DNA of 63,968 bases, counting the filler, from an uncultured bacterium (GTDB lineage Bacteria > CAZSTA01), in the NCBI GenBank assembly GCA_964609495.1. It is 3 parts of 3 records of this genome, joined end to end, with 100 filler letters (N's around TTAATTAATTAA, not from the genome) between each part and the next. Parts side by side here need not be neighbours in the genome. Positions count along the whole stretch, not along the records: positions 1 to 24,996 come from CAZSTA010000033.1; 2 more parts are not named here. One strand, written 5' to 3'. The notes below the pieces were generated by a model. The model was not told the origin of the DNA. It saw nothing but the letters and a program-made list of their open reading frames with translations, and did no database searches. The position numbers were made by a program, and so were the translations under genes. Position 1 is the first letter of the stretch; each line of letters starts with the position of its first letter. Below are positions 1-63,968 of the stretch, piece after piece.

Positions 1-140
1 CCATCGAGGGGGGAGCTAAAGGACTTTAGTTCAATCTCAGTGTTCCCTCTCCCCTTGTGGGAGAGGGATAGGGTGAGGGGGAGTATCATATTCCTCAGCA
101 CAAAGTTTTACATGCTTTGGAAACTTTTTGAAACTACTTA
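1..140. repeat. Partial MITE/REP-like element (CCCTCTCCC..GGGAGAGGG hairpins), ending in TGAAACTACTTA
   Basis: Closely matches the copies near 7620-7800, 11430-11621 and 25440-25600. Confidence 0.8.
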
Positions 141-175
141 AAGCCTTACCATATTATTTTAGCTGCCCAAGTTCG

Positions 176-538
176 CTATTCTCCTAGGATGGAGAAGTTT
201 CTGTTGTTCACATTAGGAGTTAAGGAAGAAGGCGAACCTCTCATCCCATTCCCTATCCTCATATCTTGCCCTCCCTGTCCAGGATTGATTATGATCACCC
301 CCGGATAAGGGGGATATCGCATCTCATTTTGAGGATGAGCTTGAGTAGAATCGGACTCCTGTTTGTTACCCTTTAACATCCAAACTATGATGATACTGAC
401 TGGAATCGAGGCTATGACCCCTAATCCCACTCCCGCGACGATCGCCAAAGCCTGAGCATCTAATTGATTAAGTAATATCCAACCGAAAACTCCCACCATC
501 GTCATCAAAACCATGGTAAAGAAGATCTTGAATCCCAT
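176..538 (-). CDS. Small membrane protein with two TM helices and a Pro/Gly-rich C-terminal tail
   Basis: Two hydrophobic stretches; AGGAGGAG RBS; last gene of the LexA-box operon. Confidence 0.8.
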   Translation of the reverse strand: MGFKIFFTMVLMTMVGVFGWILLNQLDAQALAIVAGVGLGVIASIPVSIIIVWMLKGNKQESDSTQAHPQNEMRYPPYPGVIIINPGQGGQDMRIGNGMRGSPSSLTPNVNNRNFSILGE

Positions 539-553
539 CTTTCTTTCTCCTCC

Positions 554-1783
554 TTAATAGTTTACTCTCTTCCTAATAGCCTTCTTCAGAGAGGCTAGGG
601 ATATTATCCTCTTCGACTCAGTCTCCCTTTTTCTAGACCTCTCTGCGAAGGAGGGAAGTCCTTTCACTAGACTTCTTATCTCCTTATCTTCTATATAAGC
701 TGATTGAAATCTCTCCCTTTTTCCTCCTAATATCGCGATGAAATCTCCTCTCCCTAGTAATCTCTCACATCCTATCTGCTTCTGTCCCGTCGCTATTTTA
801 CTATCCTCGGCGCTCACTACCTTTCCCACTAAGCGACAGGGGATATTTCCTCTAAGCAACCCACTATCTCCCAGGGCTTTAGCCGAAGGTTTCTGCGTGG
901 AGAGAACTAATTGGATACGTGATTGCCTTCCCCTCTGGGAGATCCTTATCAGACTATTTCCTATCTCCTTCTTCTCATCAACTAAGAGCAGATCTAATAG
1001 CTCATCTATGAAGATCAACAGGGGAGTTAATTCACGAGGATCGAGCATCTCCTTATCTCTCCTCTCCATCTCCTTCACTATCTCCCTCAAGACCTGGGCT
1101 GCGATTGGGGGTTCAGTGACGATGGGATAAGCTAAGAACCCCTTCTCATACAATCCTGAGAAGGGGGAGTAACCCCTGGCTTTGGGATCTATGAGGACGA
1201 GCTTAAGGGGGTTAAAGCGAACTAGGGAGGCGATCATAGCTTGAGTGAGACAGGTTTTGCCTCCTCCGGGGACCGAAGCGACTAGGATATGGGGGCAATC
1301 AGGACTGGCTAAGTTGAGGAGAAGGATCTCCCCATCGCTCTTAGTTCCTAAGATCGTCAATAAGGAGTTATCCTCATACGATTCCTTGGGAGGTGAAGAG
1401 GCAATCCTCTTCATCAGATCGGAGAGCAGAACGGGAGAGAAGTCATTATTGGGGATTTGGAGGGTTACATATCCTGGTCCTTTCCTCATAGAGCAGGAAT
1501 CGACTCCTAAAGCTAGAGCTATATCATCAGCGAGGGGGAGGAGTTTATTCAATCTCTGCCCGGGAGCGAGGAGGAGGTGGAATTGAGTGAGACGAGCTCC
1601 CCTAACTCCTCCGATAATGTGAACCTTAAGGCCGAAATTCGCTAAGGTCCATTCAATTATATCCGCTTGATAGTTAAGTATTCTCTCCATCGTCATTTCT
1701 ATCTCCCCTATCCTTGAGCGATCCCTTAATTTCCCCTCCTTATCCCTTCTCTGGAGTTTACCCGATGCCACTCTCCTAAACAA
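554..1783 (-). CDS. FtsK/SpoIIIE-family ATPase (alpha+beta motor only; no N-terminal TM, no gamma domain); start may be 1696
   Basis: Walker A SVPGGGKT, LIDPK, Walker B IFIDE, TQKPS and LLGRGDF motifs. Confidence 0.9.
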   Translation of the reverse strand: MFRRVASGKLQRRDKEGKLRDRSRIGEIEMTMERILNYQADIIEWTLANFGLKVHIIGGVRGARLTQFHLLLAPGQRLNKLLPLADDIALALGVDSCSMRKGPGYVTLQIPNNDFSPVLLSDLMKRIASSPPKESYEDNSLLTILGTKSDGEILLLNLASPDCPHILVASVPGGGKTCLTQAMIASLVRFNPLKLVLIDPKARGYSPFSGLYEKGFLAYPIVTEPPIAAQVLREIVKEMERRDKEMLDPRELTPLLIFIDELLDLLLVDEKKEIGNSLIRISQRGRQSRIQLVLSTQKPSAKALGDSGLLRGNIPCRLVGKVVSAEDSKIATGQKQIGCERLLGRGDFIAILGGKRERFQSAYIEDKEIRSLVKGLPSFAERSRKRETESKRIISLASLKKAIRKRVNY

Positions 1784-1970
1784 CTCCCTCGGTTAATGTC
1801 TCTCTTGCTCGACGCTGGGTTTTTCTCGTTTCAACTTTGAGTCTTCTCTTTTCCTCTTTCACCATCATCTTATATTCCCGCTTATCCATAAATAGCCCGC
1901 ACTTCCGACACCTATATCTTTGGCTCACCACCGAGAAGCCAGCTTCAGAGTCACAGCGAGGACAACGCAT
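1776..1970 (-). CDS. Small Zn-ribbon protein with basic C-terminal helix
   Basis: CPRC...CRKC; AGGAGG RBS; overlaps both neighbours. Confidence 0.7.
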   Translation of the reverse strand: MRCPRCDSEAGFSVVSQRYRCRKCGLFMDKREYKMMVKEEKRRLKVETRKTQRRARETLTEGVV

Positions 1971-2727
1971 ATCTTCTCTCCTCCTTCCTATTGAATTTGA
2001 GGATCATATTAGTTCTAGCTAGCTTATCGACCATTTTACTCCCCAGTAGGTCTTCGAATTCCTTTAATGGAAGGGGAGTAGTGATTATCGTGGGTTTCAG
2101 ATCTCCGTGTCTGCTATCTAATATCGCGATCAGACTATCTTTTAGTTGCTTGGTAAGAGTTTCCAAGCCATCTATCACTAGCAGTCTCACTTCTTTAAGG
2201 AGGAGAGAGACCTCCTCCCTCCCAGCTTTATCTCCCTTGAAGCCCTCAGCTAATCCTCTCATTCCTATCCATACTCCTTCTACTCCTCTTTGGATTAGCC
2301 ATCTCAACATCCCTCCTGCTAGCTGACTCGTCTCCTCTGAGGCTTCTACAAATAGGGCTCCTTCCCCTCTCTTAGCGTGAGAGGGGAATTCCTCCAGATA
2401 TCTCCAGATGGGTTGGAGGAATGGTTTGTCTTCTTCCCTCCTATCCTCATCTAGCATATAGCTTAAGGCTCTCTGACTACCACTAGAGTGCTTCAGGAGG
2501 GAAGCGAGCTTCTTCTGTTTCTGGAGGAGTTGATAGCATTCACAGCGAACTAGACTATAGCTGTTGAGATTACCATTGGAGTTCGTTCCGTCTATGACCT
2601 CGATCCATTCCTCATCTTGACATATCGGACAGATAGGGGAGGAGGCGATCCTAATTGGAGATTTATCTAGCTCCTTTATCTTGTCCTTGACAGATGGATT
2701 GGGTTTTAAGGTAATTATCTTTCCCAT
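1951..2727 (-). CDS. DnaC/IstB-like protein with N-terminal Zn finger and degenerate Walker A
   Basis: CPIC...RCEC, LLVIDGL, ILDSRHGDLKPTIITT; no GxxGxGKT motif. Confidence 0.75.
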   Translation of the reverse strand: MGKIITLKPNPSVKDKIKELDKSPIRIASSPICPICQDEEWIEVIDGTNSNGNLNSYSLVRCECYQLLQKQKKLASLLKHSSGSQRALSYMLDEDRREEDKPFLQPIWRYLEEFPSHAKRGEGALFVEASEETSQLAGGMLRWLIQRGVEGVWIGMRGLAEGFKGDKAGREEVSLLLKEVRLLVIDGLETLTKQLKDSLIAILDSRHGDLKPTIITTPLPLKEFEDLLGSKMVDKLARTNMILKFNRKEERRYALSSL

Positions 2728-2767
2728 GGGTTTTCACCTACCTATCGGGATTTATCCTTCTACTAAT

Positions 2768-2796
2768 ATTATAATCGAACATATGTTCGATGTCAA
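2768..2796 (-). promoter_or_regulatory. Consensus sigma70 promoter with a LexA (Cheo/SOS) box in the spacer
   Basis: Minus strand TTGACA-17-TATAAT; spacer holds CGAAC-ATAT-GTTCG (2776-2789). Confidence 0.9.
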
Positions 2797-2881
2797 GGGG
2801 TTTTTAAAGTTTTTTTTCATTTTCGACCAATTTTTTTGGCAGGATAGGGAAAAATGCTTTGAGAAAAGCACGATTTTTTAC

Positions 2882-2910
2882 TTGACAAATAAGAAATCCT
2901 CTTGTATAAT
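2882..2910 (+). promoter_or_regulatory. Consensus sigma70 promoter of the tyrS leader
   Basis: TTGACA-17-TATAAT. Confidence 0.9.
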
Positions 2911-2924
2911 AACATAAAAGTTTA

Positions 2925-3260
2925 AAAGCGGGAAAAGTTGTGACGAGGATTTAGTAAACTTGTCGGTAAAATCGGCTACAGAGAAACCAGCTTTGTTGAG
3001 AGCTGGTGCCAAGCGGCAGGTCGAATTACCCCTCTGAGCTGTGAGCTGAAAGATGAGTTTAATTCTCTCGTTTATTAGGCTTAACCGGGCTTTAAGCATC
3101 CGTTATAATGCTTGAGGTATTGTAGAAAATATGAAGTGTATCAATTTTCTATAATATACCTACCGAGATCGATACTGTGAGGTATCGATAAATGAGGGTG
3201 GTACCACGAAGGTGAATAACAACCTCTCGTCCCTAATTTCTAAAGGCGAGAGGTTTTTTG
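2925..3260 (+). promoter_or_regulatory. T-box riboswitch (Tyr) with intrinsic terminator
   Basis: T-box AGGGTGGTACCACG (3195-3208); antiterminator partner CGTCCCT; specifier TAC (3027-3029); terminator AACCTCTCG..CGAGAGGTTTTTT. Confidence 0.92.
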
Positions 3261-3287
3261 GTATAACTGGTCGAGGAGGTCACAGTT

Positions 3288-4490
3288 ATGAAGGCAGAGG
3301 AGCAATTGAAGATCATCGAGGAGGGAGTAGAGGAGATCTTGCCTCGAGAGGACCTATTAAGGAAGCTGGAACAAGAGCGTCCTCTACGCGTGAAATACGG
3401 AGCTGATCCAACTGCCCCCGATCTTCACCTGGGTCACGCGCTGTGTATGCGAAAGCTCAAGCAATTGCATGATCTGGGGCATGAGATCGTGTTCGTGATC
3501 GGCGATTTCACTGGACGCTTGGGAGATCCCTCCGAACGAACTGCGACGCGGAAGATGTTGAACAAGGATGAGGTCGAGATCAATGCCAAGACCTATATGG
3601 ACCAGGTATATAAGATGCTAGATCGCGATAGGATTAAGACGATCTTCAATAGCACCTGGTTCGATGATATGACCTTTCAGGAGGTTATCGGGCTGGCCTC
3701 TAAATATACTGTTGCTAAGATGTTGGAGAGAGATGATTTCTCTAATAGATATAAAAATGGACTTCCTATAAGCTTAACCGAGTTCCTATATCCCCTGATC
3801 CAAGGATATGACTCGGTGGCTTTGAAGGCTGATATAGAACTGGGAGGGACCGATCAAAAGTTCAATTTAATAGTAGCCAGGGATATTCAGAAAGGATATG
3901 GACAAGAGCCTCAGGTATTGCTCCTTATGCCCCTCTTAGTTGGTTTAGATGGTGCTGAGAAGATGAGTAAGAGTAAGGGAAATCATATTGGGATAACCGA
4001 GGACCCCGATCAGATGTTCGGCAAAGTGATGTCTTTAGCGGATGAGTTACTCCCGACCTACTTCGAGTTGGCGACTCAGCTACCTAAAGGAGAGATCGAA
4101 GATATAGAGAGAGCATTAGCAAAGGGGCAACTTCATCCGATGGAGGCGAAGAAGAGGTTAGCTAGGGAGATAGTTAAGATGTATCACAGTGAGGAGATAG
4201 CCTCGGCAGCTGAGAAGGAGTTCGAGAGGGTCTTTAGTCGGAAGGAACTCCCGACCGATATTCCAGAATGTTCGGTGTCTGGACTAAAGAATGGTAAGAT
4301 TTGGATCATAAAACTTCTGCTGGAGGCGGGAATGGCAACGACGAATAGCGAAGCCAGGCGCTTAATCAAGCAAGGAGCTGTTAGTATAGACGGAGAGAAG
4401 ATACTGGATGATAATCTCGATCTTGAGATAATCTCAGGACAGATATTACGAGTGGGAAGACGAAGGTTTGCGGAGATAAGGTTGGAATAA
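3288..4490 (+). CDS. tyrS: Tyrosine--tRNA ligase
   Basis: DPTAPDLHLGH, KMSKS, C-terminal S4 domain. Confidence 0.98.
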   Translation: MKAEEQLKIIEEGVEEILPREDLLRKLEQERPLRVKYGADPTAPDLHLGHALCMRKLKQLHDLGHEIVFVIGDFTGRLGDPSERTATRKMLNKDEVEINAKTYMDQVYKMLDRDRIKTIFNSTWFDDMTFQEVIGLASKYTVAKMLERDDFSNRYKNGLPISLTEFLYPLIQGYDSVALKADIELGGTDQKFNLIVARDIQKGYGQEPQVLLLMPLLVGLDGAEKMSKSKGNHIGITEDPDQMFGKVMSLADELLPTYFELATQLPKGEIEDIERALAKGQLHPMEAKKRLAREIVKMYHSEEIASAAEKEFERVFSRKELPTDIPECSVSGLKNGKIWIIKLLLEAGMATTNSEARRLIKQGAVSIDGEKILDDNLDLEIISGQILRVGRRRFAEIRLE

Positions 4491-4561
4491 ACTGACAAGT
4501 TGATGATTAGCTGGCAGTTTAACCATAATAATAGATAATTTATGTTAGGAGGAGATGGCAG

Positions 4562-5863
4562 ATGATCTGGGACAAGAAGTATGAATGTATGCCTCGACCA
4601 GCTCTGAATGCGGTGCAGTTGGATAGGCTACAAAAGATAGTGAAGAGGGTCTATGAGACTGTTCCCTTTTATCGAGATGCTCTAAACGAGAGAGGGATCA
4701 AACCGGAGGATATAAAATCACTTGAGGATCTGAAGCGTCTGCCCTTCACCACTAAGGAGGATCTGCGCGAGAATTATCCCTTCGGGATGTTCACCGTGTC
4801 TCTCGATGATGTAGTTCGCATTCATTCCTCCTCGGGAACGACTGGAAAACCAGCCGTGGCAGGATATACCGCTAATGATATCAACACCTGGTCGGAACTG
4901 ATGGCTAGGGCTTTGACCTGTGGAGGAGCGACTAAGGGGGATATCATTCAAAACGCTTTCGGTTACGGACTTTTCACAGGAGGATTAGGAATCCACTATG
5001 GAGCAGAGAGGATAGGAGCCTCAGTTATCCCTATCTCCGGGGGAAATACGAAGCGACAGATTATGATTATGCAGGATTTCGGAAGCACTGTTCTTACCAG
5101 CACCCCCTCTTACGCGCTCTATATAGCTGAGGTTGCTGGTGAGATGGGCATCGACTTCGCCGAGATGAAGTTGAAGATCGGGATCTTCGGAGCTGAGCCG
5201 TGGTCTGAGAATATGCGGCGGGAGATCGAGGAGAGGTTGAGGATAAGCGCCATCGATATCTACGGATTGAGCGAGGTGATAGGCCCTGGAGTGTCAATTG
5301 AGTGTGAGATAAAGGATGGATTACATATCTTTGAGGATCACTTTATCCCGGAGGTGATAGATCCTGATACTGGCGAGGTCCTTCCTTATGGTGAGGAGGG
5401 AGAGTTAGTTTTCACCACCCTTACTAAAGAAGCCTTCCCCCTTATCAGATATCGCACCAGGGATATCTCTTTGCTTATGAGCGAGCCTTGTCCTTGTGGT
5501 AGAGCTCATGCTAGAATGAGGCGGGTGACTGGTAGAACTGATGATGTGCTCATTATCAGGGGGGTTAATGTCTTTCCCTCTCAGGTCGAGAGTGTGCTTA
5601 TGGGCATCAAGGAAGTCGAGCCTAACTATCAACTTGTGCTAACTAAAGACGGTCCTCTAGACTCTTTAGAGATATGGGTAGAAGCTGGGGAAGATGTCTT
5701 CTCAGATGAGGTCAAGAATCTAGAGCGTATAGAGGAGAAGATCAAAGCTGAGATCGAAAGCGTGTTGGGATTGACGGCTAAGGTGAAATTGGTAGAGCCT
5801 AAGACTATAGCTAGGAGTGAGGGAAAGGCTAAGAGAGTATTAGATATGAGAAATCAATCTTAA
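4562..5863 (+). CDS. paaK: Phenylacetate--CoA ligase family
   Basis: [29 protein letters not shown]. Confidence 0.93.
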
Positions 5864-5904
5864 TAAGGAGAGATCTCTCCTTTAAGGGAGAAGGAGGTTG
5901 ATCG

Positions 5905-6339
5905 ATGATGAAGGTGAGACAGATATCTATCTTTATCGAGAATAAACCAGGCAGGTTAGCTGAGGTTACTGGAATATTGGGGGAGAAAGACATAAATATC
6001 AGAGCTTTGTCCTTAGCTGATACTTCCGACTTCGGTATTCTTCGTCTGATCGTAAATGATGTAGATAAAGCTAATCAGGTACTCAAGGACAATAATTTTA
6101 CCGTTGGCGAGACGGAGGTCATCGCGGTTGAGGTTCCAGATAGACCAGGGGGATTGGCTAACATCTTGGGGATCTTGCATGATGCTGATCTTAACGTAGA
6201 GTATATGTATGCTTTTGTGGAGAAGAGCTCTGATAACGCGGTCTTGATCTTCCGCTTCGAGGAGATCGACAGAGCGATAGAGACTTTACAAAGTAAGGGG
6301 GTGAGACTGCTCAGAGGAGAGGAAGTTTATTCTTTGTAA
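5905..6339 (+). CDS. Tandem ACT-domain protein
   Basis: [10 protein letters not shown] and DRPGGLA repeats; typical paaK neighbour. Confidence 0.92.
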
Positions 6340-6376
6340 GATTAGGAAGACTAAGTCTAGATAAGGAGGGTTAGAA

Positions 6377-7519
6377 GTGAAAAAATTACTCGTTTTAGCT
6401 TTAGCTGTTTCCATTCTGACAATTTTAATGGTAGGCATAACTTCAGCTCAAGAGCCCTATAAGATAGGGGCTATATTCTCCATCACTGGACCTGCCTCCC
6501 CGTTAGGTGAGCCGGAGAGGAATACCGCGATTATGGTCGCGGAGCAGATAAACGCGGCTGGGGGAATAAATGGTCATCCTCTGGAGCTTATCGTCTATGA
6601 TACCGCTGGTGAAGAAACAAAGTCGGTGATGGAAGTTAAGAGGTTGATCGAGAGGGATAAAGTAATAGCGATAATCGGACCTAGCCGTAGTGGAACGACT
6701 TTGGCGGTAGTTCCTATTGTGGAGAAGGCGGAAATCCCGTTTATCTCGTGTGCGGCGAGCATAAAGATCGTAGAACCAGTTAAGAAGTGGGTATTCAAAA
6801 CCCCTCAGAGTGATTTCTTGGCTGTCGAGAAGATCATCGACTATCTCAAGGAGAAGGGTATCTCCAAAGTAGCGATGATAAATGTGGATAATGCCTATGG
6901 GATGAGCGGTAGAGAGCAATTGGACGCTCTAGCAATACCGGCTGGAATCGAGATAGTCGCGAAGGAGTCCTTCGGAGATAAGGATACCGATATGACCGTT
7001 CAGTTGACGGGGATCAAGGGAACTGATGCCGAGGCAGTTGTATGCTGGGGAACTAACCCCGGTCCAGCTATAGTCGCTAAGAATATGAAGCAACTGGAGA
7101 TGAATATACCCTTGATCCAAAGCCACGGGGTAGCTAATATGACGTTCATCGAATTGGCGGGAGAAGCGGCTGAGGGAGTGATTCTTCCTGCAGGAAAGCT
7201 TATCGTAGCCGAGTACCTGCCTGATGATGATCCTCAGAAGGCAACGCTTATGGAGTATAAAGAGCAGTATGAGAGCAAATATGGGCAAGCTGTTGACACC
7301 TTCGGAGGACATGCTTGGGATGCTCTATGGTTGGTGATAAAAGCTTTGGAGAAGGTCGGGCTAGATAAAGCTAAGATAAGGGATGAGATAGAGAACACCA
7401 AGAACTTCACAGGTACTGGCGGTATCTTCAACTTCTCTCCCGAAGATCACAATGGTCTTATCAAAGAGGCTTTCGTTATGGTTAAGATCGAGGATGGGAA
7501 GTGGACGTTAGCGGAATAA
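6377..7519 (+). CDS. Branched-chain amino acid ABC substrate-binding protein
   Basis: Signal peptide; IGAIFSITGPAS; INAAGGINGHPLEL. Confidence 0.93.
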   Translation: MKKLLVLALAVSILTILMVGITSAQEPYKIGAIFSITGPASPLGEPERNTAIMVAEQINAAGGINGHPLELIVYDTAGEETKSVMEVKRLIERDKVIAIIGPSRSGTTLAVVPIVEKAEIPFISCAASIKIVEPVKKWVFKTPQSDFLAVEKIIDYLKEKGISKVAMINVDNAYGMSGREQLDALAIPAGIEIVAKESFGDKDTDMTVQLTGIKGTDAEAVVCWGTNPGPAIVAKNMKQLEMNIPLIQSHGVANMTFIELAGEAAEGVILPAGKLIVAEYLPDDDPQKATLMEYKEQYESKYGQAVDTFGGHAWDALWLVIKALEKVGLDKAKIRDEIENTKNFTGTGGIFNFSPEDHNGLIKEAFVMVKIEDGKWTLAE

Positions 7520-7525
7520 GGGATA

Positions 7526-7554
7526 AGAGGTCAGATCTTCAAGGTCTGACCTCT
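7526..7554 (+). terminator. Hairpin after the SBP gene
   Basis: AGAGGTCAGATC-N5-GGTCTGACCTCT. Confidence 0.6.
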
Positions 7555-7565
7555 AGCTTCAAAAT

Positions 7566-7952
7566 TAGGTAGCTTCAAAGAAATGAGTTCCTTTTATTTT
7601 GCTGTCAGTTCAAGATATAAATCCCCCCTCACCCTATCCCTCTCCCACGAGGGGAGAGGGAAAACTGAGATTGAACTAAAGCCCTTTATTCCCCCCTCCC
7701 TTGATGGGAGGGGGTTAGGGGGAGGGTGATAATTAACAAGATTCCTTGATAGCCTTATTAATTCGGCAAAAACCAAGATGGGAGAGGTTAGGGGAGGGTG
7801 TAAAGGGAACTTTTTTACCTTGAGTCTTATTTGAAGCAAAAGTTCCCTTTTCGCTTGAGTTTTGTTACCGGCAAAAGTTTCCTTTATTTAAGGTGAGTTC
7901 AAGACCTAATCTGATCTCGAACATCTCAGACAAAAAATTTTGAAACTACTTA
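7566..7952. mobile_element. Composite MITE-like element with ~13-bp terminal inverted repeats, enclosing REP-like hairpins and a 51-bp palindrome
   Basis: TAGGTAGCTTCAAA ... TTTGAAACTACTTA; internal segments shared with the other copies. Confidence 0.7.
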
Positions 7953-7964
7953 AAACCTCACTAT

Positions 7965-8015
7965 TTCTGGTAACTTTTCAACCTTGTATATCTTTGGAAG
8001 CAAGAGTTACCAGAA
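7965..8015. repeat. 51-bp palindromic element (TTCTGGTAAC...GTTACCAGAA)
   Basis: Closely similar, in reverse orientation, to 10268-10318. Confidence 0.85.
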
Positions 8016-8035
8016 CAATCGAGGTGTGATCATAA

Positions 8036-8902
8036 TTGAACTTAGCGAGTCAGATCCTACAATATATCTTATCCGGGATAACTATTGGGAGTATCTACGC
8101 TATGGTCGCCTTCGGCTTCGACATAATCTACAACGCTACCGATATAATCAACTTTGCCCAAGGTGAGTTTGTTATGTTGGGAGGAGTGATAACTGTGTCC
8201 TTACGCGCCGCTCATCTACCGATGCCGATCGCCTTTGTTCTAGCAGTTTTGTTAGCGACTATAATAGGGATGATTTTCGAGAGATTAGCGATCCATCCCC
8301 TTAAGAATGCCTCGGTGATAACGCTAATTATCATCACTATTGGTGCTTCCATATTCATCAGAGGAGTCGCTATGCTCATCTGGGGAAAGAATGCTTTGCC
8401 TTTACCTCCCTTCTCCTCCGATGAACCTATAAGGTTGGGAGGAGCGACGATACTTCCGCAAAGTCTCTGGGTTCTTGGTATCTCGGTGATAGTAGTTCTA
8501 GCCCTACGCTTCTTCTTCGATCATACCATTTGGGGCAAAGCGATGCGCGCTTGCGCTATGAATAAAAGAGCGGCTAGATTGGTGGGGATAAGCGTCCCGC
8601 GAATGGTTCTCCTTTCCTTCGCCCTGAGCGCGGCTTTAGGAGCGATCGCTGGTATTATCATCGCCCCGATCAGTTTCACTGGTTATGATGTAGGGATGAT
8701 GCTGGGACTAAAGGGATTCTGTGCCGCTATAATAGGGGGGTTAGGTAATAGCTTGGGAGCGGTAGTGGGAGGTATAGTTCTAGGCATCCTAGAATCGTTA
8801 GGAGCGGGATTGATATCCTCGGGATATAAGGATGCGATAGCTTTTCTCATCCTGCTAGTGGTCCTCTTCATAAAACCTAGCGGGATAATGGGAAGAGGAT
8901 AG
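8036..8902 (+). CDS. livH: Branched-chain amino acid ABC permease (LivH-like)
   Basis: IINFAQGEF; GKAMRA; AAIIGGLG. Confidence 0.9.
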   Translation: MNLASQILQYILSGITIGSIYAMVAFGFDIIYNATDIINFAQGEFVMLGGVITVSLRAAHLPMPIAFVLAVLLATIIGMIFERLAIHPLKNASVITLIIITIGASIFIRGVAMLIWGKNALPLPPFSSDEPIRLGGATILPQSLWVLGISVIVVLALRFFFDHTIWGKAMRACAMNKRAARLVGISVPRMVLLSFALSAALGAIAGIIIAPISFTGYDVGMMLGLKGFCAAIIGGLGNSLGAVVGGIVLGILESLGAGLISSGYKDAIAFLILLVVLFIKPSGIMGRG

Positions 8903-8934
8903 AACTCTCCCCTTTTGAGAGAAAGGTTGAATAT

Positions 8935-9717
8935 ATGGTTCAGATCGGAGCTATGAATTATCCTCTGAATGATTTGATAGAGGAGATAAGATTCTTTGGG
9001 AGAAATGATTTCGATTTTATAGATCTCACCTTAGAGCCACCCGAGGCTTATTCTGCCGCTATCGAGGTAAGCAAGGTGAAGAAAGCTTTAGATGAATATG
9101 GGCTGGATATAGTAGGGCATACTGCCTATTATCTTCCCTTCGCCTCGCCCTTTCCTGAGCTACGGGAGTGGGCTATAAAGGAGAGCGAAAGATGTTTGGA
9201 GATATTTCATCAGCTTGGTACGCAGAAGATGAATCTTCATCCATTTACTAGAGTATCGCTTCACAGGAGAGAATGGATAATTGAACGCAATATCGAAGCC
9301 TTCAAGCGAGTTAACGAGAGAGCCAAGGAATTGGGGATAAAGCTGATGGTGGAGAATATGCCCAAAATAGCGCATGATGTGGAGGATCTGAAGCCCATAT
9401 TCGATTCTATTCCTGATTTGGGTTTCCATCTGGATGTGGGGCATGCTAATCTTAATACTAAATATAATATAACTAGTGAACTTCTGGAGCACTTCGGTTA
9501 TATATTAGAGCATGTTCATATCTCTGATAATAAAGGGGGAGAGGACGATCTTCATCTACCTCTTGGAGCAGGTATGATCGATTGGACTAAGATCGTGGAG
9601 GAACTTAAAAATTTCGGATATGACGGGACTATAACTTTAGAGATATTCTCTCAAGATAGGGAATATCTTTTGATAAGTAGAGATAAGTTTAGGAGGCTAT
9701 GGGAAAGCGTTAAATAA
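8935..9717 (+). CDS. Sugar phosphate isomerase/epimerase (xylose isomerase-like TIM barrel)
   Basis: VEN, LDVGH, HVHISDN, HLPLGAG, TLE motifs. Confidence 0.88.
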   Translation: MVQIGAMNYPLNDLIEEIRFFGRNDFDFIDLTLEPPEAYSAAIEVSKVKKALDEYGLDIVGHTAYYLPFASPFPELREWAIKESERCLEIFHQLGTQKMNLHPFTRVSLHRREWIIERNIEAFKRVNERAKELGIKLMVENMPKIAHDVEDLKPIFDSIPDLGFHLDVGHANLNTKYNITSELLEHFGYILEHVHISDNKGGEDDLHLPLGAGMIDWTKIVEELKNFGYDGTITLEIFSQDREYLLISRDKFRRLWESVK

Positions 9718-11381
9718 TGATGAGAGTGGAGACTCTAAGCGGGGATGATTATTTATTCATCCTATTGATCATAGTGTTAGGTTTCGCCTTGGTTTCAGTT
9801 ATGACGTTGGGATTCGGTATAGGTGCTTCTCCGGATTCAGTATATTATTTAGGATCAGCTTATAATTTTGCTCAGGGAAAGGGGTTGTCCGTTGCTGTAA
9901 CCAGCTTTTCCGATAAAGGGATATCAGTTCCCTACTTGCAATGGCCCCCTTTATATCCCCTGATGATATCACCCTTAATATATATAGGATTAAATCCTCT
10001 CCTAGCCGCGAAGTTAATATCAGCTCTCTTTCTTTCTGCTTCCGCCTCCCTGATATTTCTGATCACCAGAAAGTTGACCGATCCCCAATTTGCATATATA
10101 TCTCCCATTCTGTGCCTTTCTCTTTTACCCCTCATAAAAGTAGCGGTATTTGCTTGGTCTGAGATCCCCTACCTTTTTTTCTCAGTGTTAGCTTTACTTT
10201 TCCTAATCGCTTTTGTCGATAAATATAAGGGGGTAAAGGAAACTTTTGCTTCAAATAGGACTCAAGGTTCTGGTAACTTTTGCTTCAAAAAGGACTCAAG
10301 GTTAAAAAGTTACCAGAATAAAAAAGTTTCCTTTAAAGCGAATCTTTTTTTAGCGGGAACGTTTGTGGCACTTGCGATTACCACTAGATATATCGGCTTC
10401 ACCCTATATCTTGCAGGATTAATAATAATTATATTCGTCAGAGGTAGTTATAAAGATAAGATAAAGAGGATATTGATCTTCACCTTACCCGTTGTTATAT
10501 TGATGATTCCCTGGTTATATCGGAATATGACTATTACTGGATATCCTTTGGATATAACTAGGGATATATCAACTACTCATCTTTTAAGGAAAATTCTAGA
10601 GAACTCAGAACTATTGATAAAAACGATCTTCTCGGATCTTCATCTGGTGAGATTATCCAAATATATCAGCTATTATCCCTTTTTATCGATTACCTTATCA
10701 GGATTGATTATAATCATATTAACCGCTCTTGTTAATAGATATTTATCAACTGAGATAAAAGAGGTATTGAGCGATAATATAGTTTTAATTGTGTATCTGC
10801 TTGTCTATTATCTTGTCATTGTAGTTCTTAGAGCTGTGATATATTTTGATGAGATCGGGACAAGGTTAATTAGTCCTACCTACCCATTTTTAATCCCCCT
10901 CGTAATTTCCATATTTAGTTGTCTATATAATAGATTCGGAATCCCTGTAAAGATCGCGGTATTATCAGCGGTAGCTATATTGCTGGTTATAAATATCTAT
11001 AATATAGATAAATATTACACTGCTACGAGGGATGGGATTGGATATTCCTCGGAAAGATGGAGGAAGGATGAGGGGATAGAGTGGCTGAGAAAAAGCGATA
11101 TTAAGCCAGACACTATTGTCTATAGTGATCGGGCGGATGCAGTCCACTTGCTATTGCATACTCCTACGAAGTATACTCCTCCATTAAGGGAGATAAGGGC
11201 TTTCTTTAGGGAAAAGCCCCCGAAGTATGAGGATGCTTATATAATCGGGTTCAAGGAAGGTTGTAGAGAGCCACTTTTATCGGATGATGAACTGAAGGAG
11301 GGAAATAAAAAGTATAAATCCTTATTACTGATCAGGGATTTTCCCAATTCTTCCATTTGGAAGTGGGATACGAATAAGTAG
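9717..11381 (+). CDS. Polytopic GT-C (ArnT/PMT-like) glycosyltransferase
   Basis: SPDSVYYL, WPPLYP, WSEIPY, TRYIG; many TM helices. Confidence 0.75.
   Translation: MMRVETLSGDDYLFILLIIVLGFALVSVMTLGFGIGASPDSVYYLGSAYNFAQGKGLSVAVTSFSDKGISVPYLQWPPLYPLMISPLIYIGLNPLLAAKLISALFLSASASLIFLITRKLTDPQFAYISPILCLSLLPLIKVAVFAWSEIPYLFFSVLALLFLIAFVDKYKGVKETFASNRTQGSGNFCFKKDSRLKSYQNKKVSFKANLFLAGTFVALAITTRYIGFTLYLAGLIIIIFVRGSYKDKIKRILIFTLPVVILMIPWLYRNMTITGYPLDITRDISTTHLLRKILENSELLIKTIFSDLHLVRLSKYISYYPFLSITLSGLIIIILTALVNRYLSTEIKEVLSDNIVLIVYLLVYYLVIVVLRAVIYFDEIGTRLISPTYPFLIPLVISIFSCLYNRFGIPVKIAVLSAVAILLVINIYNIDKYYTATRDGIGYSSERWRKDEGIEWLRKSDIKPDTIVYSDRADAVHLLLHTPTKYTPPLREIRAFFREKPPKYEDAYIIGFKEGCREPLLSDDELKEGNKKYKSLLLIRDFPNSSIWKWDTNK
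10234..10335. repeat. Nested pair of 51-bp palindromic elements inserted in frame in a CDS
   Basis: Outer copy matches 7801-7851; inner copy (10268-10318) matches 7965-8015. Confidence 0.85.
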
Positions 11382-11621
11382 TATCAGTAGATCGCAAAAT
11401 CGAAGATTCTTCTCTCGTTATCTAGATCACCCTCCCCCTAACCCCCTCCCTCGAGGGAGGGGGGAGTTAAAGAGTAATGCGAAGCATAGACTTAAGCTTT
11501 AATCGGTTATGCGGAGCTTATACGAAATATAGACCTAATACTGGGTGTTCCCTCTCCCCTCGTGGGAGAGGGCCAGGGTGAGGGGGAACTTAATAGGAAC
11601 TTATTTATCTGAAACTACTTA
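11375..11621. mobile_element. MITE-like element with TIRs TAAGTAGTATCAG / CTGAAACTACTTA and REP-like hairpins
   Basis: 12/13 terminal inverted repeat; CCCTCTCCC..GGGAGAGGG hairpins inside. Confidence 0.72.
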
Positions 11622-11657
11622 ACTTCCAGCGATAGAGGAGAGGAGCATTCGGTATTC

Positions 11658-12434
11658 GTGATGATCTCAGAAATTTACAGTAATCCCAAATATTATGACC
11701 TAGCTTTCGGTTGGGATATATCAGAAGAGGCAGATTTCTACGAGAATGCTTTCAGCAGATATTCTAAGGGAGAAATAAAAGATATCCTTGAGTTAGGATG
11801 TGGGAGTGGTAGATTTCTCTTTGAGTTTACCAGGCGAAGTTATTACATACTTGGGATGGACATAAATCCAGAGGCTTTGAGATATGTGAAGAGTAAAGCT
11901 CAAAGATCAGGAATGTCTATCTATACTGTCCTAGCTGATATGATCGATTTCTCACTTGATGAGACCTTTGATGCTGCTTTCTGCGCAGTAGGAACTTTCA
12001 GGTATATCTTAGACGATGAGGATATATTGAAGCATTTTACTTCGGTAAGCAGGGTGCTTCGTAAGGGTGGAATATACATAATAGATTTCTCTTTGGTGAG
12101 CGATTACAACGGTAAAGACGAATACATAGAAGCTTGGACCTCCGAGAGGGATGGGATCAGGGTAGAAGCGATGTTCAAATCCATGGGGAATGTTTCTATA
12201 GATAGTAAGAGGGAAGATATAGAGTTCGTCTTGCAGGTTAAAGAAGGAGGGAGAGAGTTTGAGCTGAGAGAAGAGGGGCAGATGAGAGTCTATAATCTAG
12301 CTGATTTTAGCGATTTTATAGAACGCTCCGGATATTTTGAGATCGCTGAATGGATTCTGGGAACGGACATAGAAGCTATTACGGATAAGCCCGATGAGAG
12401 CAATAGACTAATGGCTATTCTAAGAAGGATATGA
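11658..12434 (+). CDS. Class I SAM-dependent methyltransferase
   Basis: ILELGCGSG motif. Confidence 0.9.
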   Translation: MMISEIYSNPKYYDLAFGWDISEEADFYENAFSRYSKGEIKDILELGCGSGRFLFEFTRRSYYILGMDINPEALRYVKSKAQRSGMSIYTVLADMIDFSLDETFDAAFCAVGTFRYILDDEDILKHFTSVSRVLRKGGIYIIDFSLVSDYNGKDEYIEAWTSERDGIRVEAMFKSMGNVSIDSKREDIEFVLQVKEGGREFELREEGQMRVYNLADFSDFIERSGYFEIAEWILGTDIEAITDKPDESNRLMAILRRI

Positions 12435-12442
12435 GAGCTTTC

Positions 12443-13297
12443 TCATCCCTTCAGTCCAGTTAAAGTTATCCCCTCGATGAAGTGGCGCTGCATAGCAAAG
12501 AAGACGATTAATACCGGTAATACGGATATGAAAGCTGCGGCCATAGTTGCCCCATAATCGGTTGAATATTGACCAGTGAAGCTCGCTAATCCTACCGGAA
12601 GCGTTCTCACCCTAAGAGAATTGGTCACCACCAAGGGCCAGAGGAAGGAATCCCAGTTCCACATAAAGCTGAAGATCCCCAAGGAGGCTAACACCGGACC
12701 ACAAAGGGGCAACATTATTCGCCAGAAGATAGCAAACTCCGAACAGCCATCTATCCTCGCGGCATCCATCAGCTCCGAGGGGATGGATTGCATAAATTGT
12801 CGCATCAGGAAGATACCAAAAGCGCTCATCAGTGCCGGGCTGATCAAGCCCATATAAGTATCTACCCAGCCAAATTTATAGATGATGATGTAGAGCGGGA
12901 TCATCCTCACCACGAAGGGGATCATCATCGTGCTGAGAAGAGCTAGAAAGATGAAATCTCGCCCAGGGAATTGATATTTAGCGAATACATAACCTCCTAA
13001 AGAACAAAAGAAGAGGGTGCTTAAAGTTACAACAACCGCGACGAAAACGCTGTTTAAATAGAAGCGACCAAAGGGCATTACGGTGAATATCCTCTGGAAA
13101 TTAGCCCAGGTGAAATTCTCTGGTATCCAAGTGGGTGGAATCCTAGTGATCTCAGCCTGGGTTTTAAAGGCGGATAGGATCATCCAGATTAAAGGAGCTA
13201 CCATCGCAAATGCTCCTGCGGTAAGGAATATATATAATAAAGCCCGGATTAACATCTCAGAAGCGGTTGTTGGTTTTTTTCTCTCTCGAATCGACAT
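12443..13297 (-). CDS. Carbohydrate ABC permease (MalG-type)
   Basis: EAA loop DAARIDG; WNWDSFLWPL. Confidence 0.93.
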   Translation of the reverse strand: MSIRERKKPTTASEMLIRALLYIFLTAGAFAMVAPLIWMILSAFKTQAEITRIPPTWIPENFTWANFQRIFTVMPFGRFYLNSVFVAVVVTLSTLFFCSLGGYVFAKYQFPGRDFIFLALLSTMMIPFVVRMIPLYIIIYKFGWVDTYMGLISPALMSAFGIFLMRQFMQSIPSELMDAARIDGCSEFAIFWRIMLPLCGPVLASLGIFSFMWNWDSFLWPLVVTNSLRVRTLPVGLASFTGQYSTDYGATMAAAFISVLPVLIVFFAMQRHFIEGITLTGLKG

Positions 13298-13314
13298 ATC
13301 TTTATACCTCTTAT

Positions 13315-13644
13315 CTAATCTCCTTTTGTTTGTAAGACAAAAGGTTCAAATAATAAAACATAAGAAGATTCTTCGCTTCTTGGGCAATGCTCGACTCCTT
13401 TAGGTATTACTGCCATTTGTCCCTCTTTTAAAGTTATATCGGGTTGATCTTTTAGCTGAATAACAATCTCTCCTTTAATTACATAGAAAAGCTCATCCTC
13501 ATTTGTATGTTTATGCCAATGAAATTCTCCTTTTAAGAGGGCTAACCTTATCACCTGGTCATTTACTCTAACAACATCAACAGGAGACCAAGGCTTACCA
13601 CCAATCTCTTTAATTTTATCTTCTAAGTTAATTATTGAAATCAT
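13315..13644 (-). CDS. Cupin-domain protein
   Basis: WHKHTNEDELF; PKGVEHCP. Confidence 0.9.
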   Translation of the reverse strand: MISIINLEDKIKEIGGKPWSPVDVVRVNDQVIRLALLKGEFHWHKHTNEDELFYVIKGEIVIQLKDQPDITLKEGQMAVIPKGVEHCPRSEESSYVLLFEPFVLQTKGD

Positions 13645-13662
13645 ATATTTAATGTCAGTATT

Positions 13663-14580
13663 TTAATACTCTGTGCCAGATCTGAGGAACCTCATCTGCA
13701 CTAGGGTGAAGAACATAATAATTATAAATAATATCCAAGCCATAGCTGAGCCATAACTCATCTTCAGGAACTTAAAAGCGAGTTCCTGAATATGCATGAT
13801 CACCGTGCGAGTGGCGTAATTAGGCCCTCCCAGACCGGTGGGTAATCCAGTAGTCATAACATACACTTGAGTGAAGACCTGAAGAGAGCCAATCATAGAT
13901 ATAACGGTTATGAAGAGGGTGGTGGGCTTAAGCAAAGGCAAAGTGATACTGGTGAATAACTTCCAATTACTTGCTCCATCTATCCTCGCCGCTTCGTAAT
14001 ACATCCTGGGGATGGCTTGGAGTCCTGCCAGAAAAATGACCATATTAAAACCTACGCCTTTCCAAATGCTCATCAAGATAATGCTTGGCATAGCCTGCTT
14101 AGGGCTGGTAAGGAATCCCTGAGAGGGTAAGCCCAGTCTTTCCAGAATAAAATTGAATAGACCAAAGGTAGGTTGATACAACCACTTCCAGACGATAGAC
14201 ACTGCCACCATCGAGGTTACTACGGGGATGAAATAGGCGGTGCGATAGGCGGCTCGGAGGGCGAGCTTTCTATTAAGCATCAAGGCTAAGCATAAAGAAA
14301 CAACGATGCCTATAGGCACGCTACCCACCGCGAAATAAGCGGTGTTTCTGAGGGATTTCCAAAAGACCTTGTCCCTAAATACCGCCTTATAATTGTCCAG
14401 TCCTACGAACTCGGTAGCAGGACTCAAAATATTCCAATCCAAGAAGGAGAGATAGAAGGCATAGAACATCGGGGCAAAGATGAAGATGATGAACCAGGCA
14501 AGAATGGGAATTAGGAAGATATAAGCGGCTCGCACTTTCCTATCCCGCAACTGGTAGAAAAAACCCCTTTTTATTCTCAT
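13663..14580 (-). CDS. Carbohydrate ABC permease (MalF-type)
   Basis: LAGLQAIP..YEAARIDGA. Confidence 0.93.
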   Translation of the reverse strand: MRIKRGFFYQLRDRKVRAAYIFLIPILAWFIIFIFAPMFYAFYLSFLDWNILSPATEFVGLDNYKAVFRDKVFWKSLRNTAYFAVGSVPIGIVVSLCLALMLNRKLALRAAYRTAYFIPVVTSMVAVSIVWKWLYQPTFGLFNFILERLGLPSQGFLTSPKQAMPSIILMSIWKGVGFNMVIFLAGLQAIPRMYYEAARIDGASNWKLFTSITLPLLKPTTLFITVISMIGSLQVFTQVYVMTTGLPTGLGGPNYATRTVIMHIQELAFKFLKMSYGSAMAWILFIIIMFFTLVQMRFLRSGTEY

Positions 14581-14599
14581 GATGATCTCCTCTTAATAA

Positions 14600-14629
14600 G
14601 TGCGAGTCGGAGTGAGATCCGACTCGCAC
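14600..14629. terminator. Intergenic hairpin after the SBP gene
   Basis: GTGCGAGTCGGA-N6-TCCGACTCGCAC. Confidence 0.6.
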
Positions 14630-14660
14630 CCACTAACTTAACCGCATAGCGGCATTTTAC

Positions 14661-15932
14661 TTACTTCTTTTCAGCTAGAACCTCATCTACATCTGCGGCT
14701 GCTTTAGCTGTGGCATCTTCAGGGCTAACTCCCTCCTGAACCATAGAGGTCCAAGCCATCTCGAAGGCTCGGTTGAAGAGCATCTCATTGACCTTATCAC
14801 CCACGTACTTGTAGTAGGGCATCGAGTCGATGAAAGCCTTGAAGTAAGGAGTCTTCTCCACTAACTCGGGGATCTTGGGATCATCGATCACATCCTTTCG
14901 GACTGGATTGCCCTCCACCATAAACATAAAGATTTGCTCTTCCTTGCTCACCATAAACTTGAAGAACTCCCAAGTGTCCTCCTTATTCTTAGACCTGGAG
15001 TTCACCGCATAGCCCCAACCACCACCAATGGTGGAGACCACCGGGTCATCTCCCTCCTTTAGGACAGGAACCAGGGAAGTCGTGAATTTTACGTCGGGAT
15101 AATCCTTCACCAACAGATCGCCATACCAGGGACCGAAGCAAGCCATTGCGGCTTTAGCTTGCTGGAAAGCCTCATAAGCTCCTAAGAACTCGAAGTTTTG
15201 GAGTTTGTGTTCGGTGATGAAATCCCTTCTCCATTTGAAAGCGGCGACCCCTTGAGGATTGTTAAAGGCAGCCTTCTTGCCATCAGGGGTGATTATATCG
15301 GTGCCGAATTGGAAGAGGGTGGTATCCCAGTAAAGATGTGAATCGATCAAAGCCCAACCAGATTGCATCATCTTGCCCGCTTCATCGAACTTAGTCAACT
15401 TCTTACCGGCTTCGATAGCCTCTGGCCAGGTCTTGGGGGGTTGATTGGCATCCAACCCAACTTCGCTGAAGAGATCCACATTGAGATATACCCCCTCTCC
15501 TCCAGTAGCATAAGGAAGACCGTAATACTCCCCATCTCGGTAGTAGCTGGGAAGCGAGGAGGGAAGCCAATATTCCTCTATGTAATCTTTGCTTAGGACA
15601 TCCTCTGGAATAGCTTCCCAGGCGTTGGATTGAACAAATAAAGTTGTCCAGCTTCCGTGAACGTGTATGAAATCGGGACCGGTTCCCGCGGCGATAGCTG
15701 GCAGAAGCTTATCCCATAGCTCCCCATAGGGGAAGTGCTCCAAAGTCACCTTAATATCAGGATTAGCCTCCTCGAACCTCTTGATCTCATCGTGATTCCT
15801 CTCTATTCTGGGAGGATGGTAGTGAGCCCAGAATTTTACCTCTCCCGCCGCTACGGGAGTATTCACCACAAATAGATTGATCAATAACGCGACCGCGATT
15901 ATAGATAGACATACGATTTTAAATTTGGACAT
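14661..15932 (-). CDS. Sugar ABC substrate-binding protein
   Basis: Signal peptide; FEEANPDIKV; PPKTW. Confidence 0.92.
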   Translation of the reverse strand: MSKFKIVCLSIIAVALLINLFVVNTPVAAGEVKFWAHYHPPRIERNHDEIKRFEEANPDIKVTLEHFPYGELWDKLLPAIAAGTGPDFIHVHGSWTTLFVQSNAWEAIPEDVLSKDYIEEYWLPSSLPSYYRDGEYYGLPYATGGEGVYLNVDLFSEVGLDANQPPKTWPEAIEAGKKLTKFDEAGKMMQSGWALIDSHLYWDTTLFQFGTDIITPDGKKAAFNNPQGVAAFKWRRDFITEHKLQNFEFLGAYEAFQQAKAAMACFGPWYGDLLVKDYPDVKFTTSLVPVLKEGDDPVVSTIGGGWGYAVNSRSKNKEDTWEFFKFMVSKEEQIFMFMVEGNPVRKDVIDDPKIPELVEKTPYFKAFIDSMPYYKYVGDKVNEMLFNRAFEMAWTSMVQEGVSPEDATAKAAADVDEVLAEKK

Positions 15933-16170
15933 CTTTTCACCTCCTTTTTGTTCTTAGCTGATTAAATTATTATCTGCCTAGATATAGCGACTATCAATCT
16001 ATACACATCACCTCCTATTCTAGGAAAGATCAAGCTAACGGCTATAATAAGAATGAAATTCATACAGGATCTATTGATAATATAGTATATTTAGACATGT
16101 ATTCTCCAATAATTATAGCATACTTAGATATTAAAATCAAGTGAATCAATAGCTTACTTGGGAAAACGAA

Positions 16171-16605
16171 TCACATCTCCCTTAGTCTCCAATTGCCTTC
16201 GTTATTTATAGCCCGATTAGCTAACCGATCTGCGCGTCGGTTGTCGTTCCTAGATATGTGGAAAACATCAACCTGCTGAAAGCACTTGAGGAGTTGCATA
16301 ACCTTATCCCATAAGGACTTCAAGTGAGCAGTTCTGACCTTGTATTGTCCTCCCACCTGTCTAGCGACCAATTGGCTATCGGTATGAAGGACAACCCTTT
16401 TACTGCCAAGTTTTACAGCCTCTTCTAAAGCCCTAATGACAGCCAGATATTCAGCTTGATTATTAGTAGCCTCACCTATATACTCAGCTACCTCTTGAAT
16501 GATATTATCATCCTCATCCCTTATAGTGACCCCTATTCCAGCCTTCCCTGGATTATTTCGAGAGGCTCCATCAGTATTGATGATCACCTTATCCAATAGC
16601 TTCAT
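16171..16605 (-). CDS. rnhA: Ribonuclease HI
   Basis: TDGASRNNPG, TNNQAEY, DSQLV, NRRADRLAN. Confidence 0.93.
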   Translation of the reverse strand: MKLLDKVIINTDGASRNNPGKAGIGVTIRDEDDNIIQEVAEYIGEATNNQAEYLAVIRALEEAVKLGSKRVVLHTDSQLVARQVGGQYKVRTAHLKSLWDKVMQLLKCFQQVDVFHISRNDNRRADRLANRAINNEGNWRLREM

Positions 16606-16643
16606 GATAAGCCCCACCTCAATCTTCAATAATCGATCTTAAA

Positions 16644-17363
16644 TTAGCCTTTCCAATACATAAAACGACCGCAATTCTCGCAGTATGTGATCTCCTCCCC
16701 GGCTTTGAGTCGATTTAGAAAACTGGGAGGTAAGGAGATATGGCAACCAGGACATATAGTATTAGTCACCTCAACTATGGCGATCCCTCCTTTTCTTTCC
16801 CTCATATACTCATATCTCTTCAGTAAGATAATATCTATTTCGATCCTAGCTTTCTCCCGTCTCTCGGATAGAACCTCACTTTCGCTCTTTAACTTCTTCA
16901 ATCGCTTCTTATAATCCTCTATCTCCCTTATTAAGATTTCCTCTTGCTTTTTGCTTTCCTCTCTCTCCCCCTCTATCTGAGGAGTTAATTCCTCCAAACC
17001 GATCATCAGTTCAAGCACTCTATCTTCTAACTCTCCTCCCCTCTTCTTTACATTCTCAACCTTATGCTCCAATTGTGCCAATTCCCTACTGCTCTTCGAT
17101 CTCCCTCCATAGATCTCACTCTCATACTTCTCCTGCTCGGCGGCTAAAGATTTCAAATCCATCTCCCTCAATCTCAATTCCCTTTTGCTCTTCTCAAAGC
17201 TATCCTCCCGCTCCTTAAATTTCGCTCTAACCTGCTCTAACTTCTCCTTGAGCTCAGCCTGTTGCTGAGGCAATCGTCGAATCTCATCCCTCAGTTTATC
17301 GAGCTTGCTATCTAGCCCCTGCAAATCGACTAGCCCCTCCAACTGTTCATTCAAAATAGACAC
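16644..17363 (-). CDS. Coiled-coil plus C4 zinc-ribbon protein (DUF164/zf-RING_7 type)
   Basis: Long coiled coil; CPGCH..CENCGR. Confidence 0.88.
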   Translation of the reverse strand: MSILNEQLEGLVDLQGLDSKLDKLRDEIRRLPQQQAELKEKLEQVRAKFKEREDSFEKSKRELRLREMDLKSLAAEQEKYESEIYGGRSKSSRELAQLEHKVENVKKRGGELEDRVLELMIGLEELTPQIEGEREESKKQEEILIREIEDYKKRLKKLKSESEVLSERREKARIEIDIILLKRYEYMRERKGGIAIVEVTNTICPGCHISLPPSFLNRLKAGEEITYCENCGRFMYWKG

Positions 17364-17402
17364 CTCCCCGCTTAGAAGACAGAAAATGGCTAAATCTATT
17401 TT

Positions 17403-18017
17403 CTATCTTCCCCCTCGATATTCTACTGCATTGAAGATATTCTCGATAGTCAGAGGATCTATCGTTGCATCTCGGCCTCTCTCCCGTATCTCGACGAATC
17501 CTTGACTTAAATTATGAGCAATCTCTCGAGGCCAACTTCTCACCCCTCCTGAAAGAGTATAATATCCTCTGAAGGGGAAGATCCTTCCAATTATACACTG
17601 ACCATCTTGAAGTTGATAGGTAGCTCTCTTCTCCCTCACTTCATATTCCTTATCATCTGCTAAGTTGCGAAGAGTGAAGCCATATCCCCTCTCTATATTC
17701 TTAACCTCGAAGATGCCGAAGATGTTTTTATTGAATCCCTCATATATCTCCCTATCCTCCTCGCCGAATTTATCCTGATTTATGTGGAGGAAATGTTCAA
17801 AGGGAGTCCTTCCCCCCAGTCTCTTCAACGGATTATCGAAGATGAACCACTCGATATGTCTGCCAATAGCCGTCTTTATCTCATGCTCGCTACTATACCG
17901 GGGGAGCTTACCCCCGAAGAATTTCTTCTGGGTCTTATTTAACTCCCTCTTAAGATCTAACTCAGCAGGAATAGACCAAATCCTCTCTAAATAATCAGCT
18001 GGATTAGCCTCAGCCAC
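17403..18017 (-). CDS. Hypothetical protein
   Basis: Long ORF with RBS; WFIFD..GRTP motif. Confidence 0.7.
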   Translation of the reverse strand: MAEANPADYLERIWSIPAELDLKRELNKTQKKFFGGKLPRYSSEHEIKTAIGRHIEWFIFDNPLKRLGGRTPFEHFLHINQDKFGEEDREIYEGFNKNIFGIFEVKNIERGYGFTLRNLADDKEYEVREKRATYQLQDGQCIIGRIFPFRGYYTLSGGVRSWPREIAHNLSQGFVEIRERGRDATIDPLTIENIFNAVEYRGGR

Positions 18018-18067
18018 AATTATTCATCTCCTTCTCATAGGTCTAACCTTTTTTGTCTTAAGGTAGA

Positions 18068-18108
18068 AACCAAATTCACCTGACCAGATCGGTCAGGTGA
18101 ATTTGGTT
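18068..18108. terminator. Perfect 18-bp-stem hairpin
   Basis: AACCAAATTCACCTGACC-N5-GGTCAGGTGAATTTGGTT. Confidence 0.6.
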
Positions 18109-18267
18109 CATAGTATATTTTACCTCTTTCATCGAGGAGTGTGGTTCTACTTCAGTTTTATAAATACCTAGGGGCTCCTCTCCCCTATCGACGGTCCCCC
18201 CATCATACCCTGGGATTATATGAGAGTTTTTAAAGCTATCTAACATATCTTGATTATCAGCAACCAT
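18076..18267 (-). pseudogene. Possible degenerate receiver-domain remnant
   Basis: VADNQDML...IPGYDG resembles receiver motifs; directly follows the histidine kinase. Confidence 0.3.
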
Positions 18268-18270
18268 TCC

Positions 18271-20166
18271 CTACTCGCCTCTATCTATGTACCTGGGTAA
18301 AGTGAAATAAAAAGTACTCCCTTTGCCTACCTCGCTCTCCATCCATGCTTGCCCCCCATGTTTTAAGACTATAGACTTCACTATAGCTAATCCGAGGCCT
18401 GTTCCTTCTATCTGTTGGGTATTCTTGCTCCTCACCCTATAGAATCTATCAAAAATACGCTCCTGATCTATAGGATCGATCCCTATTCCTGTATCTCTCA
18501 CACTCATTACTACCCACCTATCTCCTTCCTGGATCTCGATCGTTATATTCCTTCCCTGAGGAGTGTACTTTATAGCATTGCTCACAAGATTATCGACCAC
18601 CTGCTTGAGTAAATTTCTATCTCCTTTGACAATGACGGGGGATACAGAGCTAGGCTTAAATTCTATATCTATATCTTTATTAGTAGCTTGCACTTTGAAA
18701 TCTGACAGGGTCCCGGTGATAATATCCACTAGATCACATTCACTAAAATTTATCGCTTCCGCATCTATTCTAGCCAAGTTCAGGATATCTGAGATCAGGG
18801 TTGCCATATTATCTGATAAATTAACGATCTCATTGGAAAATTCTTGCTGTTTATCGTTTAGCTTCCCAGTCATTCCATTGGCTAAAACTTCGGCGTAGAA
18901 TCTAATGGCGGTAAGAGGAGATTTCAAACCATGCGAGACCAGGGATACAAAATCCGATCTCATCCTATCAACTTCCTTGAGGTAAGTTATATCTTGAAGA
19001 ACTGCTACATAACCTATTACTTTATAATAAAGTCCCTTCATCGGTGAGATAGTTACATAAAACATTCTACTATCATTTGACATCTCACCAGTTATAATAT
19101 TCTCCCTCTCAATCGCCTTAGAAAATAGGTCTTCTAAATAATCGTTTTTGATCGCTTCGGTAAATAACAATCCTACGATCTGAGAGGATTTTACTTCAAA
19201 AAGCTCCTCAAAGGAGGGATTAACTAATATTATTTTTTCCCGTTCATCAATAGCAATGACCGCCTCAGCAATGCTATTTAATATCGTGCCCGTCTTCTCA
19301 CTCTCACCTCTCAAACTGTTAAGTAACTCGAAGTTTTTAATGGCAATAGCAGATTTATTAGCGCAAAAATTCAGATCTTCAATTGTATCCTCTGAAACTT
19401 CAAAACTTGAGTCAGCGATGATATCTATAACCCCTATAGTCCTACCCTCAGTTTGAATCGGAATAAATATCCTAGTCCCATATAAACCGTATTTATTATT
19501 TAATTCCCTATCTAATCTACGATCAGATCCATCATCGATAATAATGATCTGTTTCTCCCTCCAAATATATGATAATATATTCTCCTGGGGATCGGGTTTA
19601 TCATATAGCTTATATACCATCTCCCTCATAAGACTTTGAGGAAGAGCTAGTCCTACCCTACCCCTTATCGTTCTATCTTCCTTATCAACTAAAGCTAATC
19701 CCATCCTCTTAAATCCAAATATATTCCTAATACAGAACAGGATCTCCTTCAATAGATCGTCCAGATTACTCTTGGAATACATCTTCTCACTTATGTTATA
19801 TAATTCAGTAATAGCCATTCTTCTGGTGCTTTCCAGTAGAGCAAGCACTGCCTCCACCCCACCCTCGGCATTTACAAGAGGCAGAAGCCTAACCTTGAAG
19901 TGGTCTTTCTTATAGCTTAGAGGTTCTCCTGAACTAAAGATACGATTAAAATCTTCTTCTCTATTAAGCTTATCTAGAAATTTAGATAAGCCGAAGAGAT
20001 TCTTACCTAACGCCTGCTGCCTAGATATACCAGTTATCGCCTCTAACTTCTTATTCCAATCAAGGACAGTAAAAGCCCGATCGACTGAGTATATCCCCAG
20101 TTCCGTATTACCCATAACATTTTCTTTGAAAGCTTTTAATAACATCATTTCGATATCTTTAATCAT
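18271..20166 (-). CDS. PAS/GAF/PAS sensor histidine kinase
   Basis: SHGLKSPL H-box; NLVSNAIKY; DTGIG; GTGLGL. Confidence 0.93.
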   Translation of the reverse strand: MIKDIEMMLLKAFKENVMGNTELGIYSVDRAFTVLDWNKKLEAITGISRQQALGKNLFGLSKFLDKLNREEDFNRIFSSGEPLSYKKDHFKVRLLPLVNAEGGVEAVLALLESTRRMAITELYNISEKMYSKSNLDDLLKEILFCIRNIFGFKRMGLALVDKEDRTIRGRVGLALPQSLMREMVYKLYDKPDPQENILSYIWREKQIIIIDDGSDRRLDRELNNKYGLYGTRIFIPIQTEGRTIGVIDIIADSSFEVSEDTIEDLNFCANKSAIAIKNFELLNSLRGESEKTGTILNSIAEAVIAIDEREKIILVNPSFEELFEVKSSQIVGLLFTEAIKNDYLEDLFSKAIERENIITGEMSNDSRMFYVTISPMKGLYYKVIGYVAVLQDITYLKEVDRMRSDFVSLVSHGLKSPLTAIRFYAEVLANGMTGKLNDKQQEFSNEIVNLSDNMATLISDILNLARIDAEAINFSECDLVDIITGTLSDFKVQATNKDIDIEFKPSSVSPVIVKGDRNLLKQVVDNLVSNAIKYTPQGRNITIEIQEGDRWVVMSVRDTGIGIDPIDQERIFDRFYRVRSKNTQQIEGTGLGLAIVKSIVLKHGGQAWMESEVGKGSTFYFTLPRYIDRGE

Positions 20167-20193
20167 ATTCCTTATAAGTCGAATTATTGGGAA

Positions 20194-20229
20194 GTTGATA
20201 TTAGATCTCTCAAGAGATCTAATATCAAC
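20194..20229. terminator. Perfect inverted repeat
   Basis: GTTGATATTAGATCTC...GAGATCTAATATCAAC. Confidence 0.55.
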
Positions 20230-20275
20230 AATTGCCTATTCATCAAACCTCTTCTCCACTTTTAATTTCCCGATC

Positions 20276-20965
20276 TTATCCCTTAGTCTCCTCTAACAGC
20301 TCCTTAACTTTCTTCTCTATCCCCTCTAAGATTATCTTAACTATCTTCTCTCCCAGCTCAGGGGAAGCACTAATTCTGGGATCCTCTCCCCCTACTCCTT
20401 CGAGTTTCTCATTAAGATCGGGGCTCAACCGAGACATATCGACCAACTCTGGTCGTAAATACATTAAGATCGAGGTCTCCCACTTGGCCGCATGATCACC
20501 TCGATAGTTCAACTCAGGAGGGACATCCTCGGGGACTACCTCATATTCGGCAAAGACCCACACCTTAGTAGGGCTAATAGAGGAGAAATGAGAAGCTGTC
20601 TCCTTAAGAGCTGCAAGATGCTTCCATCCGTAGTGCCCCGTTAGAACTACGATGACCCGAAAGCCTTCAAAGGAAAGTTGACCTAAGAACTCCGTTAGGA
20701 CTTGCTGGACGGTCTCCTTTCTAAATTCTAAAGTTCTCCTAAAGCCATAGAGCTGCATCGTCTGATATCCCATCCAGATCGTAGGAAGAACGACTCCTCC
20801 TGTTCGCTCCGCCGCTTTATAGCAGATAGCTTCGGCTTTCAATCCATCATTTCCGATAGCTAAATGTTTACCGTGCCATTCCAGCGCTCCCCAAGGGATA
20901 TAAGCAACGGGGGTCTCCTTCAAGACTTTATCGATCATATAGGGCTGCATATCTTGGTATTTCAT
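20276..20965 (-). CDS. Creatininase-family amidohydrolase
   Basis: GALEWHGKHL..D; GH; DHAAKWETS. Confidence 0.9.
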   Translation of the reverse strand: MKYQDMQPYMIDKVLKETPVAYIPWGALEWHGKHLAIGNDGLKAEAICYKAAERTGGVVLPTIWMGYQTMQLYGFRRTLEFRKETVQQVLTEFLGQLSFEGFRVIVVLTGHYGWKHLAALKETASHFSSISPTKVWVFAEYEVVPEDVPPELNYRGDHAAKWETSILMYLRPELVDMSRLSPDLNEKLEGVGGEDPRISASPELGEKIVKIILEGIEKKVKELLEETKG

Positions 20966-21069
20966 TTAGTATTATCCTTTCTTTCCGAGTAATCGTCAAC
21001 AATTTTCTTATAGATCAAATACTATCTAAGAATTAAAAGAGGGTAGATACATTCTAGTATCCACCCCAA

Positions 21070-21276
21070 TTATCCTACATGTTGATGAGTTATAATCAAT
21101 TCTGCTCCGCTCAAGTTAGCCTCGCTTACGGCCGCTTCAGAAGCTTTTAGAGATATAATAATCCTATTTATCTCCCTGTTAGCACAACCGGTCTGAAAGC
21201 CGGTATTATCCCCTTCCGTAACATAGCTAGGAGGAACTAGAGCTTCTAATACACCACCCTTGATCTTCACAGACAA
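21070..21276 (-). pseudogene. Truncated Nif3-like (YbgI/YqfO) N-terminal fragment
   Basis: LEALVP..GDNTGFQTG..INRIIISL..GAELIITH, then a stop. Confidence 0.7.
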
Positions 21277-21297
21277 TTATATCACCCGTAAATAGTT

Positions 21298-22194
21298 TTA
21301 GCCTTTTAATCCAGTTATCACAATACCTTGGATAAAGTATCTCTGAGCAAAGAAGAAGACTATCAGGCAAGGCATCATAACCACTAAACTGACAGCCATA
21401 AGCATATTCCAATATACCCCTCCCTGCGATCTAAATATCATTAGTCCTAGAGATAAAGTGAACTTAGCACTTCTATTCAAATAGATCAATGGCCCTATGA
21501 AATTATTCCAGTTCCACAGGAAGGAGAAGATAGCCACCGCCGCCACCCCTGGTTTAATCAAAGGTAATATCACCCTCAGATAGATCATAAAGTTACTACA
21601 TCCATCTATCCTTGCCGCATCATCCAACTCTATCGGGACGGTCATAATCAACTGCCTGAGTAGGAATACGAAGAAAGCGCCACCTCCGAAGAAGGCTGGG
21701 ATGATAAAGGGAAGATATGTATTTATCCAACCGAAGTATTTGAAGAGAATAAACTGTGGGATCATCGTTACCTGATAGGGCAACATCATCGTTCCCAAAA
21801 GCATCATAAAGAATACATCTCGACCCGGCCAGCGCAGACGAGCGAAGGAAAAGGCAACTAGGGGGGCGCTAACAATCACCCCCAGCACTGCTCCTCCGGT
21901 CATTTTGACGGTATTCCAGAAGAACAGGTTGAAATTGTAGTATTCGGTCCAGCCCTCGACATAGTTTTCCCAAACTATAGGATTGGGGATCCACTTGGGA
22001 GGATAATCAAAGACCTGTTCGCTGACCTTCAAAGAAGTAGATACCATCCAGAAGAAGGGGGAGAGAAAAACAAGAGCTCCGGTAATTACAATTACATATA
22101 AGAGAATCCTTAAAATCACCATCTGAGCCTTGAATATCTTCCCTCTTCTTATATCCCTTTTTATATTTCTCGCTCTTATCTCACCTGTAGTCAC
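21298..22194 (-). CDS. Carbohydrate ABC permease (MalG-type)
   Basis: ELDDAARIDG. Confidence 0.92.
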   Translation of the reverse strand: MTTGEIRARNIKRDIRRGKIFKAQMVILRILLYVIVITGALVFLSPFFWMVSTSLKVSEQVFDYPPKWIPNPIVWENYVEGWTEYYNFNLFFWNTVKMTGGAVLGVIVSAPLVAFSFARLRWPGRDVFFMMLLGTMMLPYQVTMIPQFILFKYFGWINTYLPFIIPAFFGGGAFFVFLLRQLIMTVPIELDDAARIDGCSNFMIYLRVILPLIKPGVAAVAIFSFLWNWNNFIGPLIYLNRSAKFTLSLGLMIFRSQGGVYWNMLMAVSLVVMMPCLIVFFFAQRYFIQGIVITGLKG

Positions 22195-22201
22195 CTCTAA
22201 T

Positions 22202-23113
22202 TTACCTCCCTCTGACCGCTCCTGAGTAATATACCCATCTAGACGAACTCTTGAAGATGAGAATCGTCAACCCCATGATTATGAGGAACATAATCCACGC
22301 CATCGCCGAGGCGGAGCCCATCTGCAGGAAGCTGAAAGCTTTTTGATATAGATACAAGGCATAAAGGAGAGTGCTATTAAGAGGACCTCCCCCGGTCATA
22401 ATGAAGGGTTGAGTGAATACCTGCAGGGCATTGATCATTCCCATAATAAGATTGAAGAATATAACCGGTCTCATCATAGGTATAGTTATATGGTTAAATT
22501 GACTCCAGAGTCCAGCCCCATCGATCTTTGCCGCCTCGTATAGCTCGGTAGGAATCCCTTGCAAGCCAGCTAAGTAGATCACCATACCGCCTCCTGCTCC
22601 CCAGGTGCTCATCAGGATAAGGGATGGCTTCGACCACTTCGGATCTTGTAACCATAATGGTCCCATTACCCCTATCTTCTCTAGCAAAATGTTGATCAAC
22701 CCCATCGAAGGATCTAAAACCCAAACCCATAGAATAGCAACTGCGACTCCAGAGATAACCGCGGGCAGATAATAGATCGTCCTAAATAGAGACATCGCCA
22801 ATATTTTTTGATTGAGGAGCATAGCGATCGTTAAACCGATTATTATTCCCAGGGGCACCGCGAAGATGGTGTAATACAGACTATTATATAGGGATGTCCA
22901 AAACAGTTGATCTTGAAATAGATTTATATAATTTTTCACTCCTACCCAATAGAATTCGCTGTATATGTCATAACGGAAGAAACTTATCACCAAAGAGGCA
23001 AGGATGGGACCGAGGCTGAAGAAGAGAAAGCCCAATAGCCAAGGAGAAGCAAATAGAAATCCATCTATAGCCTCTCGACGAGCCATCCTGCTCATCTTAT
23101 ACCGCTTAGCCAA
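22202..23113 (-). CDS. Carbohydrate ABC permease (MalF-type)
   Basis: LAGLQGIPTELYEAAKIDGA. Confidence 0.92.
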   Translation of the reverse strand: MAKRYKMSRMARREAIDGFLFASPWLLGFLFFSLGPILASLVISFFRYDIYSEFYWVGVKNYINLFQDQLFWTSLYNSLYYTIFAVPLGIIIGLTIAMLLNQKILAMSLFRTIYYLPAVISGVAVAILWVWVLDPSMGLINILLEKIGVMGPLWLQDPKWSKPSLILMSTWGAGGGMVIYLAGLQGIPTELYEAAKIDGAGLWSQFNHITIPMMRPVIFFNLIMGMINALQVFTQPFIMTGGGPLNSTLLYALYLYQKAFSFLQMGSASAMAWIMFLIIMGLTILIFKSSSRWVYYSGAVRGR

Positions 23114-23120
23114 TTTGCTT

Positions 23121-23336
23121 ATCCTCCTTTAGAAATCGAAGATGAAAATCAAGTGGTCGTCGGGTTGAAAAACCCACGAACCCAAATGATACAAACACAC
23201 ATAGGGGAGAAATTTTAAACCATACACAAAAAATGGATACAAAAACCCAGAAGGAGTAATAGNNNNNNNNNNATCCTCCTTTAGATATCGAAGATTAAAA
23301 TCATGTGGTCGTGGGTTTTTCAACCCGACGACCACT
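23121..23336. repeat. Duplicated REP-like hairpin flanking a 10-N gap
   Basis: ATCCTCCTTTAGA..GTGGTCGT(C)GGGTT..AACCC present twice. Confidence 0.5.
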
Positions 23337-23343
23337 ATTGATC

Positions 23344-24621
23344 CTACCACTCTTCGGGAAGAATTTTGACCCATTCCTCATAGACTGTATCCAAAGCCGC
23401 TTCAGGAGTCTTCTCTCCCGCGATAGCTAGATCGATCTGATCTCCTAATATTCTGTTCAACACCTCGAAGTCAGGATAGATCACATTGGGACGTCCGTAA
23501 TCCCCCATAATCTGGGCGAACTTCTGCATAAAGGGAGCGTCCTCAGTCATATACTTTCCATCCATAAGGGACTTACGAGGAGGAACCGAGTTAATGGACT
23601 TGGCGATCTCCTCCACGATCTCCTTGCTAGCCATAAACTTGATGAGTTCCCAAGCCTCATCAGGATACTTACTCTGAGAGGATAGCGCAAGCCAGTTGGT
23701 GTAAGTAGAAGCCACTCTCTTGCCAGTCGCCTCATCCTTCATTATGGGCAAAGCTACCCCTAAATCGTCCATCTCATCGGGCTTGTTGATCATCAATTCG
23801 AAGGGGAACCAACCGTTAGTGCCCATCGAGACCTGATCAGCAGCAAAGGCCGGAATAGTCCCAGCAGTTATAGGAGCAGTTCCAACAGGATAGACAGCTT
23901 GATATAACTCTACCATATAACTGAGAGACTCTGCTGCCTCGGGGGAGTTAATAATGACGTTCTTGTCCTCATCGAAGTAATCTCCTTCAGCCTGCCAAGT
24001 GAAGGTCATAAACTCTTGAACTCCCGCTAATCCTTTGAGTCGAGCGACATCATAGCCCGCTCGCATTGTTCTTCTACCCTTTTGGATCGTTAGCTTCTTA
24101 GCAGCTTCTAATTGCTCAGCCCAGTTATTGGGCGGAGCATCGGGATCAAGACCGACCTCCTCAAAGTGGGATATTCTATAGTTTAGGGTTCTGACCTGGG
24201 TGTAGATAGGAAGCCCATAGTAATGCCCTTCCCAGCGCGAGGTATGGAAGGCCGCATCGAAGAAATCGTCTAACTCAGGATAATCCTTTAGATAATCATC
24301 GATCCCGTAAAGCTCCTTCTTATTCACCATCTCCAGAATATGCTCCGAGCCACCCTCGAAGACGTCAGGGGCTATACCTGCAGAATAGGCAGCCGCTAGC
24401 TTCTGAGCACGTTGCTCGCCCCATCCCATACCTTGATACTCAACTTTGACATTGGGATGTTCCTTCTCGAAGTCGGGGACCGCAATCTCGTTAAAGAACT
24501 TCGTGGACTCTGGAGTATAACTTGACATCCAGAACTGCAAACTTATCTTCTCTTGAGCAGAAGATGTAACAGCAAAGATCAAACCTAAAACCAAAACAGC
24601 CACTAAAACAACTCTCTTCAT
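23344..24621 (-). CDS. Sugar ABC substrate-binding protein
   Basis: Signal peptide; FEKEHPNVKV; PPNNW. Confidence 0.92.
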   Translation of the reverse strand: MKRVVLVAVLVLGLIFAVTSSAQEKISLQFWMSSYTPESTKFFNEIAVPDFEKEHPNVKVEYQGMGWGEQRAQKLAAAYSAGIAPDVFEGGSEHILEMVNKKELYGIDDYLKDYPELDDFFDAAFHTSRWEGHYYGLPIYTQVRTLNYRISHFEEVGLDPDAPPNNWAEQLEAAKKLTIQKGRRTMRAGYDVARLKGLAGVQEFMTFTWQAEGDYFDEDKNVIINSPEAAESLSYMVELYQAVYPVGTAPITAGTIPAFAADQVSMGTNGWFPFELMINKPDEMDDLGVALPIMKDEATGKRVASTYTNWLALSSQSKYPDEAWELIKFMASKEIVEEIAKSINSVPPRKSLMDGKYMTEDAPFMQKFAQIMGDYGRPNVIYPDFEVLNRILGDQIDLAIAGEKTPEAALDTVYEEWVKILPEEW

Positions 24622-24732
24622 CTTTACTTCTCCTTTCTAGTTTGTTGTTTTTTAAAATCGCTTAATTCACCTAAAGCGTTAATTTATAATCCCCAATTAT
24701 CCGCTTTTTCCTTCACCATCTTCCCTCTTAAA

Positions 24733-24809
24733 TGGTGGGCGAAACAGGACTCGAACCTGTGACCTCATGCTTGTAAGGCATGCGCTCTAGCCAACTGAGC
24801 TATTCGCCC
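24733..24809 (-). tRNA. tRNA-Val(TAC)
   Basis: Cloverleaf; CATGC-CT-TAC-AA-GCATG anticodon arm; GTTCGAG; encoded CCA. Confidence 0.96.
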
Positions 24810-24820
24810 GTAGATGAGAA

Positions 24821-24897
24821 TGGTGGGCCCACTAGGACTCGAACCTAGGACCGTCCGGTTATGAGCCGGATGCTCTGACCAACTGAGCTATGGGCCC
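24821..24897 (-). tRNA. tRNA with CAT anticodon, probably Ile2 (lysidine)
   Basis: GGGCCCA acceptor; TCCGG-CT-CAT-AA-CCGGA; paired G1-C72 and no triple-GC anticodon stem, so not the initiator. Confidence 0.9.
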
Positions 24898-24996
24898 CTT
24901 GTAAGACAGAGAAATTATTGTGGAGATCAAACTATATTTCTCGATGCATATAAAATTAGGGACTCGGAAAACATTGGATATCACTCCCAACTCCTC

Positions 24997-25096
24997 NNNN
25001 NNNNNNNNNNNNNNNNNNNNNNNNNNNNNNNNNNNNNNNNTTAATTAATTAANNNNNNNNNNNNNNNNNNNNNNNNNNNNNNNNNNNNNNNNNNNN
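24997..25096. other. Artificial contig-joining linker
   Basis: N44-TTAATTAATTAA-N44 (stops in all six frames). Confidence 0.97.
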
Positions 25097-25358
25097 TGAG
25101 CTCACTTTCAGGAATCACGAAATCGTCGCCCCACTCTATATAGACCGGCTCGATAAGTTCTGCGTCGGGGGAGAGATTTTTCTCTATATTCTCTACAAAC
25201 ATATCAAATTGCTTCTTGCCTCTTTGCCTATCGGCTTCTGGCGTCAAGTTCTCTTTCTCCCCAACTCGGCATGGCCCCTCATACGAAGCGCTGTGGATAA
25301 GTTGGGATAATACAGGCTTGATGTTCACCTTCACGTCAATTGGCTTTACCCTGTTCAT
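25097..25358 (-). CDS. N-terminal part of a putative sugar (fucose-type) isomerase-like protein, cut by the contig end
   Basis: KPV..HS..YEGPCR N-terminus; GGAGGT RBS. Confidence 0.5.
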
Positions 25359-25429
25359 ACTTACTACCTCCTTGATGTTTTTTGTTGACTATATGAGACC
25401 AATAGACCTCCATACTGAGCATTTTAAAT

Positions 25430-25798
25430 CTTCCCTATTTTGGTTCTTGCCGAATTAATAAGGTTATCAAAGAATCTTGTTAATTATAACCCTCCCCCTA
25501 ACCCCCCTCCCATCGAGGGAGGGGGGAATAAAGAGCTTTAGCTCAATCTCAGTGTTCCCTCTCCCCTCGTGGGAGAGGGATAGGAAGAGGGGGGAATTAG
25601 TCTTTAACTCCCTAACGAAGAACCAAGAATATGATACCCCTGATTATAAGTTCAAAAACCAAATTAAGGGCAATTCCAAATAACTATATTATATCAGATG
25701 TGGGGTAGTTGTCAAGCTCTTAGTAAGGGAAGTTCAAAACCTAATCTGCTCTCGAACATCTCCGACAAAATAGTCAAAAACTTCTCTGAAATTACTTA
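25430..25798. repeat. MITE/REP-like element copy; left end uncertain
   Basis: Matches 7620-7780 (reverse) and 7897-7952; ends CTGAAATTACTTA. Confidence 0.75.
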
Positions 25799-25958
25799 AT
25801 CTATTCTCAGCCCGAAGTTCTACATGCTTCCAATTAATCTTAAATACTTGTATTTACGCTTTAATTCGGATATAATATAAAGAGCAATTATATATCTATA
25901 ACGAAAATTTGCCCAAAAAGGAAGGCAATAATCATTCTCTATGAGATTTTTTTAGTAA

Positions 25959-27257
25959 ATGGAGGTATCTGCTATGACTGATCAAACGCAAGCATCTCTA
26001 GCTCAACAAAGGATTGAAGCTGATAAACTTGTAATAGAGGCAAAGGATCGAGAAATATTGCGGCGCCTAGCTGGTCGGGTTGCTGAATTGGCAATACGAC
26101 CTATCGAAGATGAGAGACGAAAACTCTGGTATCAGCACAATGCGTTGGGGGCTACTCGTCCCCTCATTTTTTGTGACCCCGAGAACGGTTGGAACGAGAT
26201 TATCACCAAAGACCACTTGCAATGCAGGGGAGAACTAGCCCGAGAATGGGAAATGACCTTACGCAAGGAAATATTTTGGGGGAAATCGATGGGTGATGAC
26301 CGAGTAACTGAGCCACATTTCGACATCCCTTATGTATATGTCGAAAGCGATTGGGGAATGCACGAAACGATAATTGGTGGGGAGAACGGTGGCTCTTATG
26401 TTTGGGATGCACCCCTAAAATCTTACGATGACCTCGGCAAACTACATTATCCCCAGATTTTCGTGGATTATGAAGCGACCAATAAACTTCTCTCACTAGC
26501 AGAAAGGATCTTGGGTGACTTGTTAACGGTGCGACTCAAAGGGAAATGGTGGTGGACTCTCGGTATGACCTGGACATTAGTTAACCTTCGTGGTCTTGAA
26601 CAGATCTTTTTTGATATGCATGACTATCCGAATGAGCTCCATCAACTGATGAGTGTTCTGCGCGACGGGACCCTGGCCAAACTTGACTTCCTCGAAGAAA
26701 ACGGCCTGTTGAGTTTGAATGACGATGGAACGTATGTAGGCTCAGGAGGATTTGGTTATACCCGGGAACTGCCTCAGGAAGATTTTGATGGCAAAACAGT
26801 TCGCACCCAAGATATGTGGGGATTCTGCGAAAGTCAAGAAACCTCTACGGTTTCACCAGATATGTTTGCCGAGTTTGTTTTTCCATATCAATTGCCCATT
26901 CTCGGACGGTTTGGGTTGAACTGTTACGGCTGTTGTGAGCCATTAGATAAACGTTGGTACGTAGTGAAGAACATACCTCGACTTAGGCGGGTTTCCGTCT
27001 CCCCTTGGTCCGATTTAGCTGATATGGCTGATAATCTCGGCGATCAGTATATCTATTCGATGAAGCCAACTCCCACCGACTTGGCTATACCGTCTTTGAA
27101 CGAGGAGCACGTCCGCGCTAAACTGCGCAGAGCTTTGCAAATCACTCGTAATTGCCGGGTCGAGATAATAATGAAGGACAATCATACGATCGGCAACAAT
27201 CCCCAGAATGTAATCCGTTGGTGCCAAATTGCTCGTGAAGAAGTCGAGGCAATCTAA
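25959..27257 (+). CDS. Uroporphyrinogen decarboxylase-like TIM-barrel protein
   Basis: VSPDMFAEFVFPYQ; YGCCEPL; VSVSPW. Confidence 0.7.
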   Translation: MEVSAMTDQTQASLAQQRIEADKLVIEAKDREILRRLAGRVAELAIRPIEDERRKLWYQHNALGATRPLIFCDPENGWNEIITKDHLQCRGELAREWEMTLRKEIFWGKSMGDDRVTEPHFDIPYVYVESDWGMHETIIGGENGGSYVWDAPLKSYDDLGKLHYPQIFVDYEATNKLLSLAERILGDLLTVRLKGKWWWTLGMTWTLVNLRGLEQIFFDMHDYPNELHQLMSVLRDGTLAKLDFLEENGLLSLNDDGTYVGSGGFGYTRELPQEDFDGKTVRTQDMWGFCESQETSTVSPDMFAEFVFPYQLPILGRFGLNCYGCCEPLDKRWYVVKNIPRLRRVSVSPWSDLADMADNLGDQYIYSMKPTPTDLAIPSLNEEHVRAKLRRALQITRNCRVEIIMKDNHTIGNNPQNVIRWCQIAREEVEAI

Positions 27258-27347
27258 GTGCATTTGTAACCTCATTTCCCCCTATAGAATGTGATATCGA
27301 AGGGTATGTATTGAGGCAAGATTACCCCTTTTTATCCACAAAGTGAG

Positions 27348-27379
27348 GGGGCTGGCAGGTCAGAAGACCCGCCAGCCCC
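27348..27379. terminator. Hairpin between convergent genes
   Basis: GGGGCTGGCAGGTC-AGAA-GACCCGCCAGCCCC. Confidence 0.65.
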
Positions 27380-27412
27380 TGAATAGACTCATTTCCGTTA
27401 TTGGAATTATAA

Positions 27413-30145
27413 TTAGGGTCTGAAGCTGGCTGTTCTGAACTTCTTCAAATAATCAGGTGATCTAGCAGGCTCTATGCGCACTGCGCAGAACTTGTATTCG
27501 GGGATCTTGGCTATGGGATCTAAGGCAGGATTAGTCAAGATATTAGCGGCAGCATCAGCGAAGTGGAAGGTCATAAAGACTACCCCCGCCTTTGGTCTAT
27601 CAGTTACCTCTGCCCTAGCTATGATACGTCCTCGTCGAGAGGTAACTCTCACTAGATCACCATCGGATATATTGTATCGCTTAGCATCAGCAGGGTTAAG
27701 CTCGACCAATCCCTCGGGATAGATCGCATCAATAGCTGATCTCCCCGTCATCGTTCTGGTGTGGAACTGATATAAAACTCGACCAGTGGTGAAGACAAGG
27801 GGGAATTCCTCATCCGGCTCCTCGGCTGGAGATATGTAATCCACCGCACTGAACTTGCCCAGTCCTCTGCTGAATTCCCCCTGGTGCAAGATTTTAGTGC
27901 CTGGATGATCGACATCTGGACATGGCCATTGAAGCCCCTTCTTATCTAAACGGTTATAGCGAATCCCACCATAGATCGGGGTGAGCGAAGCTATTTCATT
28001 CATAATCTCCGCTGGAGAATCATAGTGCATAGGATAACCCATTCTAGTCGCTAGATCGCATACGATCTTCCAATCATCCCGCGTCTCTCCGGGTAATTCG
28101 ATAGCCTTACGCACCCGCTGGATGCGTCTCTCGGTATTAGTGAAAGTTCCGTCCTTCTCAGCGAAGGATCGACCAGGCAACACTACATCTGCCAATTTAG
28201 CGGTCTCCGTGAGGAATATATCTTGAACGACCAGAAAGTCGAGCTTCTCCAAGCTCTCCCTAACATGATTTATATCAGGATCGCTTACCATCGGGTTTTC
28301 GCCGACGATGAACATCCCCTTTATCTTCCCCTCCCCAGCCGCATTTACCATCTCGACGATTGTTAATCCTGGCTCAGAGGGTAAAGGAACTCCCCAGGCC
28401 TCCTCAAATTTTCTGCGTATTACATCATCAGTAACCTTTTGATACCCAGAGAAGACATTCGGCAATCCTCCCACATCACATGCGCCTTGGACATTGTTCT
28501 GACCGCGTAAGGGATTGACTCCTCCTCCCTCGAGGCCCATATTGCCCAAGAGCATCTGAAGATTAGCACAGGAGAGGACGTTCTGATGTCCATAAGTATG
28601 TTGAGTGATCCCCATCGCATAGAGAAGAGAACTCGGTCGATTATTCCCCAATATCTTCGCCGCTTCCACGATATCACGGGCGGGAACACCGGTGATCTTC
28701 TCCACATATTCCGGATTGTATCTCTCAATGGTAGCTCTGAACTCCTCAAATCCCTCGGTTCGAGTTTCAACGAACTCCTTATCCCATAGATCAAGAGATA
28801 AGATCACGTTCATCAGACCGTTGAGAAGAGCTATATCAGTGCCTGGTTTCTGTTTAAGATGGATAGTGGCGAATTTGCTCAACTCGATAGAGCGAGGATC
28901 AGCTAGAACGAGCTTTACCCCTCTCAGAACCGCCTGCTTTATCAACATCCCAATGACTGGATGCTGTTCAGTAGTATTACTGCCGATGATGAAATAGGAT
29001 CTAGCTTTAGTGGCAATATCCTCAATTGAATTCGTCATCGCTCCGCTACCAAATGCTGTGACCAGACCGGTCACTGTAGGAGAGTGTCAGAGGTGAGCGC
29101 AGTGATCTATGTTATTAGTCCCGATCACTGCCCGCGAGAACTTCTGAACTAAGTAGTTCTCCTCATTGGTGCACTTAGCGGAGGTGAATACACCAAAGGC
29201 ATCGCTACCCTCCTTCTCCTTGATCTCGTTGAATTTGCTCGCAACTAGATCCAGAGCCTCATCCCAGCTAGCCTCTACAAACTCGCCCTCCTTCTTAATA
29301 AGCGGTTCGGTAAGGCGATCGGGACTATGCACGAAGTCCCATCCGAAGCGTCCCTTCACACATAAGAAGCCCTTATTAGCGGGAGCGTCCCAGTTGGAGG
29401 TAACTTTGACTATCTTATTATCCTTGACGTTGAGATCGAAGGAACACCCCACGCCACAATAGGAGCAGGTAGTGGTGATCTTCTTAAGCTCCCAAACTCT
29501 TCCCTTTCCAACAGCTCTCTTTTCAGTAAGCGCACCTACCGGACAGACAGCTATACACAACCCACAAAATACACAAGGGGATTCTTTTAAATCCCCATCA
29601 AAAGCTGTCCCCACCTTAGAGGTGAATCCTCTATTGATAATCCCTATCGCATCTCGGATCTGAAGCTCTTGACAGGCGCGCACGCAACGACGACAGAGAA
29701 TGCACTTGTTATAATCCCGCTCGATAAAGGGATTAGCATCATCTATGGGATAGTGATGCATCTCTCCCCTAAACTCAGTGTCCTTTATCTCATATTTATA
29801 AGCTAAATCCTGCAGAACACAATTCCCATTTTGCTCACAGGTCAAACAATCGAGCGGGTGATCGGACAAGAGTAGTTCTAGGACAAACCTTCTCGCCCTT
29901 ATCACCCTCTCAGAATCGGTCCAGACCTCCATCCCTTCGCTGACCGGAAAACTACAAGCTGGCTGTAAGACCCGCTGTTTAGCTACCTCTACCAAGCAGA
30001 TACGGCAAGCTCCTTCTGGCTTAAGAGCAGGATGATAGCAGAGAGTAGGAATATCAATCCCAATACTTTGAGCCGCCTCCAAGATAGTGCTTCCCGCTTC
30101 CGCTTGCACCTCCCTATCATTTATCTTCAGATTTACCATTGGCAT
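27413..30145 (-). CDS. fdhA: Selenocysteine-containing formate dehydrogenase alpha subunit (910 aa; joins two ORF-track entries)
   Basis: N-terminal NuoG-like FeS domains; [15 protein letters not shown](TGA 29087-29089)-HSPTVTGL in frame; RGQNNVQG. Confidence 0.93.
29058..29089 (-). promoter_or_regulatory. Sec UGA codon plus bacterial SECIS hairpin
   Basis: GTGACC-GGTCT-GGTCAC starting 12 nt after the UGA; loop resembles the E. coli fdhF SECIS. Confidence 0.85.
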
Positions 30146-30294
30146 TGCTCATCCCCCTAACTTACCTATTATTTTCTTCTCCTTCGCAAAAGCCAAGTAA
30201 TATCATAAACATTGCTCTTCCCACAGCTCTCTTCTCCAACCTGACTTACTATTCTATCTATATACTATAACATAATAAGGGGACAACTATCCAT

Positions 30295-32145
30295 TTAAAC
30301 AAGTTCTACCATCTCAATAGCTCTTTGGGGACAAAGTTCTACGCACAATCCGCAACCGGTGCACCTACTGGTGGAGATATGATAGGAATTCTTGCCCTTC
30401 TCCGGAGCATCATAGATACATACTCGAGCACATTTACCACAGGCAACACATTTCTTCTCGTCTATTACGGCTTTCCGAGATAGACTTAAGCACACTCCCG
30501 CGGGACAACGTTTATTTTTTATGTGCGCTATATATTCGTCTCGGAAATGCCTAAGAGTACTTATAACTGGGTTGGAAGCTCCTTGCCCTAAGGCACAGAG
30601 GGAAGTATCAGAGATATATTCGGTCAATTCCTCGAGCGTATCTAGATCCTCCATAGTCCCTTCGCCCTTCGTGATCCGAGTGAGGATCTCCAACATTCGG
30701 CGAGTGCCTATCCGACAGGGGGTACACTGCCCACAGGATTCATCCTGAATGAATTCCATGAAGAAGCGAGCGACATCAACCATACAGGTATCCTCGTCCA
30801 TTATGATCATCCCCCCAGAGCCCATCAGACTGCCAGCCTCAATGAGAGAATCGAAGTCGATAGGAACATCGAGGAACTCTATTGGCAGACATCCCCCCAA
30901 TGGCCCTCCCGTCTGAACCGCCTTGAACTGCTTATCGTCTAGCATCCCTCCACCAATATCGTAGATAACCTCGCGCATAGTGATCCCCATTGGGACTTCG
31001 ATCAACCCAGTGTTCTTGACCTTACCAGCGATGGCAAAGGTCTTAGTCCCTTTAGACTTCTCCGTCCCCATACTAGCGAACCAATCTGCCCCCCTCAGGA
31101 TTATCTGAGGAATATTGGCCAAAGTTTCCACGTTATTAACCAGGGTCGGTTTTCCCCAGAGTCCTTTCTGGGCGGGAAAAGGAGGTCTCGGTCTTGGTTC
31201 ACCGCGTCGTCCCTCGATCGAGGCGATCAGGGCTGTTTCCTCCCCACAGACGAAAGCACCAGCTCCGATTCTCAGCTCGATATCGAAGGAGAAGCCCGAA
31301 CCCATAATATCCTCGCCTAGCAATTCCATCCGACGAGCTTGAGGAATAGCTATCGATAAATTCTCTACAGCTTGTGGATACTCCGCTCTAACGTATATAT
31401 AACCCTGACTCGCCCCTGTTGCATAGCCTGCGATCGCCATTCCCTCAAGGACGCCATGAGGATCCCCCTCCAGAACGGATCTGTCCATAAAAGCCCCGGG
31501 GTCTCCCTCATCTCCATTGCATATTACATATTTAATATCGCTCTCCGGAGCCCTGGTGAATCTCCACTTCAACCCAGTAGGGAAGCCTGCCCCTCCTCTC
31601 CCCCTTAATCCTGATTTCATAACCTCCTCGATCACCTGCTCAGGAGTCATCTCAGTGAGCGCTTTACCCAAAGCCATATAGCCATCTCTAGCGATATATT
31701 CCTCTATCCTCATAGGATTAATGATCCCACAATTTCTGAGAACAACTCTTACCTCTTTGGGATGAGGTGAACCTAACTCGCTAACTTTCTCCTCGGTCTC
31801 AGTATATAGGAGATGTTCGATCACCTCTCCTCCGATAAGGTGTTTATTTACGATATCACCTACATCCTCAAGGGAAAGGTTTACATAAGTAACTTTCTCT
31901 GGATATATCTCTATCTCTGGGCCAACCTCACAGTGGCCAACCTTAGATACCTCAATTACCTCCACCTTGTCCTTCAATCCATTAGAGTATATCTCTTTGA
32001 ACAATACCTCTTCAAGCTCTCTACTTCCCTTAGATAAACATTCCTCATCTGTGCATATTAAAATCACTCTCTTCTCATCTCTTAATCTATCTAATTTTGA
32101 AAACTGCTCTTTGATCTCCCCGAGCTTATCCAATGATATCGCCAT
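30295..32145 (-). CDS. NuoF/HydB/HylB-like NADH-binding subunit with N-terminal thioredoxin-like and C-terminal 2x[4Fe-4S] domains
   Basis: GRGGAGFPTG, NGDEGDPG, GAFVCGEET, ESCGQCTPCR. Confidence 0.93.
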   Translation of the reverse strand: MAISLDKLGEIKEQFSKLDRLRDEKRVILICTDEECLSKGSRELEEVLFKEIYSNGLKDKVEVIEVSKVGHCEVGPEIEIYPEKVTYVNLSLEDVGDIVNKHLIGGEVIEHLLYTETEEKVSELGSPHPKEVRVVLRNCGIINPMRIEEYIARDGYMALGKALTEMTPEQVIEEVMKSGLRGRGGAGFPTGLKWRFTRAPESDIKYVICNGDEGDPGAFMDRSVLEGDPHGVLEGMAIAGYATGASQGYIYVRAEYPQAVENLSIAIPQARRMELLGEDIMGSGFSFDIELRIGAGAFVCGEETALIASIEGRRGEPRPRPPFPAQKGLWGKPTLVNNVETLANIPQIILRGADWFASMGTEKSKGTKTFAIAGKVKNTGLIEVPMGITMREVIYDIGGGMLDDKQFKAVQTGGPLGGCLPIEFLDVPIDFDSLIEAGSLMGSGGMIIMDEDTCMVDVARFFMEFIQDESCGQCTPCRIGTRRMLEILTRITKGEGTMEDLDTLEELTEYISDTSLCALGQGASNPVISTLRHFRDEYIAHIKNKRCPAGVCLSLSRKAVIDEKKCVACGKCARVCIYDAPEKGKNSYHISTSRCTGCGLCVELCPQRAIEMVELV

Positions 32146-32183
32146 TTCTTTTCTTCTCCTCCCATCATAGAGAACTTCTGATT

Positions 32184-32672
32184 TTATTTATACTCCTTCA
32201 GGATTTCCATAACATTGGAGGGAGTAAGGCCGCCATGCACCTTCTCATCTACTATCATCATCACTGGAGCTTTACTGCAATTACCTACACAGCGACATGT
32301 TTCCAGAGTATATCTCATATCGGGGGTGGTCTCATTTACATCGATACCCAATTCCCTCTTCAGCTTCCGCAGAATTCTAGGGGCTCCGCGCACGTAACAA
32401 GCGGTTCCTAGACAGACCTCGATCCTATGTCTTCCTCGGGGTTTAGTAGTGAATAGGGTGTAGAATGATACTACTCCATAGATAACCGTAGGAGAGATAT
32501 TTAGCTTCTCCGCTATATAATCCTGTAATTCCTTAGGCAGATAGCCGTATAGCCCTTGAGCTTGGTGTAATATCGAGATAAGAGAACCTTTCTTCCCCTT
32601 CTCCCTCTCTATTATCCGATCTAGCCTAGCTTTATGTTCTTCGAGATCTAATTTGCTGCTCACCTTTGGCAT
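32184..32672 (-). CDS. NuoE/HydC/HylC-like [2Fe-2S] subunit
   Basis: CLGTAC..CVGNC; AAAGGAGG RBS before MPKV. Confidence 0.92.
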   Translation of the reverse strand: MPKVSSKLDLEEHKARLDRIIEREKGKKGSLISILHQAQGLYGYLPKELQDYIAEKLNISPTVIYGVVSFYTLFTTKPRGRHRIEVCLGTACYVRGAPRILRKLKRELGIDVNETTPDMRYTLETCRCVGNCSKAPVMMIVDEKVHGGLTPSNVMEILKEYK

Positions 32673-32730
32673 TAAGTGAATACCTCCTTTGCTCATATAT
32701 ATTCCCCAGGGGGAATATAAGATGTGATAT

Positions 32731-33711
32731 CTATCTCCTTCCGAATCGGATGCCATCGGGCAACTTTAATCCATTCGCTCCCTCCCTCTTTAGAGACACT
32801 AATTTTCTAGGTTTCTGAAAAATAAGTATATACTCGTGGACCTTATTAATCCTAAAGACATACGGATAGCCCAGAGGTCTCAGATTATTATATTCCTGAC
32901 GGCGATCCCATATTATTATATCATCAAAGATAAAACCTACTTCCTGCATCATCAAGGCAATGTCTATATGAAATGGATAAAACTTCGCTTTCTTTCTGAT
33001 ATCCATCACTATTATTATACAATATTTTCCATCTTTTAAAACCTCAAATACATAGCTAAAAACTTCTTGCAAAGCATCTATAAACTTTCGATAATCTTTT
33101 ATCTTCCCTAAGTCCTCTTTAGTATCACCATAATCCCTAACATCCTTGTAATCAGCAGTTCGCTTTTGGCTTAGTATATCCCAGTAGGGAGGAGACGTTA
33201 GGCACATATCCACGGAGTTCGGTTTTAAATATTGCAATAGTTCCCTGGCATCTGCCCTATATATCTTATAATTTCTCCCTTCGCCAATATCAAATAGCTC
33301 CTTCTGCATAAGCCTATCCTCAGCTATCTTAATAAACTCCTCAGATATTTCAAACCCAATTCCTTCCTTACCGACTCTTTTAGCGGCTATAATTGTGCTA
33401 CCACTACCCATAAAGGGATCAAGGATGACCTTCTCTTCTTCCCTAGTAAATATCCTTATCAGCCTATCAGTGAGCTGGAGGGGAAACATAGCCGGATGGC
33501 TTATCTTAATTTCCTCGGAGCTCTTTTTAATATCGTTCCAGACACTGATCGAATATTGAAGCCAAGTTTTGCCATCCAATTCATTACATCTATTTAAATT
33601 CCGATCTTTTCTACTCTTAGAGTCCATCTTTAATTTGCTTATAGTAGCATTATGATCATATTCTCTCAAAGAAATCACTCCTCCTCTTATCTTAACCAGA
33701 ATCTCTATCAT
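32731..33711 (-). CDS. DNA methyltransferase (N4/N6 family, SPPY motif); true start probably further downstream
   Basis: HPAMFP, LDPFMGSGS, TSPPY, HEYILIFQK. Confidence 0.88.
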   Translation of the reverse strand: MIEILVKIRGGVISLREYDHNATISKLKMDSKSRKDRNLNRCNELDGKTWLQYSISVWNDIKKSSEEIKISHPAMFPLQLTDRLIRIFTREEEKVILDPFMGSGSTIIAAKRVGKEGIGFEISEEFIKIAEDRLMQKELFDIGEGRNYKIYRADARELLQYLKPNSVDMCLTSPPYWDILSQKRTADYKDVRDYGDTKEDLGKIKDYRKFIDALQEVFSYVFEVLKDGKYCIIIVMDIRKKAKFYPFHIDIALMMQEVGFIFDDIIIWDRRQEYNNLRPLGYPYVFRINKVHEYILIFQKPRKLVSLKREGANGLKLPDGIRFGRR

Positions 33712-33731
33712 CAGCTATCTTCTAGTAGAGA

Positions 33732-34382
33732 TCACTTTCCTATCCTGAGAGATTTTCTGTCCCTTGTAGCCTCTCTCGATAGGAAGAAAGTCAAATCCGC
33801 GAATTCTCCAGCTAAATCTACATTCCGTATAATAACCCCCTCTGGAACCATAAGCGCTCGAGGAGCGAAATTCAAGATCCCCTTGATCCCCTTATCAACC
33901 AATTCATCTACTACCTGCTGAGCTTGAGAGGCAGGAACAGCGACTATTCCCATCTCTATTTCCAGCTTCTCTACCACCTCTCCCATTTTCTCTAAATCTT
34001 GGATCACCAAAGGCCCTATTCGTTTACCTATCTTATTCGGATCCCTATCCAGAGCGGCTACAATAAACAGATTTCTAGCCGCGAAGCCCTGATATCTAAT
34101 TAGAGCTGAACCTAAATTCCCAACTCCTACAAGGACAATCTTCCAGCTTCTATTGAGCCCCAAAATATCATTTAAATTTCCCGATAGATCCCTAACGTTA
34201 TACCCTACTCCTCGTTTTCCAAATTCCCCGAAATAAGCTAAATCTTTCCTAATCTGACACGGATTCACCCCTACTTCCTCAGCTAAAACCTGAGAGGAAA
34301 CAGTTGTTACCTCTCTATCTACTAAGCGAGAAAGACATCTCAGATATAGTGATAAACGTTGCACCGTCGGCTTAGGGATCAT
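33732..34382 (-). CDS. rex: Redox-sensing repressor Rex
   Basis: RLSLYLR; QIRKDLAYFGEFGKRGVGY; GVGNLG; GILNFAP. Confidence 0.96.
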   Translation of the reverse strand: MIPKPTVQRLSLYLRCLSRLVDREVTTVSSQVLAEEVGVNPCQIRKDLAYFGEFGKRGVGYNVRDLSGNLNDILGLNRSWKIVLVGVGNLGSALIRYQGFAARNLFIVAALDRDPNKIGKRIGPLVIQDLEKMGEVVEKLEIEMGIVAVPASQAQQVVDELVDKGIKGILNFAPRALMVPEGVIIRNVDLAGEFADLTFFLSREATRDRKSLRIGK

Positions 34383-34418
34383 TGGCACGATTCTGTAAAC
34401 TTTTTTTTGCTTGTTTTT

Positions 34419-34447
34419 ATTATAACGTTTTTGAGATGGAATGTCAA
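34419..34447 (-). promoter_or_regulatory. Consensus sigma70 promoter of rex
   Basis: TTGACA-17-TATAAT on the minus strand. Confidence 0.85.
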
Positions 34448-34617
34448 CAATTATTGCTCCTATCAAATGTATGATTTTAAGGAGAATCTGGTTTACCAAA
34501 TTGGATAAACTATAATAATTTAGGAAGTAGGTTGATAAGTTTCCTTCGATGAGGTATAATTATTATGAGATTTAAATCATAAACTCTCTTTATCTTCATA
34601 GTAAAGGAAGTGAGGCT

Positions 34618-35721
34618 TTGGCAAAGAAATGTATAGTTGTAAAGCTAGGAAGTAATATCCTGATCGATAAAGAGGGAAGGTTGAATGAGGAAAGGATAAA
34701 TAATATAGCTAAGGAGTTAGCCGATCTCCGCCATCGAGGTAATGATATGATCTTAGTTACCTCTGGAGCTATTGGAGTGGGAATGAGAAAACTAAAGCTC
34801 TCCAAGCGTCAAAAGAGCATACCTCTAAATCAAGCTACGGCTGCGGTTGGGCAGGGGTTGCTTATGCGAGCTTATGAGAGTATCTTCGCTCGCTATGATC
34901 AAGTAATAGCTCAAATTCTGCTCACCCGCGAGGATCTTGAGGCTCGCAATCGTTATCTCAACGCTCGACATACTATCTCCACCCTGTTGGGACTTGGAGT
35001 AATTCCCGTCATTAATGAGAATGATACGGTAGCTGTGGAAGAGATAAAGTTCGGTGATAATGATAATCTCTCCGCCCTCGTTGCCTCTCTAATCGGAGCA
35101 GATCTGTTGATTAACCTCTCGGATACAGAAGGTTTATATACAGGAGATCCTAAATGTGATGAGAATGTTAGCTTGATCGCTCAGGTGGATAGATTAACCC
35201 CGGAGCTAGAGGAGATAGCAGGAGGAGCGGGAAGCGAGGTCGGAAGTGGGGGGATGATCACTAAACTTCAAGCTGCGAGAACAGCCACTAGCTCTGGTAT
35301 TGATATGGTAATCGCTAATGGAACGAAGGATAATGTTATTATGAGAATAGTAGAGGGAGAGGGGATCGGAACATCATTTAAATCCCCTATAGATAAGGTG
35401 GAAAGTCGCAAGAGATGGCTCTTCGCTCTATCGCTGATAGGCAAGATAAAAGTGGATAAAGGAGCAGAGGAAGCGATCTCGAAAAGGGGCAAGAGCCTAC
35501 TAGCTTCGGGGATAGTCGCAGTTAGAGAAACCTTCAAAGTTGGTGATGCAGTGCTGTTGGTCAATAAGCAAGATAGAGGGATAGCTAGAGGATTAGTCAA
35601 CTATTCCTCAGAAGAGATAGAGAAGATAAAAGGGCATAAGTCATCTGAGATAGAGGATATACTGGGCTATAAATACTTTGATGAGGTAATTCACCGAGAT
35701 AATATGGTCCTAAGCCTATAA
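34618..35721 (+). CDS. proB: Glutamate 5-kinase
   Basis: VVKLGS, INENDTV, FGDNDNLS, GGMITK, PUA domain. Confidence 0.97.
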   Translation: MAKKCIVVKLGSNILIDKEGRLNEERINNIAKELADLRHRGNDMILVTSGAIGVGMRKLKLSKRQKSIPLNQATAAVGQGLLMRAYESIFARYDQVIAQILLTREDLEARNRYLNARHTISTLLGLGVIPVINENDTVAVEEIKFGDNDNLSALVASLIGADLLINLSDTEGLYTGDPKCDENVSLIAQVDRLTPELEEIAGGAGSEVGSGGMITKLQAARTATSSGIDMVIANGTKDNVIMRIVEGEGIGTSFKSPIDKVESRKRWLFALSLIGKIKVDKGAEEAISKRGKSLLASGIVAVRETFKVGDAVLLVNKQDRGIARGLVNYSSEEIEKIKGHKSSEIEDILGYKYFDEVIHRDNMVLSL

Positions 35722-35729
35722 AGGATATG

Positions 35730-36770
35730 CTATGAACTTTCAGATAATTCTCTAGCCAATTGTAATTCTCTCCAAAGCCCCATAGATACGATTCCTCCCA
35801 CGATCAAATTGGTGTAAAAGGTGAATATACTCCAGATAGCTACAAACGCTCCCAGAAGGTAAGAAGGGATCAAGGAAACAAAAAAGGCCGCGAGTCCAGC
35901 CTCAGATATTCCAGTTGCTCCCGGAGTGGGAGCGATAAGGGTCAGGAAGTAGAAAGCGATCTGCCTAATGAATATGGGCAGAAAAGGGACAGACTGTCCC
36001 ATCCCCTTTAGAATGATCATCACTAAGTATATAATCGTCATCCATCGGAGCGCTGTGCATAGTAGGGCAAGGACAGCCTTTATCCCTCCTCTGCGGATGA
36101 AGAACCACATCCCATCGTGGAACTCCTCAACCTCCTTGTGGAGTTGAGCAGATACCTTCTCTATCCGCTCTTCTGAGAATAGGCGTCGTAAAAGGGACCA
36201 ATCCAGTATTTTCTCTATTACATTGCTAAATAACTCCACTCTGAAGAGGGAGAGAAGTAGAATCGTGGTGAGGATCAGGAAGAGAAGGATAAAGGCCCAG
36301 GAGACAGCGATAAAGTCTTTATCATTACCATATATATTTTTGGACATGAAAAAAGCGATAGGTCCGGTTATGGCAAAGAAGACTAATTCTAAAAAACCCT
36401 GTTCTACAACTACAGCGATTGCCTTACCCGGAGGAACGATATTCTTCTTCGAGAGAATGAGAATTTGAACAGGGCCCCCTCCTACTCGACCGGGAGTTAT
36501 GGAGGATACAAAATTAGTCGCCATAATCATCTTCAACGTCATATTTAAACCTATCTTCTCCCCATGGATTCTGACCAAAAGCATTATACGAAAAGCGGCT
36601 ATAAGCCAAGAGAGTATAACCGCTAGAATCGCTAAAGGTAAATAGGTGAGATCAAGTCGCCTTAGATTCGACCAAGTTTCCTTCTCAGAGGTGAGAAGAA
36701 AGAGAGCAATTATAGCTACAATACTTATGCTAATGGCGATCCTCAAGCCCCTGACAAAATTTTTATGCAT
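35730..36770 (-). CDS. Lysylphosphatidylglycerol synthase TM / flippase-like (UPF0104) protein
   Basis: ITPGRVGG; PTPGATGISE; multiple TM helices. Confidence 0.85.
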   Translation of the reverse strand: MHKNFVRGLRIAISISIVAIIALFLLTSEKETWSNLRRLDLTYLPLAILAVILSWLIAAFRIMLLVRIHGEKIGLNMTLKMIMATNFVSSITPGRVGGGPVQILILSKKNIVPPGKAIAVVVEQGFLELVFFAITGPIAFFMSKNIYGNDKDFIAVSWAFILLFLILTTILLLSLFRVELFSNVIEKILDWSLLRRLFSEERIEKVSAQLHKEVEEFHDGMWFFIRRGGIKAVLALLCTALRWMTIIYLVMIILKGMGQSVPFLPIFIRQIAFYFLTLIAPTPGATGISEAGLAAFFVSLIPSYLLGAFVAIWSIFTFYTNLIVGGIVSMGLWRELQLARELSESS

Positions 36771-36849
36771 ACTTTCTCTCTTTTGTGAATTATTCGGCTA
36801 GGGATGCATATAGAATCGGGGATCAAAATGATTTCAGATCGAATTATAA

Positions 36850-36890
36850 TCCCCCCTCACCCTGGCCCTCTCCCACGAGGGGAGAGAGAT
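36850..36890. repeat. Single REP-like hairpin of the same repeat family
   Basis: CCCCCTCACCCTGGCCCTCTCCCACGAGGGGAGAG. Confidence 0.75.
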
Positions 36891-36991
36891 AGGTTTTTTT
36901 TCGCTGTGGAAGAGGTCATTCTCGGATAGTTGCCACGCTTTTTTCTAGTTAACTGAGGCTTTTTAGATTTTAACACAAATTATCATATTTG

Positions 36992-39400
36992 TCAAAAGGT
37001 TTTAGTTTGGCAAAAGTTTATGACCGCTTGTCGGCACTGTTGAACTTTCAACCTGAGATGCTCGTTGACTAAATCCTTTGGCTTGGTCAATCTATCATAT
37101 ATATCGAGTCCCTCCTCGAGCCTGCCCTTCTGACAATATAATAATAATATCCAAGTATAATCTAATAATTCGTTCACTACGGTAGGGGTGTATAGACCCT
37201 TTGGATCCAATCCTTTGCCGTTTATAACCTCGCTATATCTACTTTGAATTATGTTATCATAATATCTCCCGAACATCTCATTTACTCGCATATAGTGATC
37301 TCTAATCCACATATAGATAGCTGGAGGATAGATATATTTGTAATTGGGAAGGTCTAAGCCCGGATCCCCAAAATCTTGAAGTACTATTATCTCATAGAAA
37401 CCATCATTATTAAGATCCACAATAGCTTCCCCTGGGCTTTCCGCCGGAATATCGATAACTTCCTCAAATCTTCCCTCCTTATCCCGGTGATATATCTTTA
37501 CAGACGCACAGCCGAAGCAATTCCCTCCTGTATTCCTGGCTATTATAAGTTCATTAACTCCATCACGAGTTAGATCCCTTGCTGAATATATCTCCAATCC
37601 ATAGTCCGCCACTGATAAAACTTCCCGATAATGCCCAAGAGTTTGCTCTTCGAAGATAGCTAGAATCGTATATATCCCCTCGCAATCCGTTATCTCTCTG
37701 AATCGGATAGACACATCAGCTCTTCCATTGCTGTCTATATCGGTGAATTCAAGGATTTGTTCCCATTCGTCATATAAACTCAATTCTCCTGCGAACTCCT
37801 CCTTCACCATTTGTATATATTCTCGGATGTTCTGAAGAGAGCTTATCGTTGTGAGAAGAGCTTCAGCCGCTCTTATCTTATCCTCCATATATCCCTCCCT
37901 TAAGGAAGCCTTGAGAAATATTATACCCGAATCATCTCCGATCCTACCAAGAAGTTCAACAGCTTTAGCTTTATTCTTTATCCCCTCACTCGTTAAAGCG
38001 GATTTAAGAATAGGAGCTCCTGAGTTATCCCCCATCCCGAGCAACGCTTCTGCCGCGCTTATTCTCACGTGGAGATCGTCATCCTTTAAACTCTCTTTAA
38101 GAAGGGGGATAAGCGCTCTATCTCTCAATTTTCCTAAAGTTTCTACCGCAGCTGCTCGAATTTCCGTATCACCACTTCTCAGGACTCTTCTCAATAAGGG
38201 GATCGCTGATTTGGGGGCCATTCTACCCAATAACTCAACTGCTTTAGCAGAGCTAAACCCTCCTCTCCATTCCCTTCTAGCTGAAACCTCACCAGCTCTT
38301 AAGATAGACTCCACTACGAGTTGAAGGACATCTTCTTCCCCTAACTCTCCTAAAGCGATAGCAGCCCCATATCTAACCTCATCCTCCTCGCTATTTAGGA
38401 GGCTCCTTAGAAAAGTCGATCCTGAGCTATCTCCTAATTTTGCCAGGGATTGAGCTGCCCTCAATCTCAAGAATATATCCTCATCCCTATCCTGCATAAT
38501 CCTTCTTAAGATTGGGATCACAGATATATCCTCGGAATCTCCCAATACCTCTAAAGCTGAAGCCAAAGAGGGAAGAAGAGAGGACCACTTGTCCGAACCA
38601 TCATATTTTAGCAAGATCTCTTTAAGAGTTATAGTTCCCTCTCTGATTCCCTTTCTGCTCAACAGCGAGGCGGCTGAGAGAGCATATTCCATATTATCTT
38701 TATCTGAAAGCTCTGATAGGAAGGTCGAACAGATTCGACTCAATAGTTCCAGATCATCTCTACCTCGAGCTTGAATCAGCTTCTCATAATATTGTAGGGC
38801 TTCCTTAGAGTTATTTTGGGAAAGAGCCACCTCTACATATAATCTGTAGAATTCCTCGCTCTCTAGCTCTTCCTCAGAAGAGATCTTAGCTATATATCTC
38901 TTCGGCAAAGAGAAGGTGGTAGAGCTCCTCTTGTAATAGACCTTAAATGGTTTAGTTAAATCTATTTCGGAGGAGAATCTCACTAACCCTTGAGTAATAT
39001 CGCCCTTGGGAATTATCCCTTCAAATCTTTCGGAAATGGCAAGAGTTTCCTTAACCTTGTATTGTAGATTTCCCTGTCCGATCTCCATCCTTTTAGGGAA
39101 GAATAGGGAATCTTTATAGGGAAAGGCGACCACTAGAAAGCAAATACCTTCCTGAGCGAACTTTTTCACTACCCCTTTGGTAATGGGATCATCGGCATAA
39201 TAGAGGTCAATGAGATTCTCAGTTAGATAGAGTAAAGATATCTCCAGTTCAGCATTATCCTCTAGATCCCTAACTAGAAGCTTGCTAGATAGCTCTTCCA
39301 CTATTCTCCCCATATCTTCGTCATCAATAGCCCCAACAGTTGGGATAAGAAACAGAGTAAGTATTAAAAGGGGTAAGATTCCGCTTATCTTCACTATCAC
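36992..39400 (-). CDS. Secreted multidomain HEAT/PBS-lyase repeat protein
   Basis: Signal peptide; repeated VR..AA.ALG.LG units. Confidence 0.85.
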   Translation of the reverse strand: MIVKISGILPLLILTLFLIPTVGAIDDEDMGRIVEELSSKLLVRDLEDNAELEISLLYLTENLIDLYYADDPITKGVVKKFAQEGICFLVVAFPYKDSLFFPKRMEIGQGNLQYKVKETLAISERFEGIIPKGDITQGLVRFSSEIDLTKPFKVYYKRSSTTFSLPKRYIAKISSEEELESEEFYRLYVEVALSQNNSKEALQYYEKLIQARGRDDLELLSRICSTFLSELSDKDNMEYALSAASLLSRKGIREGTITLKEILLKYDGSDKWSSLLPSLASALEVLGDSEDISVIPILRRIMQDRDEDIFLRLRAAQSLAKLGDSSGSTFLRSLLNSEEDEVRYGAAIALGELGEEDVLQLVVESILRAGEVSARREWRGGFSSAKAVELLGRMAPKSAIPLLRRVLRSGDTEIRAAAVETLGKLRDRALIPLLKESLKDDDLHVRISAAEALLGMGDNSGAPILKSALTSEGIKNKAKAVELLGRIGDDSGIIFLKASLREGYMEDKIRAAEALLTTISSLQNIREYIQMVKEEFAGELSLYDEWEQILEFTDIDSNGRADVSIRFREITDCEGIYTILAIFEEQTLGHYREVLSVADYGLEIYSARDLTRDGVNELIIARNTGGNCFGCASVKIYHRDKEGRFEEVIDIPAESPGEAIVDLNNDGFYEIIVLQDFGDPGLDLPNYKYIYPPAIYMWIRDHYMRVNEMFGRYYDNIIQSRYSEVINGKGLDPKGLYTPTVVNELLDYTWILLLYCQKGRLEEGLDIYDRLTKPKDLVNEHLRLKVQQCRQAVINFCQTKTF

Positions 39401-39428
39401 TTTCGTTCTACCTCTTTATCCAAGATTG

Positions 39429-40373
39429 TCAAGAACATCTGCCAAACTCCTTCCTCAGCTCTAGCATATAAAAATAGTTATCGAGAGGAACTCCCTCAAA
39501 GACACAGTTACTAGTGGCGTAGATATACCCTCCCCTCTTCACTCCTCCATGCTCAAGGCAATATAGGGCGCTTTCTTCGATCTGTCCTCGCGTTCCAGAT
39601 TGAAGCATCGCACAATTTACGTTTCCAATCAAGCATATCTTATCGCCCACTAAATCCTTGACCTCTTTAATATCGACTCCAGCCATAGGATCGAGGGAGT
39701 GAAGCCCATGGGGTTGACATTCGACTATTTGATCTAGGATAGGCATTATATCCCCATCGGTATGCTTCACGACATAAGCTCCCGCGTCTCTGAAAGCTGA
39801 GGTCTCCCTCTTCAAGAAGGGGGTCACAAATTCGGAGAACATCGTAGGAGATAGGAATGGGCCAGCGTTGAAACAATAGTCAGCACACATAAAGATTATC
39901 TCTGCTCCACCCTCGATCAACTTTACCCCCGCCTCTATCGCTCCCTGAACTCTAAGCTCCAAACTCTTTAAGACCTCCTCCTTATCATCATGCAACCGAT
40001 AGGCTATCTCCATCATACTCTCGCCACTTGGGATCGCCATCGTTCCATCGATAAACGCACTCAGGAGAAATTTCTCTCCGCTGATCCGCTTGATCTCATT
40101 ATAGGTAAATATCTGATCCTCAATAGTAGGTAACCAGTGGATTCCAGTAACTATACAATAATCCAATTTCTCCGCTACTTCGGTGATCACCTTCGCATTT
40201 TCCCTCAACATCTCCTCCCGCTCTACTCCAGTTACCCCCTTAAGATCCTCTCTATGCAAAGTTTTCTTTCCGATTAACTCCTCGGATAACTGAAACTCAA
40301 GCTCTAAAGTGGGAATTAAACCTTCTGGTTTCTTTAACTCCAAAGCGGCTATAGCTTTCTCCCTCTCCGTCAC
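39429..40373 (-). CDS. Uroporphyrinogen decarboxylase family protein
   Basis: LSPTMFSEFV; KHTDG; LIGNV. Confidence 0.85.
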   Translation of the reverse strand: MTEREKAIAALELKKPEGLIPTLELEFQLSEELIGKKTLHREDLKGVTGVEREEMLRENAKVITEVAEKLDYCIVTGIHWLPTIEDQIFTYNEIKRISGEKFLLSAFIDGTMAIPSGESMMEIAYRLHDDKEEVLKSLELRVQGAIEAGVKLIEGGAEIIFMCADYCFNAGPFLSPTMFSEFVTPFLKRETSAFRDAGAYVVKHTDGDIMPILDQIVECQPHGLHSLDPMAGVDIKEVKDLVGDKICLIGNVNCAMLQSGTRGQIEESALYCLEHGGVKRGGYIYATSNCVFEGVPLDNYFYMLELRKEFGRCS

Positions 40374-40448
40374 TTCTTCACTCTCCTTTATCTAATAATA
40401 CTACCTTAACTCAAAGATTGTTTCAACTGAGAATTGCCTTCAAGCGCT

Positions 40449-41714
40449 TCACCTCGGCACTTCCAGGTTGGCTAGCCATTCTGGAGTAATCCTTTTACCC
40501 AGCAGAAAAAACTTGCGCTCGGGATGCCAAAGCACCTCGTTGCCCCCTCGGCTGGTAAAGCTAGGATAAACCCCGATATCAATCCGTTGCAAAGGTCCGA
40601 TCCCCACCCCATCATTATCCATCAATTGCTTCGATTCGCTGAACCAGATCGGCTGTTGTCCATAGGGGCGAAATTCTCCGAGAGCGATGAACGCAGGACG
40701 TCGATTGCATTTCGTGTCCTCTGGCATACAGCCCTCAAAACGTCCATCGTTGTTGTGATGGAGAAGAATAAAACGCCCCTCAGAAAGTTTATAGATCGGA
40801 CAACAGCAAAGGGGCTGGAGAATGGGCAACCCATGATCTCGTCGCAAAAGGGGAGTGGGATTGCTCCACGTCACCCCGTCGTCATCGGATATGCTATACC
40901 AGATATATCCACTCATGGTTCGCATAACGCAGAACAGTCGGTTATCCGGAAGACGGACCAGGCTGGGCTCTTGAGCGACACTCAGGATCGGATTGGCGTA
41001 GTGAGGCACACGCAGAGCATCCTTGCCCCAGGCAGAGTAGGTGATTTTGATGTCCTTCGGCTCGGGATTATCATCGATGTTCTCGAAGCGCATAAACTCA
41101 ACCACCGACTCCCAAGATGTCCAGGAATCATTATGCTGGGATGTGCGGACGGCTTTACTGACCCAACGAGTGAAGCCAGTGAACCAGCGCCCTTTCAGGT
41201 CGCGGATAGGTATCTGCCAGACAATCCAATTTGACGGGACGGTGGGATCAGAATGGTCATACGGACTACGTGGCATAGGTATATTCTGTGGTAACGACCA
41301 AGTCTTGCCCATATCATCGCTATACACACAATCCATAGTTCCAGTATGCTGATGAACTACATCGTCGATTCCCTGATACTGGCTGTAGATAACGTAGATT
41401 CGGCCGGTAGGGGAAATGAGTGGGAAGCCCCAACTCGCCATGTAACCGTCACCAGGTCGTGTCGGTCCCACTAGTCGCAAGGGCGGCGCCCACGTTACTC
41501 CTTCATCCTCCGAGCGAGAGAATACGATGCGGTGATCGCAAGCTCCCTCATGGGTACTCTGCGTCCATACTGCCATAAGGGAGCCATCAGGCCCATCGAA
41601 AACCAGGAAATGTTCATTCCCGTTGTCGAAGGTCGAGCCGTCAACACTGCCAGGTTTATAGACCACGTAATCCGGCTCGCTGCGCCGAAGCTCCAATTCA
41701 AGATCGATCTTCAT
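40449..41714 (-). CDS. BNR/Asp-box sialidase-like protein
   Basis: SEDEGVTW, SDDMGKTW and SDDDGVTW Asp boxes. Confidence 0.85.
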   Translation of the reverse strand: MKIDLELELRRSEPDYVVYKPGSVDGSTFDNGNEHFLVFDGPDGSLMAVWTQSTHEGACDHRIVFSRSEDEGVTWAPPLRLVGPTRPGDGYMASWGFPLISPTGRIYVIYSQYQGIDDVVHQHTGTMDCVYSDDMGKTWSLPQNIPMPRSPYDHSDPTVPSNWIVWQIPIRDLKGRWFTGFTRWVSKAVRTSQHNDSWTSWESVVEFMRFENIDDNPEPKDIKITYSAWGKDALRVPHYANPILSVAQEPSLVRLPDNRLFCVMRTMSGYIWYSISDDDGVTWSNPTPLLRRDHGLPILQPLCCCPIYKLSEGRFILLHHNNDGRFEGCMPEDTKCNRRPAFIALGEFRPYGQQPIWFSESKQLMDNDGVGIGPLQRIDIGVYPSFTSRGGNEVLWHPERKFFLLGKRITPEWLANLEVPR

Positions 41715-41763
41715 ATTAATATCTCCTCTTCGACTTAAATAGATCCAAATTAACGAATGAAAA

Positions 41764-41795
41764 CAGAGAGGTTGAAAAAGGTATCAACCTCTCTG
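41764..41795. terminator. Hairpin
   Basis: CAGAGAGGTTGA-N8-TCAACCTCTCTG. Confidence 0.55.
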
Positions 41796-41834
41796 ATTAT
41801 ATCTGAGTTTAGCTTGAACTACGGGGGGAAAATT

Positions 41835-42005
41835 CTACTTCTCCTCAGCTTGCAACTGGGCAAGTAACTCATCGATCTTGGGGACTATATTTTTCATCGT
41901 CTCCTCAACGCTTTGTTTCCCCATCCTCTCCAATTCAGGATTCCAGATGCTCTGAACCTCATTCCATCTTCTAGGGATGGGATCTATATCTTGGATATAG
42001 CCACC
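41835..42005 (-). pseudogene. C-terminal remnant of a sugar-binding protein
   Basis: Startless frame PIPRRWNEVQSIWNPELERMGKQSVEETMKNIVPKIDELL..EEK*. Confidence 0.5.
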
Positions 42006-42029
42006 TAGCTCTCTCTCCCTCTCCCCATC

Positions 42030-43493
42030 TCAACTGATACTATCAACATCTATATCATACTTCTGCTTTAGCACCTTTAAGAAGACCTCGACTATGCGAG
42101 GGTCGAACTGGGTCCCTGCCGCCGCTTTCAACCTCCTAACCGCCTCTTCGGCAGATAAAGCTTTACGATAAGAGCGATCCGAGGTCATCGCATCATAAGA
42201 ATCTGCCACAGCTAGTATTCTAGCTTCCAGAGGTATTTCCTCTCCCCTCAATCCATCGGGATATCCAGTTCCATCATAATGCTCATGATGATGGCGGATA
42301 TAAGCTATCCCAGAGTGCAGAAAATCTATCGGATTTAGAATGCTCTCGCCGATTACAGGATGGTACTTTATCATATTGAATTCCTCCTCCGTCAATTTCC
42401 CATCCTTGTGCAAGATCTCCTCCGATATCCCGATCTTGCCCAGATCGTGTAACAAGGCCGCCTGCTTTAAGAGGCGAATCTCCTTCTCTGAAAAATTAAG
42501 CTCCTCCGCGATCGCGGTGGAGTATCTCATCACCATATCCGAATGACCTCGAGTGTAAGGATCTTTAGCCTCTAAAGCCATCGTCAGAGAACGAATAGTC
42601 TCGAAGTGATCCTTCTGGCTCTTCTCGTAAAGCTCAGCATTATTTATCGCTATAGCTACCTGCGCAGCCATAGCGGTTAATAATTCCTTCTCTTTGCTGG
42701 TAAAATCTCCATATCCCAGCCCTTCATCCCAGACTATCAAGAAACCGATAGCCTCATCCTTTATGATCAGAGGTAGGGAATAGGGGCTGATCCCGATCTT
42801 GGAGTGAATGACCGATCTCATCCTTCCCGCCAGTTCATTCTCTTGGCTATCTAATCCGGAGAGCTCCCCTTCGATCTCGTCCTCCAGTTCCCGATAGAGA
42901 TCCTCCTCTACTCCTCGCCTGGCTGAGAGGATGAACTTCCCTTCCCGGTCCTCATCCCTCAGGAAGAGGAGACATTTTCTCATCCTCACCAGTTCCTCTA
43001 TAGAGAGAAAGATGAGATTGAATATCTTATCAGTCTCTATCTCGGAGGTTATCGCTTTATTTATCTCATTTAAGATCGCTAGCTCGGAAAGTTTATCCTC
43101 TAACTCTTTCTTCTCCAGAGCCATCCTTTGCCAGTCTAAAGCTCGCTCGATTACTATACTCATCTCTTTAGGCTGAGGAGGTTTTACTATATAGTCATAA
43201 GCTCCGCTCTTTATCGCTTCTACCGCGGTCTCAATCGTTGCCCGAGCAGTGAGGATTATGACCACTATCCTGGGATCTCTTACCTTTACCTTTCTAAGCA
43301 ACTCTAATCCGCTCAAACCTGGCATCTCAAGGTCAGAGATCACAATATTAAAAAACTTGCTCCTCATCTCATCCAGAGCGGATAATCCGTCCTTGGCGGC
43401 AACAACATTATACTCCATCTCCATCAGTAAATCAGTCATCAACTGCCTTATTAGTTGACTATCATCCACTACTAAGATATCAGCTTTAGGCAT
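42030..43493 (-). CDS. Response regulator-GAF-HD-GYP phosphodiesterase
   Basis: VVDD..DLEMP; YTRGHS; LHDLGK; HHEHYDGTGYP. Confidence 0.94.
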   Translation of the reverse strand: MPKADILVVDDSQLIRQLMTDLLMEMEYNVVAAKDGLSALDEMRSKFFNIVISDLEMPGLSGLELLRKVKVRDPRIVVIILTARATIETAVEAIKSGAYDYIVKPPQPKEMSIVIERALDWQRMALEKKELEDKLSELAILNEINKAITSEIETDKIFNLIFLSIEELVRMRKCLLFLRDEDREGKFILSARRGVEEDLYRELEDEIEGELSGLDSQENELAGRMRSVIHSKIGISPYSLPLIIKDEAIGFLIVWDEGLGYGDFTSKEKELLTAMAAQVAIAINNAELYEKSQKDHFETIRSLTMALEAKDPYTRGHSDMVMRYSTAIAEELNFSEKEIRLLKQAALLHDLGKIGISEEILHKDGKLTEEEFNMIKYHPVIGESILNPIDFLHSGIAYIRHHHEHYDGTGYPDGLRGEEIPLEARILAVADSYDAMTSDRSYRKALSAEEAVRRLKAAAGTQFDPRIVEVFLKVLKQKYDIDVDSIS

Positions 43494-43578
43494 TGGATTT
43501 TACCTCATTAAATGTTGTTCCCGAGCTCCGATCGATTTCAGAGATGGGAAGGAGGAAAGCTCTCTCTACCCGTAGTTA

Positions 43579-43824
43579 TCAAGTTGTCGGAGTTTCACTT
43601 CCATCCAATATCTCCTTGATCTGAAGCAGAGTATAATTCTGCTCCTTCAAGGTCTTTATTCTGTTTAACCTGTCAAATACTTCCTCGGAGAACAATCTAT
43701 GTCCAGAATCGGTTCTCTCTGACTCCTTGATCAACCCGATCTGAGTGTAATTATGAATGACTTGTCTGGACAAGCCACTGTATTTCATAACCTCTCCGAT
43801 CTTATAAAGCTTCTCTGGAAACAT
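43579..43824 (-). CDS. MerR-type HTH protein
   Basis: YKIGEV..SRQVIHNY..GHRLF. Confidence 0.88.
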   Translation of the reverse strand: MFPEKLYKIGEVMKYSGLSRQVIHNYTQIGLIKESERTDSGHRLFSEEVFDRLNRIKTLKEQNYTLLQIKEILDGSETPTT

Positions 43825-43934
43825 TACGCTTATCCCTCCTTAACACTAAGTCCTAGAAATAGCATCTCTCTATCATTGGACGCTATCGAGAGGGAAAGCT
43901 TCCATATTATCTATCCGAATTTGCAAATTACTCT

Positions 43935-45227
43935 TTATGTTAAGAGAATAGGTAAAGTCGAAATAGCATTGGGAACGACATGAACAGTGGCCTTGACACC
44001 TTTTCGGGAGAAGGCGATCTCGAGCGCCTCCTCCATATCTTTGGCATGGAGGAGCTTCATCTCTTGCACTTGGTCAGGTATCTTTGTTCCAACAAACATC
44101 ACCTCAGCATAGCGCATCGTCCTCGCCACCATATAAGCCCGATGTTGCCCTGGACGACATCTCCCGCTACGCACTCTATTGATTATCTTATCTGGAGTGG
44201 CTTCTCTCATCATCTCGTAGAATCGCTGTTCTCCGAGTCCCTTCCCCACTCCTTCCTCACACTGAGCAGGGATTATTATCATTCCGCCCTTCTTAACTAT
44301 CGTCTCTTGACTGGCAGTCAAATAGGTAGCCGCCCGAGAAGCCTGATAAAGATTGCTATCCTTAGGATATCCAACTCCCCCGATAACTATATCAGCTTTT
44401 CGAGATACCTTAACCTTACATACCCTATCAGCAAAATCGACTCCTTCTCTGAAAGCCTCATACATACTACCTGCGACTGCCTTAACTACTTGACCCGCTT
44501 GATTCCTAATAACATTGATTATGAAAGTTAGCCCCACGGTTTGAGCAACCTCTTGAAGAGCTTTTTGAAAGGGATTATCATCGATCACACCCAGCCTAGT
44601 TCCTGGATCATCAAAGTATCTAGGGCTATGAGTATATTCTATAAATTCCTCTCCAGCTACTCCTACAGCCAATCCCTTGCTTCCCCCGCTATATCCCGCA
44701 TAAAGATGAGGCTCTATAACTCCCGTAGATATTATCTCATAGGATTCGAAAACTTCATTATTAACGATAATGGGGGCTCCCGAGGAGGTCTTGCCTAGGT
44801 TGATCAGATTAGATTCATCCCTAGCATCGTGATTCACTATCCTGATTCTATCGAATATATCCTCTCCCAGATTCTCTTTTATCTCTTCATCTGTTCGGGG
44901 ACGGTGCATCCCTGTTCCAATTACAATTGATATATCCTCATCCTTTACTCCTCCCTCATTCAGCTCCTTTACTATGAGAGGGACAATAATATCATCGGGA
45001 CAAGAGCGAGTGAAATCGGTGGTTATAATAGCTATCTTATCTCTGGGAGAGACGACATCTCTTATTCTCTCTATACTAATAGGATTATATAGAGCTTGTT
45101 TTATAAGCTCTTCTGCACTACCCTCTGGTTCTATATTATCAGGTTGAATAACATCTAACAGATTCTTTTCGGGAATAGTAACTTCTAGCTCAGTTTTAGA
45201 ATATGGAATCTTAACAACCTTTCCCAT
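43935..45227 (-). CDS. larA: Nickel-pincer lactate racemase (LarA) family protein
   Basis: DFTRS, GTGMHR, EPHLYAGYSGG, NLYQA. Confidence 0.85.
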   Translation of the reverse strand: MGKVVKIPYSKTELEVTIPEKNLLDVIQPDNIEPEGSAEELIKQALYNPISIERIRDVVSPRDKIAIITTDFTRSCPDDIIVPLIVKELNEGGVKDEDISIVIGTGMHRPRTDEEIKENLGEDIFDRIRIVNHDARDESNLINLGKTSSGAPIIVNNEVFESYEIISTGVIEPHLYAGYSGGSKGLAVGVAGEEFIEYTHSPRYFDDPGTRLGVIDDNPFQKALQEVAQTVGLTFIINVIRNQAGQVVKAVAGSMYEAFREGVDFADRVCKVKVSRKADIVIGGVGYPKDSNLYQASRAATYLTASQETIVKKGGMIIIPAQCEEGVGKGLGEQRFYEMMREATPDKIINRVRSGRCRPGQHRAYMVARTMRYAEVMFVGTKIPDQVQEMKLLHAKDMEEALEIAFSRKGVKATVHVVPNAISTLPILLT

Positions 45228-45386
45228 CTTATNNNNNNNNNNNNNNNNNNNNNNNNNNNNNNNNNNNNNNNNNNNNNNNNNNNNNNNNNNNNNNNNNNNN
45301 NNNNNNNNNNNNNNNNNNNNNNNNNNNNNNNNACTCTATAACGAACTCATCAGTAATATTAATCCCTTAATTTTTACATAAAATAC

Positions 45387-45415
45387 TTGACTTTATTCTG
45401 ATATGATATTATAAT
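45387..45415 (+). promoter_or_regulatory. sigma70-like promoter in an AT-rich intergenic region
   Basis: TTGACT-17-TATAAT. Confidence 0.6.
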
Positions 45416-45727
45416 AGTTATGATATTGATAGATAAATATCACTTTCATATTATATGACTATAACTGCCGATAAGATAAGTAAAACTTTATAATACTATA
45501 TGATTATACTATAGTTATCAATATAAGTCAAGACTCTTCCTTAAACATTTACACCCCCTATTTGATTTTTTACTATTGGAGGAGCTATGGTTTCTCACTT
45601 TTTGAAAACGCTGAACTAAAAACTCTGTTTCCAAGCGGATTTTTGGATAAGGGGTATGGGCAATACAAACCCCACAAAAACCCGCATTAATAGTAGATTT
45701 CTGAAAAAGTATAGAAAGGAGATTAAA

Positions 45728-46816
45728 ATGCCTGATTATCCCCAAGACGAAAGTCCAGAAGATAGGCAGAAGGAATTGCGAGACAAATTATCCAGATTGG
45801 AGTCTAAGCTGTCAAAGTTGAGCTCAAGAGCTATGTTCTCCAAACTCTCGGATGAGACGGAGGATATCGGCTCGAATTTAGCGCTACTTCCCTCCAAAAT
45901 AGAGGGTATCCGCGCTAAAGGATATATCTTCAAGAAGTATTTGGAGAGAAAGGCGGAAGTTCTTTCCTCCCACTGGAATGAGCTTAAACCTCGTCTGAAT
46001 GAAGAGATGAGGCGTTTGGGGCGCGATCTGAAGCTCGAGGCTGATGTGGTATCTAGGGAGATAAGTCTGAATAGATCCTATTTAAGCTCCCCTACCGAGA
46101 TAGAAGCTTTTATTGAACGAACTGAAAGAAAAATAGATGATTTAGAGGATAGGACAAGGAGCGCTGAAGAAAAGCTCAGGGGAATGTTCGATACCCTCAA
46201 CACTAATATAAGGGAGACTAGGAAGCAACTCGATAGGGTCGAATGGATGCAAAAGCAGTTAGATGAAGCCTCCTTCCAACTACATGTTGAAGAGAATGCT
46301 ATCGAAGCTGTCGAAGCCGAATATTTAGAGGACGGGAAAAAAGGTCCTAAGGGGATACTCTATCTCACTGATCAGAGACTCCTCTTCGAGCAGAAAGAGA
46401 AGGTAGTGGTGGAGAGAAGATTGCTCATCTTCACCAAGAAGGAGAAGGTTCAAGAATTACTGCTGGATATACCCTTGAATCTGGTGGAAGAAGTTATAGA
46501 CAAAGAGGCTGGTTTCATCTTTAGAAAAGAGCTTTTAGACTTGAAGCTGAGATCGGGCGCCCCAGTTAGAGAAGCCACCTTCAAACTGAAGGCGGATTCT
46601 GAGCTATGGCGAGGATGGATTAGGAGGGTGATCACCGGAGAGATAGAGGGTGAAGAGATAGAGGTTGCTAGAGAGGAGGAAAAGAAAGAGGGAGAAAAGG
46701 AAGAAAAGCCTAGAGTTATCAAATGTCCCACCTGTGGGGCTATAGTTGATAAGCCTATCCTCAGAGGGCAGGTTAGTGTGGAATGTGATTTCTGCGGAGC
46801 TACCTTTAGGATATAA
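45728..46816 (+). CDS. Coiled-coil, PH/GRAM-like and C-terminal Zn-ribbon protein
   Basis: GILYLTDQRLLFE; CPTCGA..CDFCG; AAGGAG RBS. Confidence 0.75.
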   Translation: MPDYPQDESPEDRQKELRDKLSRLESKLSKLSSRAMFSKLSDETEDIGSNLALLPSKIEGIRAKGYIFKKYLERKAEVLSSHWNELKPRLNEEMRRLGRDLKLEADVVSREISLNRSYLSSPTEIEAFIERTERKIDDLEDRTRSAEEKLRGMFDTLNTNIRETRKQLDRVEWMQKQLDEASFQLHVEENAIEAVEAEYLEDGKKGPKGILYLTDQRLLFEQKEKVVVERRLLIFTKKEKVQELLLDIPLNLVEEVIDKEAGFIFRKELLDLKLRSGAPVREATFKLKADSELWRGWIRRVITGEIEGEEIEVAREEEKKEGEKEEKPRVIKCPTCGAIVDKPILRGQVSVECDFCGATFRI

Positions 46817-46903
46817 TAGCTATATCTTTCTTTGGTAAGTCAGATTATCGCGAAGCTATGTTATTGGAGGTGGGCTTAAATAGATAAAGATAAGAAATTA
46901 GTG

Positions 46904-47014
46904 ATGAAGAAAGAAAGGACCATCAAAGAGGATGGACGTTACCTAATCTATTATAGCTGGGTAGAGGAAGAGGTGAAAGAGAAAGAGCAGAAGGATAAGA
47001 AAGGAGATAATTGA
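46904..47014 (+). CDS. 36-aa small protein coupled to the galE-like gene (absent from the ORF track)
   Basis: MKKERTIKEDGRYLIYYSW...GDN*; stop overlaps the next ATG (TGATG). Confidence 0.55.
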   Translation: MKKERTIKEDGRYLIYYSWVEEEVKEKEQKDKKGDN

Positions 47015-47961
47015 TGAAAGTATTGGTTACAGGAGGGGCTGGATTCATAGGCTCTCATGTAGTTGATGGAATGTTAGAGGCTGGATACGAGGTCGTTATA
47101 ATTGATAATCTATCCACTGGTAAAGAGGAAAATATAGCTCCTCAAGCTAAATTTTATAACTTAAACCTCCAAGATGCTGAATTGAATAGTATATTCAAGG
47201 AAGAAAGACCTGATTATGTTGCTCATCATGCGGCTCAAGCCAGCGTCGCAGTTTCAGTTAAGAACCCTATCCTTGATGCCGAATCCAATATACTCGGCTC
47301 TATCAATTTACTCGAAAATTGTGTCCGTTATGGGGTGAAGAAAGTCATCTTCGCCTCCTCCGGAGGATGTGTATATGGAGAGGCGGATGAGCTACCTACT
47401 ACGGAGGAAGCCATCTTCAAAGCTCCTCCCTCTCCTTACGGGATAACTAAGATCGCCGGAGAGTATTATTTTCAATTTTATCAAGCTGAGAAGGGCTTGA
47501 ACTGCACCACTCTGAGATATGCTAATATCTATGGGCCTCGTCAAGATCCCTACGGAGAGGCTGGAGTAGTAGCTATCTTCGCCCAAACGATGTTAGACGG
47601 GAGAGCTCCTCTCATCTACGCCGCTAAGCAACCGGGAGACGGAGGATGTGTCAGAGATTATACCTATGTAGGCGATGTAGTTCGGGCTAATCTACTGGCT
47701 TTGGAGAAGGGTGATAACGAAGCTTTCAATATCGGAAGTGGTATCGGGACTAAGACGGAAGAACTATTTAGGATGATGAGCAGGATCGTAGGCTATACTG
47801 GGACTCCTAAACAGCTCCCCCCTCGACCGGGTGATATTCTGAGGAGCACCCTCTCCTATGCAAAAGCGGAGAGGATATTGGGATGGAAACCAGAGGTAAC
47901 TTTGGAGGAGGGGCTCAAGAAGACTATAGAGCATCTTAAAGATAAAGACTTGATGAGGTGA
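47014..47961 (+). CDS. UDP-glucose 4-epimerase-like extended SDR
   Basis: TGGAGFIG; YGITK; YANIYGPRQ. Confidence 0.9.
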   Translation: MKVLVTGGAGFIGSHVVDGMLEAGYEVVIIDNLSTGKEENIAPQAKFYNLNLQDAELNSIFKEERPDYVAHHAAQASVAVSVKNPILDAESNILGSINLLENCVRYGVKKVIFASSGGCVYGEADELPTTEEAIFKAPPSPYGITKIAGEYYFQFYQAEKGLNCTTLRYANIYGPRQDPYGEAGVVAIFAQTMLDGRAPLIYAAKQPGDGGCVRDYTYVGDVVRANLLALEKGDNEAFNIGSGIGTKTEELFRMMSRIVGYTGTPKQLPPRPGDILRSTLSYAKAERILGWKPEVTLEEGLKKTIEHLKDKDLMR

Positions 47962-47962
47962 T

Positions 47963-48943
47963 ATGATGCCAGAACTAAGATGGGATCCAGTCCTTGAGGA
48001 GTGGGTAGTGATCGCTAGCAAGCGGATAAATAGACCCCTATTACCTAAGAATACCTGCCCTTTCTGTCCGGGGGTTTTAGAAGTTCCAAAGGATTATGAA
48101 ATAGTATGCTTTGAGAATATGTTCCCCTCCTTTGAACAGAACCCAGATGAACCCTCGGTGGAGGGCGATGAATTATCTCCAGTCCTCCCTGCTAAGGGGA
48201 TCTGCGAAGTGATATTATATACCCCCCAGCATGATACTACTTTGACCCAGCAAAGCGTCTCCCATATTCGCAAACTTGTCGAGGTCTGGAGCGATAGATA
48301 TCGAGAGCTAGGCGAGTATGATTTCATAGATTATGTTTATATCTTCGAGAATAAGGGGGAGGTAATCGGAGTCACCTTGACTCATCCTCACGGGCAGATA
48401 TATGCCTTCTCCTATATCCCTCCCAAGATTCAAAGAGGGTTGAACTCCAGCGAGAAATATATGAAGGAGAAGGGTCGTTGTTTATTCTGCGATATATTAA
48501 ATAAGGAGCGGAAGGATGGCCGGCGAATGGTTGCTGAGAACCAGAGCTTCTCGGCCTTTGTTCCCTTCTTCGCTCACTGGTCGTATGAGATCCATATCTA
48601 TCCTCATCGGCACCTCGGCTCTCTGCTCGATTTTACCGAGGAGGAAAAGGATGATTTCGCCAAGATCTTAAAGGTGATACTCCTAAAGTATGATAATCTA
48701 TTTGGATTTTCCTTGCCCTATATGATGCTTATGCATCAGATTCCGACTGATGGCAAGGATTACAGCTACTACCACTTTCACGTGGAGTTCTATCCTCTTC
48801 ACCGAGGTCCAAATAAGTTGAAATATCTAGCTGGTTGCGAATCTGGAGCTGGAACCTTCATCAACGACAATGCTCCAGAGGATAAAGCGCAAGAGTTACG
48901 CGAGGTAGATCCTAAAACAACCTTGATAGGAAGAATTATTTAA
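47963..48943 (+). CDS. galT: Galactose-1-phosphate uridylyltransferase
   Basis: CPFCPG; FENKG..HPHGQ. Confidence 0.95.
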   Translation: MMPELRWDPVLEEWVVIASKRINRPLLPKNTCPFCPGVLEVPKDYEIVCFENMFPSFEQNPDEPSVEGDELSPVLPAKGICEVILYTPQHDTTLTQQSVSHIRKLVEVWSDRYRELGEYDFIDYVYIFENKGEVIGVTLTHPHGQIYAFSYIPPKIQRGLNSSEKYMKEKGRCLFCDILNKERKDGRRMVAENQSFSAFVPFFAHWSYEIHIYPHRHLGSLLDFTEEEKDDFAKILKVILLKYDNLFGFSLPYMMLMHQIPTDGKDYSYYHFHVEFYPLHRGPNKLKYLAGCESGAGTFINDNAPEDKAQELREVDPKTTLIGRII

Positions 48944-49030
48944 ATCACCTTCCCCTGACCCCTCTCATCTTGGTCTTTGCTGAATTAATAAGGCTATCAA
49001 AGAATCTTGTTAATTATCACCCTCCCCCTA
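48944..49030. repeat. MITE/REP-like copy cut by the contig end
   Basis: GAATTAATAAGGCTATCAAAGAATCTTGTTAATTATCACCCTCCCCCTA shared with the 7720-7770 and 25450-25500 copies. Confidence 0.8.
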
Positions 49031-49130
49031 NNNNNNNNNNNNNNNNNNNNNNNNNNNNNNNNNNNNNNNNNNNNTTAATTAATTAANNNNNNNNNNNNNN
49101 NNNNNNNNNNNNNNNNNNNNNNNNNNNNNN
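49031..49130. other. Artificial contig-joining linker
   Basis: N44-TTAATTAATTAA-N44. Confidence 0.97.
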
Positions 49131-49131
49131 A

Positions 49132-49560
49132 GAGGAAGCCATCTCCGAATATAAAACTGCTCTCCAGATCAAACCTGATTATGCTGATGCTCACAACAAT
49201 TTAGGACTTCTCTACAAAGATCAAGGGAAGATAGAGGAAGCCATCTCCGAATATAAAACTGCTCTCCAGATCAAACCTGATTATGCTGATGCTCACAACA
49301 ATTTAGGACTTCTCTACAAAGATCAAGGGAAGATAGAGGAAGCCATCTCCGAATATAAAACTGCTCTCCAGATCAAACCTGATTATGCTCCTGCTCACGT
49401 TAATCTAGGACTTGCTTATAAGGAGAAGGGAGAAAAAGAAAAGGCAATCGAACATTTTGAGAGATATTTAGAATCATCTACCGATGAGTATTGGAACAAT
49501 AAGGCTAGGGAAAATATCGAAGAATTGAGGAAGGATATTACCACGAACTCTGAGGATTAA
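49132..49560 (+). CDS. C-terminal part of a TPR protein (5' end truncated)
   Basis: EEAISEYKTALQIKPDYADAHNNLGLLYKDQGKI repeated; about 2.5 identical 102-bp units (49131-49389). Confidence 0.9.
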   Translation, partial: EEAISEYKTALQIKPDYADAHNNLGLLYKDQGKIEEAISEYKTALQIKPDYADAHNNLGLLYKDQGKIEEAISEYKTALQIKPDYAPAHVNLGLAYKEKGEKEKAIEHFERYLESSTDEYWNNKARENIEELRKDITTNSED

Positions 49561-49593
49561 CTGCACTGTTATATAATGAAATCCGAGAGTCAA

Positions 49594-51144
49594 TTACCAA
49601 TTCATCAATTTGGTGATCCTATTCAACAATACCTCTGCCTCAGCCTGAGGGGTATCGGGCGTTATGGCGAGTTCATCACGCTCAGCATTATACTCGGTCT
49701 TGACGATATAAAAGGTAGCCTCAGAATCGAGAATATCATCCGTATCAAATGCTGATTCACGAGTGATAAGACCTCGAATATGAATCACCTTGCCCGCTCG
49801 GATATGAGAGACAGGAACAAGGCGTCCTTGCATATCCTGGACTGGCTTGGTTAGAACTATCCTAGCCTGAACAACTTTAGGCATAGCATGCGCTGCAAGG
49901 AAGAGCTCCCTAGCTCGCTGTGCCGCGGCAGTGGAGATAACCTTATCGATGATAACTGGATATTCCCTGGTAAGACCATACTCGGAGATAGAGGAGGAAT
50001 ATTCGGAAGCAGTAGTCCGAACTGGTTCTCCTTGAGGATTCAGATAACGAGTATAGACGCGATTGAACATCGTTTCTCCAAGCCGCTCTAATCGCTCGAT
50101 ACGACAATCCTTCAAGCGAGTATAGTAATCCACAGTATCATAATCCTTCTTCGCAAAGTAGGGCTTGCGATCCTCCCATACGTTAAAGAGCCATCGCTTG
50201 GCATCGTAACCATTGTCAAATTGAGAACACCACTCGATAACATCCCCCGGGGTCCAATCCTCATCGAAGGTGGAGGGAACGAGGGAATAACCAGGGGATT
50301 CTATCCCCGACTGATCGCTGGAGATTTGAGAGCATTTCGAGGTTAGGGCATCTTTGATTATGGTATCAGCATAGACATTCCCACTTGTGGAGTAAATAAC
50401 AACATTCGTCAATTCTCCATAGGTTGAACCAGTAGCCGCAGTATAGGGGTCTGCCGCCTGAAATCCTTGCAGACAGAGATAAATACTAGAGCCAGAGTTA
50501 AGATTAAGATCGAGATTACCTGTCCCTGGAGTTTGGGTCCAAAACTTGACATTCCAAGGGGTAGTTACAACACTAAGTTGATATGTTCCCATACCAGTCG
50601 CAACGGTTAGATCGTAGTTGGCAGTTAGACGCTGAGCATATTCGCCTGATGGCATATCATAACGAAATCCTCCATAAGCATATTGGGCGTAGGACTCATT
50701 ATATATTGCCGAGATCCTCAATCGATTCTTCCAATCATACTTCCAGGACTCCTGATACCAATATTGAGGGTAAGACCAGGGTGCAGCAGGTAAATACCAC
50801 TTCTTGAGTCTGCTATCAGCCCAGATACGGTTATAGATTCGGTCATAGAGGTTAGCCCAATAGCCATAAGCTCTTATGCGGAAACTCTCTCCGGTGGGGA
50901 GAGAGACCTTTTCGATCCCCTCCAAGCGACCTTCCCAAATGGTGGTTAAGCCATCCCTTATGGTGATTCTGGAGAAGAGCTTTAGATCCGACCATTGACG
51001 AGAGAGATCACGGTTTATGATGAAGCTACATTCTCCGAAACCTCCGGGGACAAAAGAGGTATAGCGAAGATCTTTCGCCTCCTTTTCGAGATGGGGATTT
51101 AAGAGATCTCCATCGCCACTATAGATTGAGATGCTCAAGGACAT
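49594..51144 (-). CDS. Putative phage tail/baseplate-hub-like protein
   Basis: PGGFGECSF..TIWEGRLE N-terminus; SISEYGLTRE..AAQRARELFL; IRAGKVI; beta-rich central insert. Confidence 0.6.
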   Translation of the reverse strand: MSLSISIYSGDGDLLNPHLEKEAKDLRYTSFVPGGFGECSFIINRDLSRQWSDLKLFSRITIRDGLTTIWEGRLEGIEKVSLPTGESFRIRAYGYWANLYDRIYNRIWADSRLKKWYLPAAPWSYPQYWYQESWKYDWKNRLRISAIYNESYAQYAYGGFRYDMPSGEYAQRLTANYDLTVATGMGTYQLSVVTTPWNVKFWTQTPGTGNLDLNLNSGSSIYLCLQGFQAADPYTAATGSTYGELTNVVIYSTSGNVYADTIIKDALTSKCSQISSDQSGIESPGYSLVPSTFDEDWTPGDVIEWCSQFDNGYDAKRWLFNVWEDRKPYFAKKDYDTVDYYTRLKDCRIERLERLGETMFNRVYTRYLNPQGEPVRTTASEYSSSISEYGLTREYPVIIDKVISTAAAQRARELFLAAHAMPKVVQARIVLTKPVQDMQGRLVPVSHIRAGKVIHIRGLITRESAFDTDDILDSEATFYIVKTEYNAERDELAITPDTPQAEAEVLLNRITKLMNW

Positions 51145-51209
51145 AGAAGTATTCTCCTTTCTTCTTAGGTAAGGTATAATCTTAGATAGCTAGTTCCTTG
51201 AAAAGAGGG

Positions 51210-51238
51210 TTGACATATAATCAACAAATATGTATAAT
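51210..51238 (+). promoter_or_regulatory. Consensus sigma70 promoter
   Basis: TTGACA-17-TATAAT. Confidence 0.8.
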
Positions 51239-51313
51239 AAAGGCTGGTGGTACTTTCCGCACCACAGAGGAAGGAGCGATTCGGTGCGGAAAATTATTAT
51301 AGGAGGTAAAATT

Positions 51314-52582
51314 ATGACTTCACGAGAAAGAGTTAGAAAGGCAATCAATCATGAAGTGTCGGATAAAGTTCCCCTTGACCTCGGCGGAACTGTGGTATCG
51401 AGTATCTCCGCCAGTTCCTACGCCAAGCTGAGAGAAGCTCTAGGACTTCCTGCCAAGCGAGTGCAGATCACGGAGCCCTATCAGATGTTAGGAGAGATCG
51501 AGCCAGAGGTAAGGGAGATCCTCGAGATCGATACCATTGGCTTGCAACTGCCAACAACTATGTTTGGATTCCGAAATGAGAATTGGAAGGAGTGGAAGCT
51601 CTTCGACGGAACCGAGGTCCTGATACCTGGGAAATTTGTTACCACCGCAGATGAGAAAGGGGATCTGCTCTTATATCCCGAGGGAGATACCTCAGCGCCA
51701 CCAAGCGGTAGAATGCCAGAGGGGGGTTACTATTTCGATGTGATCGTTCGACAGCCACCGATAGATGAGGACCACCTTGATCCTAGGGAGTGGGTTAAAG
51801 ATCAATATTTGCCCTACTCAGAGGAGGAGCTGCGTTATCTGGAGGAGAAGGCAAATGAGCTTTTCCACAATACCTCGCTCTCTATCATCGGCAACTTCGG
51901 AGGGGGTGGCTTTGGAGATATAGCTTGGGTGCCTGCTCCAAATGTCAAATATCCCCAAGGAATTCGTGATCCTAAGGAGTGGTATATAGCTCATGTCACT
52001 CATCCAGAGTATATCAGGGGTATCTTCGAGCTCCAGTGCGAGATCTCTATGAAGAACCTTCTGCTTTACCAACAGGCGGTAGGGGACAATATCGATATCG
52101 TATTCATCAGTGGCACGGATTTCGGGATGCAGAACGGACCATTTATTTCGCCCGATATGTATCGAGAGCTATATAAACCTTTTCACAAAAGGATAAATGA
52201 CTGGGTGCATAAGAATACGAACTGGAAGACATTCTTCCACACCTGCGGCTCTATCTCAGCCTTCCTCAATGATTTTGCGGAGGCCGGAGTTGATATCATC
52301 AATCCAGTGCAATGCTCCGCGGCAGAGATGAGTCCAAGTTATCTCAAGGGGAAATATGGAGATAAGTTCGTTTTCTGGGGTGGTGGAGTGGATACTCAGA
52401 AGACTCTCCCGTTTGGCACTCCCCAGGAAGTCAAGCGTGAGGTCCAAAAAAGGATCGAGATATTTGGCAAAGGAGGCGGATTCGTCTTCTCTGCGATTCA
52501 TAATATCCAACGAGGAACGCCCATTGAAAATCTAGTGGCTCTTTTTGAGGCGGTTAAGGAATTTCGCACATTGAGGGGATGA
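51314..52582 (+). CDS. Uroporphyrinogen decarboxylase / MtaA-like methyltransferase family protein
   Basis: MTSRERV..VPLDLGG; HTCG; FWGGGVDTQ; HNIQ. Confidence 0.88.
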   Translation: MTSRERVRKAINHEVSDKVPLDLGGTVVSSISASSYAKLREALGLPAKRVQITEPYQMLGEIEPEVREILEIDTIGLQLPTTMFGFRNENWKEWKLFDGTEVLIPGKFVTTADEKGDLLLYPEGDTSAPPSGRMPEGGYYFDVIVRQPPIDEDHLDPREWVKDQYLPYSEEELRYLEEKANELFHNTSLSIIGNFGGGGFGDIAWVPAPNVKYPQGIRDPKEWYIAHVTHPEYIRGIFELQCEISMKNLLLYQQAVGDNIDIVFISGTDFGMQNGPFISPDMYRELYKPFHKRINDWVHKNTNWKTFFHTCGSISAFLNDFAEAGVDIINPVQCSAAEMSPSYLKGKYGDKFVFWGGGVDTQKTLPFGTPQEVKREVQKRIEIFGKGGGFVFSAIHNIQRGTPIENLVALFEAVKEFRTLRG

Positions 52583-52767
52583 TGGACTTTATCCATCTCC
52601 TCTCTCTACCTTCCAGGGGGTGATTTATCATATCCTTGATTTTACCTGCGTCTCTTGAAGCAGGTGTTGGCAATGCTCTTCTTTTTTGACATACTCAATT
52701 GTCAAGTAAGATAAGCGTGATCGAGTGAATGTTTGCTCGAAGTTTCAATAAGTATAGGAGATAAGAA

Positions 52768-53283
52768 ATGATGAGATATATCAGTTTGATCTTAGCTATT
52801 ATGATAATGGGGGTTGCGATTCCCACCTACGCCGCCTCGAAGGGTGAGATAGCTGAGATCCAGGTGGATATAGCTAGCATAAAGTTGGATATAAATGCCC
52901 TACAAGACGCTATAGAGGATATGAAGAAGGAGTTGGAAAATTTCAGAAAGGATATGTCTTCTCCCATAACATTGGAGAATATGGAAGAGAGAATAACCTC
53001 TTTGGAAGCAAAAATGAAATCCCTAAATGAAAGCTTAGATAAACTGGAAATAGCTGCCTCTGAGAGGCCCGATGCGGAGGAATTAAAAGCCGAGATAAAA
53101 TCGGAGGTTATAGACGAAGTGCGAGGGATGATGAGAGATCTTTTAGTTGCTATTCCTCTTCCCCTTGATAAAGAGGCTCTTAAGGAGGAGATATTAGAGG
53201 AAGTTGACAAAAAGTTAGAGAGATTGAAGATGAAAAAGCAGCAGCCAGAGGGAATTGAGCCAGCTTATGATATAGAGTTTTGA
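52768..53283 (+). CDS. Secreted coiled-coil protein
   Basis: Signal peptide; heptad pattern. Confidence 0.75.
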   Translation: MMRYISLILAIMIMGVAIPTYAASKGEIAEIQVDIASIKLDINALQDAIEDMKKELENFRKDMSSPITLENMEERITSLEAKMKSLNESLDKLEIAASERPDAEELKAEIKSEVIDEVRGMMRDLLVAIPLPLDKEALKEEILEEVDKKLERLKMKKQQPEGIEPAYDIEF

Positions 53284-53303
53284 GATCATGGAGGGGAGGA
53301 GGA

Positions 53304-54161
53304 CTATAACGAAAGGGAGGCTACCCAACCTGACATAAAGATCAGAGCGCTGAAAGCAAGAAGTTTGAAGCTCCTCTGAAGGGTATTAAGACTCATATCT
53401 CGAGAGTAGAGGAGTAAACCGGCGGTGGTGAAGGCAAGACTTAGGATAGCCGTTAATCTGAGCAGGCTGTAGTTGTAGTCGAGCCAGGGATTAAGGAAAA
53501 TGGCGAGCAAGGGAGCTGCTATATAGCAGACTGCACCGAGGATCACGGACTTATTTTTACCGAGGATATGAACTAGCCCTCTCAAATGAAAGGAGATATC
53601 GCTTTCCAGATCGGGAAGGGTGTTAGTGATGTGGATTCCAATAGAGAGTAAGCCGATGATCGGATAAGCCCATAGAAGCTTCCATTCAAATTCCCCTAGA
53701 GCCATTCTAGTCCAGAAGACGAGGAGAGGATAGGCTATCATAAAGGGTAGCCAGCTTAGGATAGTCCTCTTCAACTTGACGTCATAGAGGAAACCCGCGC
53801 CTGTTCCGATGATTCCCAATAGAAGGGAGATCGGTCCGAACTTTATCGCTAGGATGCACATTGTGAAGAAAGATACAATAGCTAAAACCACGACTTCCTT
53901 GGGACTCAACCTTCCCGAGGAGATTGGCTTATTCGGTTTAAACCTATGGTCTAGCTCTCTATCGAAGAAGTCGTTGAGAGAGTTTATCGAGATCTGAGAG
54001 CAACATATCGCGGCTATAATTACCGTTATCTTCGGGAAAGGTGGAAAACCTTTGGCCGCGGATATGGAGAAGAGGTAGGTCAGTAAAGCGATCATAACCA
54101 GCGGGAAGGGATGGCATACCTCGAAATAAGCTTTCCACTTGACGAAGAGCTTGCGTAACAT
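53304..54161 (-). CDS. UbiA-family prenyltransferase
   Basis: NDFFDRELD..KPISSG; YD; NTLPDLESD. Confidence 0.88.
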   Translation of the reverse strand: MLRKLFVKWKAYFEVCHPFPLVMIALLTYLFSISAAKGFPPFPKITVIIAAICCSQISINSLNDFFDRELDHRFKPNKPISSGRLSPKEVVVLAIVSFFTMCILAIKFGPISLLLGIIGTGAGFLYDVKLKRTILSWLPFMIAYPLLVFWTRMALGEFEWKLLWAYPIIGLLSIGIHITNTLPDLESDISFHLRGLVHILGKNKSVILGAVCYIAAPLLAIFLNPWLDYNYSLLRLTAILSLAFTTAGLLLYSRDMSLNTLQRSFKLLAFSALIFMSGWVASLSL

Positions 54162-54244
54162 CGTCCATCAGCTCCCTATTACACGATCGAATTAAGAAGT
54201 TTCTAATTTCCACAATTAGTTGCCGAAGAGAGGAAGAGTTTTCA

Positions 54245-55075
54245 ATGTTCGGAAGAAAAATTCTCCTATTTTTCGCTTTGTTTCTCCTATCTCAAATCAT
54301 CTTATCAAGATCGATTTATGCTGAGGATATCTCCCAGCAGGTCGAGAAGAAAATCTTCAATTTGATAAATTTGGAGAGGAAGAAGCAAGGATTAGAACTG
54401 TATAAGTGGGATAGAAAACTGGATGTCCCTGCTCGTAATCACTCAAAAGATATGTTCAAAAGAAACTTCTTCGCTCACGAAAATCCAGATGGATTAAACC
54501 CTATTGATAGGCAACGGAGGGATTATCCAGAGCTTATCGGAGGAGTGGGGGAGAATATCCACTGCATAGAGACCACTTCCGAGGAGGAAGCTAAGAATGT
54601 CGCTTCGATAGCGAAGCAGGTGGTCAAGGATTGGATGAATTCTCCCGGCCATCGAGCGAATAACCTCTCTAAGAAATATACTCATCTAGGAGTAGGTGTC
54701 TATATCGGGAAGAAGGGAGATCGGTGGAAAATCTATACCTCAGTGGTCTTTGCGGACGAATATGGAGTATTCGATGATCTTGGCAAGTTGAAGCCTTTCA
54801 AACTAGCGATTAAGAATGGCAGCGAATTCACCCTGAAGGGGGAGATATATATCGCTCCTTCCAAGTTCTCGGCTTATATTACTCTCCCCGATCCCAAAGA
54901 GCGCTGTTCGAGCTCAGATGGCAAATATTATGTGGGAGCTTACCCCCCCAAGCTTTATATCAAGGGTAAAAATTTCAAGGTGATGATCGAGCTTAATAAG
55001 GGAAAAGGGACTTATAAACTCTTCTTCGGCAAAGGCAAGGCGTTCTATCTAGCCAAGATCTTCAAAGCCAAGTGA
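54245..55075 (+). CDS. Secreted CAP/SCP-domain protein
   Basis: INLERKK..HSKDM; GENI; WMNSPGHRAN. Confidence 0.9.
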   Translation: MFGRKILLFFALFLLSQIILSRSIYAEDISQQVEKKIFNLINLERKKQGLELYKWDRKLDVPARNHSKDMFKRNFFAHENPDGLNPIDRQRRDYPELIGGVGENIHCIETTSEEEAKNVASIAKQVVKDWMNSPGHRANNLSKKYTHLGVGVYIGKKGDRWKIYTSVVFADEYGVFDDLGKLKPFKLAIKNGSEFTLKGEIYIAPSKFSAYITLPDPKERCSSSDGKYYVGAYPPKLYIKGKNFKVMIELNKGKGTYKLFFGKGKAFYLAKIFKAK

Positions 55076-55642
55076 TCAGCCACTGACGGTTACGATACGG
55101 TAAGCATCCAGAAGTTCGGCTATATCCTTAGGCAATCCCACCTCGAAGCGAACTTCCCCTACCTTTGGATCGAGCATAGCATTTGCGTAGGCGGAGGTCC
55201 TTCTTATATACTCTCGACAGGCTAACTCAACAGCCGCGTTCCAAATATCGTATGGCCGAGAGGAATCATCACAGTAACCCCAATTTCCAGCGATAGCGAT
55301 ATTTCCTTTCCCTCTTTCGAACACCTTACCTACCTCAGTCTTAATAGTAATATATCTCTTGGGAAGAGAATTAAGGGGATAGAGCAGGTATTCATCAGAA
55401 GTAAGGTCTTCACCCTCATTGGAGATGCTTGTTACTGAGAGGAGATCTTCCCCTAAGAAGAGAGTTTTTATTCCCGTCCCATCAAAATATCTACTTTCTG
55501 ATACCGAGGTAAAGTGGCGTCCGGTGTAGCGATCTATGAGATCGCTCGCCGCAGTAATTAACTTAGAGATCAAGTCCTCATCGACTGAACCGAGAAGGTG
55601 TAACCGAGATTTTACCTCGGCCACCGTGCAATAGCTAGACAT
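55076..55642 (-). CDS. Phage head-tail connector (HK97 gp6/SPP1 gp15-like)
   Basis: YCTVAEVKSRL..LITAASDLIDRYTGRHF; WGY; LLDAYR. Confidence 0.8.
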   Translation of the reverse strand: MSSYCTVAEVKSRLHLLGSVDEDLISKLITAASDLIDRYTGRHFTSVSESRYFDGTGIKTLFLGEDLLSVTSISNEGEDLTSDEYLLYPLNSLPKRYITIKTEVGKVFERGKGNIAIAGNWGYCDDSSRPYDIWNAAVELACREYIRRTSAYANAMLDPKVGEVRFEVGLPKDIAELLDAYRIVTVSG

Positions 55643-56048
55643 ATTCGCACTCCTCCTTCACAGCTTCTCCGACTGGGATGGTCTTCAAAGCTAAATAGAC
55701 CTTTAGATCGACGCTTGGTTTTATCTCGGGGACCTCCTCGATATCGATCTCCAGTATATCTCCTTCCCTGAGCATATTAGTCGTCAGGAGAAAGGAATCA
55801 TCATCCACTCGAATATCGCTATCGGTGGGAAGACGTAAGGGATTAGAGGAAAGGAGTAGATTCTCCTCGCCTACTCGTAATTGAATCTTAGTTGCCTTCT
55901 CTCCTTCTCCCAAGCACTCAACGCTTGCCCCTATATCGATGATCCGGCAGTCATAAGGCACCTGCCATCTTCGTTGAGCCTTTCCAACCGATAATCTTCC
56001 TTCCACAGAGAGTCCCACTAGAAATATGTTAGAGTTAGATAAGGACAA
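55635..56048 (-). CDS. Beta-rich phage structural/decoration-like protein
   Basis: Inside the head operon; LREGDILEIDI; AAGGAGG RBS. Confidence 0.55.
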   Translation of the reverse strand: MSLSNSNIFLVGLSVEGRLSVGKAQRRWQVPYDCRIIDIGASVECLGEGEKATKIQLRVGEENLLLSSNPLRLPTDSDIRVDDDSFLLTTNMLREGDILEIDIEEVPEIKPSVDLKVYLALKTIPVGEAVKEECEYV

Positions 56049-56094
56049 TTTGACAACCTCCTTCGGTCGAATTATAGAGGATGAACAGAGCGCC

Positions 56095-56280
56095 CTAAAG
56101 AATGGGTCTGAAGAGAAAAGTAATCCCTGCCAACCTGCTATCCGAGAATTTCCGCCTCCTGGGAAGAGGTCGTAACATTTTATCCTCTCTCTTCTCTATC
56201 TTAGCCGTCCTTTTGAGCTGGTTATTTATCTCTTCCTCCTCAGTTATAATCTGCCAAACTATTATGAATTGGGATTGCAT
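56095..56280 (-). CDS. Small protein downstream of the capsid gene
   Basis: GGAGG RBS; EDKMLRP motif; position in the head operon. Confidence 0.45.
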   Translation of the reverse strand: MQSQFIIVWQIITEEEEINNQLKRTAKIEKREDKMLRPLPRRRKFSDSRLAGITFLFRPIL

Positions 56281-56350
56281 TTATCTCATCCTCCATTTTG
56301 TGGTGCTAAATTGTTACAAGAGATAATTATACGCGATGTGGCGATGTTAC

Positions 56351-56381
56351 TTGCGCGGTCGGATCAAATCCGACCACGCAA
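56351..56381. terminator. Hairpin after the capsid gene
   Basis: TTGCGCGGTCGGA-TCAAA-TCCGACCACGCAA. Confidence 0.55.
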
Positions 56382-56452
56382 TTATCATCAGGAAATGTTA
56401 ATTGGAAGATGGAAATTGGGCGTAATCGCTCAACATTTTCCACTTTCTATTT

Positions 56453-58339
56453 CTAAACAGTAATGTTATACCCTACCGCGCTTACCTCATTATCGAAGTT
56501 GATGTGGGCAAAGCGCAGAGTTCCAACTATCCTATATTGGTCGGTAGCGATTATCCTTTCCGTCTCGATCTTCAGATGGCGTCTCCAGCCTCCCAGCCAG
56601 CCTCGTCTATTCGCGAGGCAGATCTGTCCTTTGGTGTTATTCGCGGGGGTTGCTGAACACTTTCCATCCTCCTCGGTAAGCAACATCTCCTCGGAGACGA
56701 CGATGGGGATTCCAAAGATCTTGCCCAACTCCCCGGTTAAGATCGTGGCTTCTGGCCCGTACCTATCGACTGTCACCACCTCTGCTAGCTCAACTGCCTT
56801 CAAATAAGTAGCGATATCCATAATGAAGGCGAGATCGCTAGGAGTCGCTCCCCAATTTCCCATCAAGCCCCGCAGGATGTTGAAGCCACTCTTGGTCAAG
56901 GTAGCGATATTATCGGCGTCATTTGAAGCATTATCGGTATTCGTAACGAGCGCTAGATGACGAAGCCCATCCATCGCCAAGTAGTTCTTCGTAGAAGCAG
57001 GCTCAGCATCATCGGAGTTGATGTTTCCAGTTGCGGAGGTGGTTGTATCACCGTTTAGGATCACGTTATCTATCCCGTGCAGGGCCGAGGTGATTAACTG
57101 CTGGCGGAGGAAGGGAAGCACGGGAATTATAGAATCCTCATCCATCTCACCTGAATACATCGTATGGATCGCGAACTTCTTCGCCTCGAGCGTCTTATTG
57201 CTGGTTCCAGGGGAATTCTCAGGGAAGTCCGAGGAGTTATATGTAGTGGACTCCGCTACGTAGAACATCTCTGGCAAGGTTGATTCGACGGGAAGCTTAT
57301 AGGGATTGGTGGGCATCTCAAGGAAAGTGAAGAACGAGGCGATCTTTGCCTCCAATCGGATCTTCTCCCAAACTTCAGAGGCGAAGTTAGTGGGGATGAA
57401 TTCAGCTCCTTCTCCCGCGGTCGCCGTGTCGAGAGCTTTGCGAAGCTGTTCGCTGGGCGATCTCCCGCTCGAGGAGAGGATCGCAGTTAGTAGCTCTAAA
57501 TCCCCCAAGCTTTTCAATCCTGCTCTGGCGAATTTAGATCGCACCTCGATTCGCGGCTTTGTAGGGAAGGAGAGCTTCGCATTGATGGGAGTGTTCACTA
57601 TCGTATCCTTGAGCGAGCTCATCTCTTGTCTCAAATCCTGAGCTACCTTCACCTCCTCTTTGATCGATTCCATAGTTTCAGTTAAATTCTCTAAATTACC
57701 TTCTAAGGTCTTAATTCTATCTTCGGTCAATTCGGTATCCTCCTTTTTTGTGAGAATTTTCTTCTCTTTAGTGGGTATAGGTTGTTCATCATCTGAACAA
57801 TCGCTGCCATCCAAAACGCTGAGATCACCTTGAGGAAAGCCATCTTCATCCTCCTCAAGATCGAGGATCTTAACAATGCTGAAGATCGCATCCTGGTTTG
57901 CTGGAACTGTCACGACGGATATCTCCGCCAGATCCCAACGATTGATGTTATTGATGCCCTCGGCATCGACTTCTCCAATGATGTCACTCGTGGTGCAGAT
58001 CGAGAGGGCATTTAGCACCCCTTGTTGGATAAGCGTCCAAACCTCATCGGCAAGCGGTGTTCCCTTGGCGATTCGGGCTTTGATATAGAGACCATCAGGT
58101 AGAATATCGAGTTCAAGAATCCTACCGATGGGCTTATCCAGATCGTGGTTGTATAATAGGATCGGATTACGGAGATAGTTTGCTAATCCCTCTCGAAAAG
58201 CCTCCGGCCAGATGCGGTCTCCAACTCGGTCGATAGCATCTGTCGAGGCATATCCCTCGATGGTCCTATCCTCTTCTTCATCTTCAGATTGATTCATAAT
58301 GGATTTGATCCGAGCGTGCATCGCAAGGTATCTCTTCAT
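56453..58339 (-). CDS. Fused prohead protease (S78) + HK97-fold major capsid protein
   Basis: IEGYAS..DRVGD..LLYNHD..PIG; EISVVTVPAN; coiled-coil scaffold; GAEFIP..; GKIFGIPIVVSE. Confidence 0.92.
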   Translation of the reverse strand: MKRYLAMHARIKSIMNQSEDEEEDRTIEGYASTDAIDRVGDRIWPEAFREGLANYLRNPILLYNHDLDKPIGRILELDILPDGLYIKARIAKGTPLADEVWTLIQQGVLNALSICTTSDIIGEVDAEGINNINRWDLAEISVVTVPANQDAIFSIVKILDLEEDEDGFPQGDLSVLDGSDCSDDEQPIPTKEKKILTKKEDTELTEDRIKTLEGNLENLTETMESIKEEVKVAQDLRQEMSSLKDTIVNTPINAKLSFPTKPRIEVRSKFARAGLKSLGDLELLTAILSSSGRSPSEQLRKALDTATAGEGAEFIPTNFASEVWEKIRLEAKIASFFTFLEMPTNPYKLPVESTLPEMFYVAESTTYNSSDFPENSPGTSNKTLEAKKFAIHTMYSGEMDEDSIIPVLPFLRQQLITSALHGIDNVILNGDTTTSATGNINSDDAEPASTKNYLAMDGLRHLALVTNTDNASNDADNIATLTKSGFNILRGLMGNWGATPSDLAFIMDIATYLKAVELAEVVTVDRYGPEATILTGELGKIFGIPIVVSEEMLLTEEDGKCSATPANNTKGQICLANRRGWLGGWRRHLKIETERIIATDQYRIVGTLRFAHINFDNEVSAVGYNITV

Positions 58340-58356
58340 TAAGATATCACCTCTTT

Positions 58357-59535
58357 CTACTTTCCAATTTCTTTATCTCTTGGGGATAATCCATATCTTC
58401 GAGCTCGAACCTCATCGGGCGTCAGGACGCCATACTTCAGATCGATCTCATCTCGTAGGCGTTGCTCCTCCAAGTTTTGAGGAACTACATCATCGAATTT
58501 CCCTACAAGACGAGCCCCTATCGGGTGAGGATAATCGAACATCGGTAATAGCTCTGCGGTGATCTTCTCCGCAATAGTGGTGAGCTTCGGTTTGATCGTG
58601 TGGGCCATAAAGTTCCGCTCATCGCTCTCTGTGGTCGCTCGATAGCGATTATACAATCCCAAGAGAGAAGCGGGGACGCGAAAGACGGATAGTATCTCAT
58701 CTCTGGAGAACTCTCGCTGGGCTAAGAACTCCGCGTCCTTCGGGGAGATCCCGATCGGTTGATACTCCAGCCCTCGTCCTAAGATCGCTATCTTATGGGA
58801 TCGGGTCACGCCCTTGAAAGATATCTCCCAACGTTTTAAGAGCTCATCAACCTCCTGTTGAGAGAGTCGCTGTTCGGTTTTGAGGAGTCCTGCGGGGCGC
58901 GCGTTATTCGAGAAGAAGGTGCGATTATAGACCTGGGCGTAAAGATCGGTCGAGGTCGCCAAAGCTCCTGCCTCGATCCCTGAGAGGCCATAATACTCAT
59001 CAAGGGGATGCCATCGTTTGAAGCAGATCACCTCCTCAGCTTCGAGGGAGATCGTTTCCTCTTCGACAGTATAGAGATATCCAGCGATGAATTCATCCTT
59101 GGAGGGAACGACCGCTACTCGATGGGGAAAGAGGGGCATAATCTGAATCGGTTCTCCATAGCTATTTTTGATGAGGTACCAGTAAGCTTGCCCTGCTAAC
59201 TCCAGCGATCCGATCGTATGCGCCCATAGCTCGAAGCGGGAGAGCTTCGGATGAGGACGAGTGAGGAGCCTTGTTAAAGGATGATCTGGTAGTTTCTTCA
59301 ATTCATCGCCTTGCTCAGCGAAGACGGAGAAGGGAACAGTTGCACAAGTATCGATAATGAGCGATACACAAGCATATACCCACGATTCTTGCGTATAAGT
59401 GCGGGCGTAGTCATCATATCCTGAAGGTGTTGCTATCTCCTGACCTCCTCTCGTTAGATCGAAATCAGCGAGGATTTGAGTGGAGTTTCTGGGGATTTTG
59501 AAGATCCTGGTGAGGATTTGTTTAAGGAAGGACAT
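58357..59535 (-). CDS. HK97-family portal protein
   Basis: WVYACV; LAGQAYW; YGLSGI; FFSNNARP; FRVPASLLG; TPDEVR. Confidence 0.93.
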   Translation of the reverse strand: MSFLKQILTRIFKIPRNSTQILADFDLTRGGQEIATPSGYDDYARTYTQESWVYACVSLIIDTCATVPFSVFAEQGDELKKLPDHPLTRLLTRPHPKLSRFELWAHTIGSLELAGQAYWYLIKNSYGEPIQIMPLFPHRVAVVPSKDEFIAGYLYTVEEETISLEAEEVICFKRWHPLDEYYGLSGIEAGALATSTDLYAQVYNRTFFSNNARPAGLLKTEQRLSQQEVDELLKRWEISFKGVTRSHKIAILGRGLEYQPIGISPKDAEFLAQREFSRDEILSVFRVPASLLGLYNRYRATTESDERNFMAHTIKPKLTTIAEKITAELLPMFDYPHPIGARLVGKFDDVVPQNLEEQRLRDEIDLKYGVLTPDEVRARRYGLSPRDKEIGK

Positions 59536-59583
59536 CAAGGAACCTCCTGCTATCAACGGATTAAACGGATTCTTGGGATATTT

Positions 59584-59781
59584 TTAGTTTAAAGTGGAGA
59601 TAAGGATGTGTTCGGTAGTCAGTTTAAATATAGACATAATTGCTCTTAGGATGAAACTATAACCGTACTTCTTATCGAACCTAGTTTTGTCTAATTTGAT
59701 CTTGGATGGAGAATCACCATCCTCTGGGATTAACTCAACATCTGGCACTTCATATTCCTGACCTCTGAAGGTTAGCTTCAT
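59584..59781 (-). CDS. Small hypothetical protein (65 aa) between terL and portal
   Basis: GAGGAG RBS before MKLTFRGQEYEV. Confidence 0.5.
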   Translation of the reverse strand: MKLTFRGQEYEVPDVELIPEDGDSPSKIKLDKTRFDKKYGYSFILRAIMSIFKLTTEHILISTLN

Positions 59782-59830
59782 TGGCAGAATCAACTCCTCT
59801 CTTTCGAGATACTTCCTAGAGATACCTAGG

Positions 59831-61273
59831 TTAAAACATCTGTATCTTACCTTCATCACTCAAAGCTACCTCCAGAGCTTTCTCCACCGCATCCAGGGTA
59901 TCATCGTGACGACCAGTAGGGAATTCAAGCCATTCCTTTACAAATTCATCTAATCCCTTTCTAATGCGTATCCTTCCGGATTCGAAGTGCACCGCCATCG
60001 CGGCGAAGCGAGTTTTTTTATCTTTAATTGTTCTGCCAGCGCGCACTGGAAGCGTTGTTGTCGCTAAAAGTTGCTGGTGTAGTGCCGCCTGATAAGCATT
60101 GCTCTCCAAATTTATAATAAGAGGCTTCCAACGAGAGGATTGCTCGGAGACAGCTCTTAGTTGCTCGGGGAAGGAGAGGCGAGCGCGATAGATGTCGAGA
60201 AGCCACAGATGATTATCTGCATCCCTCCCCACTGTAGCTATCGCTGTCCAGTCCGCCTCCTCTCCCTCAGATAAAGCTAGATCCACGCCTTGGTAGATAT
60301 TTAACTCGGCCAGGGGCGGTCGTTCCTCATCATTGTAATATTTTAGCCATTTGGCCAGTAGGAATGCACCGCTATCCCTGGCCGGGACATTTTGTTTTTC
60401 CCGATCGAAGAGGAGTGAACCAGTCGCTAAGCGATCTAAGAGTAAGGTCTTAATATCCCACTTCTCTGGCCACAGCACTTCATAAGAACCGTCAACTACA
60501 ACATCAACTACCTGCCCGGCTTCATCTTCTATATATTCATACTTATCCGGCCATTTCACTATGGCTCGGTCTATATCGCATACCCAAAGGGGGTTTTCCA
60601 TAAGCCGACTGTAGAGATCGTCGTAGTGCTTGCGAGTTCCCACTACAATCACTTGGGTAGCAGGCTCGGCAAGCTGCATAATAGTGCCGTGAAACCAATC
60701 GTAGGTATCCTGTCTGCGTTTAGCCGTCTTGGTATTCTCATCATCCACGATATCGTCAGCTACGATTAGATCGAAGTGTCCACCGGTTATCGCCCCTAAG
60801 GCTCCTACTACTTCTACGGTGGGATCTTTCGATTGACGAGAGCGACGACAGTAGATAGCGGTTTGACTCCAAGGGAGGTCGGGCGAGATGAGATCACCGA
60901 AGTCCTCGCGAATCCGTTCGTTAGTTTCAAGTTCCCGCTTAATGACCGATAGGCATTTCTTCGCCTGCGTGCTGGTCTTACTGAGGATGAGAATGCGCAC
61001 CTCGGGGTCTCTTAGGATGCAATAGAGCGGGTAGGTGATAGTGAAGACCTCGGTCTTCCCATGATCACGGGGAGCTAATTTCAAGAGGCGATTAGCCAAT
61101 GGATCGGAGAAGTCGTTGATCTCATCTAGGATTCTGTACCAACGTCTCTGATGAGCGGGGATTTTTTGATTTCGATAGTAATGGGCAAAGAAGGCAATAT
61201 TCGCTTCAGCTATCGGACGAGACCAGCTCGTCCCCAATGGCTCGCAGAAGTCGGGTTGGTACTGATAGTTCAT
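59831..61273 (-). CDS. terL: Terminase large subunit
   Basis: Walker A PRDHGKT; Walker B IVADD; VGTR coupling motif; nuclease GVDLA and HDDTLDA. Confidence 0.93.
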   Translation of the reverse strand: MNYQYQPDFCEPLGTSWSRPIAEANIAFFAHYYRNQKIPAHQRRWYRILDEINDFSDPLANRLLKLAPRDHGKTEVFTITYPLYCILRDPEVRILILSKTSTQAKKCLSVIKRELETNERIREDFGDLISPDLPWSQTAIYCRRSRQSKDPTVEVVGALGAITGGHFDLIVADDIVDDENTKTAKRRQDTYDWFHGTIMQLAEPATQVIVVGTRKHYDDLYSRLMENPLWVCDIDRAIVKWPDKYEYIEDEAGQVVDVVVDGSYEVLWPEKWDIKTLLLDRLATGSLLFDREKQNVPARDSGAFLLAKWLKYYNDEERPPLAELNIYQGVDLALSEGEEADWTAIATVGRDADNHLWLLDIYRARLSFPEQLRAVSEQSSRWKPLIINLESNAYQAALHQQLLATTTLPVRAGRTIKDKKTRFAAMAVHFESGRIRIRKGLDEFVKEWLEFPTGRHDDTLDAVEKALEVALSDEGKIQMF

Positions 61274-61703
61274 TGGTGACCTCCCTGAAGGAATCTTTCG
61301 ATGGAGGGAAGGATTTAGTCTTAGCGTTATGTTTGAAGTAGCGGATGATCATCTCAGCCCCATGACGGATCTCGCGTTGTAATTCTACTTGCTGTTTAAT
61401 CGTCAGGGGATGATCTTCGTCCTCCTCTTCGTGGAGTCTTTCCACGAACTTATCGAGCCCTCTCTTTACGTGGAGGAGAACTTCGGTTGGCAGGCAGGAT
61501 AGATCGGACTTTGTCTCATCCGATATACGGCTGAGAGCGACGCTGATGAGATGTTCTAGTAGGGTTTCTATAGATACTTGAGTGCCTCGCTCTCGAAGTT
61601 TTTGGACAATTTGGAAGGGGGATAGACCTCGCTCGAAAAAATCTAGCTCGATCTCCTCTCTATCGGAACTTTCACAGATTACACAGTGGTGGATCATAAT
61701 CAT
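61206..61703 (-). CDS. Putative terminase small subunit (CxxC/HTH N-terminus)
   Basis: Directly upstream of and overlapping terL; CVIC..EIE..GLS..IV..H. Confidence 0.6.
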   Translation of the reverse strand: MIMIHHCVICESSDREEIELDFFERGLSPFQIVQKLRERGTQVSIETLLEHLISVALSRISDETKSDLSCLPTEVLLHVKRGLDKFVERLHEEEDEDHPLTIKQQVELQREIRHGAEMIIRYFKHNAKTKSFPPSKDSFREVTNELSVPTRLLRAIGDELVSSDS

Positions 61704-61777
61704 CCCGATAGAAAATAATTGGTGAGAAACAAAGGTGGGTAACTACCTACAAAAATCGAATTTTATTTCCTACCTAT

Positions 61778-61806
61778 ATTTTACCCACTTTTAGACTCAG
61801 AGTCAA
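61778..61806 (-). promoter_or_regulatory. sigma70-like promoter of the head operon (copy 1)
   Basis: TTGACT-17-TAAAAT. Confidence 0.7.
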
Positions 61807-62039
61807 GGAAAGAAAATCTCCTTTGCCCTGATTTTTCTGTTGACATAGCTCGATAGAAATGCTTTGGACAATTTGGAAGGGGGATAGACCTCGCTCGAAA
61901 AAATCTAGCTCGATCTCCTCTCTATCAGGACTCTTACAGATTACGCAGTGGTGGATCATAGTCATCCCGATAGGAAATAATTGGTGTGAATAAAGGTGGG
62001 TAACTACCTACGAAAATTAAAATTTTATCTTCTGTCTAT

Positions 62040-62068
62040 ATTTTACCCACTTTTAGGCTCGGAGTCAA
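62040..62068 (-). promoter_or_regulatory. sigma70-like promoter of the head operon (copy 2)
   Basis: TTGACT-17-TAAAAT. Confidence 0.65.
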
Positions 62069-62101
62069 GGAAAGAAAATCTCCTTTGCCCTGATTTTTCT
62101 G

Positions 62102-62130
62102 TTGACATACCACGATAGAAATGCTATAAT
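62102..62130 (+). promoter_or_regulatory. Consensus sigma70 promoter upstream of the candidate ncRNA
   Basis: TTGACA-17-TATAAT. Confidence 0.85.
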
Positions 62131-62152
62131 TGGAAAAATATAAGACCACTCT

Positions 62153-62320
62153 CGGTGAGCTTGGTCGATGAAACCTCATCCATCCTGACGATTTACTATG
62201 TAGCATCTATCTTCTTTTTACTTCGAGTAAAAGTGCTGTTTGAGATAACGTCAGGACCTTCCGGGAATCGTAGGACACTGGGTTTGGTCCCACCTCCAGT
62301 GATATCGACTAAGCTCACCG
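62153..62320 (+). ncRNA. Candidate structured ncRNA (6S-like size, family unassigned)
   Basis: 17-bp closing stem with one G-U; inner TCCTGACG/CGTCAGGA, AGCA/TGCT, TTTTACT/AGTAAAA and CACTGG/CCAGTG stems. Confidence 0.6.
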
Positions 62321-62397
62321 TAATCTAAAACTGTCCATAGCAATAGCGAACTATATTCACAATTAAGAATCCGTTGACAGTAAGTAGGAGGAATAAG

Positions 62398-63243
62398 GTG
62401 AACAAAAGAAGAAACATAATAAATCTTCCTAATGCGACTATAACCGCCATATCATGGGTGATATTAATTGCCGGGGCGATAATGATGATAGGTCCATTTA
62501 TGTGGATGGCTCTCGCTTCTTTTAAACCGAATAAGGAGATAATGAAAATACCACCCACCTTTTGGCCCCAAAAATCTAGCTTCAAAAACTACACGACAGT
62601 CCTTACCACTATCCCCTTTACTCGCTATTACCTGAACAGCATAATAGTAGCAATAGTAGTAACTTTCGGGGCGATATTTACCAGCTCTCTAGCTGGATAT
62701 ATCTTCAGCCGATATGAGTTCAAGGGGCGAGATATAATTTTTATGCTGATCCTATCAACGATGATGATCCCCTTTCAGGTGATTATGATTCCCCTTTATA
62801 AAATAGCGATAGACTTGAAGCTAACTAATACTTATCCGGGCTTGATGTTGTGGGGGCCAATAACCACCTTTGGTATATTTATGATGAAGCAATTTATGCA
62901 CTCTATACCAAGAGACCTGATGGATGCGGGAAAGATCGATGGCTGTTCTAACTTCGGGATATATTGGCGGATCGTGCTACCTTTGATCAAGCCAGCTCTG
63001 GCTACTCTAGGAGTCTTCGTCTTTATGAGTAATTGGGATTCCTTTCTATGGCCTCTTATCATAACTACGGAGATGAAGATGAGGACTCTGCCCCTTGGTT
63101 TAGCTATGTTTATCTCCCAACGTTCCATCCGTTATGACCTGATTATGGCCGCCGCTACGATGGCGGTTATCCCGGTTATCATCGTTTTTCTTTTTGGACA
63201 GAGATTTTTCGTCAAAGGGATAACTTTAACAGGATTGAAGTGA
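62398..63243 (+). CDS. Carbohydrate ABC permease (MalG-type)
   Basis: DAGKIDG; WDSFLWPL; AGGAGG RBS before GTG. Confidence 0.92.
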   Translation: MNKRRNIINLPNATITAISWVILIAGAIMMIGPFMWMALASFKPNKEIMKIPPTFWPQKSSFKNYTTVLTTIPFTRYYLNSIIVAIVVTFGAIFTSSLAGYIFSRYEFKGRDIIFMLILSTMMIPFQVIMIPLYKIAIDLKLTNTYPGLMLWGPITTFGIFMMKQFMHSIPRDLMDAGKIDGCSNFGIYWRIVLPLIKPALATLGVFVFMSNWDSFLWPLIITTEMKMRTLPLGLAMFISQRSIRYDLIMAAATMAVIPVIIVFLFGQRFFVKGITLTGLK

Positions 63244-63339
63244 GAAAGGAGGGGATATAGAGGGGAAAAATTAAATGACTTATTTAACAACCTTGCCGTA
63301 GATGTAAAAACTAACCAATTTTGAAAGGGAGGATAAGAA

Positions 63340-63968
63340 ATGAGAAAAGCGAGTTTATTTATAGCTCTGTTGGTGTTCATTTTGCTGTTTACGGGAGTTT
63401 CAGAGGCTAAAGAGAATATATCACTTTGGATCCACAGTAATATCTCCTGGGTGGAAGCCTGGAACAAGATAGCGGATGATTTCCACGCTGGTAATCCCGA
63501 TATCAAGGTGAACATCGAGGTCTTTCCCGACTTCGGTGATAAGATTATGTCGTCCTACGCGGCTGGAACTGAGGGCGATGTAATCGATATGCTTGGCTCT
63601 ATGCTCTTAAGATACGCTACGGAGGGTTTATTAGAAGAAGTTCCCTCTGATTATATGACTGCCGAGGAGATGGAAGAGACCTTCTGGCCGGTGGTCTTGG
63701 CTAGCTATCAGCATGAGGGCAAGTACTATGGTGTTCCCTTCGACTTCAACGTAGCTGGAACTGGAGTGGTTATGAATTTAGAGCTTCTGGAAGAGGCTGG
63801 AATGACTGTTCCTCAGGAATGGATTGATAGTCGCCAGGCTGGGAAGACTTGGGGAGAGTTAGTAGAGTTCTCCAAAAAGCTTAGCGAATTCGACAGTGAA
63901 GGTAATATGACTCAGGCTGGATTAGCTTGGGTGAATTGCCATGAGCACTCCGATTACTTCGCTATAAT
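63340..63968 (+). CDS. Sugar ABC substrate-binding protein (runs off the window end)
   Basis: MRKASLFIALL signal peptide; FHAGNPDIKVNIE; GKYYGVP. Confidence 0.88.
   Translation, partial: MRKASLFIALLVFILLFTGVSEAKENISLWIHSNISWVEAWNKIADDFHAGNPDIKVNIEVFPDFGDKIMSSYAAGTEGDVIDMLGSMLLRYATEGLLEEVPSDYMTAEEMEETFWPVVLASYQHEGKYYGVPFDFNVAGTGVVMNLELLEEAGMTVPQEWIDSRQAGKTWGELVEFSKKLSEFDSEGNMTQAGLAWVNCHEHSDYFAI

Follow-up and report, generated by a model that had tools for sequence, protein, structure and literature searches.

Near the start of the window, by which we mean the whole 63,968-nucleotide stretch of DNA analyzed here, four minus-strand genes lie behind a promoter and encode, in this order, a DnaC-like protein, a zinc ribbon, an FtsK-like protein and a small protein with two transmembrane helices (2-TM). 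The features of the region are the following.

2768..2796, minus strand: sigma-70-type promoter TTGACA-17-TATAAT, with the -35 hexamer at 2791-2796 and the -10 hexamer at 2768-2773; 12 of 12 consensus matches in the scan
2774..2791, no strand assigned: putative LexA operator, the palindrome ATCGAACATATGTTCGAT, whose GAAC-N4-GTTC core is at 2777-2788; it fills the promoter spacer
1951..2727, minus strand: DnaC/DnaI-like AAA+ protein of 258 aa; a CxxC...CxC cluster lies at the N-terminus, and the Walker A, Walker B and sensor I motifs are degenerate
1776..1970, minus strand: lineage-specific zinc ribbon of 64 aa, CxxC-N14-CxxC, with a basic C-terminal tail
554..1696, minus strand: short FtsK-type motor of 380 aa, alpha and beta domains only, both Walker motifs intact (A, GGGKT; B, DE)
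176..538, minus strand: 2-TM partner of 120 aa, with a cytoplasmic Pro/Gly/Gln-rich tail carrying two conserved motifs
156..2867, minus strand: unit common to related metagenome contigs (blastn), consisting of the operon and about 70 nt upstream of the -35 hexamer
2882-2910: the separate promoter of tyrS, 12 of 12 consensus matches
2931-3237: T-box leader of tyrS (86.8 bits, E 1.4e-19; slightly below the gathering score of 93)
3288-4490: tyrS, divergent from the operon

The minus-strand ORF map bore out the first-pass annotation, which had described four packed genes divergent from tyrS. The zinc-ribbon gene overlaps the DnaC-like gene by 20 nt, and the 2-TM gene begins 15 nt past the FtsK-like stop codon. 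Between the window start and tyrS, nothing was found besides the operon and the tyrS promoter and T-box leader, and the earlier statement that this interval holds no integrase or relaxase held from base 1 onwards. Neither lexA nor recA was found within the window. All four genes of the operon are under purifying selection (dN/dS 0.12-0.28).

The scan also recovered the perfect TTGACA-17-TATAAT promoter with a palindrome in its spacer that had been reported for this locus. The 17-nt spacer (2774-2790) contains CGAACATATGTTCG at 2776-2789, and the palindrome is 18 nt long, its final base being common to the -35 hexamer. In B. subtilis and other Gram-positive bacteria, the LexA motif is reported to be GAAC-N4-GTTC (PMC3323433), and it is a palindromic GAAC-N4-GTTC that overlaps the promoter here. 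This motif occurs once in the whole window, a single occurrence that is not significant alone, as at least one was present in 44 of 100 shuffles of the 64 kb; with up to one mismatch allowed in the 14-mer there are two matches in the window, a number reached by 17 of 100 shuffles. The box gains its significance because it lies inside a perfect promoter, because the 35 nt of promoter and box are identical in four related sequences whose genes differ at dS 0.12-0.47, and because the same design is repeated in distant relatives. The promoter is likewise identical in the three closely related contigs L081, L082 and L083.

Predicted properties of the four proteins

The FtsK-like ORF extends from 554 to 1783, with the conserved start at the ATG at 1696 and a ribosome-binding site GGGGAG. 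Domain searches identified the alpha domain (PF17854, 1.3e-9, residues 33-112) and the FtsK_SpoIIIE beta domain (PF01580, 3.8e-18), and the Walker residues G143, G145, K146, T147, D230, and E231 are invariant across 25 family members. The window motor gave no match to the gamma domain (PF09397); the short homologues P0001-P0085 likewise lack it in their precomputed domains, while longer distant matches have it. No transmembrane segment was found in the motor, which begins at the alpha domain and reaches a top 19-residue hydropathy of 1.45; domain search and hydropathy thus agree with the earlier description of a motor that lacks both a membrane anchor of its own and a gamma domain. The best PDB matches of the AF2 model (pLDDT 84.5) are FtsK motor domains (TM 0.70-0.76 over ~377 aligned columns), and the sequence is 27-29% identical to the motor structures of P. 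aeruginosa and E. coli FtsK. Chromosomal FtsK (TM 0.76) is closer than the conjugative coupling protein TcpA (0.58), HerA (0.47) or VirB4 (0.45). Sequence and model together thus point to a complete FtsK alpha+beta fold, for which hexamer formation and ATP-driven translocation of dsDNA are predicted. The profile of 82 short Chloroflexota homologues scored the motor at 315 bits, compared with 135 bits for that of four canonical FtsK motors; a quick tree joined it to canonical FtsK on a long branch, with a long-branch warning that makes the placement unreliable. Related genomes also hold two full-length FtsK genes (open frames of 769-959 aa).

Among the operon products, only the 120-aa protein exceeds a 19-residue hydropathy of 1.6, at residues ~5-23 and 30-54. 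Positive charges flank both helices, on the N-terminal and on the tail side. The tail carries a PPVVVxNP-like motif (PGVIIINPG in the window) and a C-terminal RxFxV/I-I/V/L-G-E motif (RNFSILGE), and G36, G40, R113, and G119 are invariant in the family alignment (A4). The protein matches no named family in Pfam, NCBIfam or the Atlas. Each of the six family genes in three whole genomes adjoins a short FtsK-like gene, which makes the 2-TM protein a strict neighbour of the motor, beside which it had been noted in the window. The family is present in at least 6 of 301 sampled genomes, a minority of the phylum; with scoring limited to 14 candidates per genome, the true number may be higher.

The 258-aa protein at the head of the operon matches DnaC-like families, with all matches below curated cut-offs (phrog_50, 3.8e-15; PRK08116 of NCBIfam, 3e-13; E. 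coli DnaC 6qel_G, E 5e-4), and weakly the IS21 helper IstB. It aligns over most of its length to the DnaC-like families, and the N-terminal CxxC...CEC cluster is common to it and its remote relatives. The DnaC, DnaI, and IstB loaders differ in having intact ATPase motifs, whereas the window protein reads EASEETS in place of the Walker A GxxGxGKT of 10 intact remote relatives (alignment A5), ID-G in place of the Walker B DD, and TTP in place of TTN or TSN at sensor I. It also lies in a putative SOS operon rather than in a replication module. Because all three motifs are degenerate, the protein cannot be an active loader ATPase. The degenerate residues are nonetheless invariant in the three members of the lineage, and dN/dS is 0.26-0.28. 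Close kin were found only in this lineage (three proteins including that of the window, one cluster at E<=1e-10). The AF2 model (pLDDT 39) is too poor for use. The zinc ribbon gave weak matches to zinc-ribbon Pfam families (top Zn_ribbon_SprT, 3.7e-4) and is kept in L082 and L083 (dN/dS 0.19-0.24). Our guess is that the two products are probably non-enzymatic adaptors or regulators that bind, for example, the replicative helicase ring or the motor.

The FtsK-like/2-TM pair and the box in related loci

The operon was compared with 80 related loci from species-representative genomes. The 2-TM gene immediately follows the FtsK-like gene in 70 of these and is present in a diverged form in three more; it is missing despite ample downstream DNA in L031, L037, and L051. 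A tblastn search found neither the DnaC-like nor the zinc-ribbon gene in any of the 80 loci. The four-gene operon of the first-pass annotation is thus present in the window but is not the conserved unit, which across the compared sequences is the FtsK-like/2-TM pair only. In these relatives lexA or recA usually occupies the position upstream of the pair, and the recurring neighbours are lexA, recA, SRAP, rpsT, and holA, together with a DUF6504 protein and an 88-aa soluble protein. Literature searches found no description of the pair, which occurs next to the gene for the SOS repressor in many Chloroflexota and is apparently undescribed.

A survey of the gene neighbourhoods of the pair for conserved LexA boxes had been suggested, and an exact GAAC-N4-GTTC was identified upstream in 60 of the 80 loci: before the pair itself in 39 (within 300 bp upstream of the FtsK-like gene), before a lexA-pair arrangement in 19 and before a recA-pair arrangement in two. 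Boxes number 98 in 129,618 bp of upstream sequence against 8 in 645,565 bp elsewhere, a density about 61-fold higher. The assignment of the box to the LexA operator type is strengthened by its presence before lexA itself, at the start of 31 of the 36 LexA ORFs in the retrieved loci (Pfam was used to identify LexA and RecA), which in sequence terms is a signature of autoregulation. A complete 6.4-Mb relative has five exact AGAAC-N4-GTTCT sites, one of them 58 bp before a module. The exact box is missing from 17 of the 80 loci with enough upstream DNA, 14 of which have sites with one or two mismatches at similar positions, as found by a looser search run without a control.

The box-in-spacer design of the window is also recurrent. 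As read by eye rather than counted by script, TTGACA-box-TATAAT, often with a second box just downstream, is found in L002, L007, L009, L017, L027, L032, L033, L035, L040, L048, L056, L076, and L079, and a single box after TTGACA in L015, L016, L029, L047, L069, and L074. In the 24 loci with lexA and the FtsK-like gene on the same strand, the gap between them is 32-111 bp (10 loci), 154-267 bp (8) or 434-556 bp (6); for the 19 lexA-linked loci, LexA control of the pair is assumed to act through co-transcription. Control of the operon by LexA through the candidate box is well supported by inference, because boxes are enriched about 61-fold upstream and often lie in the same box-in-spacer promoter.

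Possible functions of the operon

Based on these features, we consider it somewhat more probable than otherwise that the operon encodes a LexA-repressed, damage-induced, two-part dsDNA translocase that is tethered to the membrane and acts at the division site. In the undamaged cell, LexA bound to the palindrome between the -35 and -10 hexamers would block RNA polymerase, and upon DNA damage RecA-stimulated cleavage of LexA would free the strong promoter. The cytoplasmic tail of the 2-TM protein would tether the soluble alpha+beta motor to the membrane, most likely at the division site, where the induced motor may clear unsegregated or still-repairing chromosomal DNA from the closing septum. 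Induced by damage, it would supplement the full-length FtsK proteins also encoded in related genomes; having no gamma domain, it would be expected neither to take sequence-guided direction nor to activate XerCD. In the window lineage, the dead DnaC/DnaI-like protein and the small zinc ribbon would have been added at the operon head.

By analogy, the closest systems in logic are, on our best reading, E. coli dinH-ftsK and Streptomyces SmeA-SffA. E. coli FtsK carries a linker and a gamma domain. During the SOS response, E. coli ftsK is reported to be induced from the dinH promoter under LexA control, and its product to be a 147-kDa single polypeptide with predicted membrane-spanning regions in the N-terminal domain (PMC4080785). 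The two systems are alike in SOS-type control, which is putative for the window, and in the alpha+beta motor fold, but the window motor has 380 aa, no gamma domain and its membrane part on the separate 2-TM gene, and in the relatives the short motor is an extra paralogue beside the full-length FtsK genes. In the Streptomyces smeA-sffA operon, a small membrane protein is reported to recruit an FtsK/SpoIIIE-like translocase to sporulation septa; deletion is reported to impair chromosome segregation modestly (PMC6428758, citing Ausmees et al. 2007), and the operon to be developmentally regulated as a target of BldC and BldD (PMC6428758). Here the likeness, drawn from the description, lies in an operon that pairs an FtsK-like gene with one for a small membrane protein; SmeA-SffA differs in having the membrane gene first, no LexA control and a host of another phylum. 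B. subtilis SftA is a soluble FtsK-like translocase without a membrane anchor that acts at the division site. Going by its general description, SftA and the window motor are both anchorless members of the FtsK family, but SftA keeps the gamma domain and is not known to have a dedicated membrane-partner gene or LexA operator.

The pair could instead form an SOS division checkpoint, in which the 2-TM protein is a damage-induced division inhibitor and the ATPase, rather than working chiefly as a DNA pump, helps it, senses septal DNA or later lifts the block. We regard this as rather unlikely, although it overlaps with the tethered-translocase reading and both could hold together. A small, lineage-restricted membrane protein under LexA-type control fits such a role, as does the lack of any match to a named family in Pfam, NCBIfam or the Atlas, and these operons showed no further candidate for an inhibitor. 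YneA, ChiZ, SidA, and DidA are small, lineage-specific, damage-induced membrane proteins that inhibit division, and YneA and ChiZ have a periplasmic (LysM) domain. Searches of Pfam and NCBIfam showed no sequence similarity between these inhibitors and the 2-TM protein, which differs from them in being always paired with an ATPase and in having its conserved motifs in the cytoplasmic tail. A stand-alone inhibitor would need no such partner as the short FtsK-like gene to which all six family genes in the three genomes are tied, and the motor retains every catalytic motif and the full fold of the FtsK DNA pump.

An anchored motor might also move DNA across the membrane or septum (uptake, export or exchange between neighbouring cells) to supply a template for recombinational repair, as in the archaeal Ced system or TraB-type transfer of Streptomyces; we find this improbable. 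Damage induction and a membrane partner follow the logic of the crenarchaeal Ced system, and the motor lacks the gamma domain, through which FtsK is linked to the resolution of chromosome dimers. The named hosts come from Anaerolineae, Caldilineae, Chloroflexia, and Thermoflexia, which are filamentous groups. Against this, no pilus, secretin, VirB-type channel or relaxase gene was found in the operon or its conserved neighbours, the partner has two transmembrane helices only, and the fold is closest to chromosomal FtsK, far above TcpA, VirB4, and HerA. Ced (CedA, CedA1, CedA2, CedB) is reported to be DNA-damage-induced and to import DNA (10.1101/2024.09.27.615246; PMC11823120), and to be homologous to conjugation machinery (PMC9905601). 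As there reported, it resembles the reading proposed for the pair in being damage-induced and in using small membrane proteins and a hexameric ATPase to move DNA. Unlike the pair, it has an ATPase other than an FtsK alpha+beta motor and works with Ups pili. Archaea are not known to have LexA, so Ced would not be under its control.

Equally doubtful is that the four genes are carried by, or left over from, a mobile or phage-derived element, with SOS control serving induction of the element and no role in host repair. The DnaC-like protein best matches phage DnaC-like loader families (phrog_50), with IstB as a weak match, and the FtsK-like protein also matches PHROG FtsK/SpoIIIE families. By blastn, L083 matches the window from 2867 to 156, L081 from 2867 to 1692, where the L081 contig ends, and L082 from 3125, where the L082 contig ends, to 137. 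The 2.7-kb unit thus has a sharp upstream breakpoint common to three different left flanks; one near relative is 99.8% identical, and relatives usually have two copies. The operon is a sharply bounded unit in three contexts, which would suit a relocating cassette as well as a fixed housekeeping locus. However, no integrase, transposase, relaxase or structural gene was found in or next to the unit, nor an integrase, relaxase or structural gene adjacent in L081-L083; no terminal inverted repeat joins the unit ends, no target duplication was seen by eye, and PADLOC returned only a generic FtsK-domain match. In three related genomes, none of six modules has a tyrosine-recombinase (PF00589) match closer than 30 kb, the nearest being at 30 kb, 52 kb, 73 kb, 335 kb, and 1 Mb, with none on one contig. 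The first-pass annotation had tentatively linked the operon to a dispersed phage-derived system and suggested a scan for the box before other phage-like genes. That link is not supported: the phage genes of the window are 54 kb away, and no box precedes the HK97-type genes at 56-61 kb because the sole GAAC-N4-GTTC of the window is the operon's own, while in the 80 relatives the core pair sits among housekeeping genes, with lexA, recA, rpsT, and holA.

Slightly less credible still is a bacterial counterpart of Ced in which the motor pumps chromosomal DNA across septa between filament neighbours, or takes DNA up, for recombinational repair from a neighbour's copy, while in the window lineage the dead DnaC-like protein holds the replicative helicase and pauses replication. 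Beyond the putative damage control, the membrane partner and the lack of a gamma domain, no feature speaks specifically for such pumping. Finally, that the palindrome is a chance occurrence or the site of another regulator, with the operon expressed constitutively from its strong promoter, is very improbable: one such motif in 64 kb is indeed within chance, as the shuffles showed, but against this reading stand the enrichment before homologous operons, the boxes at the lexA genes of the same loci, the repeated box-in-spacer design and the 35 nucleotides fully conserved across four sequences.

SOS regulons are poorly charted beyond Proteobacteria, Firmicutes, and Actinobacteria. The FtsK-like/2-TM pair appears bound so tightly to this response that lexA or recA themselves often lie beside it, and no function has been described for either of its proteins. 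In the window lineage, a rare relative of helicase loaders has lost its ATPase and is yet kept under selection inside a putative SOS operon. If the tethered-translocase reading is correct, Chloroflexota have a "split FtsK" that is inducible by damage, its motor and anchor being encoded by separate genes, and that would link DNA repair to chromosome handling at the membrane. The targeting of FtsK-type motors could then be studied in a simple system of two proteins, with the tail motifs PPVVVxNP and RxFxVIGE as direct handles for mutagenesis.

Operon layout and conservation

One minus-strand operon occupies positions 176–2796 of the window. Its four genes, and the tyrS gene that diverges from it, are as follows:

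1951–2727, minus strand: DnaC-like gene, ORF of 258 aa
1776–1970, minus strand: zinc-ribbon gene, ORF of 64 aa, overlapping the DnaC-like gene by 20 nt
554–1696, minus strand: FtsK-like gene (the motor), ORF of 380 aa
176–538, minus strand: 2-TM gene, ORF of 120 aa, 15 nt past the FtsK-like stop
3288–4490, plus strand: tyrS, divergent from the operon

As listed, the FtsK-like ORF begins at a TTG (1783); the start codon that is conserved is an ATG (1696), with a GGGGAG ribosome-binding site ahead of it. A promoter scan identified a 12/12 consensus promoter for the operon, with TTGACA at 2796–2791, a 17-nt spacer and TATAAT at 2773–2768 (minus strand), and the palindrome ATCGAACATATGTTCGAT (2774–2791), with CGAACATATGTTCG as its core, occupies this spacer. 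A separate 12/12 promoter for tyrS, divergent from the SOS promoter, was found at 2882–2910 (plus strand), and a T-box leader lies ahead of tyrS at 2931–3237 (plus strand; RF00230, 86.8 bits, E = 1.4e-19, against a gathering score of 93). At the gathering threshold, Rfam gave no match in window 1–3400, and the T-box appeared only when an E-value threshold was used. Among the sequencing runs listed as containing window 150–2950, 24 are DNA runs and none is an RNA run.

The same operon, with identical gene order, was found on three metagenome contigs (L081, L082 and L083). Across the sequences of this lineage the four genes show dS values of 0.12–0.47 and dN/dS values of 0.12–0.28, and all four are therefore real genes under selection. 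Despite this divergence, 35 nt of the promoter and box are identical in all four sequences, and the operator is thus constrained more than silent sites. The common DNA stops sharply at window position 2867 (L081, 99.8% identical; L083, 85% identical), while the other border lies at 156 or 137. The resulting 2.7-kb unit has one common breakpoint on the left with three different flanks beyond it, its right flanks differ as well, and no terminal repeats linking its ends were observed. These sharp borders may reflect a cassette that relocates, a unit carried twice per genome like that of relatives, or breaks of synteny of the ordinary kind where an operon ends.

Two further features of the window lie apart from the operon. 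Genes for an HK97-type prohead protease/major capsid fusion, a portal and a large terminase are located amid housekeeping genes at 56453–61273 (minus strand), and may be the "phage-derived system" to which the first-pass annotation had tentatively linked the operon; the GAAC-N4-GTTC box it had proposed to look for before phage-like genes does not occur near these HK97-type genes. On the minus strand, the adjacent ORFs 27413–29074 and 29087–30145 jointly span formate dehydrogenase alpha (profile positions 1–127 and 135–672), with a NuoG-like N-terminus ahead. The pair looks like one gene broken by just one stop codon, which might encode selenocysteine.

The LexA-type box in related loci

Scanning a single genome per species identified at least 417 loci encoding a relative of the motor, and the best 80 were fetched. 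All but one of these (79/80) are labelled as belonging to a Chloroflexota lineage, an assignment that covers relatives of the motor and 2-TM pair and not the window, where the best matches of tyrS share 58% identity and come from many phyla. We clustered the ORFs flanking the FtsK-like gene in the best 80 loci and the window, and identified representatives by Pfam. LexA (PF01726 and PF00717) is encoded upstream of the motor in 27 of the best 80 loci, and on the same strand within 1.8 kb of it in 24 loci (gaps of 32–556 bp), while RecA is encoded upstream in two (L018 and L043).

GAAC-N4-GTTC is the LexA motif known first from B. subtilis and later from Gram-positive bacteria more widely (PMC3323433). 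Exact copies of this box, mostly TAGAAC-N4-GTTCTA, are present in 39 of the best 80 loci in the 300 bp ahead of the motor, before a lexA–motor tandem in another 19 and before recA–motor in two. In 17 loci with sufficient upstream DNA no exact box was present; 14 of these have sites with one or two mismatches at like positions, as judged by a looser, uncontrolled search, and upstream DNA was too short for a box search in three of the 80. The upstream regions hold 98 boxes in 129,618 bp compared with eight in the other 645,565 bp of these loci, an enrichment of about 61-fold. A box also stands at the start of 31 of the 36 LexA ORFs among the best 80 loci, which is the pattern of an autoregulated lexA, and the motif is therefore taken to be the LexA operator of these organisms. 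In many relatives, inspection by eye placed the box between TTGACA and TATAAT, as in the window, often with a second box just past the −10 element. We infer that LexA very probably shuts a very strong promoter by binding the spacer palindrome, and that DNA damage releases it.

Tandem LexA-family genes, which may be LexA paralogues, are found upstream of the motor in L003, L007, L014, L024 and L076, each gene with its own box or boxes and the distal one typically with TAGAAC-N4-GTTCGT. A Cys-rich ORF of about 133–145 aa, lacking a family match, lies between lexA and the motor in L002, L003, L007 and L009; it holds the place of the window's zinc ribbon, and no sequence similarity was seen between the two.

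The proteins of the operon

The only domains identified in the motor were FtsK alpha and FtsK/SpoIIIE, and its hydropathy profile lacks a hydrophobic segment. An AlphaFold2 model (25-row alignment, pLDDT 84.5) matched the FtsK motor-domain structures 6t8b, 2iut and 2ius over its full length (TM 0.70–0.76, 27–29% identity), well ahead of TcpA (0.58), EccC (0.58), HerA (0.47) and VirB4 (0.45), and all family members share the same Walker A and Walker B residues. A word-indexed search with the motor gave 122 proteins, the closest of which (94% and 87% identity) are metagenomic. The remaining relatives are about 35–43% identical, 335–453 aa long and without a gamma domain, and those with a named source come from Anaerolineae, Anaerolineales, Thermoflexales or Chloroflexia. 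In a quick IQ-TREE analysis the window motor formed a long branch joined to canonical FtsK. Because long-branch joins make such a placement unreliable, it was set aside in favour of profile scores, and against a profile of the short family built without the window lineage the motor scored 315 bits, versus 135 bits against canonical FtsK. PADLOC returned just generic FtsK-domain similarity, to SspH and mad8, and a reading of the operon as a defence system was therefore dropped.

The 120-aa partner has hydrophobic segments at approximately residues 5–23 and 30–54, flanked by basic residues towards the N-terminus and towards the tail, and is a member of the same 2-TM family as found in the related loci. 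In the family alignment, two TM helices and a basic stretch precede a Pro/Gln-rich linker, which leads into a PPVVVxNP-like strand and then the C-terminal motif RxFxV/I-I/V/L-G-E, with invariant R113 and G119; in the window protein the last residues are RNFSILGE. Among the best 80 of the at least 417 loci, the 2-TM gene lies 3′ of the motor in 70, and a diverged form is present in L001, L011 and L039. Four of the 80 are cut off downstream of the motor, and the gene is absent from L031, L037 and L051. A complex prediction using the motor alignment and the 2-TM tail (residues 56–120) gave a score of 0.30, against a mark of 0.32 and without controls. NCBIfam held no family for a 2-TM relative.

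Other genes are also shared among the related loci. Genes often located 3′ of the 2-TM gene in the best 80 encode a DUF6504 protein (in 20 loci) and an 88-aa protein that has no name (in 26 loci), rpsT and holA are frequent neighbours of the pair, and in L022 the motor and 2-TM genes are separated by an SRAP gene. Examples of the DUF6504 and 88-aa genes 3′ of the pair are L084:4429-4935, L014:7459-7770 and L009:3594-3857, and in L037 and L051 the 88-aa gene is directly 3′ of the motor; the window lineage has neither gene. NCBIfam gave no families for the DUF6504 protein, the 88-aa protein or a Cys-rich 143-aa protein, and the neighbours of the 88-aa protein in the Atlas are Chloroflexota hypotheticals.

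The first two genes of the operon are lineage-specific additions. A tblastn search with the DnaC-like and zinc-ribbon proteins gave no matches in the best 80 loci, only two close relatives of the DnaC-like protein (88% and 78%) were found among 5.8 billion proteins, and a 50%-clustered library held one DnaC-like cluster below 1e-10. The 258-aa protein is related to DnaC-like helicase loaders (phrog_50, 3.8e-15; PRK08116, 3e-13; E. coli DnaC 6qel_G, 5e-4), and shares an N-terminal CxxC...CEC cluster with its remote relatives. Ten of these, collected with phmmer in exhaustive mode, retain GxxGxGKT, DD and TTN/TSN, whereas the window protein has EASEETS, D-G and TTP at these positions; the label "dead DnaC-like protein" given by the first-pass annotation is therefore a fair description. 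Its AlphaFold2 model (3-row alignment) reached a pLDDT of 39, too low to be usable. The 64-aa protein is a zinc ribbon of the pattern CxxC-N14-CxxC, and its tail is basic. As a guess, the two additions could act as a non-catalytic ring-binding adaptor or a replication brake.

Distribution of the pair and its possible function

Each of three related whole genomes encodes two full-length FtsK genes (frames of 769–959 aa) and two short FtsK-like genes, each of the latter adjoined by a 2-TM gene, and all six 2-TM family genes in these genomes adjoin a short FtsK-like gene. The second module copies (L084, L085 and L087) also have boxes, and L084 has the order box, motor, 2-TM, DUF6504 and 88-aa protein. 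In the complete 6.4-Mb genome just five exact AGAAC-N4-GTTCT sites occur (four for the reversed control pattern), one of them 58 bp before a module. For five of the six modules the nearest tyrosine-recombinase match lies at a distance of 30 kb, 52 kb, 73 kb, 335 kb or 1 Mb, and the contig of the sixth has no match. The 2-TM family was detected in at least six of 301 sampled genomes of the same phylum, a lower bound since few candidates were scored per genome, and usually in two copies; the module is confined to certain lineages and does not extend to the whole phylum. In the complete genome, one of the five exact AGAAC-N4-GTTCT sites adjoins tyrosine-recombinase-like fragments (G003:C1:2841708-2842789) and could mark an SOS-controlled mobile element. 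The genome G002 encodes short FtsK-like paralogues of about 30% identity with neither 2-TM partner nor box (L086, L088 and L089), as well as a 2937-aa frame with seven FtsK-domain matches.

We consider it likely that the motor and the 2-TM protein form one machine, in which the tail motifs would dock the motor at the membrane. The function we favour is that, once damage has occurred, this machine would act at the division site to clear or segregate chromosomal DNA. This is the weakest step of the proposal and is based on analogy with E. coli ftsK, described as SOS-induced (PMC4080785), and with Streptomyces SmeA-SffA, described as an FtsK-like translocase recruited to septa by a small membrane protein (PMC6428758). 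As less likely alternatives, the small 2-TM protein may act in a division checkpoint, or the pair may serve to exchange DNA much as the archaeal Ced system does.

Searches of a full-text collection made up mainly of non-subscription papers found nothing on a LexA-controlled pair of a short FtsK-like and a 2-TM protein, on a Chloroflexota SOS regulon containing the pair or on DUF6504. Both ingredients, SOS induction of FtsK and the recruitment of an FtsK-like motor through a small membrane protein, are known elsewhere, and the pair is therefore best described as a variant within a known kind, one whose comparative signal is unusually clear and which lends itself to easy experiments.

Follow-up and report, generated by a model that had tools for sequence, protein, structure and literature searches.

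An intact phage head and packaging operon and an orphan tail-hub gene among cellular genes of an uncultured salt-marsh sediment bacterium, a probable rearranged prophage remnant

The locus lies on a 14,838-bp contig, positions 49131–63968 of the window (the whole stretch of 63,968 nucleotides that was analysed). A head and packaging operon occupies the minus strand from 61703 to 55076 with all frames unbroken, and comprises a terS-like gene, TerL, the portal, an S78 protease–HK97 capsid fusion, a cement-like 137-aa gene and the head-tail adaptor Ad1. A further phage gene, predicted to encode a tail hub, is located 3.9 kb downstream on the same strand. The features are as follows.

49594–51144, minus strand: orphan phage tail/baseplate hub gene (P0211), 516 aa, assigned by predicted fold
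51230–55075, mixed strands: four cellular-type genes assigned by Pfam, a URO-D-family methyltransferase (plus), a secreted coiled-coil protein (plus), a UbiA prenyltransferase (minus) and a CAP-domain protein (plus)
55076–55642, minus strand: head-tail adaptor Ad1, 188 aa (phrog_442, 2.5e-25, profile positions 85–265 of 270; PF05135, 3.6e-5)
55635–56048, minus strand: 137-aa all-beta protein, possible capsid cement/decoration protein from a weak fold match
56049–56452, minus strand: 404-nt spacer 3′ of the capsid gene, containing a hairpin of 12 bp and an ORF of 61 aa (56095–56280) that has a Shine–Dalgarno sequence
56453–58339, minus strand: S78 prohead protease fused to an HK97-type major capsid protein, 628 aa (PF04586, 7e-19, residues 18–153; PF05065, 1.5e-8, residues 314–611)
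58357–59556, minus strand: portal protein, 399 aa (PF04860, 3.2e-70, profile positions 2–319 of 321; phrog_12, 7e-80)
59584–59859, minus strand: unsupported 91-aa ORF between TerL and portal, an ORF call only
59831–61273, minus strand: large terminase TerL, 480 aa (phrog_38, 1.1e-99; PF17289, 9e-11; PF03237, 1.6e-4)
61206–61703, minus strand: terS-like gene, 165 aa, with an N-terminal HTH-like segment, called from position and viral-like features
61601–61862 and 61863–62125, no strand assigned: tandem duplication, two copies of a 262-bp unit

Pfam and PHROGs together identify an HK97-type caudoviral head and packaging module, with a TerL that contains ATPase and RNaseH-like nuclease domains, a portal, an S78 prohead protease and an HK97-fold capsid; both databases give matches for four of the eight listed operon ORFs. 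All six recognisable head genes, like the hub gene, are full length. TerL shares 57% identity with its counterpart in L001 and 60% with that in L024, two related contigs, and its best non-self matches in 5.8 billion clusters are 60–62% identical. In the alignment with relatives, residues G72-K73-T74, D173-D174, D331 and D457-D458 of TerL are invariant, the P-loop and acidic residues being conserved with L001, and so are H65 and S113 of the protease (alignment A1). These are presumed catalytic positions, and their conservation agrees with the intact TerL and protease motifs reported in the initial annotation. The protease–capsid fusion is 57–62% identical to five metagenome proteins and less than 30% identical to cultured phages. 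The portal has no C-terminal MuF-like extension, which is present in the portals of L001, L002 and L008; it aligns to residues 11–388 of the 650-aa portal–MuF fusion of L002 and to residues 64–422 of the 562-aa portal of L001.

The 165-aa gene directly upstream of TerL, which it overlaps, has no Pfam or PHROGs match and no similarity to the terS of L001; in ESM-Atlas features it scores 0.95 against viral clusters of hypothetical proteins. The terS-like call made at the outset agrees with position and viral-like features, and the gene is a putative terS by position. The 137-aa protein is homologous to L001_121, L002_125, L002_123 and residues 79–195 of the L002 adaptor, and Ad1 matches residues 1–70 and 191–306 of that same adaptor. 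The AF2 model of the 137-aa protein reaches a pLDDT of only 65, and phage cement proteins (Pam1, KHP40 and KHP30) head its Foldseek list at a weak E value of about 1e-3, so it is possibly a capsid cement or decoration protein. The 61-aa ORF has no homologue and no family match; the same holds for the 91-aa ORF (Pfam, PHROGs), which has no counterpart in L001 or L002. Thus, of the small genes first noted in the operon, the 137-aa gene has relatives and these two ORFs do not. The spacer occurs only once in the window; L001 and L002 leave no more than about 15 nt between the capsid gene and its downstream neighbour.

The hub gene has no Pfam or PHROGs sequence-family match and was recognised by its predicted structure. 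The AF2 model, built from 45 sequences, has a pLDDT of 89 and a pTM of 0.83, and a Foldseek search against the PDB gave 184 matches at E ≤ 0.001. The top matches are the DT57C/T5 baseplate hub (3e-12, 5e-11) and Mu gp44 (4e-10), followed by the lambda tail tip and eCIS/VgrG hubs, many hubs lying between 3e-12 and 1e-8; the TM score on Mu gp44 is 0.71 (target-normalised). The Atlas features score 0.97 to viral clusters, and the protein has 1184 relatives at E ≤ 0.001. The ORF is thus predicted to have the N-terminal hub fold of gp27, Mu gp44 and T5 pb3, and the view that this piece holds no tail gene is wrong. A strain variant in run X2 covers the last 95 hub codons and keeps the hub/TPR junction; its 14 differences give a pN/pS of 0.47, which is not significant (P = 0.085).

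The surroundings are cellular. At the left border of the operon, the CAP stop codon TGA (55073–55075) is directly followed by TCA, the stop codon of the adaptor gene, so the two genes meet stop-to-stop. The four cellular genes separate the hub gene from the adaptor. For the URO-D-like one, sediment bacteria contain thousands of homologues at 62–72% identity, the best-named being Candidatus Aerophobetes. Beyond the operon start lies a structured element at 62153–62320 (z = −3.4 and −4.3; no Rfam match at E ≤ 1). Pfam and PHROGs find no integrase, replication, lysogeny or lysis gene on the 14,838-bp contig. Accordingly, several parts of the initial annotation stand: a stand-alone operon with open frames among cellular genes, its end exactly against the host CAP stop codon (55075/55076), a structured element beside its start, and a piece of about 15 kb that shows no integrase, replication or lysis gene. 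The parts of an intact prophage (integrase/att, lysogeny control, replication, complete tail and lysis beside the head genes) are missing from the contig apart from the single hub gene. No neck, tail tube, TMP or lysis gene was found in the 64-kb window, including its other 49 kb, and no further phage structural gene appeared among 40 other ORFs searched with Pfam or 14 with PHROGs. No IS element or pseudogene marks a break.

The tandem duplication was missed at first; it is not att-like, and the initial report of no att-like repeat is correct in that respect. Each 262-bp copy holds the first 34 terS codons and a TTGACT-17-TAAAAT site, at 61806–61778 and 62068–62040. The promoter claimed before the operon is present as a site; however, it matches the consensus at 10 of 12 positions, and such sites are no more frequent (12) than in shuffled sequence (11.7 ± 3.6). 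The window also holds five perfect consensus promoters. The two copies differ by 20 substitutions and three gap columns over 264 columns (7.7% substitutions), with zero stop codons. The run contigs break at this repeat, so the copy number of two rests on this assembly.

To judge the continuity of the locus, we compared it with contigs assembled separately from other runs. The CAP/adaptor border is bridged at 54718–55204 (X3). X1 contigs bridge 61870–62779, 53517–54678 and 50707–51516, and X2 contigs span 62181–62578, 52139–52962 and 51116–51876; the upstream region/permease and hub/URO-D junctions are likewise bridged. These contigs carry zero to three differences, and none of those listed has an alternative junction or loose end at a border. 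Run assemblies from 2019 and from 2025 show the locus nearly unchanged and at a depth similar to that of its flanks, contig depth being only a rough measure. The junctions are not assembly artefacts and have a single chromosomal context. A wrong joining of phage and bacterial DNA by metagenome assembly or binning could be suspected from a window of MAG contigs strung together with runs of N, from low run coverage (depth 2–7) and from the repeat that breaks the run contigs; with separately assembled contigs across the critical joints, this is very improbable.

The module is foreign to its host in composition. Its tetranucleotide correlation with pooled host DNA is 0.83, compared with 0.90–0.96 for six of six host windows of 6.7 kb, and its GC content is 47.6%, compared with 43–44.5% for the host. 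The closest capsid relatives, L001 and L002 (57–61% identity), are viral-class IMG/VR contigs with different neighbours, and L024, with the 60%-identical TerL, is a mosaic phage contig that also carries ParB, methyltransferases and further head genes. TerL relatives at 45–49% identity are on contigs of 40–60 kb. In both relatives with visible downstream context, L001 and L002, one to three neck genes close the head module, and what follows are non-structural or opposite-strand genes rather than tail genes (past 7837 in L001; a methyltransferase at 7496 in L002); these contigs, of 10.7 and 7.9 kb, are open-ended, and tails may lie off contig. The more distant L008 is a tailed phage of ordinary type; its capsid is 34% identical, its adaptor also belongs to phrog_442, and over about 8 kb it has the order adaptor, 137 aa, Neck1, 162 aa, 607 aa, 144 aa, TMP and Dit. 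Here, four cellular genes occupy that neck/tail/tape-measure/Dit interval. No orthologue above 62% identity was found among the clusters and metagenome proteins compared, none with conserved host synteny among the relatives, and no module relative among pattern-matched stretches (0 of 45 and 0 of 120) in one genome per species of 185,579 species. Since close host relatives are also unsampled (the best flanking-gene homologue is 72% identical), this lack says little about conservation.

Taken together, the locus is probably, though with considerable room for doubt, a rearranged, tail-deficient prophage remnant of the HK97-like siphovirus type in the chromosome of an uncultured salt-marsh sediment bacterium. 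The hub gene, 3.9 kb downstream in canonical phage order, fits the shuffled prophage remnant that the initial annotation had named as its main alternative, and the viral-type relatives with other neighbours support it by showing the phage origin and mobility of the module family. We infer that the head operon and the hub gene come from one prophage and that rearrangement or deletion removed the rest. A tailed HK97-like prophage would have integrated, and its complete head and packaging operon, from the terS-like gene to Ad1, would have survived with one tail-tip hub, on the same strand and in canonical order. The neck-to-Dit segment would have been lost, with cellular genes in mixed orientation now in its place. 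If transcribed from the duplicated sigma-70-like sites, the operon could assemble portal-containing HK97-type proheads with a capsid protein self-processed by the fused S78 protease; TerS/TerL could package DNA, and the Ad1 adaptor could then be added. The locus itself cannot provide a neck, a tail tube or lysis. Breaks would be expected in a remnant that has decayed for long, yet all recognisable genes are full length. Moreover, two deletions or replacements are required to leave just one complete operon together with its own promoter, and random decay would have more parsimonious outcomes.

The GTA-like domestication first proposed reads the genes differently: a multi-locus system in which the host maintains, under its own promoters, this head and packaging operon together with single structural genes, the hub at this locus and others elsewhere, and whose particles would package host DNA. 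The isolated operon, the intact frames of all seven recognisable structural genes, the lack of replication, integration and lysogeny genes on the contig, and the persistence of the locus between 2019 and 2025 agree with it, as does an operon plus a one-gene locus, which matches the description of GTAs in the review PMC11841831. The review notes a close resemblance of GTAs to remnant phages and their frequent division into loci of just one or two genes, so the architecture taken alone is compatible with a GTA. The repeat copies also diverged without a stop codon. In neutral drift simulated at half the repeat divergence, 6.9 premature stops are expected and only three of 2000 runs keep all six ORFs open, a comparison valid only if the copies diverged in place after loss of the phage life style; together with the non-significant pN/pS of the hub variant, this is weak evidence that the frames were kept open over time. 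However, the foreign composition has not ameliorated, no neck, tube, tape-measure or lysis gene is seen in the window, no orthologue above 62% identity was found, the promoter-like site occurs at chance frequency, and the closest relatives lie on viral contigs with non-syntenic neighbours, so this reading is rather unlikely. The same gene set might instead belong to a capsid-forming, tail-stealing satellite (cfPICI-like), or a stranded packaging half, that makes its own small heads and uses a helper phage for tails and lysis. TerL, portal, protease–capsid and adaptor, with terS by position, are the structural half of a cfPICI; the operon has no tail or holin gene, the hub gene may lie outside any such element beyond the four cellular genes, and the head modules of L001 and L002 end without tail genes next. 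In contrast, Pfam and PHROGs detect on the contig no domain of an integrase, an AlpA-type regulator or a primase-replicase, which form the left half of the 11 components at the core of cfPICIs (PMC10085698), and no head-tail connector or closure gene was found; with L001 and L002 short and L008 an ordinary tailed phage, a satellite is quite improbable. Intact frames and stop-free repeat divergence leave some chance, if not a large one, to a selected multi-locus system of either GTA-like or satellite-like type. It is doubtful that the host, whose nearest named homologues are from Candidatus Aerophobetes, keeps under selection a split phage-derived particle system made up of a head operon with a duplicated promoter and single tail genes; such a system, either GTA-like or tail-borrowing, would be the first known in its phylum.

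If the locus is a remnant only, it is of limited value: it adds an uncultured HK97-type phage lineage, which shares no more than 62% identity with any sampled sequence and less than 30% with cultured phages, and a hub family recognised by neither Pfam nor PHROGs, and it illustrates the reduction of a prophage to a single functional module that is still intact. Should the open frames be the result of selection, it would be a candidate for a GTA-like or tail-borrowing particle system that evolved independently in a candidate phylum. Sequence alone can hardly distinguish such a system from a remnant, and the locus is for this reason a well-defined test case for the particle fraction of salt-marsh sediments.

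Among known systems, cfPICIs share terS, terL, portal, protease–capsid fusion and adaptor in an operon free of tail genes, and the fusion is similar to that of Firmicutes cfPICIs (PMC10085698). The locus differs from them by having no integrase, regulator, primase-replicase or connector, by the tail hub nearby and by its host, an uncultured sediment lineage rather than Proteobacteria or Firmicutes. The GTAs RcGTA, BaGTA and VSH-1 (review PMC11841831) likewise have packaging and structural genes only, without replication genes, in split loci of which one is a single gene; in known GTAs, however, the core cluster covers head and tail, inheritance is vertical and conserved, and host DNA has been shown to be packaged, whereas here tail tube, tape measure, lysis gene and conserved orthologues are not found and the composition is foreign. 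GTA particles would, moreover, be expected to take up random host DNA in fragments too short to encode the system, to be released by lysis and to be under the regulation of the host. HK97-like siphophage modules (L008; T5-like Proteus phages, 27% identity) have the same families in the same order (TerL, portal, S78 protease, HK97 capsid and phrog_442 adaptor) and a hub of the T5 pb3/Mu gp44 fold; the present locus differs in the missing neck-to-Dit segment, replaced by four cellular genes, and in the portal without the MuF-like extension. Cryptic (defective) prophage remnants are a general class in bacterial chromosomes, with examples in E. coli K-12. They too consist of phage structural genes of foreign composition set among cellular genes, without lysogeny, replication or lysis modules, and rearrangement is evident here from host genes where tail genes belong; in contrast to such remnants, every surviving gene at this locus is intact, and a whole functional module is kept together with its promoter region.

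The window of 63,968 bases joins several contigs across runs of N. The head operon runs along the minus strand from 61703 to 55076 on its last piece (49131-63968; 14,838 bases), and genome-wide absences are stated here for the remaining 49 kb. The genes are as follows.

Genes of the head operon and the downstream hub gene
61703-61206, minus, 165-aa terS-like ORF
61273-59831, minus, TerL, 480 aa (Pfam and PHROGs matches; phrog_38, 1e-99)
59859-59584, minus, 91-aa ORF without support
59556-58357, minus, portal, 399 aa (PF04860, 3e-70, entire profile covered)
58339-56453, minus, S78 prohead protease–HK97 capsid fusion, 628 aa (PF04586, 7e-19; PF05065, 1.5e-8)
after the capsid fusion gene, minus, 404-nt spacer with a 61-aa ORF without support
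56048-55635, minus, 137-aa ORF (in relatives, homologues immediately follow the capsid gene)
55642-55076, minus, Ad1 head-tail adaptor, 188 aa (phrog_442, 2.5e-25)
49594-51144, minus, tail/baseplate hub, 516 aa (AlphaFold2 fold and Foldseek)

Both Pfam and PHROGs matches were found for four of the eight operon ORFs (TerL, portal, protease–capsid and adaptor), and the 165-aa ORF is a putative terS by its position and viral-like language-model features. Every recognisable phage gene is full length, as the initial annotation had proposed for this operon. In alignments with relatives, His65 and Ser113 of the protease and the P-loop and acidic residues of TerL are invariant; we take these to be the catalytic positions. 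The model of the 137-aa protein is of low confidence (pLDDT 65), and its resemblance to phage cement proteins is weak (E about 1e-3). The loss of a second small gene, as a sign of decay, was considered and rejected, since the copy number of this ~120-aa gene is variable, and no pseudogene trace was found in the 404-nt spacer. The cement-like domain occurs once in the window, once in the related viral contig L001 and three times in a second one, L002 (4866-6597), where two genes in tandem carry it and a third copy is inserted within the head-tail adaptor (residues 79-195 of 313).

The initial annotation had overlooked a tail gene on this piece, the ORF at 49594-51144, which is assigned by its fold. 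The hub has no Pfam or PHROGs match, and 1184 relatives were detected at E ≤ 0.001 in 1.84 billion representatives; among 45 aligned full-length relatives, two show a weak match to YQBQ (Pfam) and one matches an unnamed PHROG. By language-model features the protein groups with clusters that are 63-100% viral. The AlphaFold2 model built on the 45-sequence alignment (pLDDT 89, pTM 0.83) matches 184 PDB chains at E ≤ 0.001 in Foldseek, including the baseplate hubs of DT57C and T5, Mu gp44 (TM 0.71 on the target), the lambda tail tip and the hubs of monocin, diffocin, pyocin, eCIS and VgrG. This identifies the ORF as a tail/baseplate hub gene. The gene stands isolated, convergent with a TPR gene on the left and divergent from a URO-D-family gene on the right. 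Its best relatives lie on contigs of 10,987 and 19,699 bp and those of the capsid on contigs of 17,767, 30,983 and 17,425 bp, with no evident contig in common. A scan of viral contigs with hub alignment A5 gave 0 of 106 stretches (the larger alignment, A4, holds no conserved stretch usable for scanning), and tblastn with the hub found no match in 50,697 phage records and only matches at E ≥ 0.2 in the other loci examined.

Two observations were made around the 3′ end of the hub gene. The convergent TPR gene, truncated by the contig end, encodes near-identical 102-nt (34-aa) tandem repeats in the C-terminal part of its protein (49131-49560, plus strand). The hub 3′ end itself is variant in X2 and partly in X1, both assemblies of public sequencing runs, with 14 listed differences within 90 nt at 49751-49837, compared with 0-1 letter differences for contigs over the head operon; this local diversity hot spot surrounds residues 463-472, a loop modelled with low confidence in the hub.

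Parts of the stretch are present in 23 public runs, mostly from salt-marsh and marsh sediment, and four of these were compared contig by contig. A separately assembled contig of a third assembly, X3, bridges the joint between the CAP-domain gene and the adaptor (54718-55204). X1 contigs cross the UbiA/CAP region (53517-54678) and the hub/URO-D joint (50707-51516), and the upstream region into the ABC permease is crossed in both X1 (61870-62779) and X2 (62181-62578). These contigs differ from the window at 0-3 positions, and the contig pieces listed for the four runs show no joints, nor any loose end at a border; this makes a chimeric assembly unlikely. In the four runs, the contig depth of the module is close to that of its flanks, a measure too coarse for copy number. 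The CAP region is without cover in X2, from which nothing is inferred.

At the downstream end of the operon, the adaptor stop directly abuts the stop codon of the CAP-domain gene (TGA|TCA), as initially annotated. The promoter-like site placed before the operon, TTGACT-17-TAAAAT, lies at 61806-61778; such sites are no commoner than in shuffled sequence (12 matches of 9 to 12 of 12 positions, against 11.7 ± 3.6). A 262-bp tandem duplication at the upstream end (61601-61862 and 61863-62125) had been overlooked; it yields a second promoter-like site and a second copy of the first 34 terS-like codons. An alignment of the two copies, 264 columns long, shows 20 substitutions and 3 gap columns. The run contigs end at this repeat, and its copy number is seen in the window assembly alone. 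Copy B takes in part of a perfect promoter, its −35 element and spacer; this promoter (62102-62130) points rightward and drives the adjoining leader and permease. If this promoter is host DNA, the duplication postdates the joining of the upstream end of the operon to the host. In neutral simulations at half the divergence of the repeat copies, the six ORFs acquired a mean of 6.9 premature stops in total, and only 3 of 2000 runs remained stop-free, which suggests that the frames are kept open by selection. This argument holds only for copies that diverged in place and for a promoter and leader that do not stem from the phage. The X2 variant of the last 95 hub codons, which has the same hub/TPR junction, gives a pN/pS of 0.47 that is not significant (P = 0.085, 14 differences); the three codon changes listed among TerL strain variants are too few for a selection test.

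The perfect promoter (TTGACA-17-TATAAT with TG, plus strand) reads into a multi-branched element of ~170 nt, closed by a 17-bp stem (62153-62169/62304-62320; z = −4.3 on the plus strand) and located just upstream of the MalG-type ABC permease (62374). Possibly it represents a leader or riboswitch-like RNA of an undescribed kind. Rfam gave no match at E ≤ 1, the window contains no further copy such as a repeated mobile element would leave, and the pattern of its 17-nt arm in 17 viral contigs spans 17-30 nt of similarity only, indicating chance or a coding motif. The lack of any MalF-type permease or binding-protein remnant upstream of 62374 could be read as the scar of a truncated ABC operon; however, the MalG-type permease is served by a perfect consensus promoter and a leader of its own. 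The 64 kb contain five perfect TTGACA-N17-TATAAT sites (2768-2796, 2882-2910, 34419-34447, 51210-51238 and 62102-62130) against 0.01 expected from shuffles, and the organism seems to rely on full-consensus promoters with unusual frequency.

Regarding the host, the only clue is the URO-D-family gene, with thousands of homologues of 62-72% identity in sediment bacteria, the best-named being from Candidatus Aerophobetes (about 69-70%). Identities of this level also show that the host's own close relatives are unsampled. The module differs from its host in composition: its tetranucleotide profile correlates at r = 0.83 with the host DNA pooled from the window, compared with 0.90-0.96 for all six host windows of the same size. 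For its two halves the values are 0.83 and 0.79, where the host median is 0.91, values as low being found in 1 and 0 of 14 host windows, respectively. Its GC content is 47.6%, versus 43-44.5% for the host. The module is not ameliorated, and its composition is foreign. On the other pieces, mobile-element-like genes are a DnaC/IstB-like loader (1951-2727, minus; phrog_50, 4e-15) beside a truncated FtsK, an N6/N4 DNA methyltransferase between Rex and hydrogenase-type genes (32731-33711, minus) and an 81-aa HTH protein with weak excisionase/transposase matches (43579-43824, minus). A formate-dehydrogenase-like molybdopterin gene (27413-30145, minus) consists of two ORFs joined by a single in-frame TGA (CAHL-TGA-HSPTV), which is probably a selenocysteine codon in an unbroken gene.

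A search of 5.8 billion protein clusters yielded only five close relatives for the capsid fusion, all metagenomic and 57-62% identical; its identity to cultured phages stays below 30%. The best non-self identity of TerL is 60-62%. No capsid relative was found with one genome each for 185,579 species (0 of 45 pattern-matched stretches with the fusion alone, 0 of 120 with its alignment), in scans by short peptide patterns that distant relatives can escape. Two relatives are readable, both IMG/VR contigs (L001, 10.7 kb; L002, 7.9 kb). Both have TerL, portal and capsid in common with the window but none of the neighbouring genes, and their portals bear a MuF-like C-terminal extension that the window portal lacks. 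In L002, the adaptor is followed by a gp10-like Neck1 gene and a 138-aa gene. A 60%-identical TerL on the contig L024 adjoins ParB, DNA methyltransferases and a different portal/capsid set, a typical case of phage mosaicism. A more distant contig, L008 (capsid 34% identical, same phrog_442 adaptor family), reads amidase, TerL, portal-MuF, protease, capsid, adaptor, 137 aa, Neck1, 162 aa, 607 aa, 144 aa, tape measure and Dit. From the adaptor to the expected hub position it spans about 8 kb, compared with 3.9 kb in the window, where the interval holds four cellular-type genes, for a URO-D-family methyltransferase, a secreted coiled-coil protein, UbiA and a CAP-domain protein.

The most economical reading, towards which we lean, is a rearranged, tail-deficient prophage remnant, the alternative named in the initial annotation. 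The head operon and hub gene lie on one strand and in canonical order, and would represent one phage. Cellular genes stand where the neck-to-Dit segment belongs, and genes for lysogeny, replication and lysis are missing. This order, the missing modules, the foreign composition and the mobile, non-syntenic relatives together favour it. A GTA-like system is unlikely in our view. The full-length frames, with 3 of 2000 neutral simulations stop-free, speak for it, as does the pN/pS of the hub variant, though at P = 0.085; the foreign composition and the mobile, non-syntenic relatives speak against it. GTAs are described, in PMC11841831, as closely resembling remnant phages, without replication genes and often split over one- or two-gene loci, so sequence alone cannot tell the two apart.

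We consider it quite unlikely that the genes form a split particle system kept under selection in a candidate phylum, and very unlikely that they belong to a satellite resembling capsid-forming PICIs (cfPICIs). The gene set and the protease–capsid fusion would suit such a satellite, and no tail gene follows the neck genes in either of the two relatives with visible downstream context; however, the contigs of these relatives are short, a tail gene lies nearby in the window, and integrase, regulator and primase-replicase are absent.

The fusion of protease and capsid is, according to PMC10085698, typical of Firmicutes cfPICIs. The parts come from well-known families, an HK97-type head module and a hub of the gp27/Mu gp44/T5 pb3 type, and the architecture is that of a cryptic prophage remnant, a known kind. 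What is new is the lineage, the unrecognised hub family and the unusually clean survival of one entire module.
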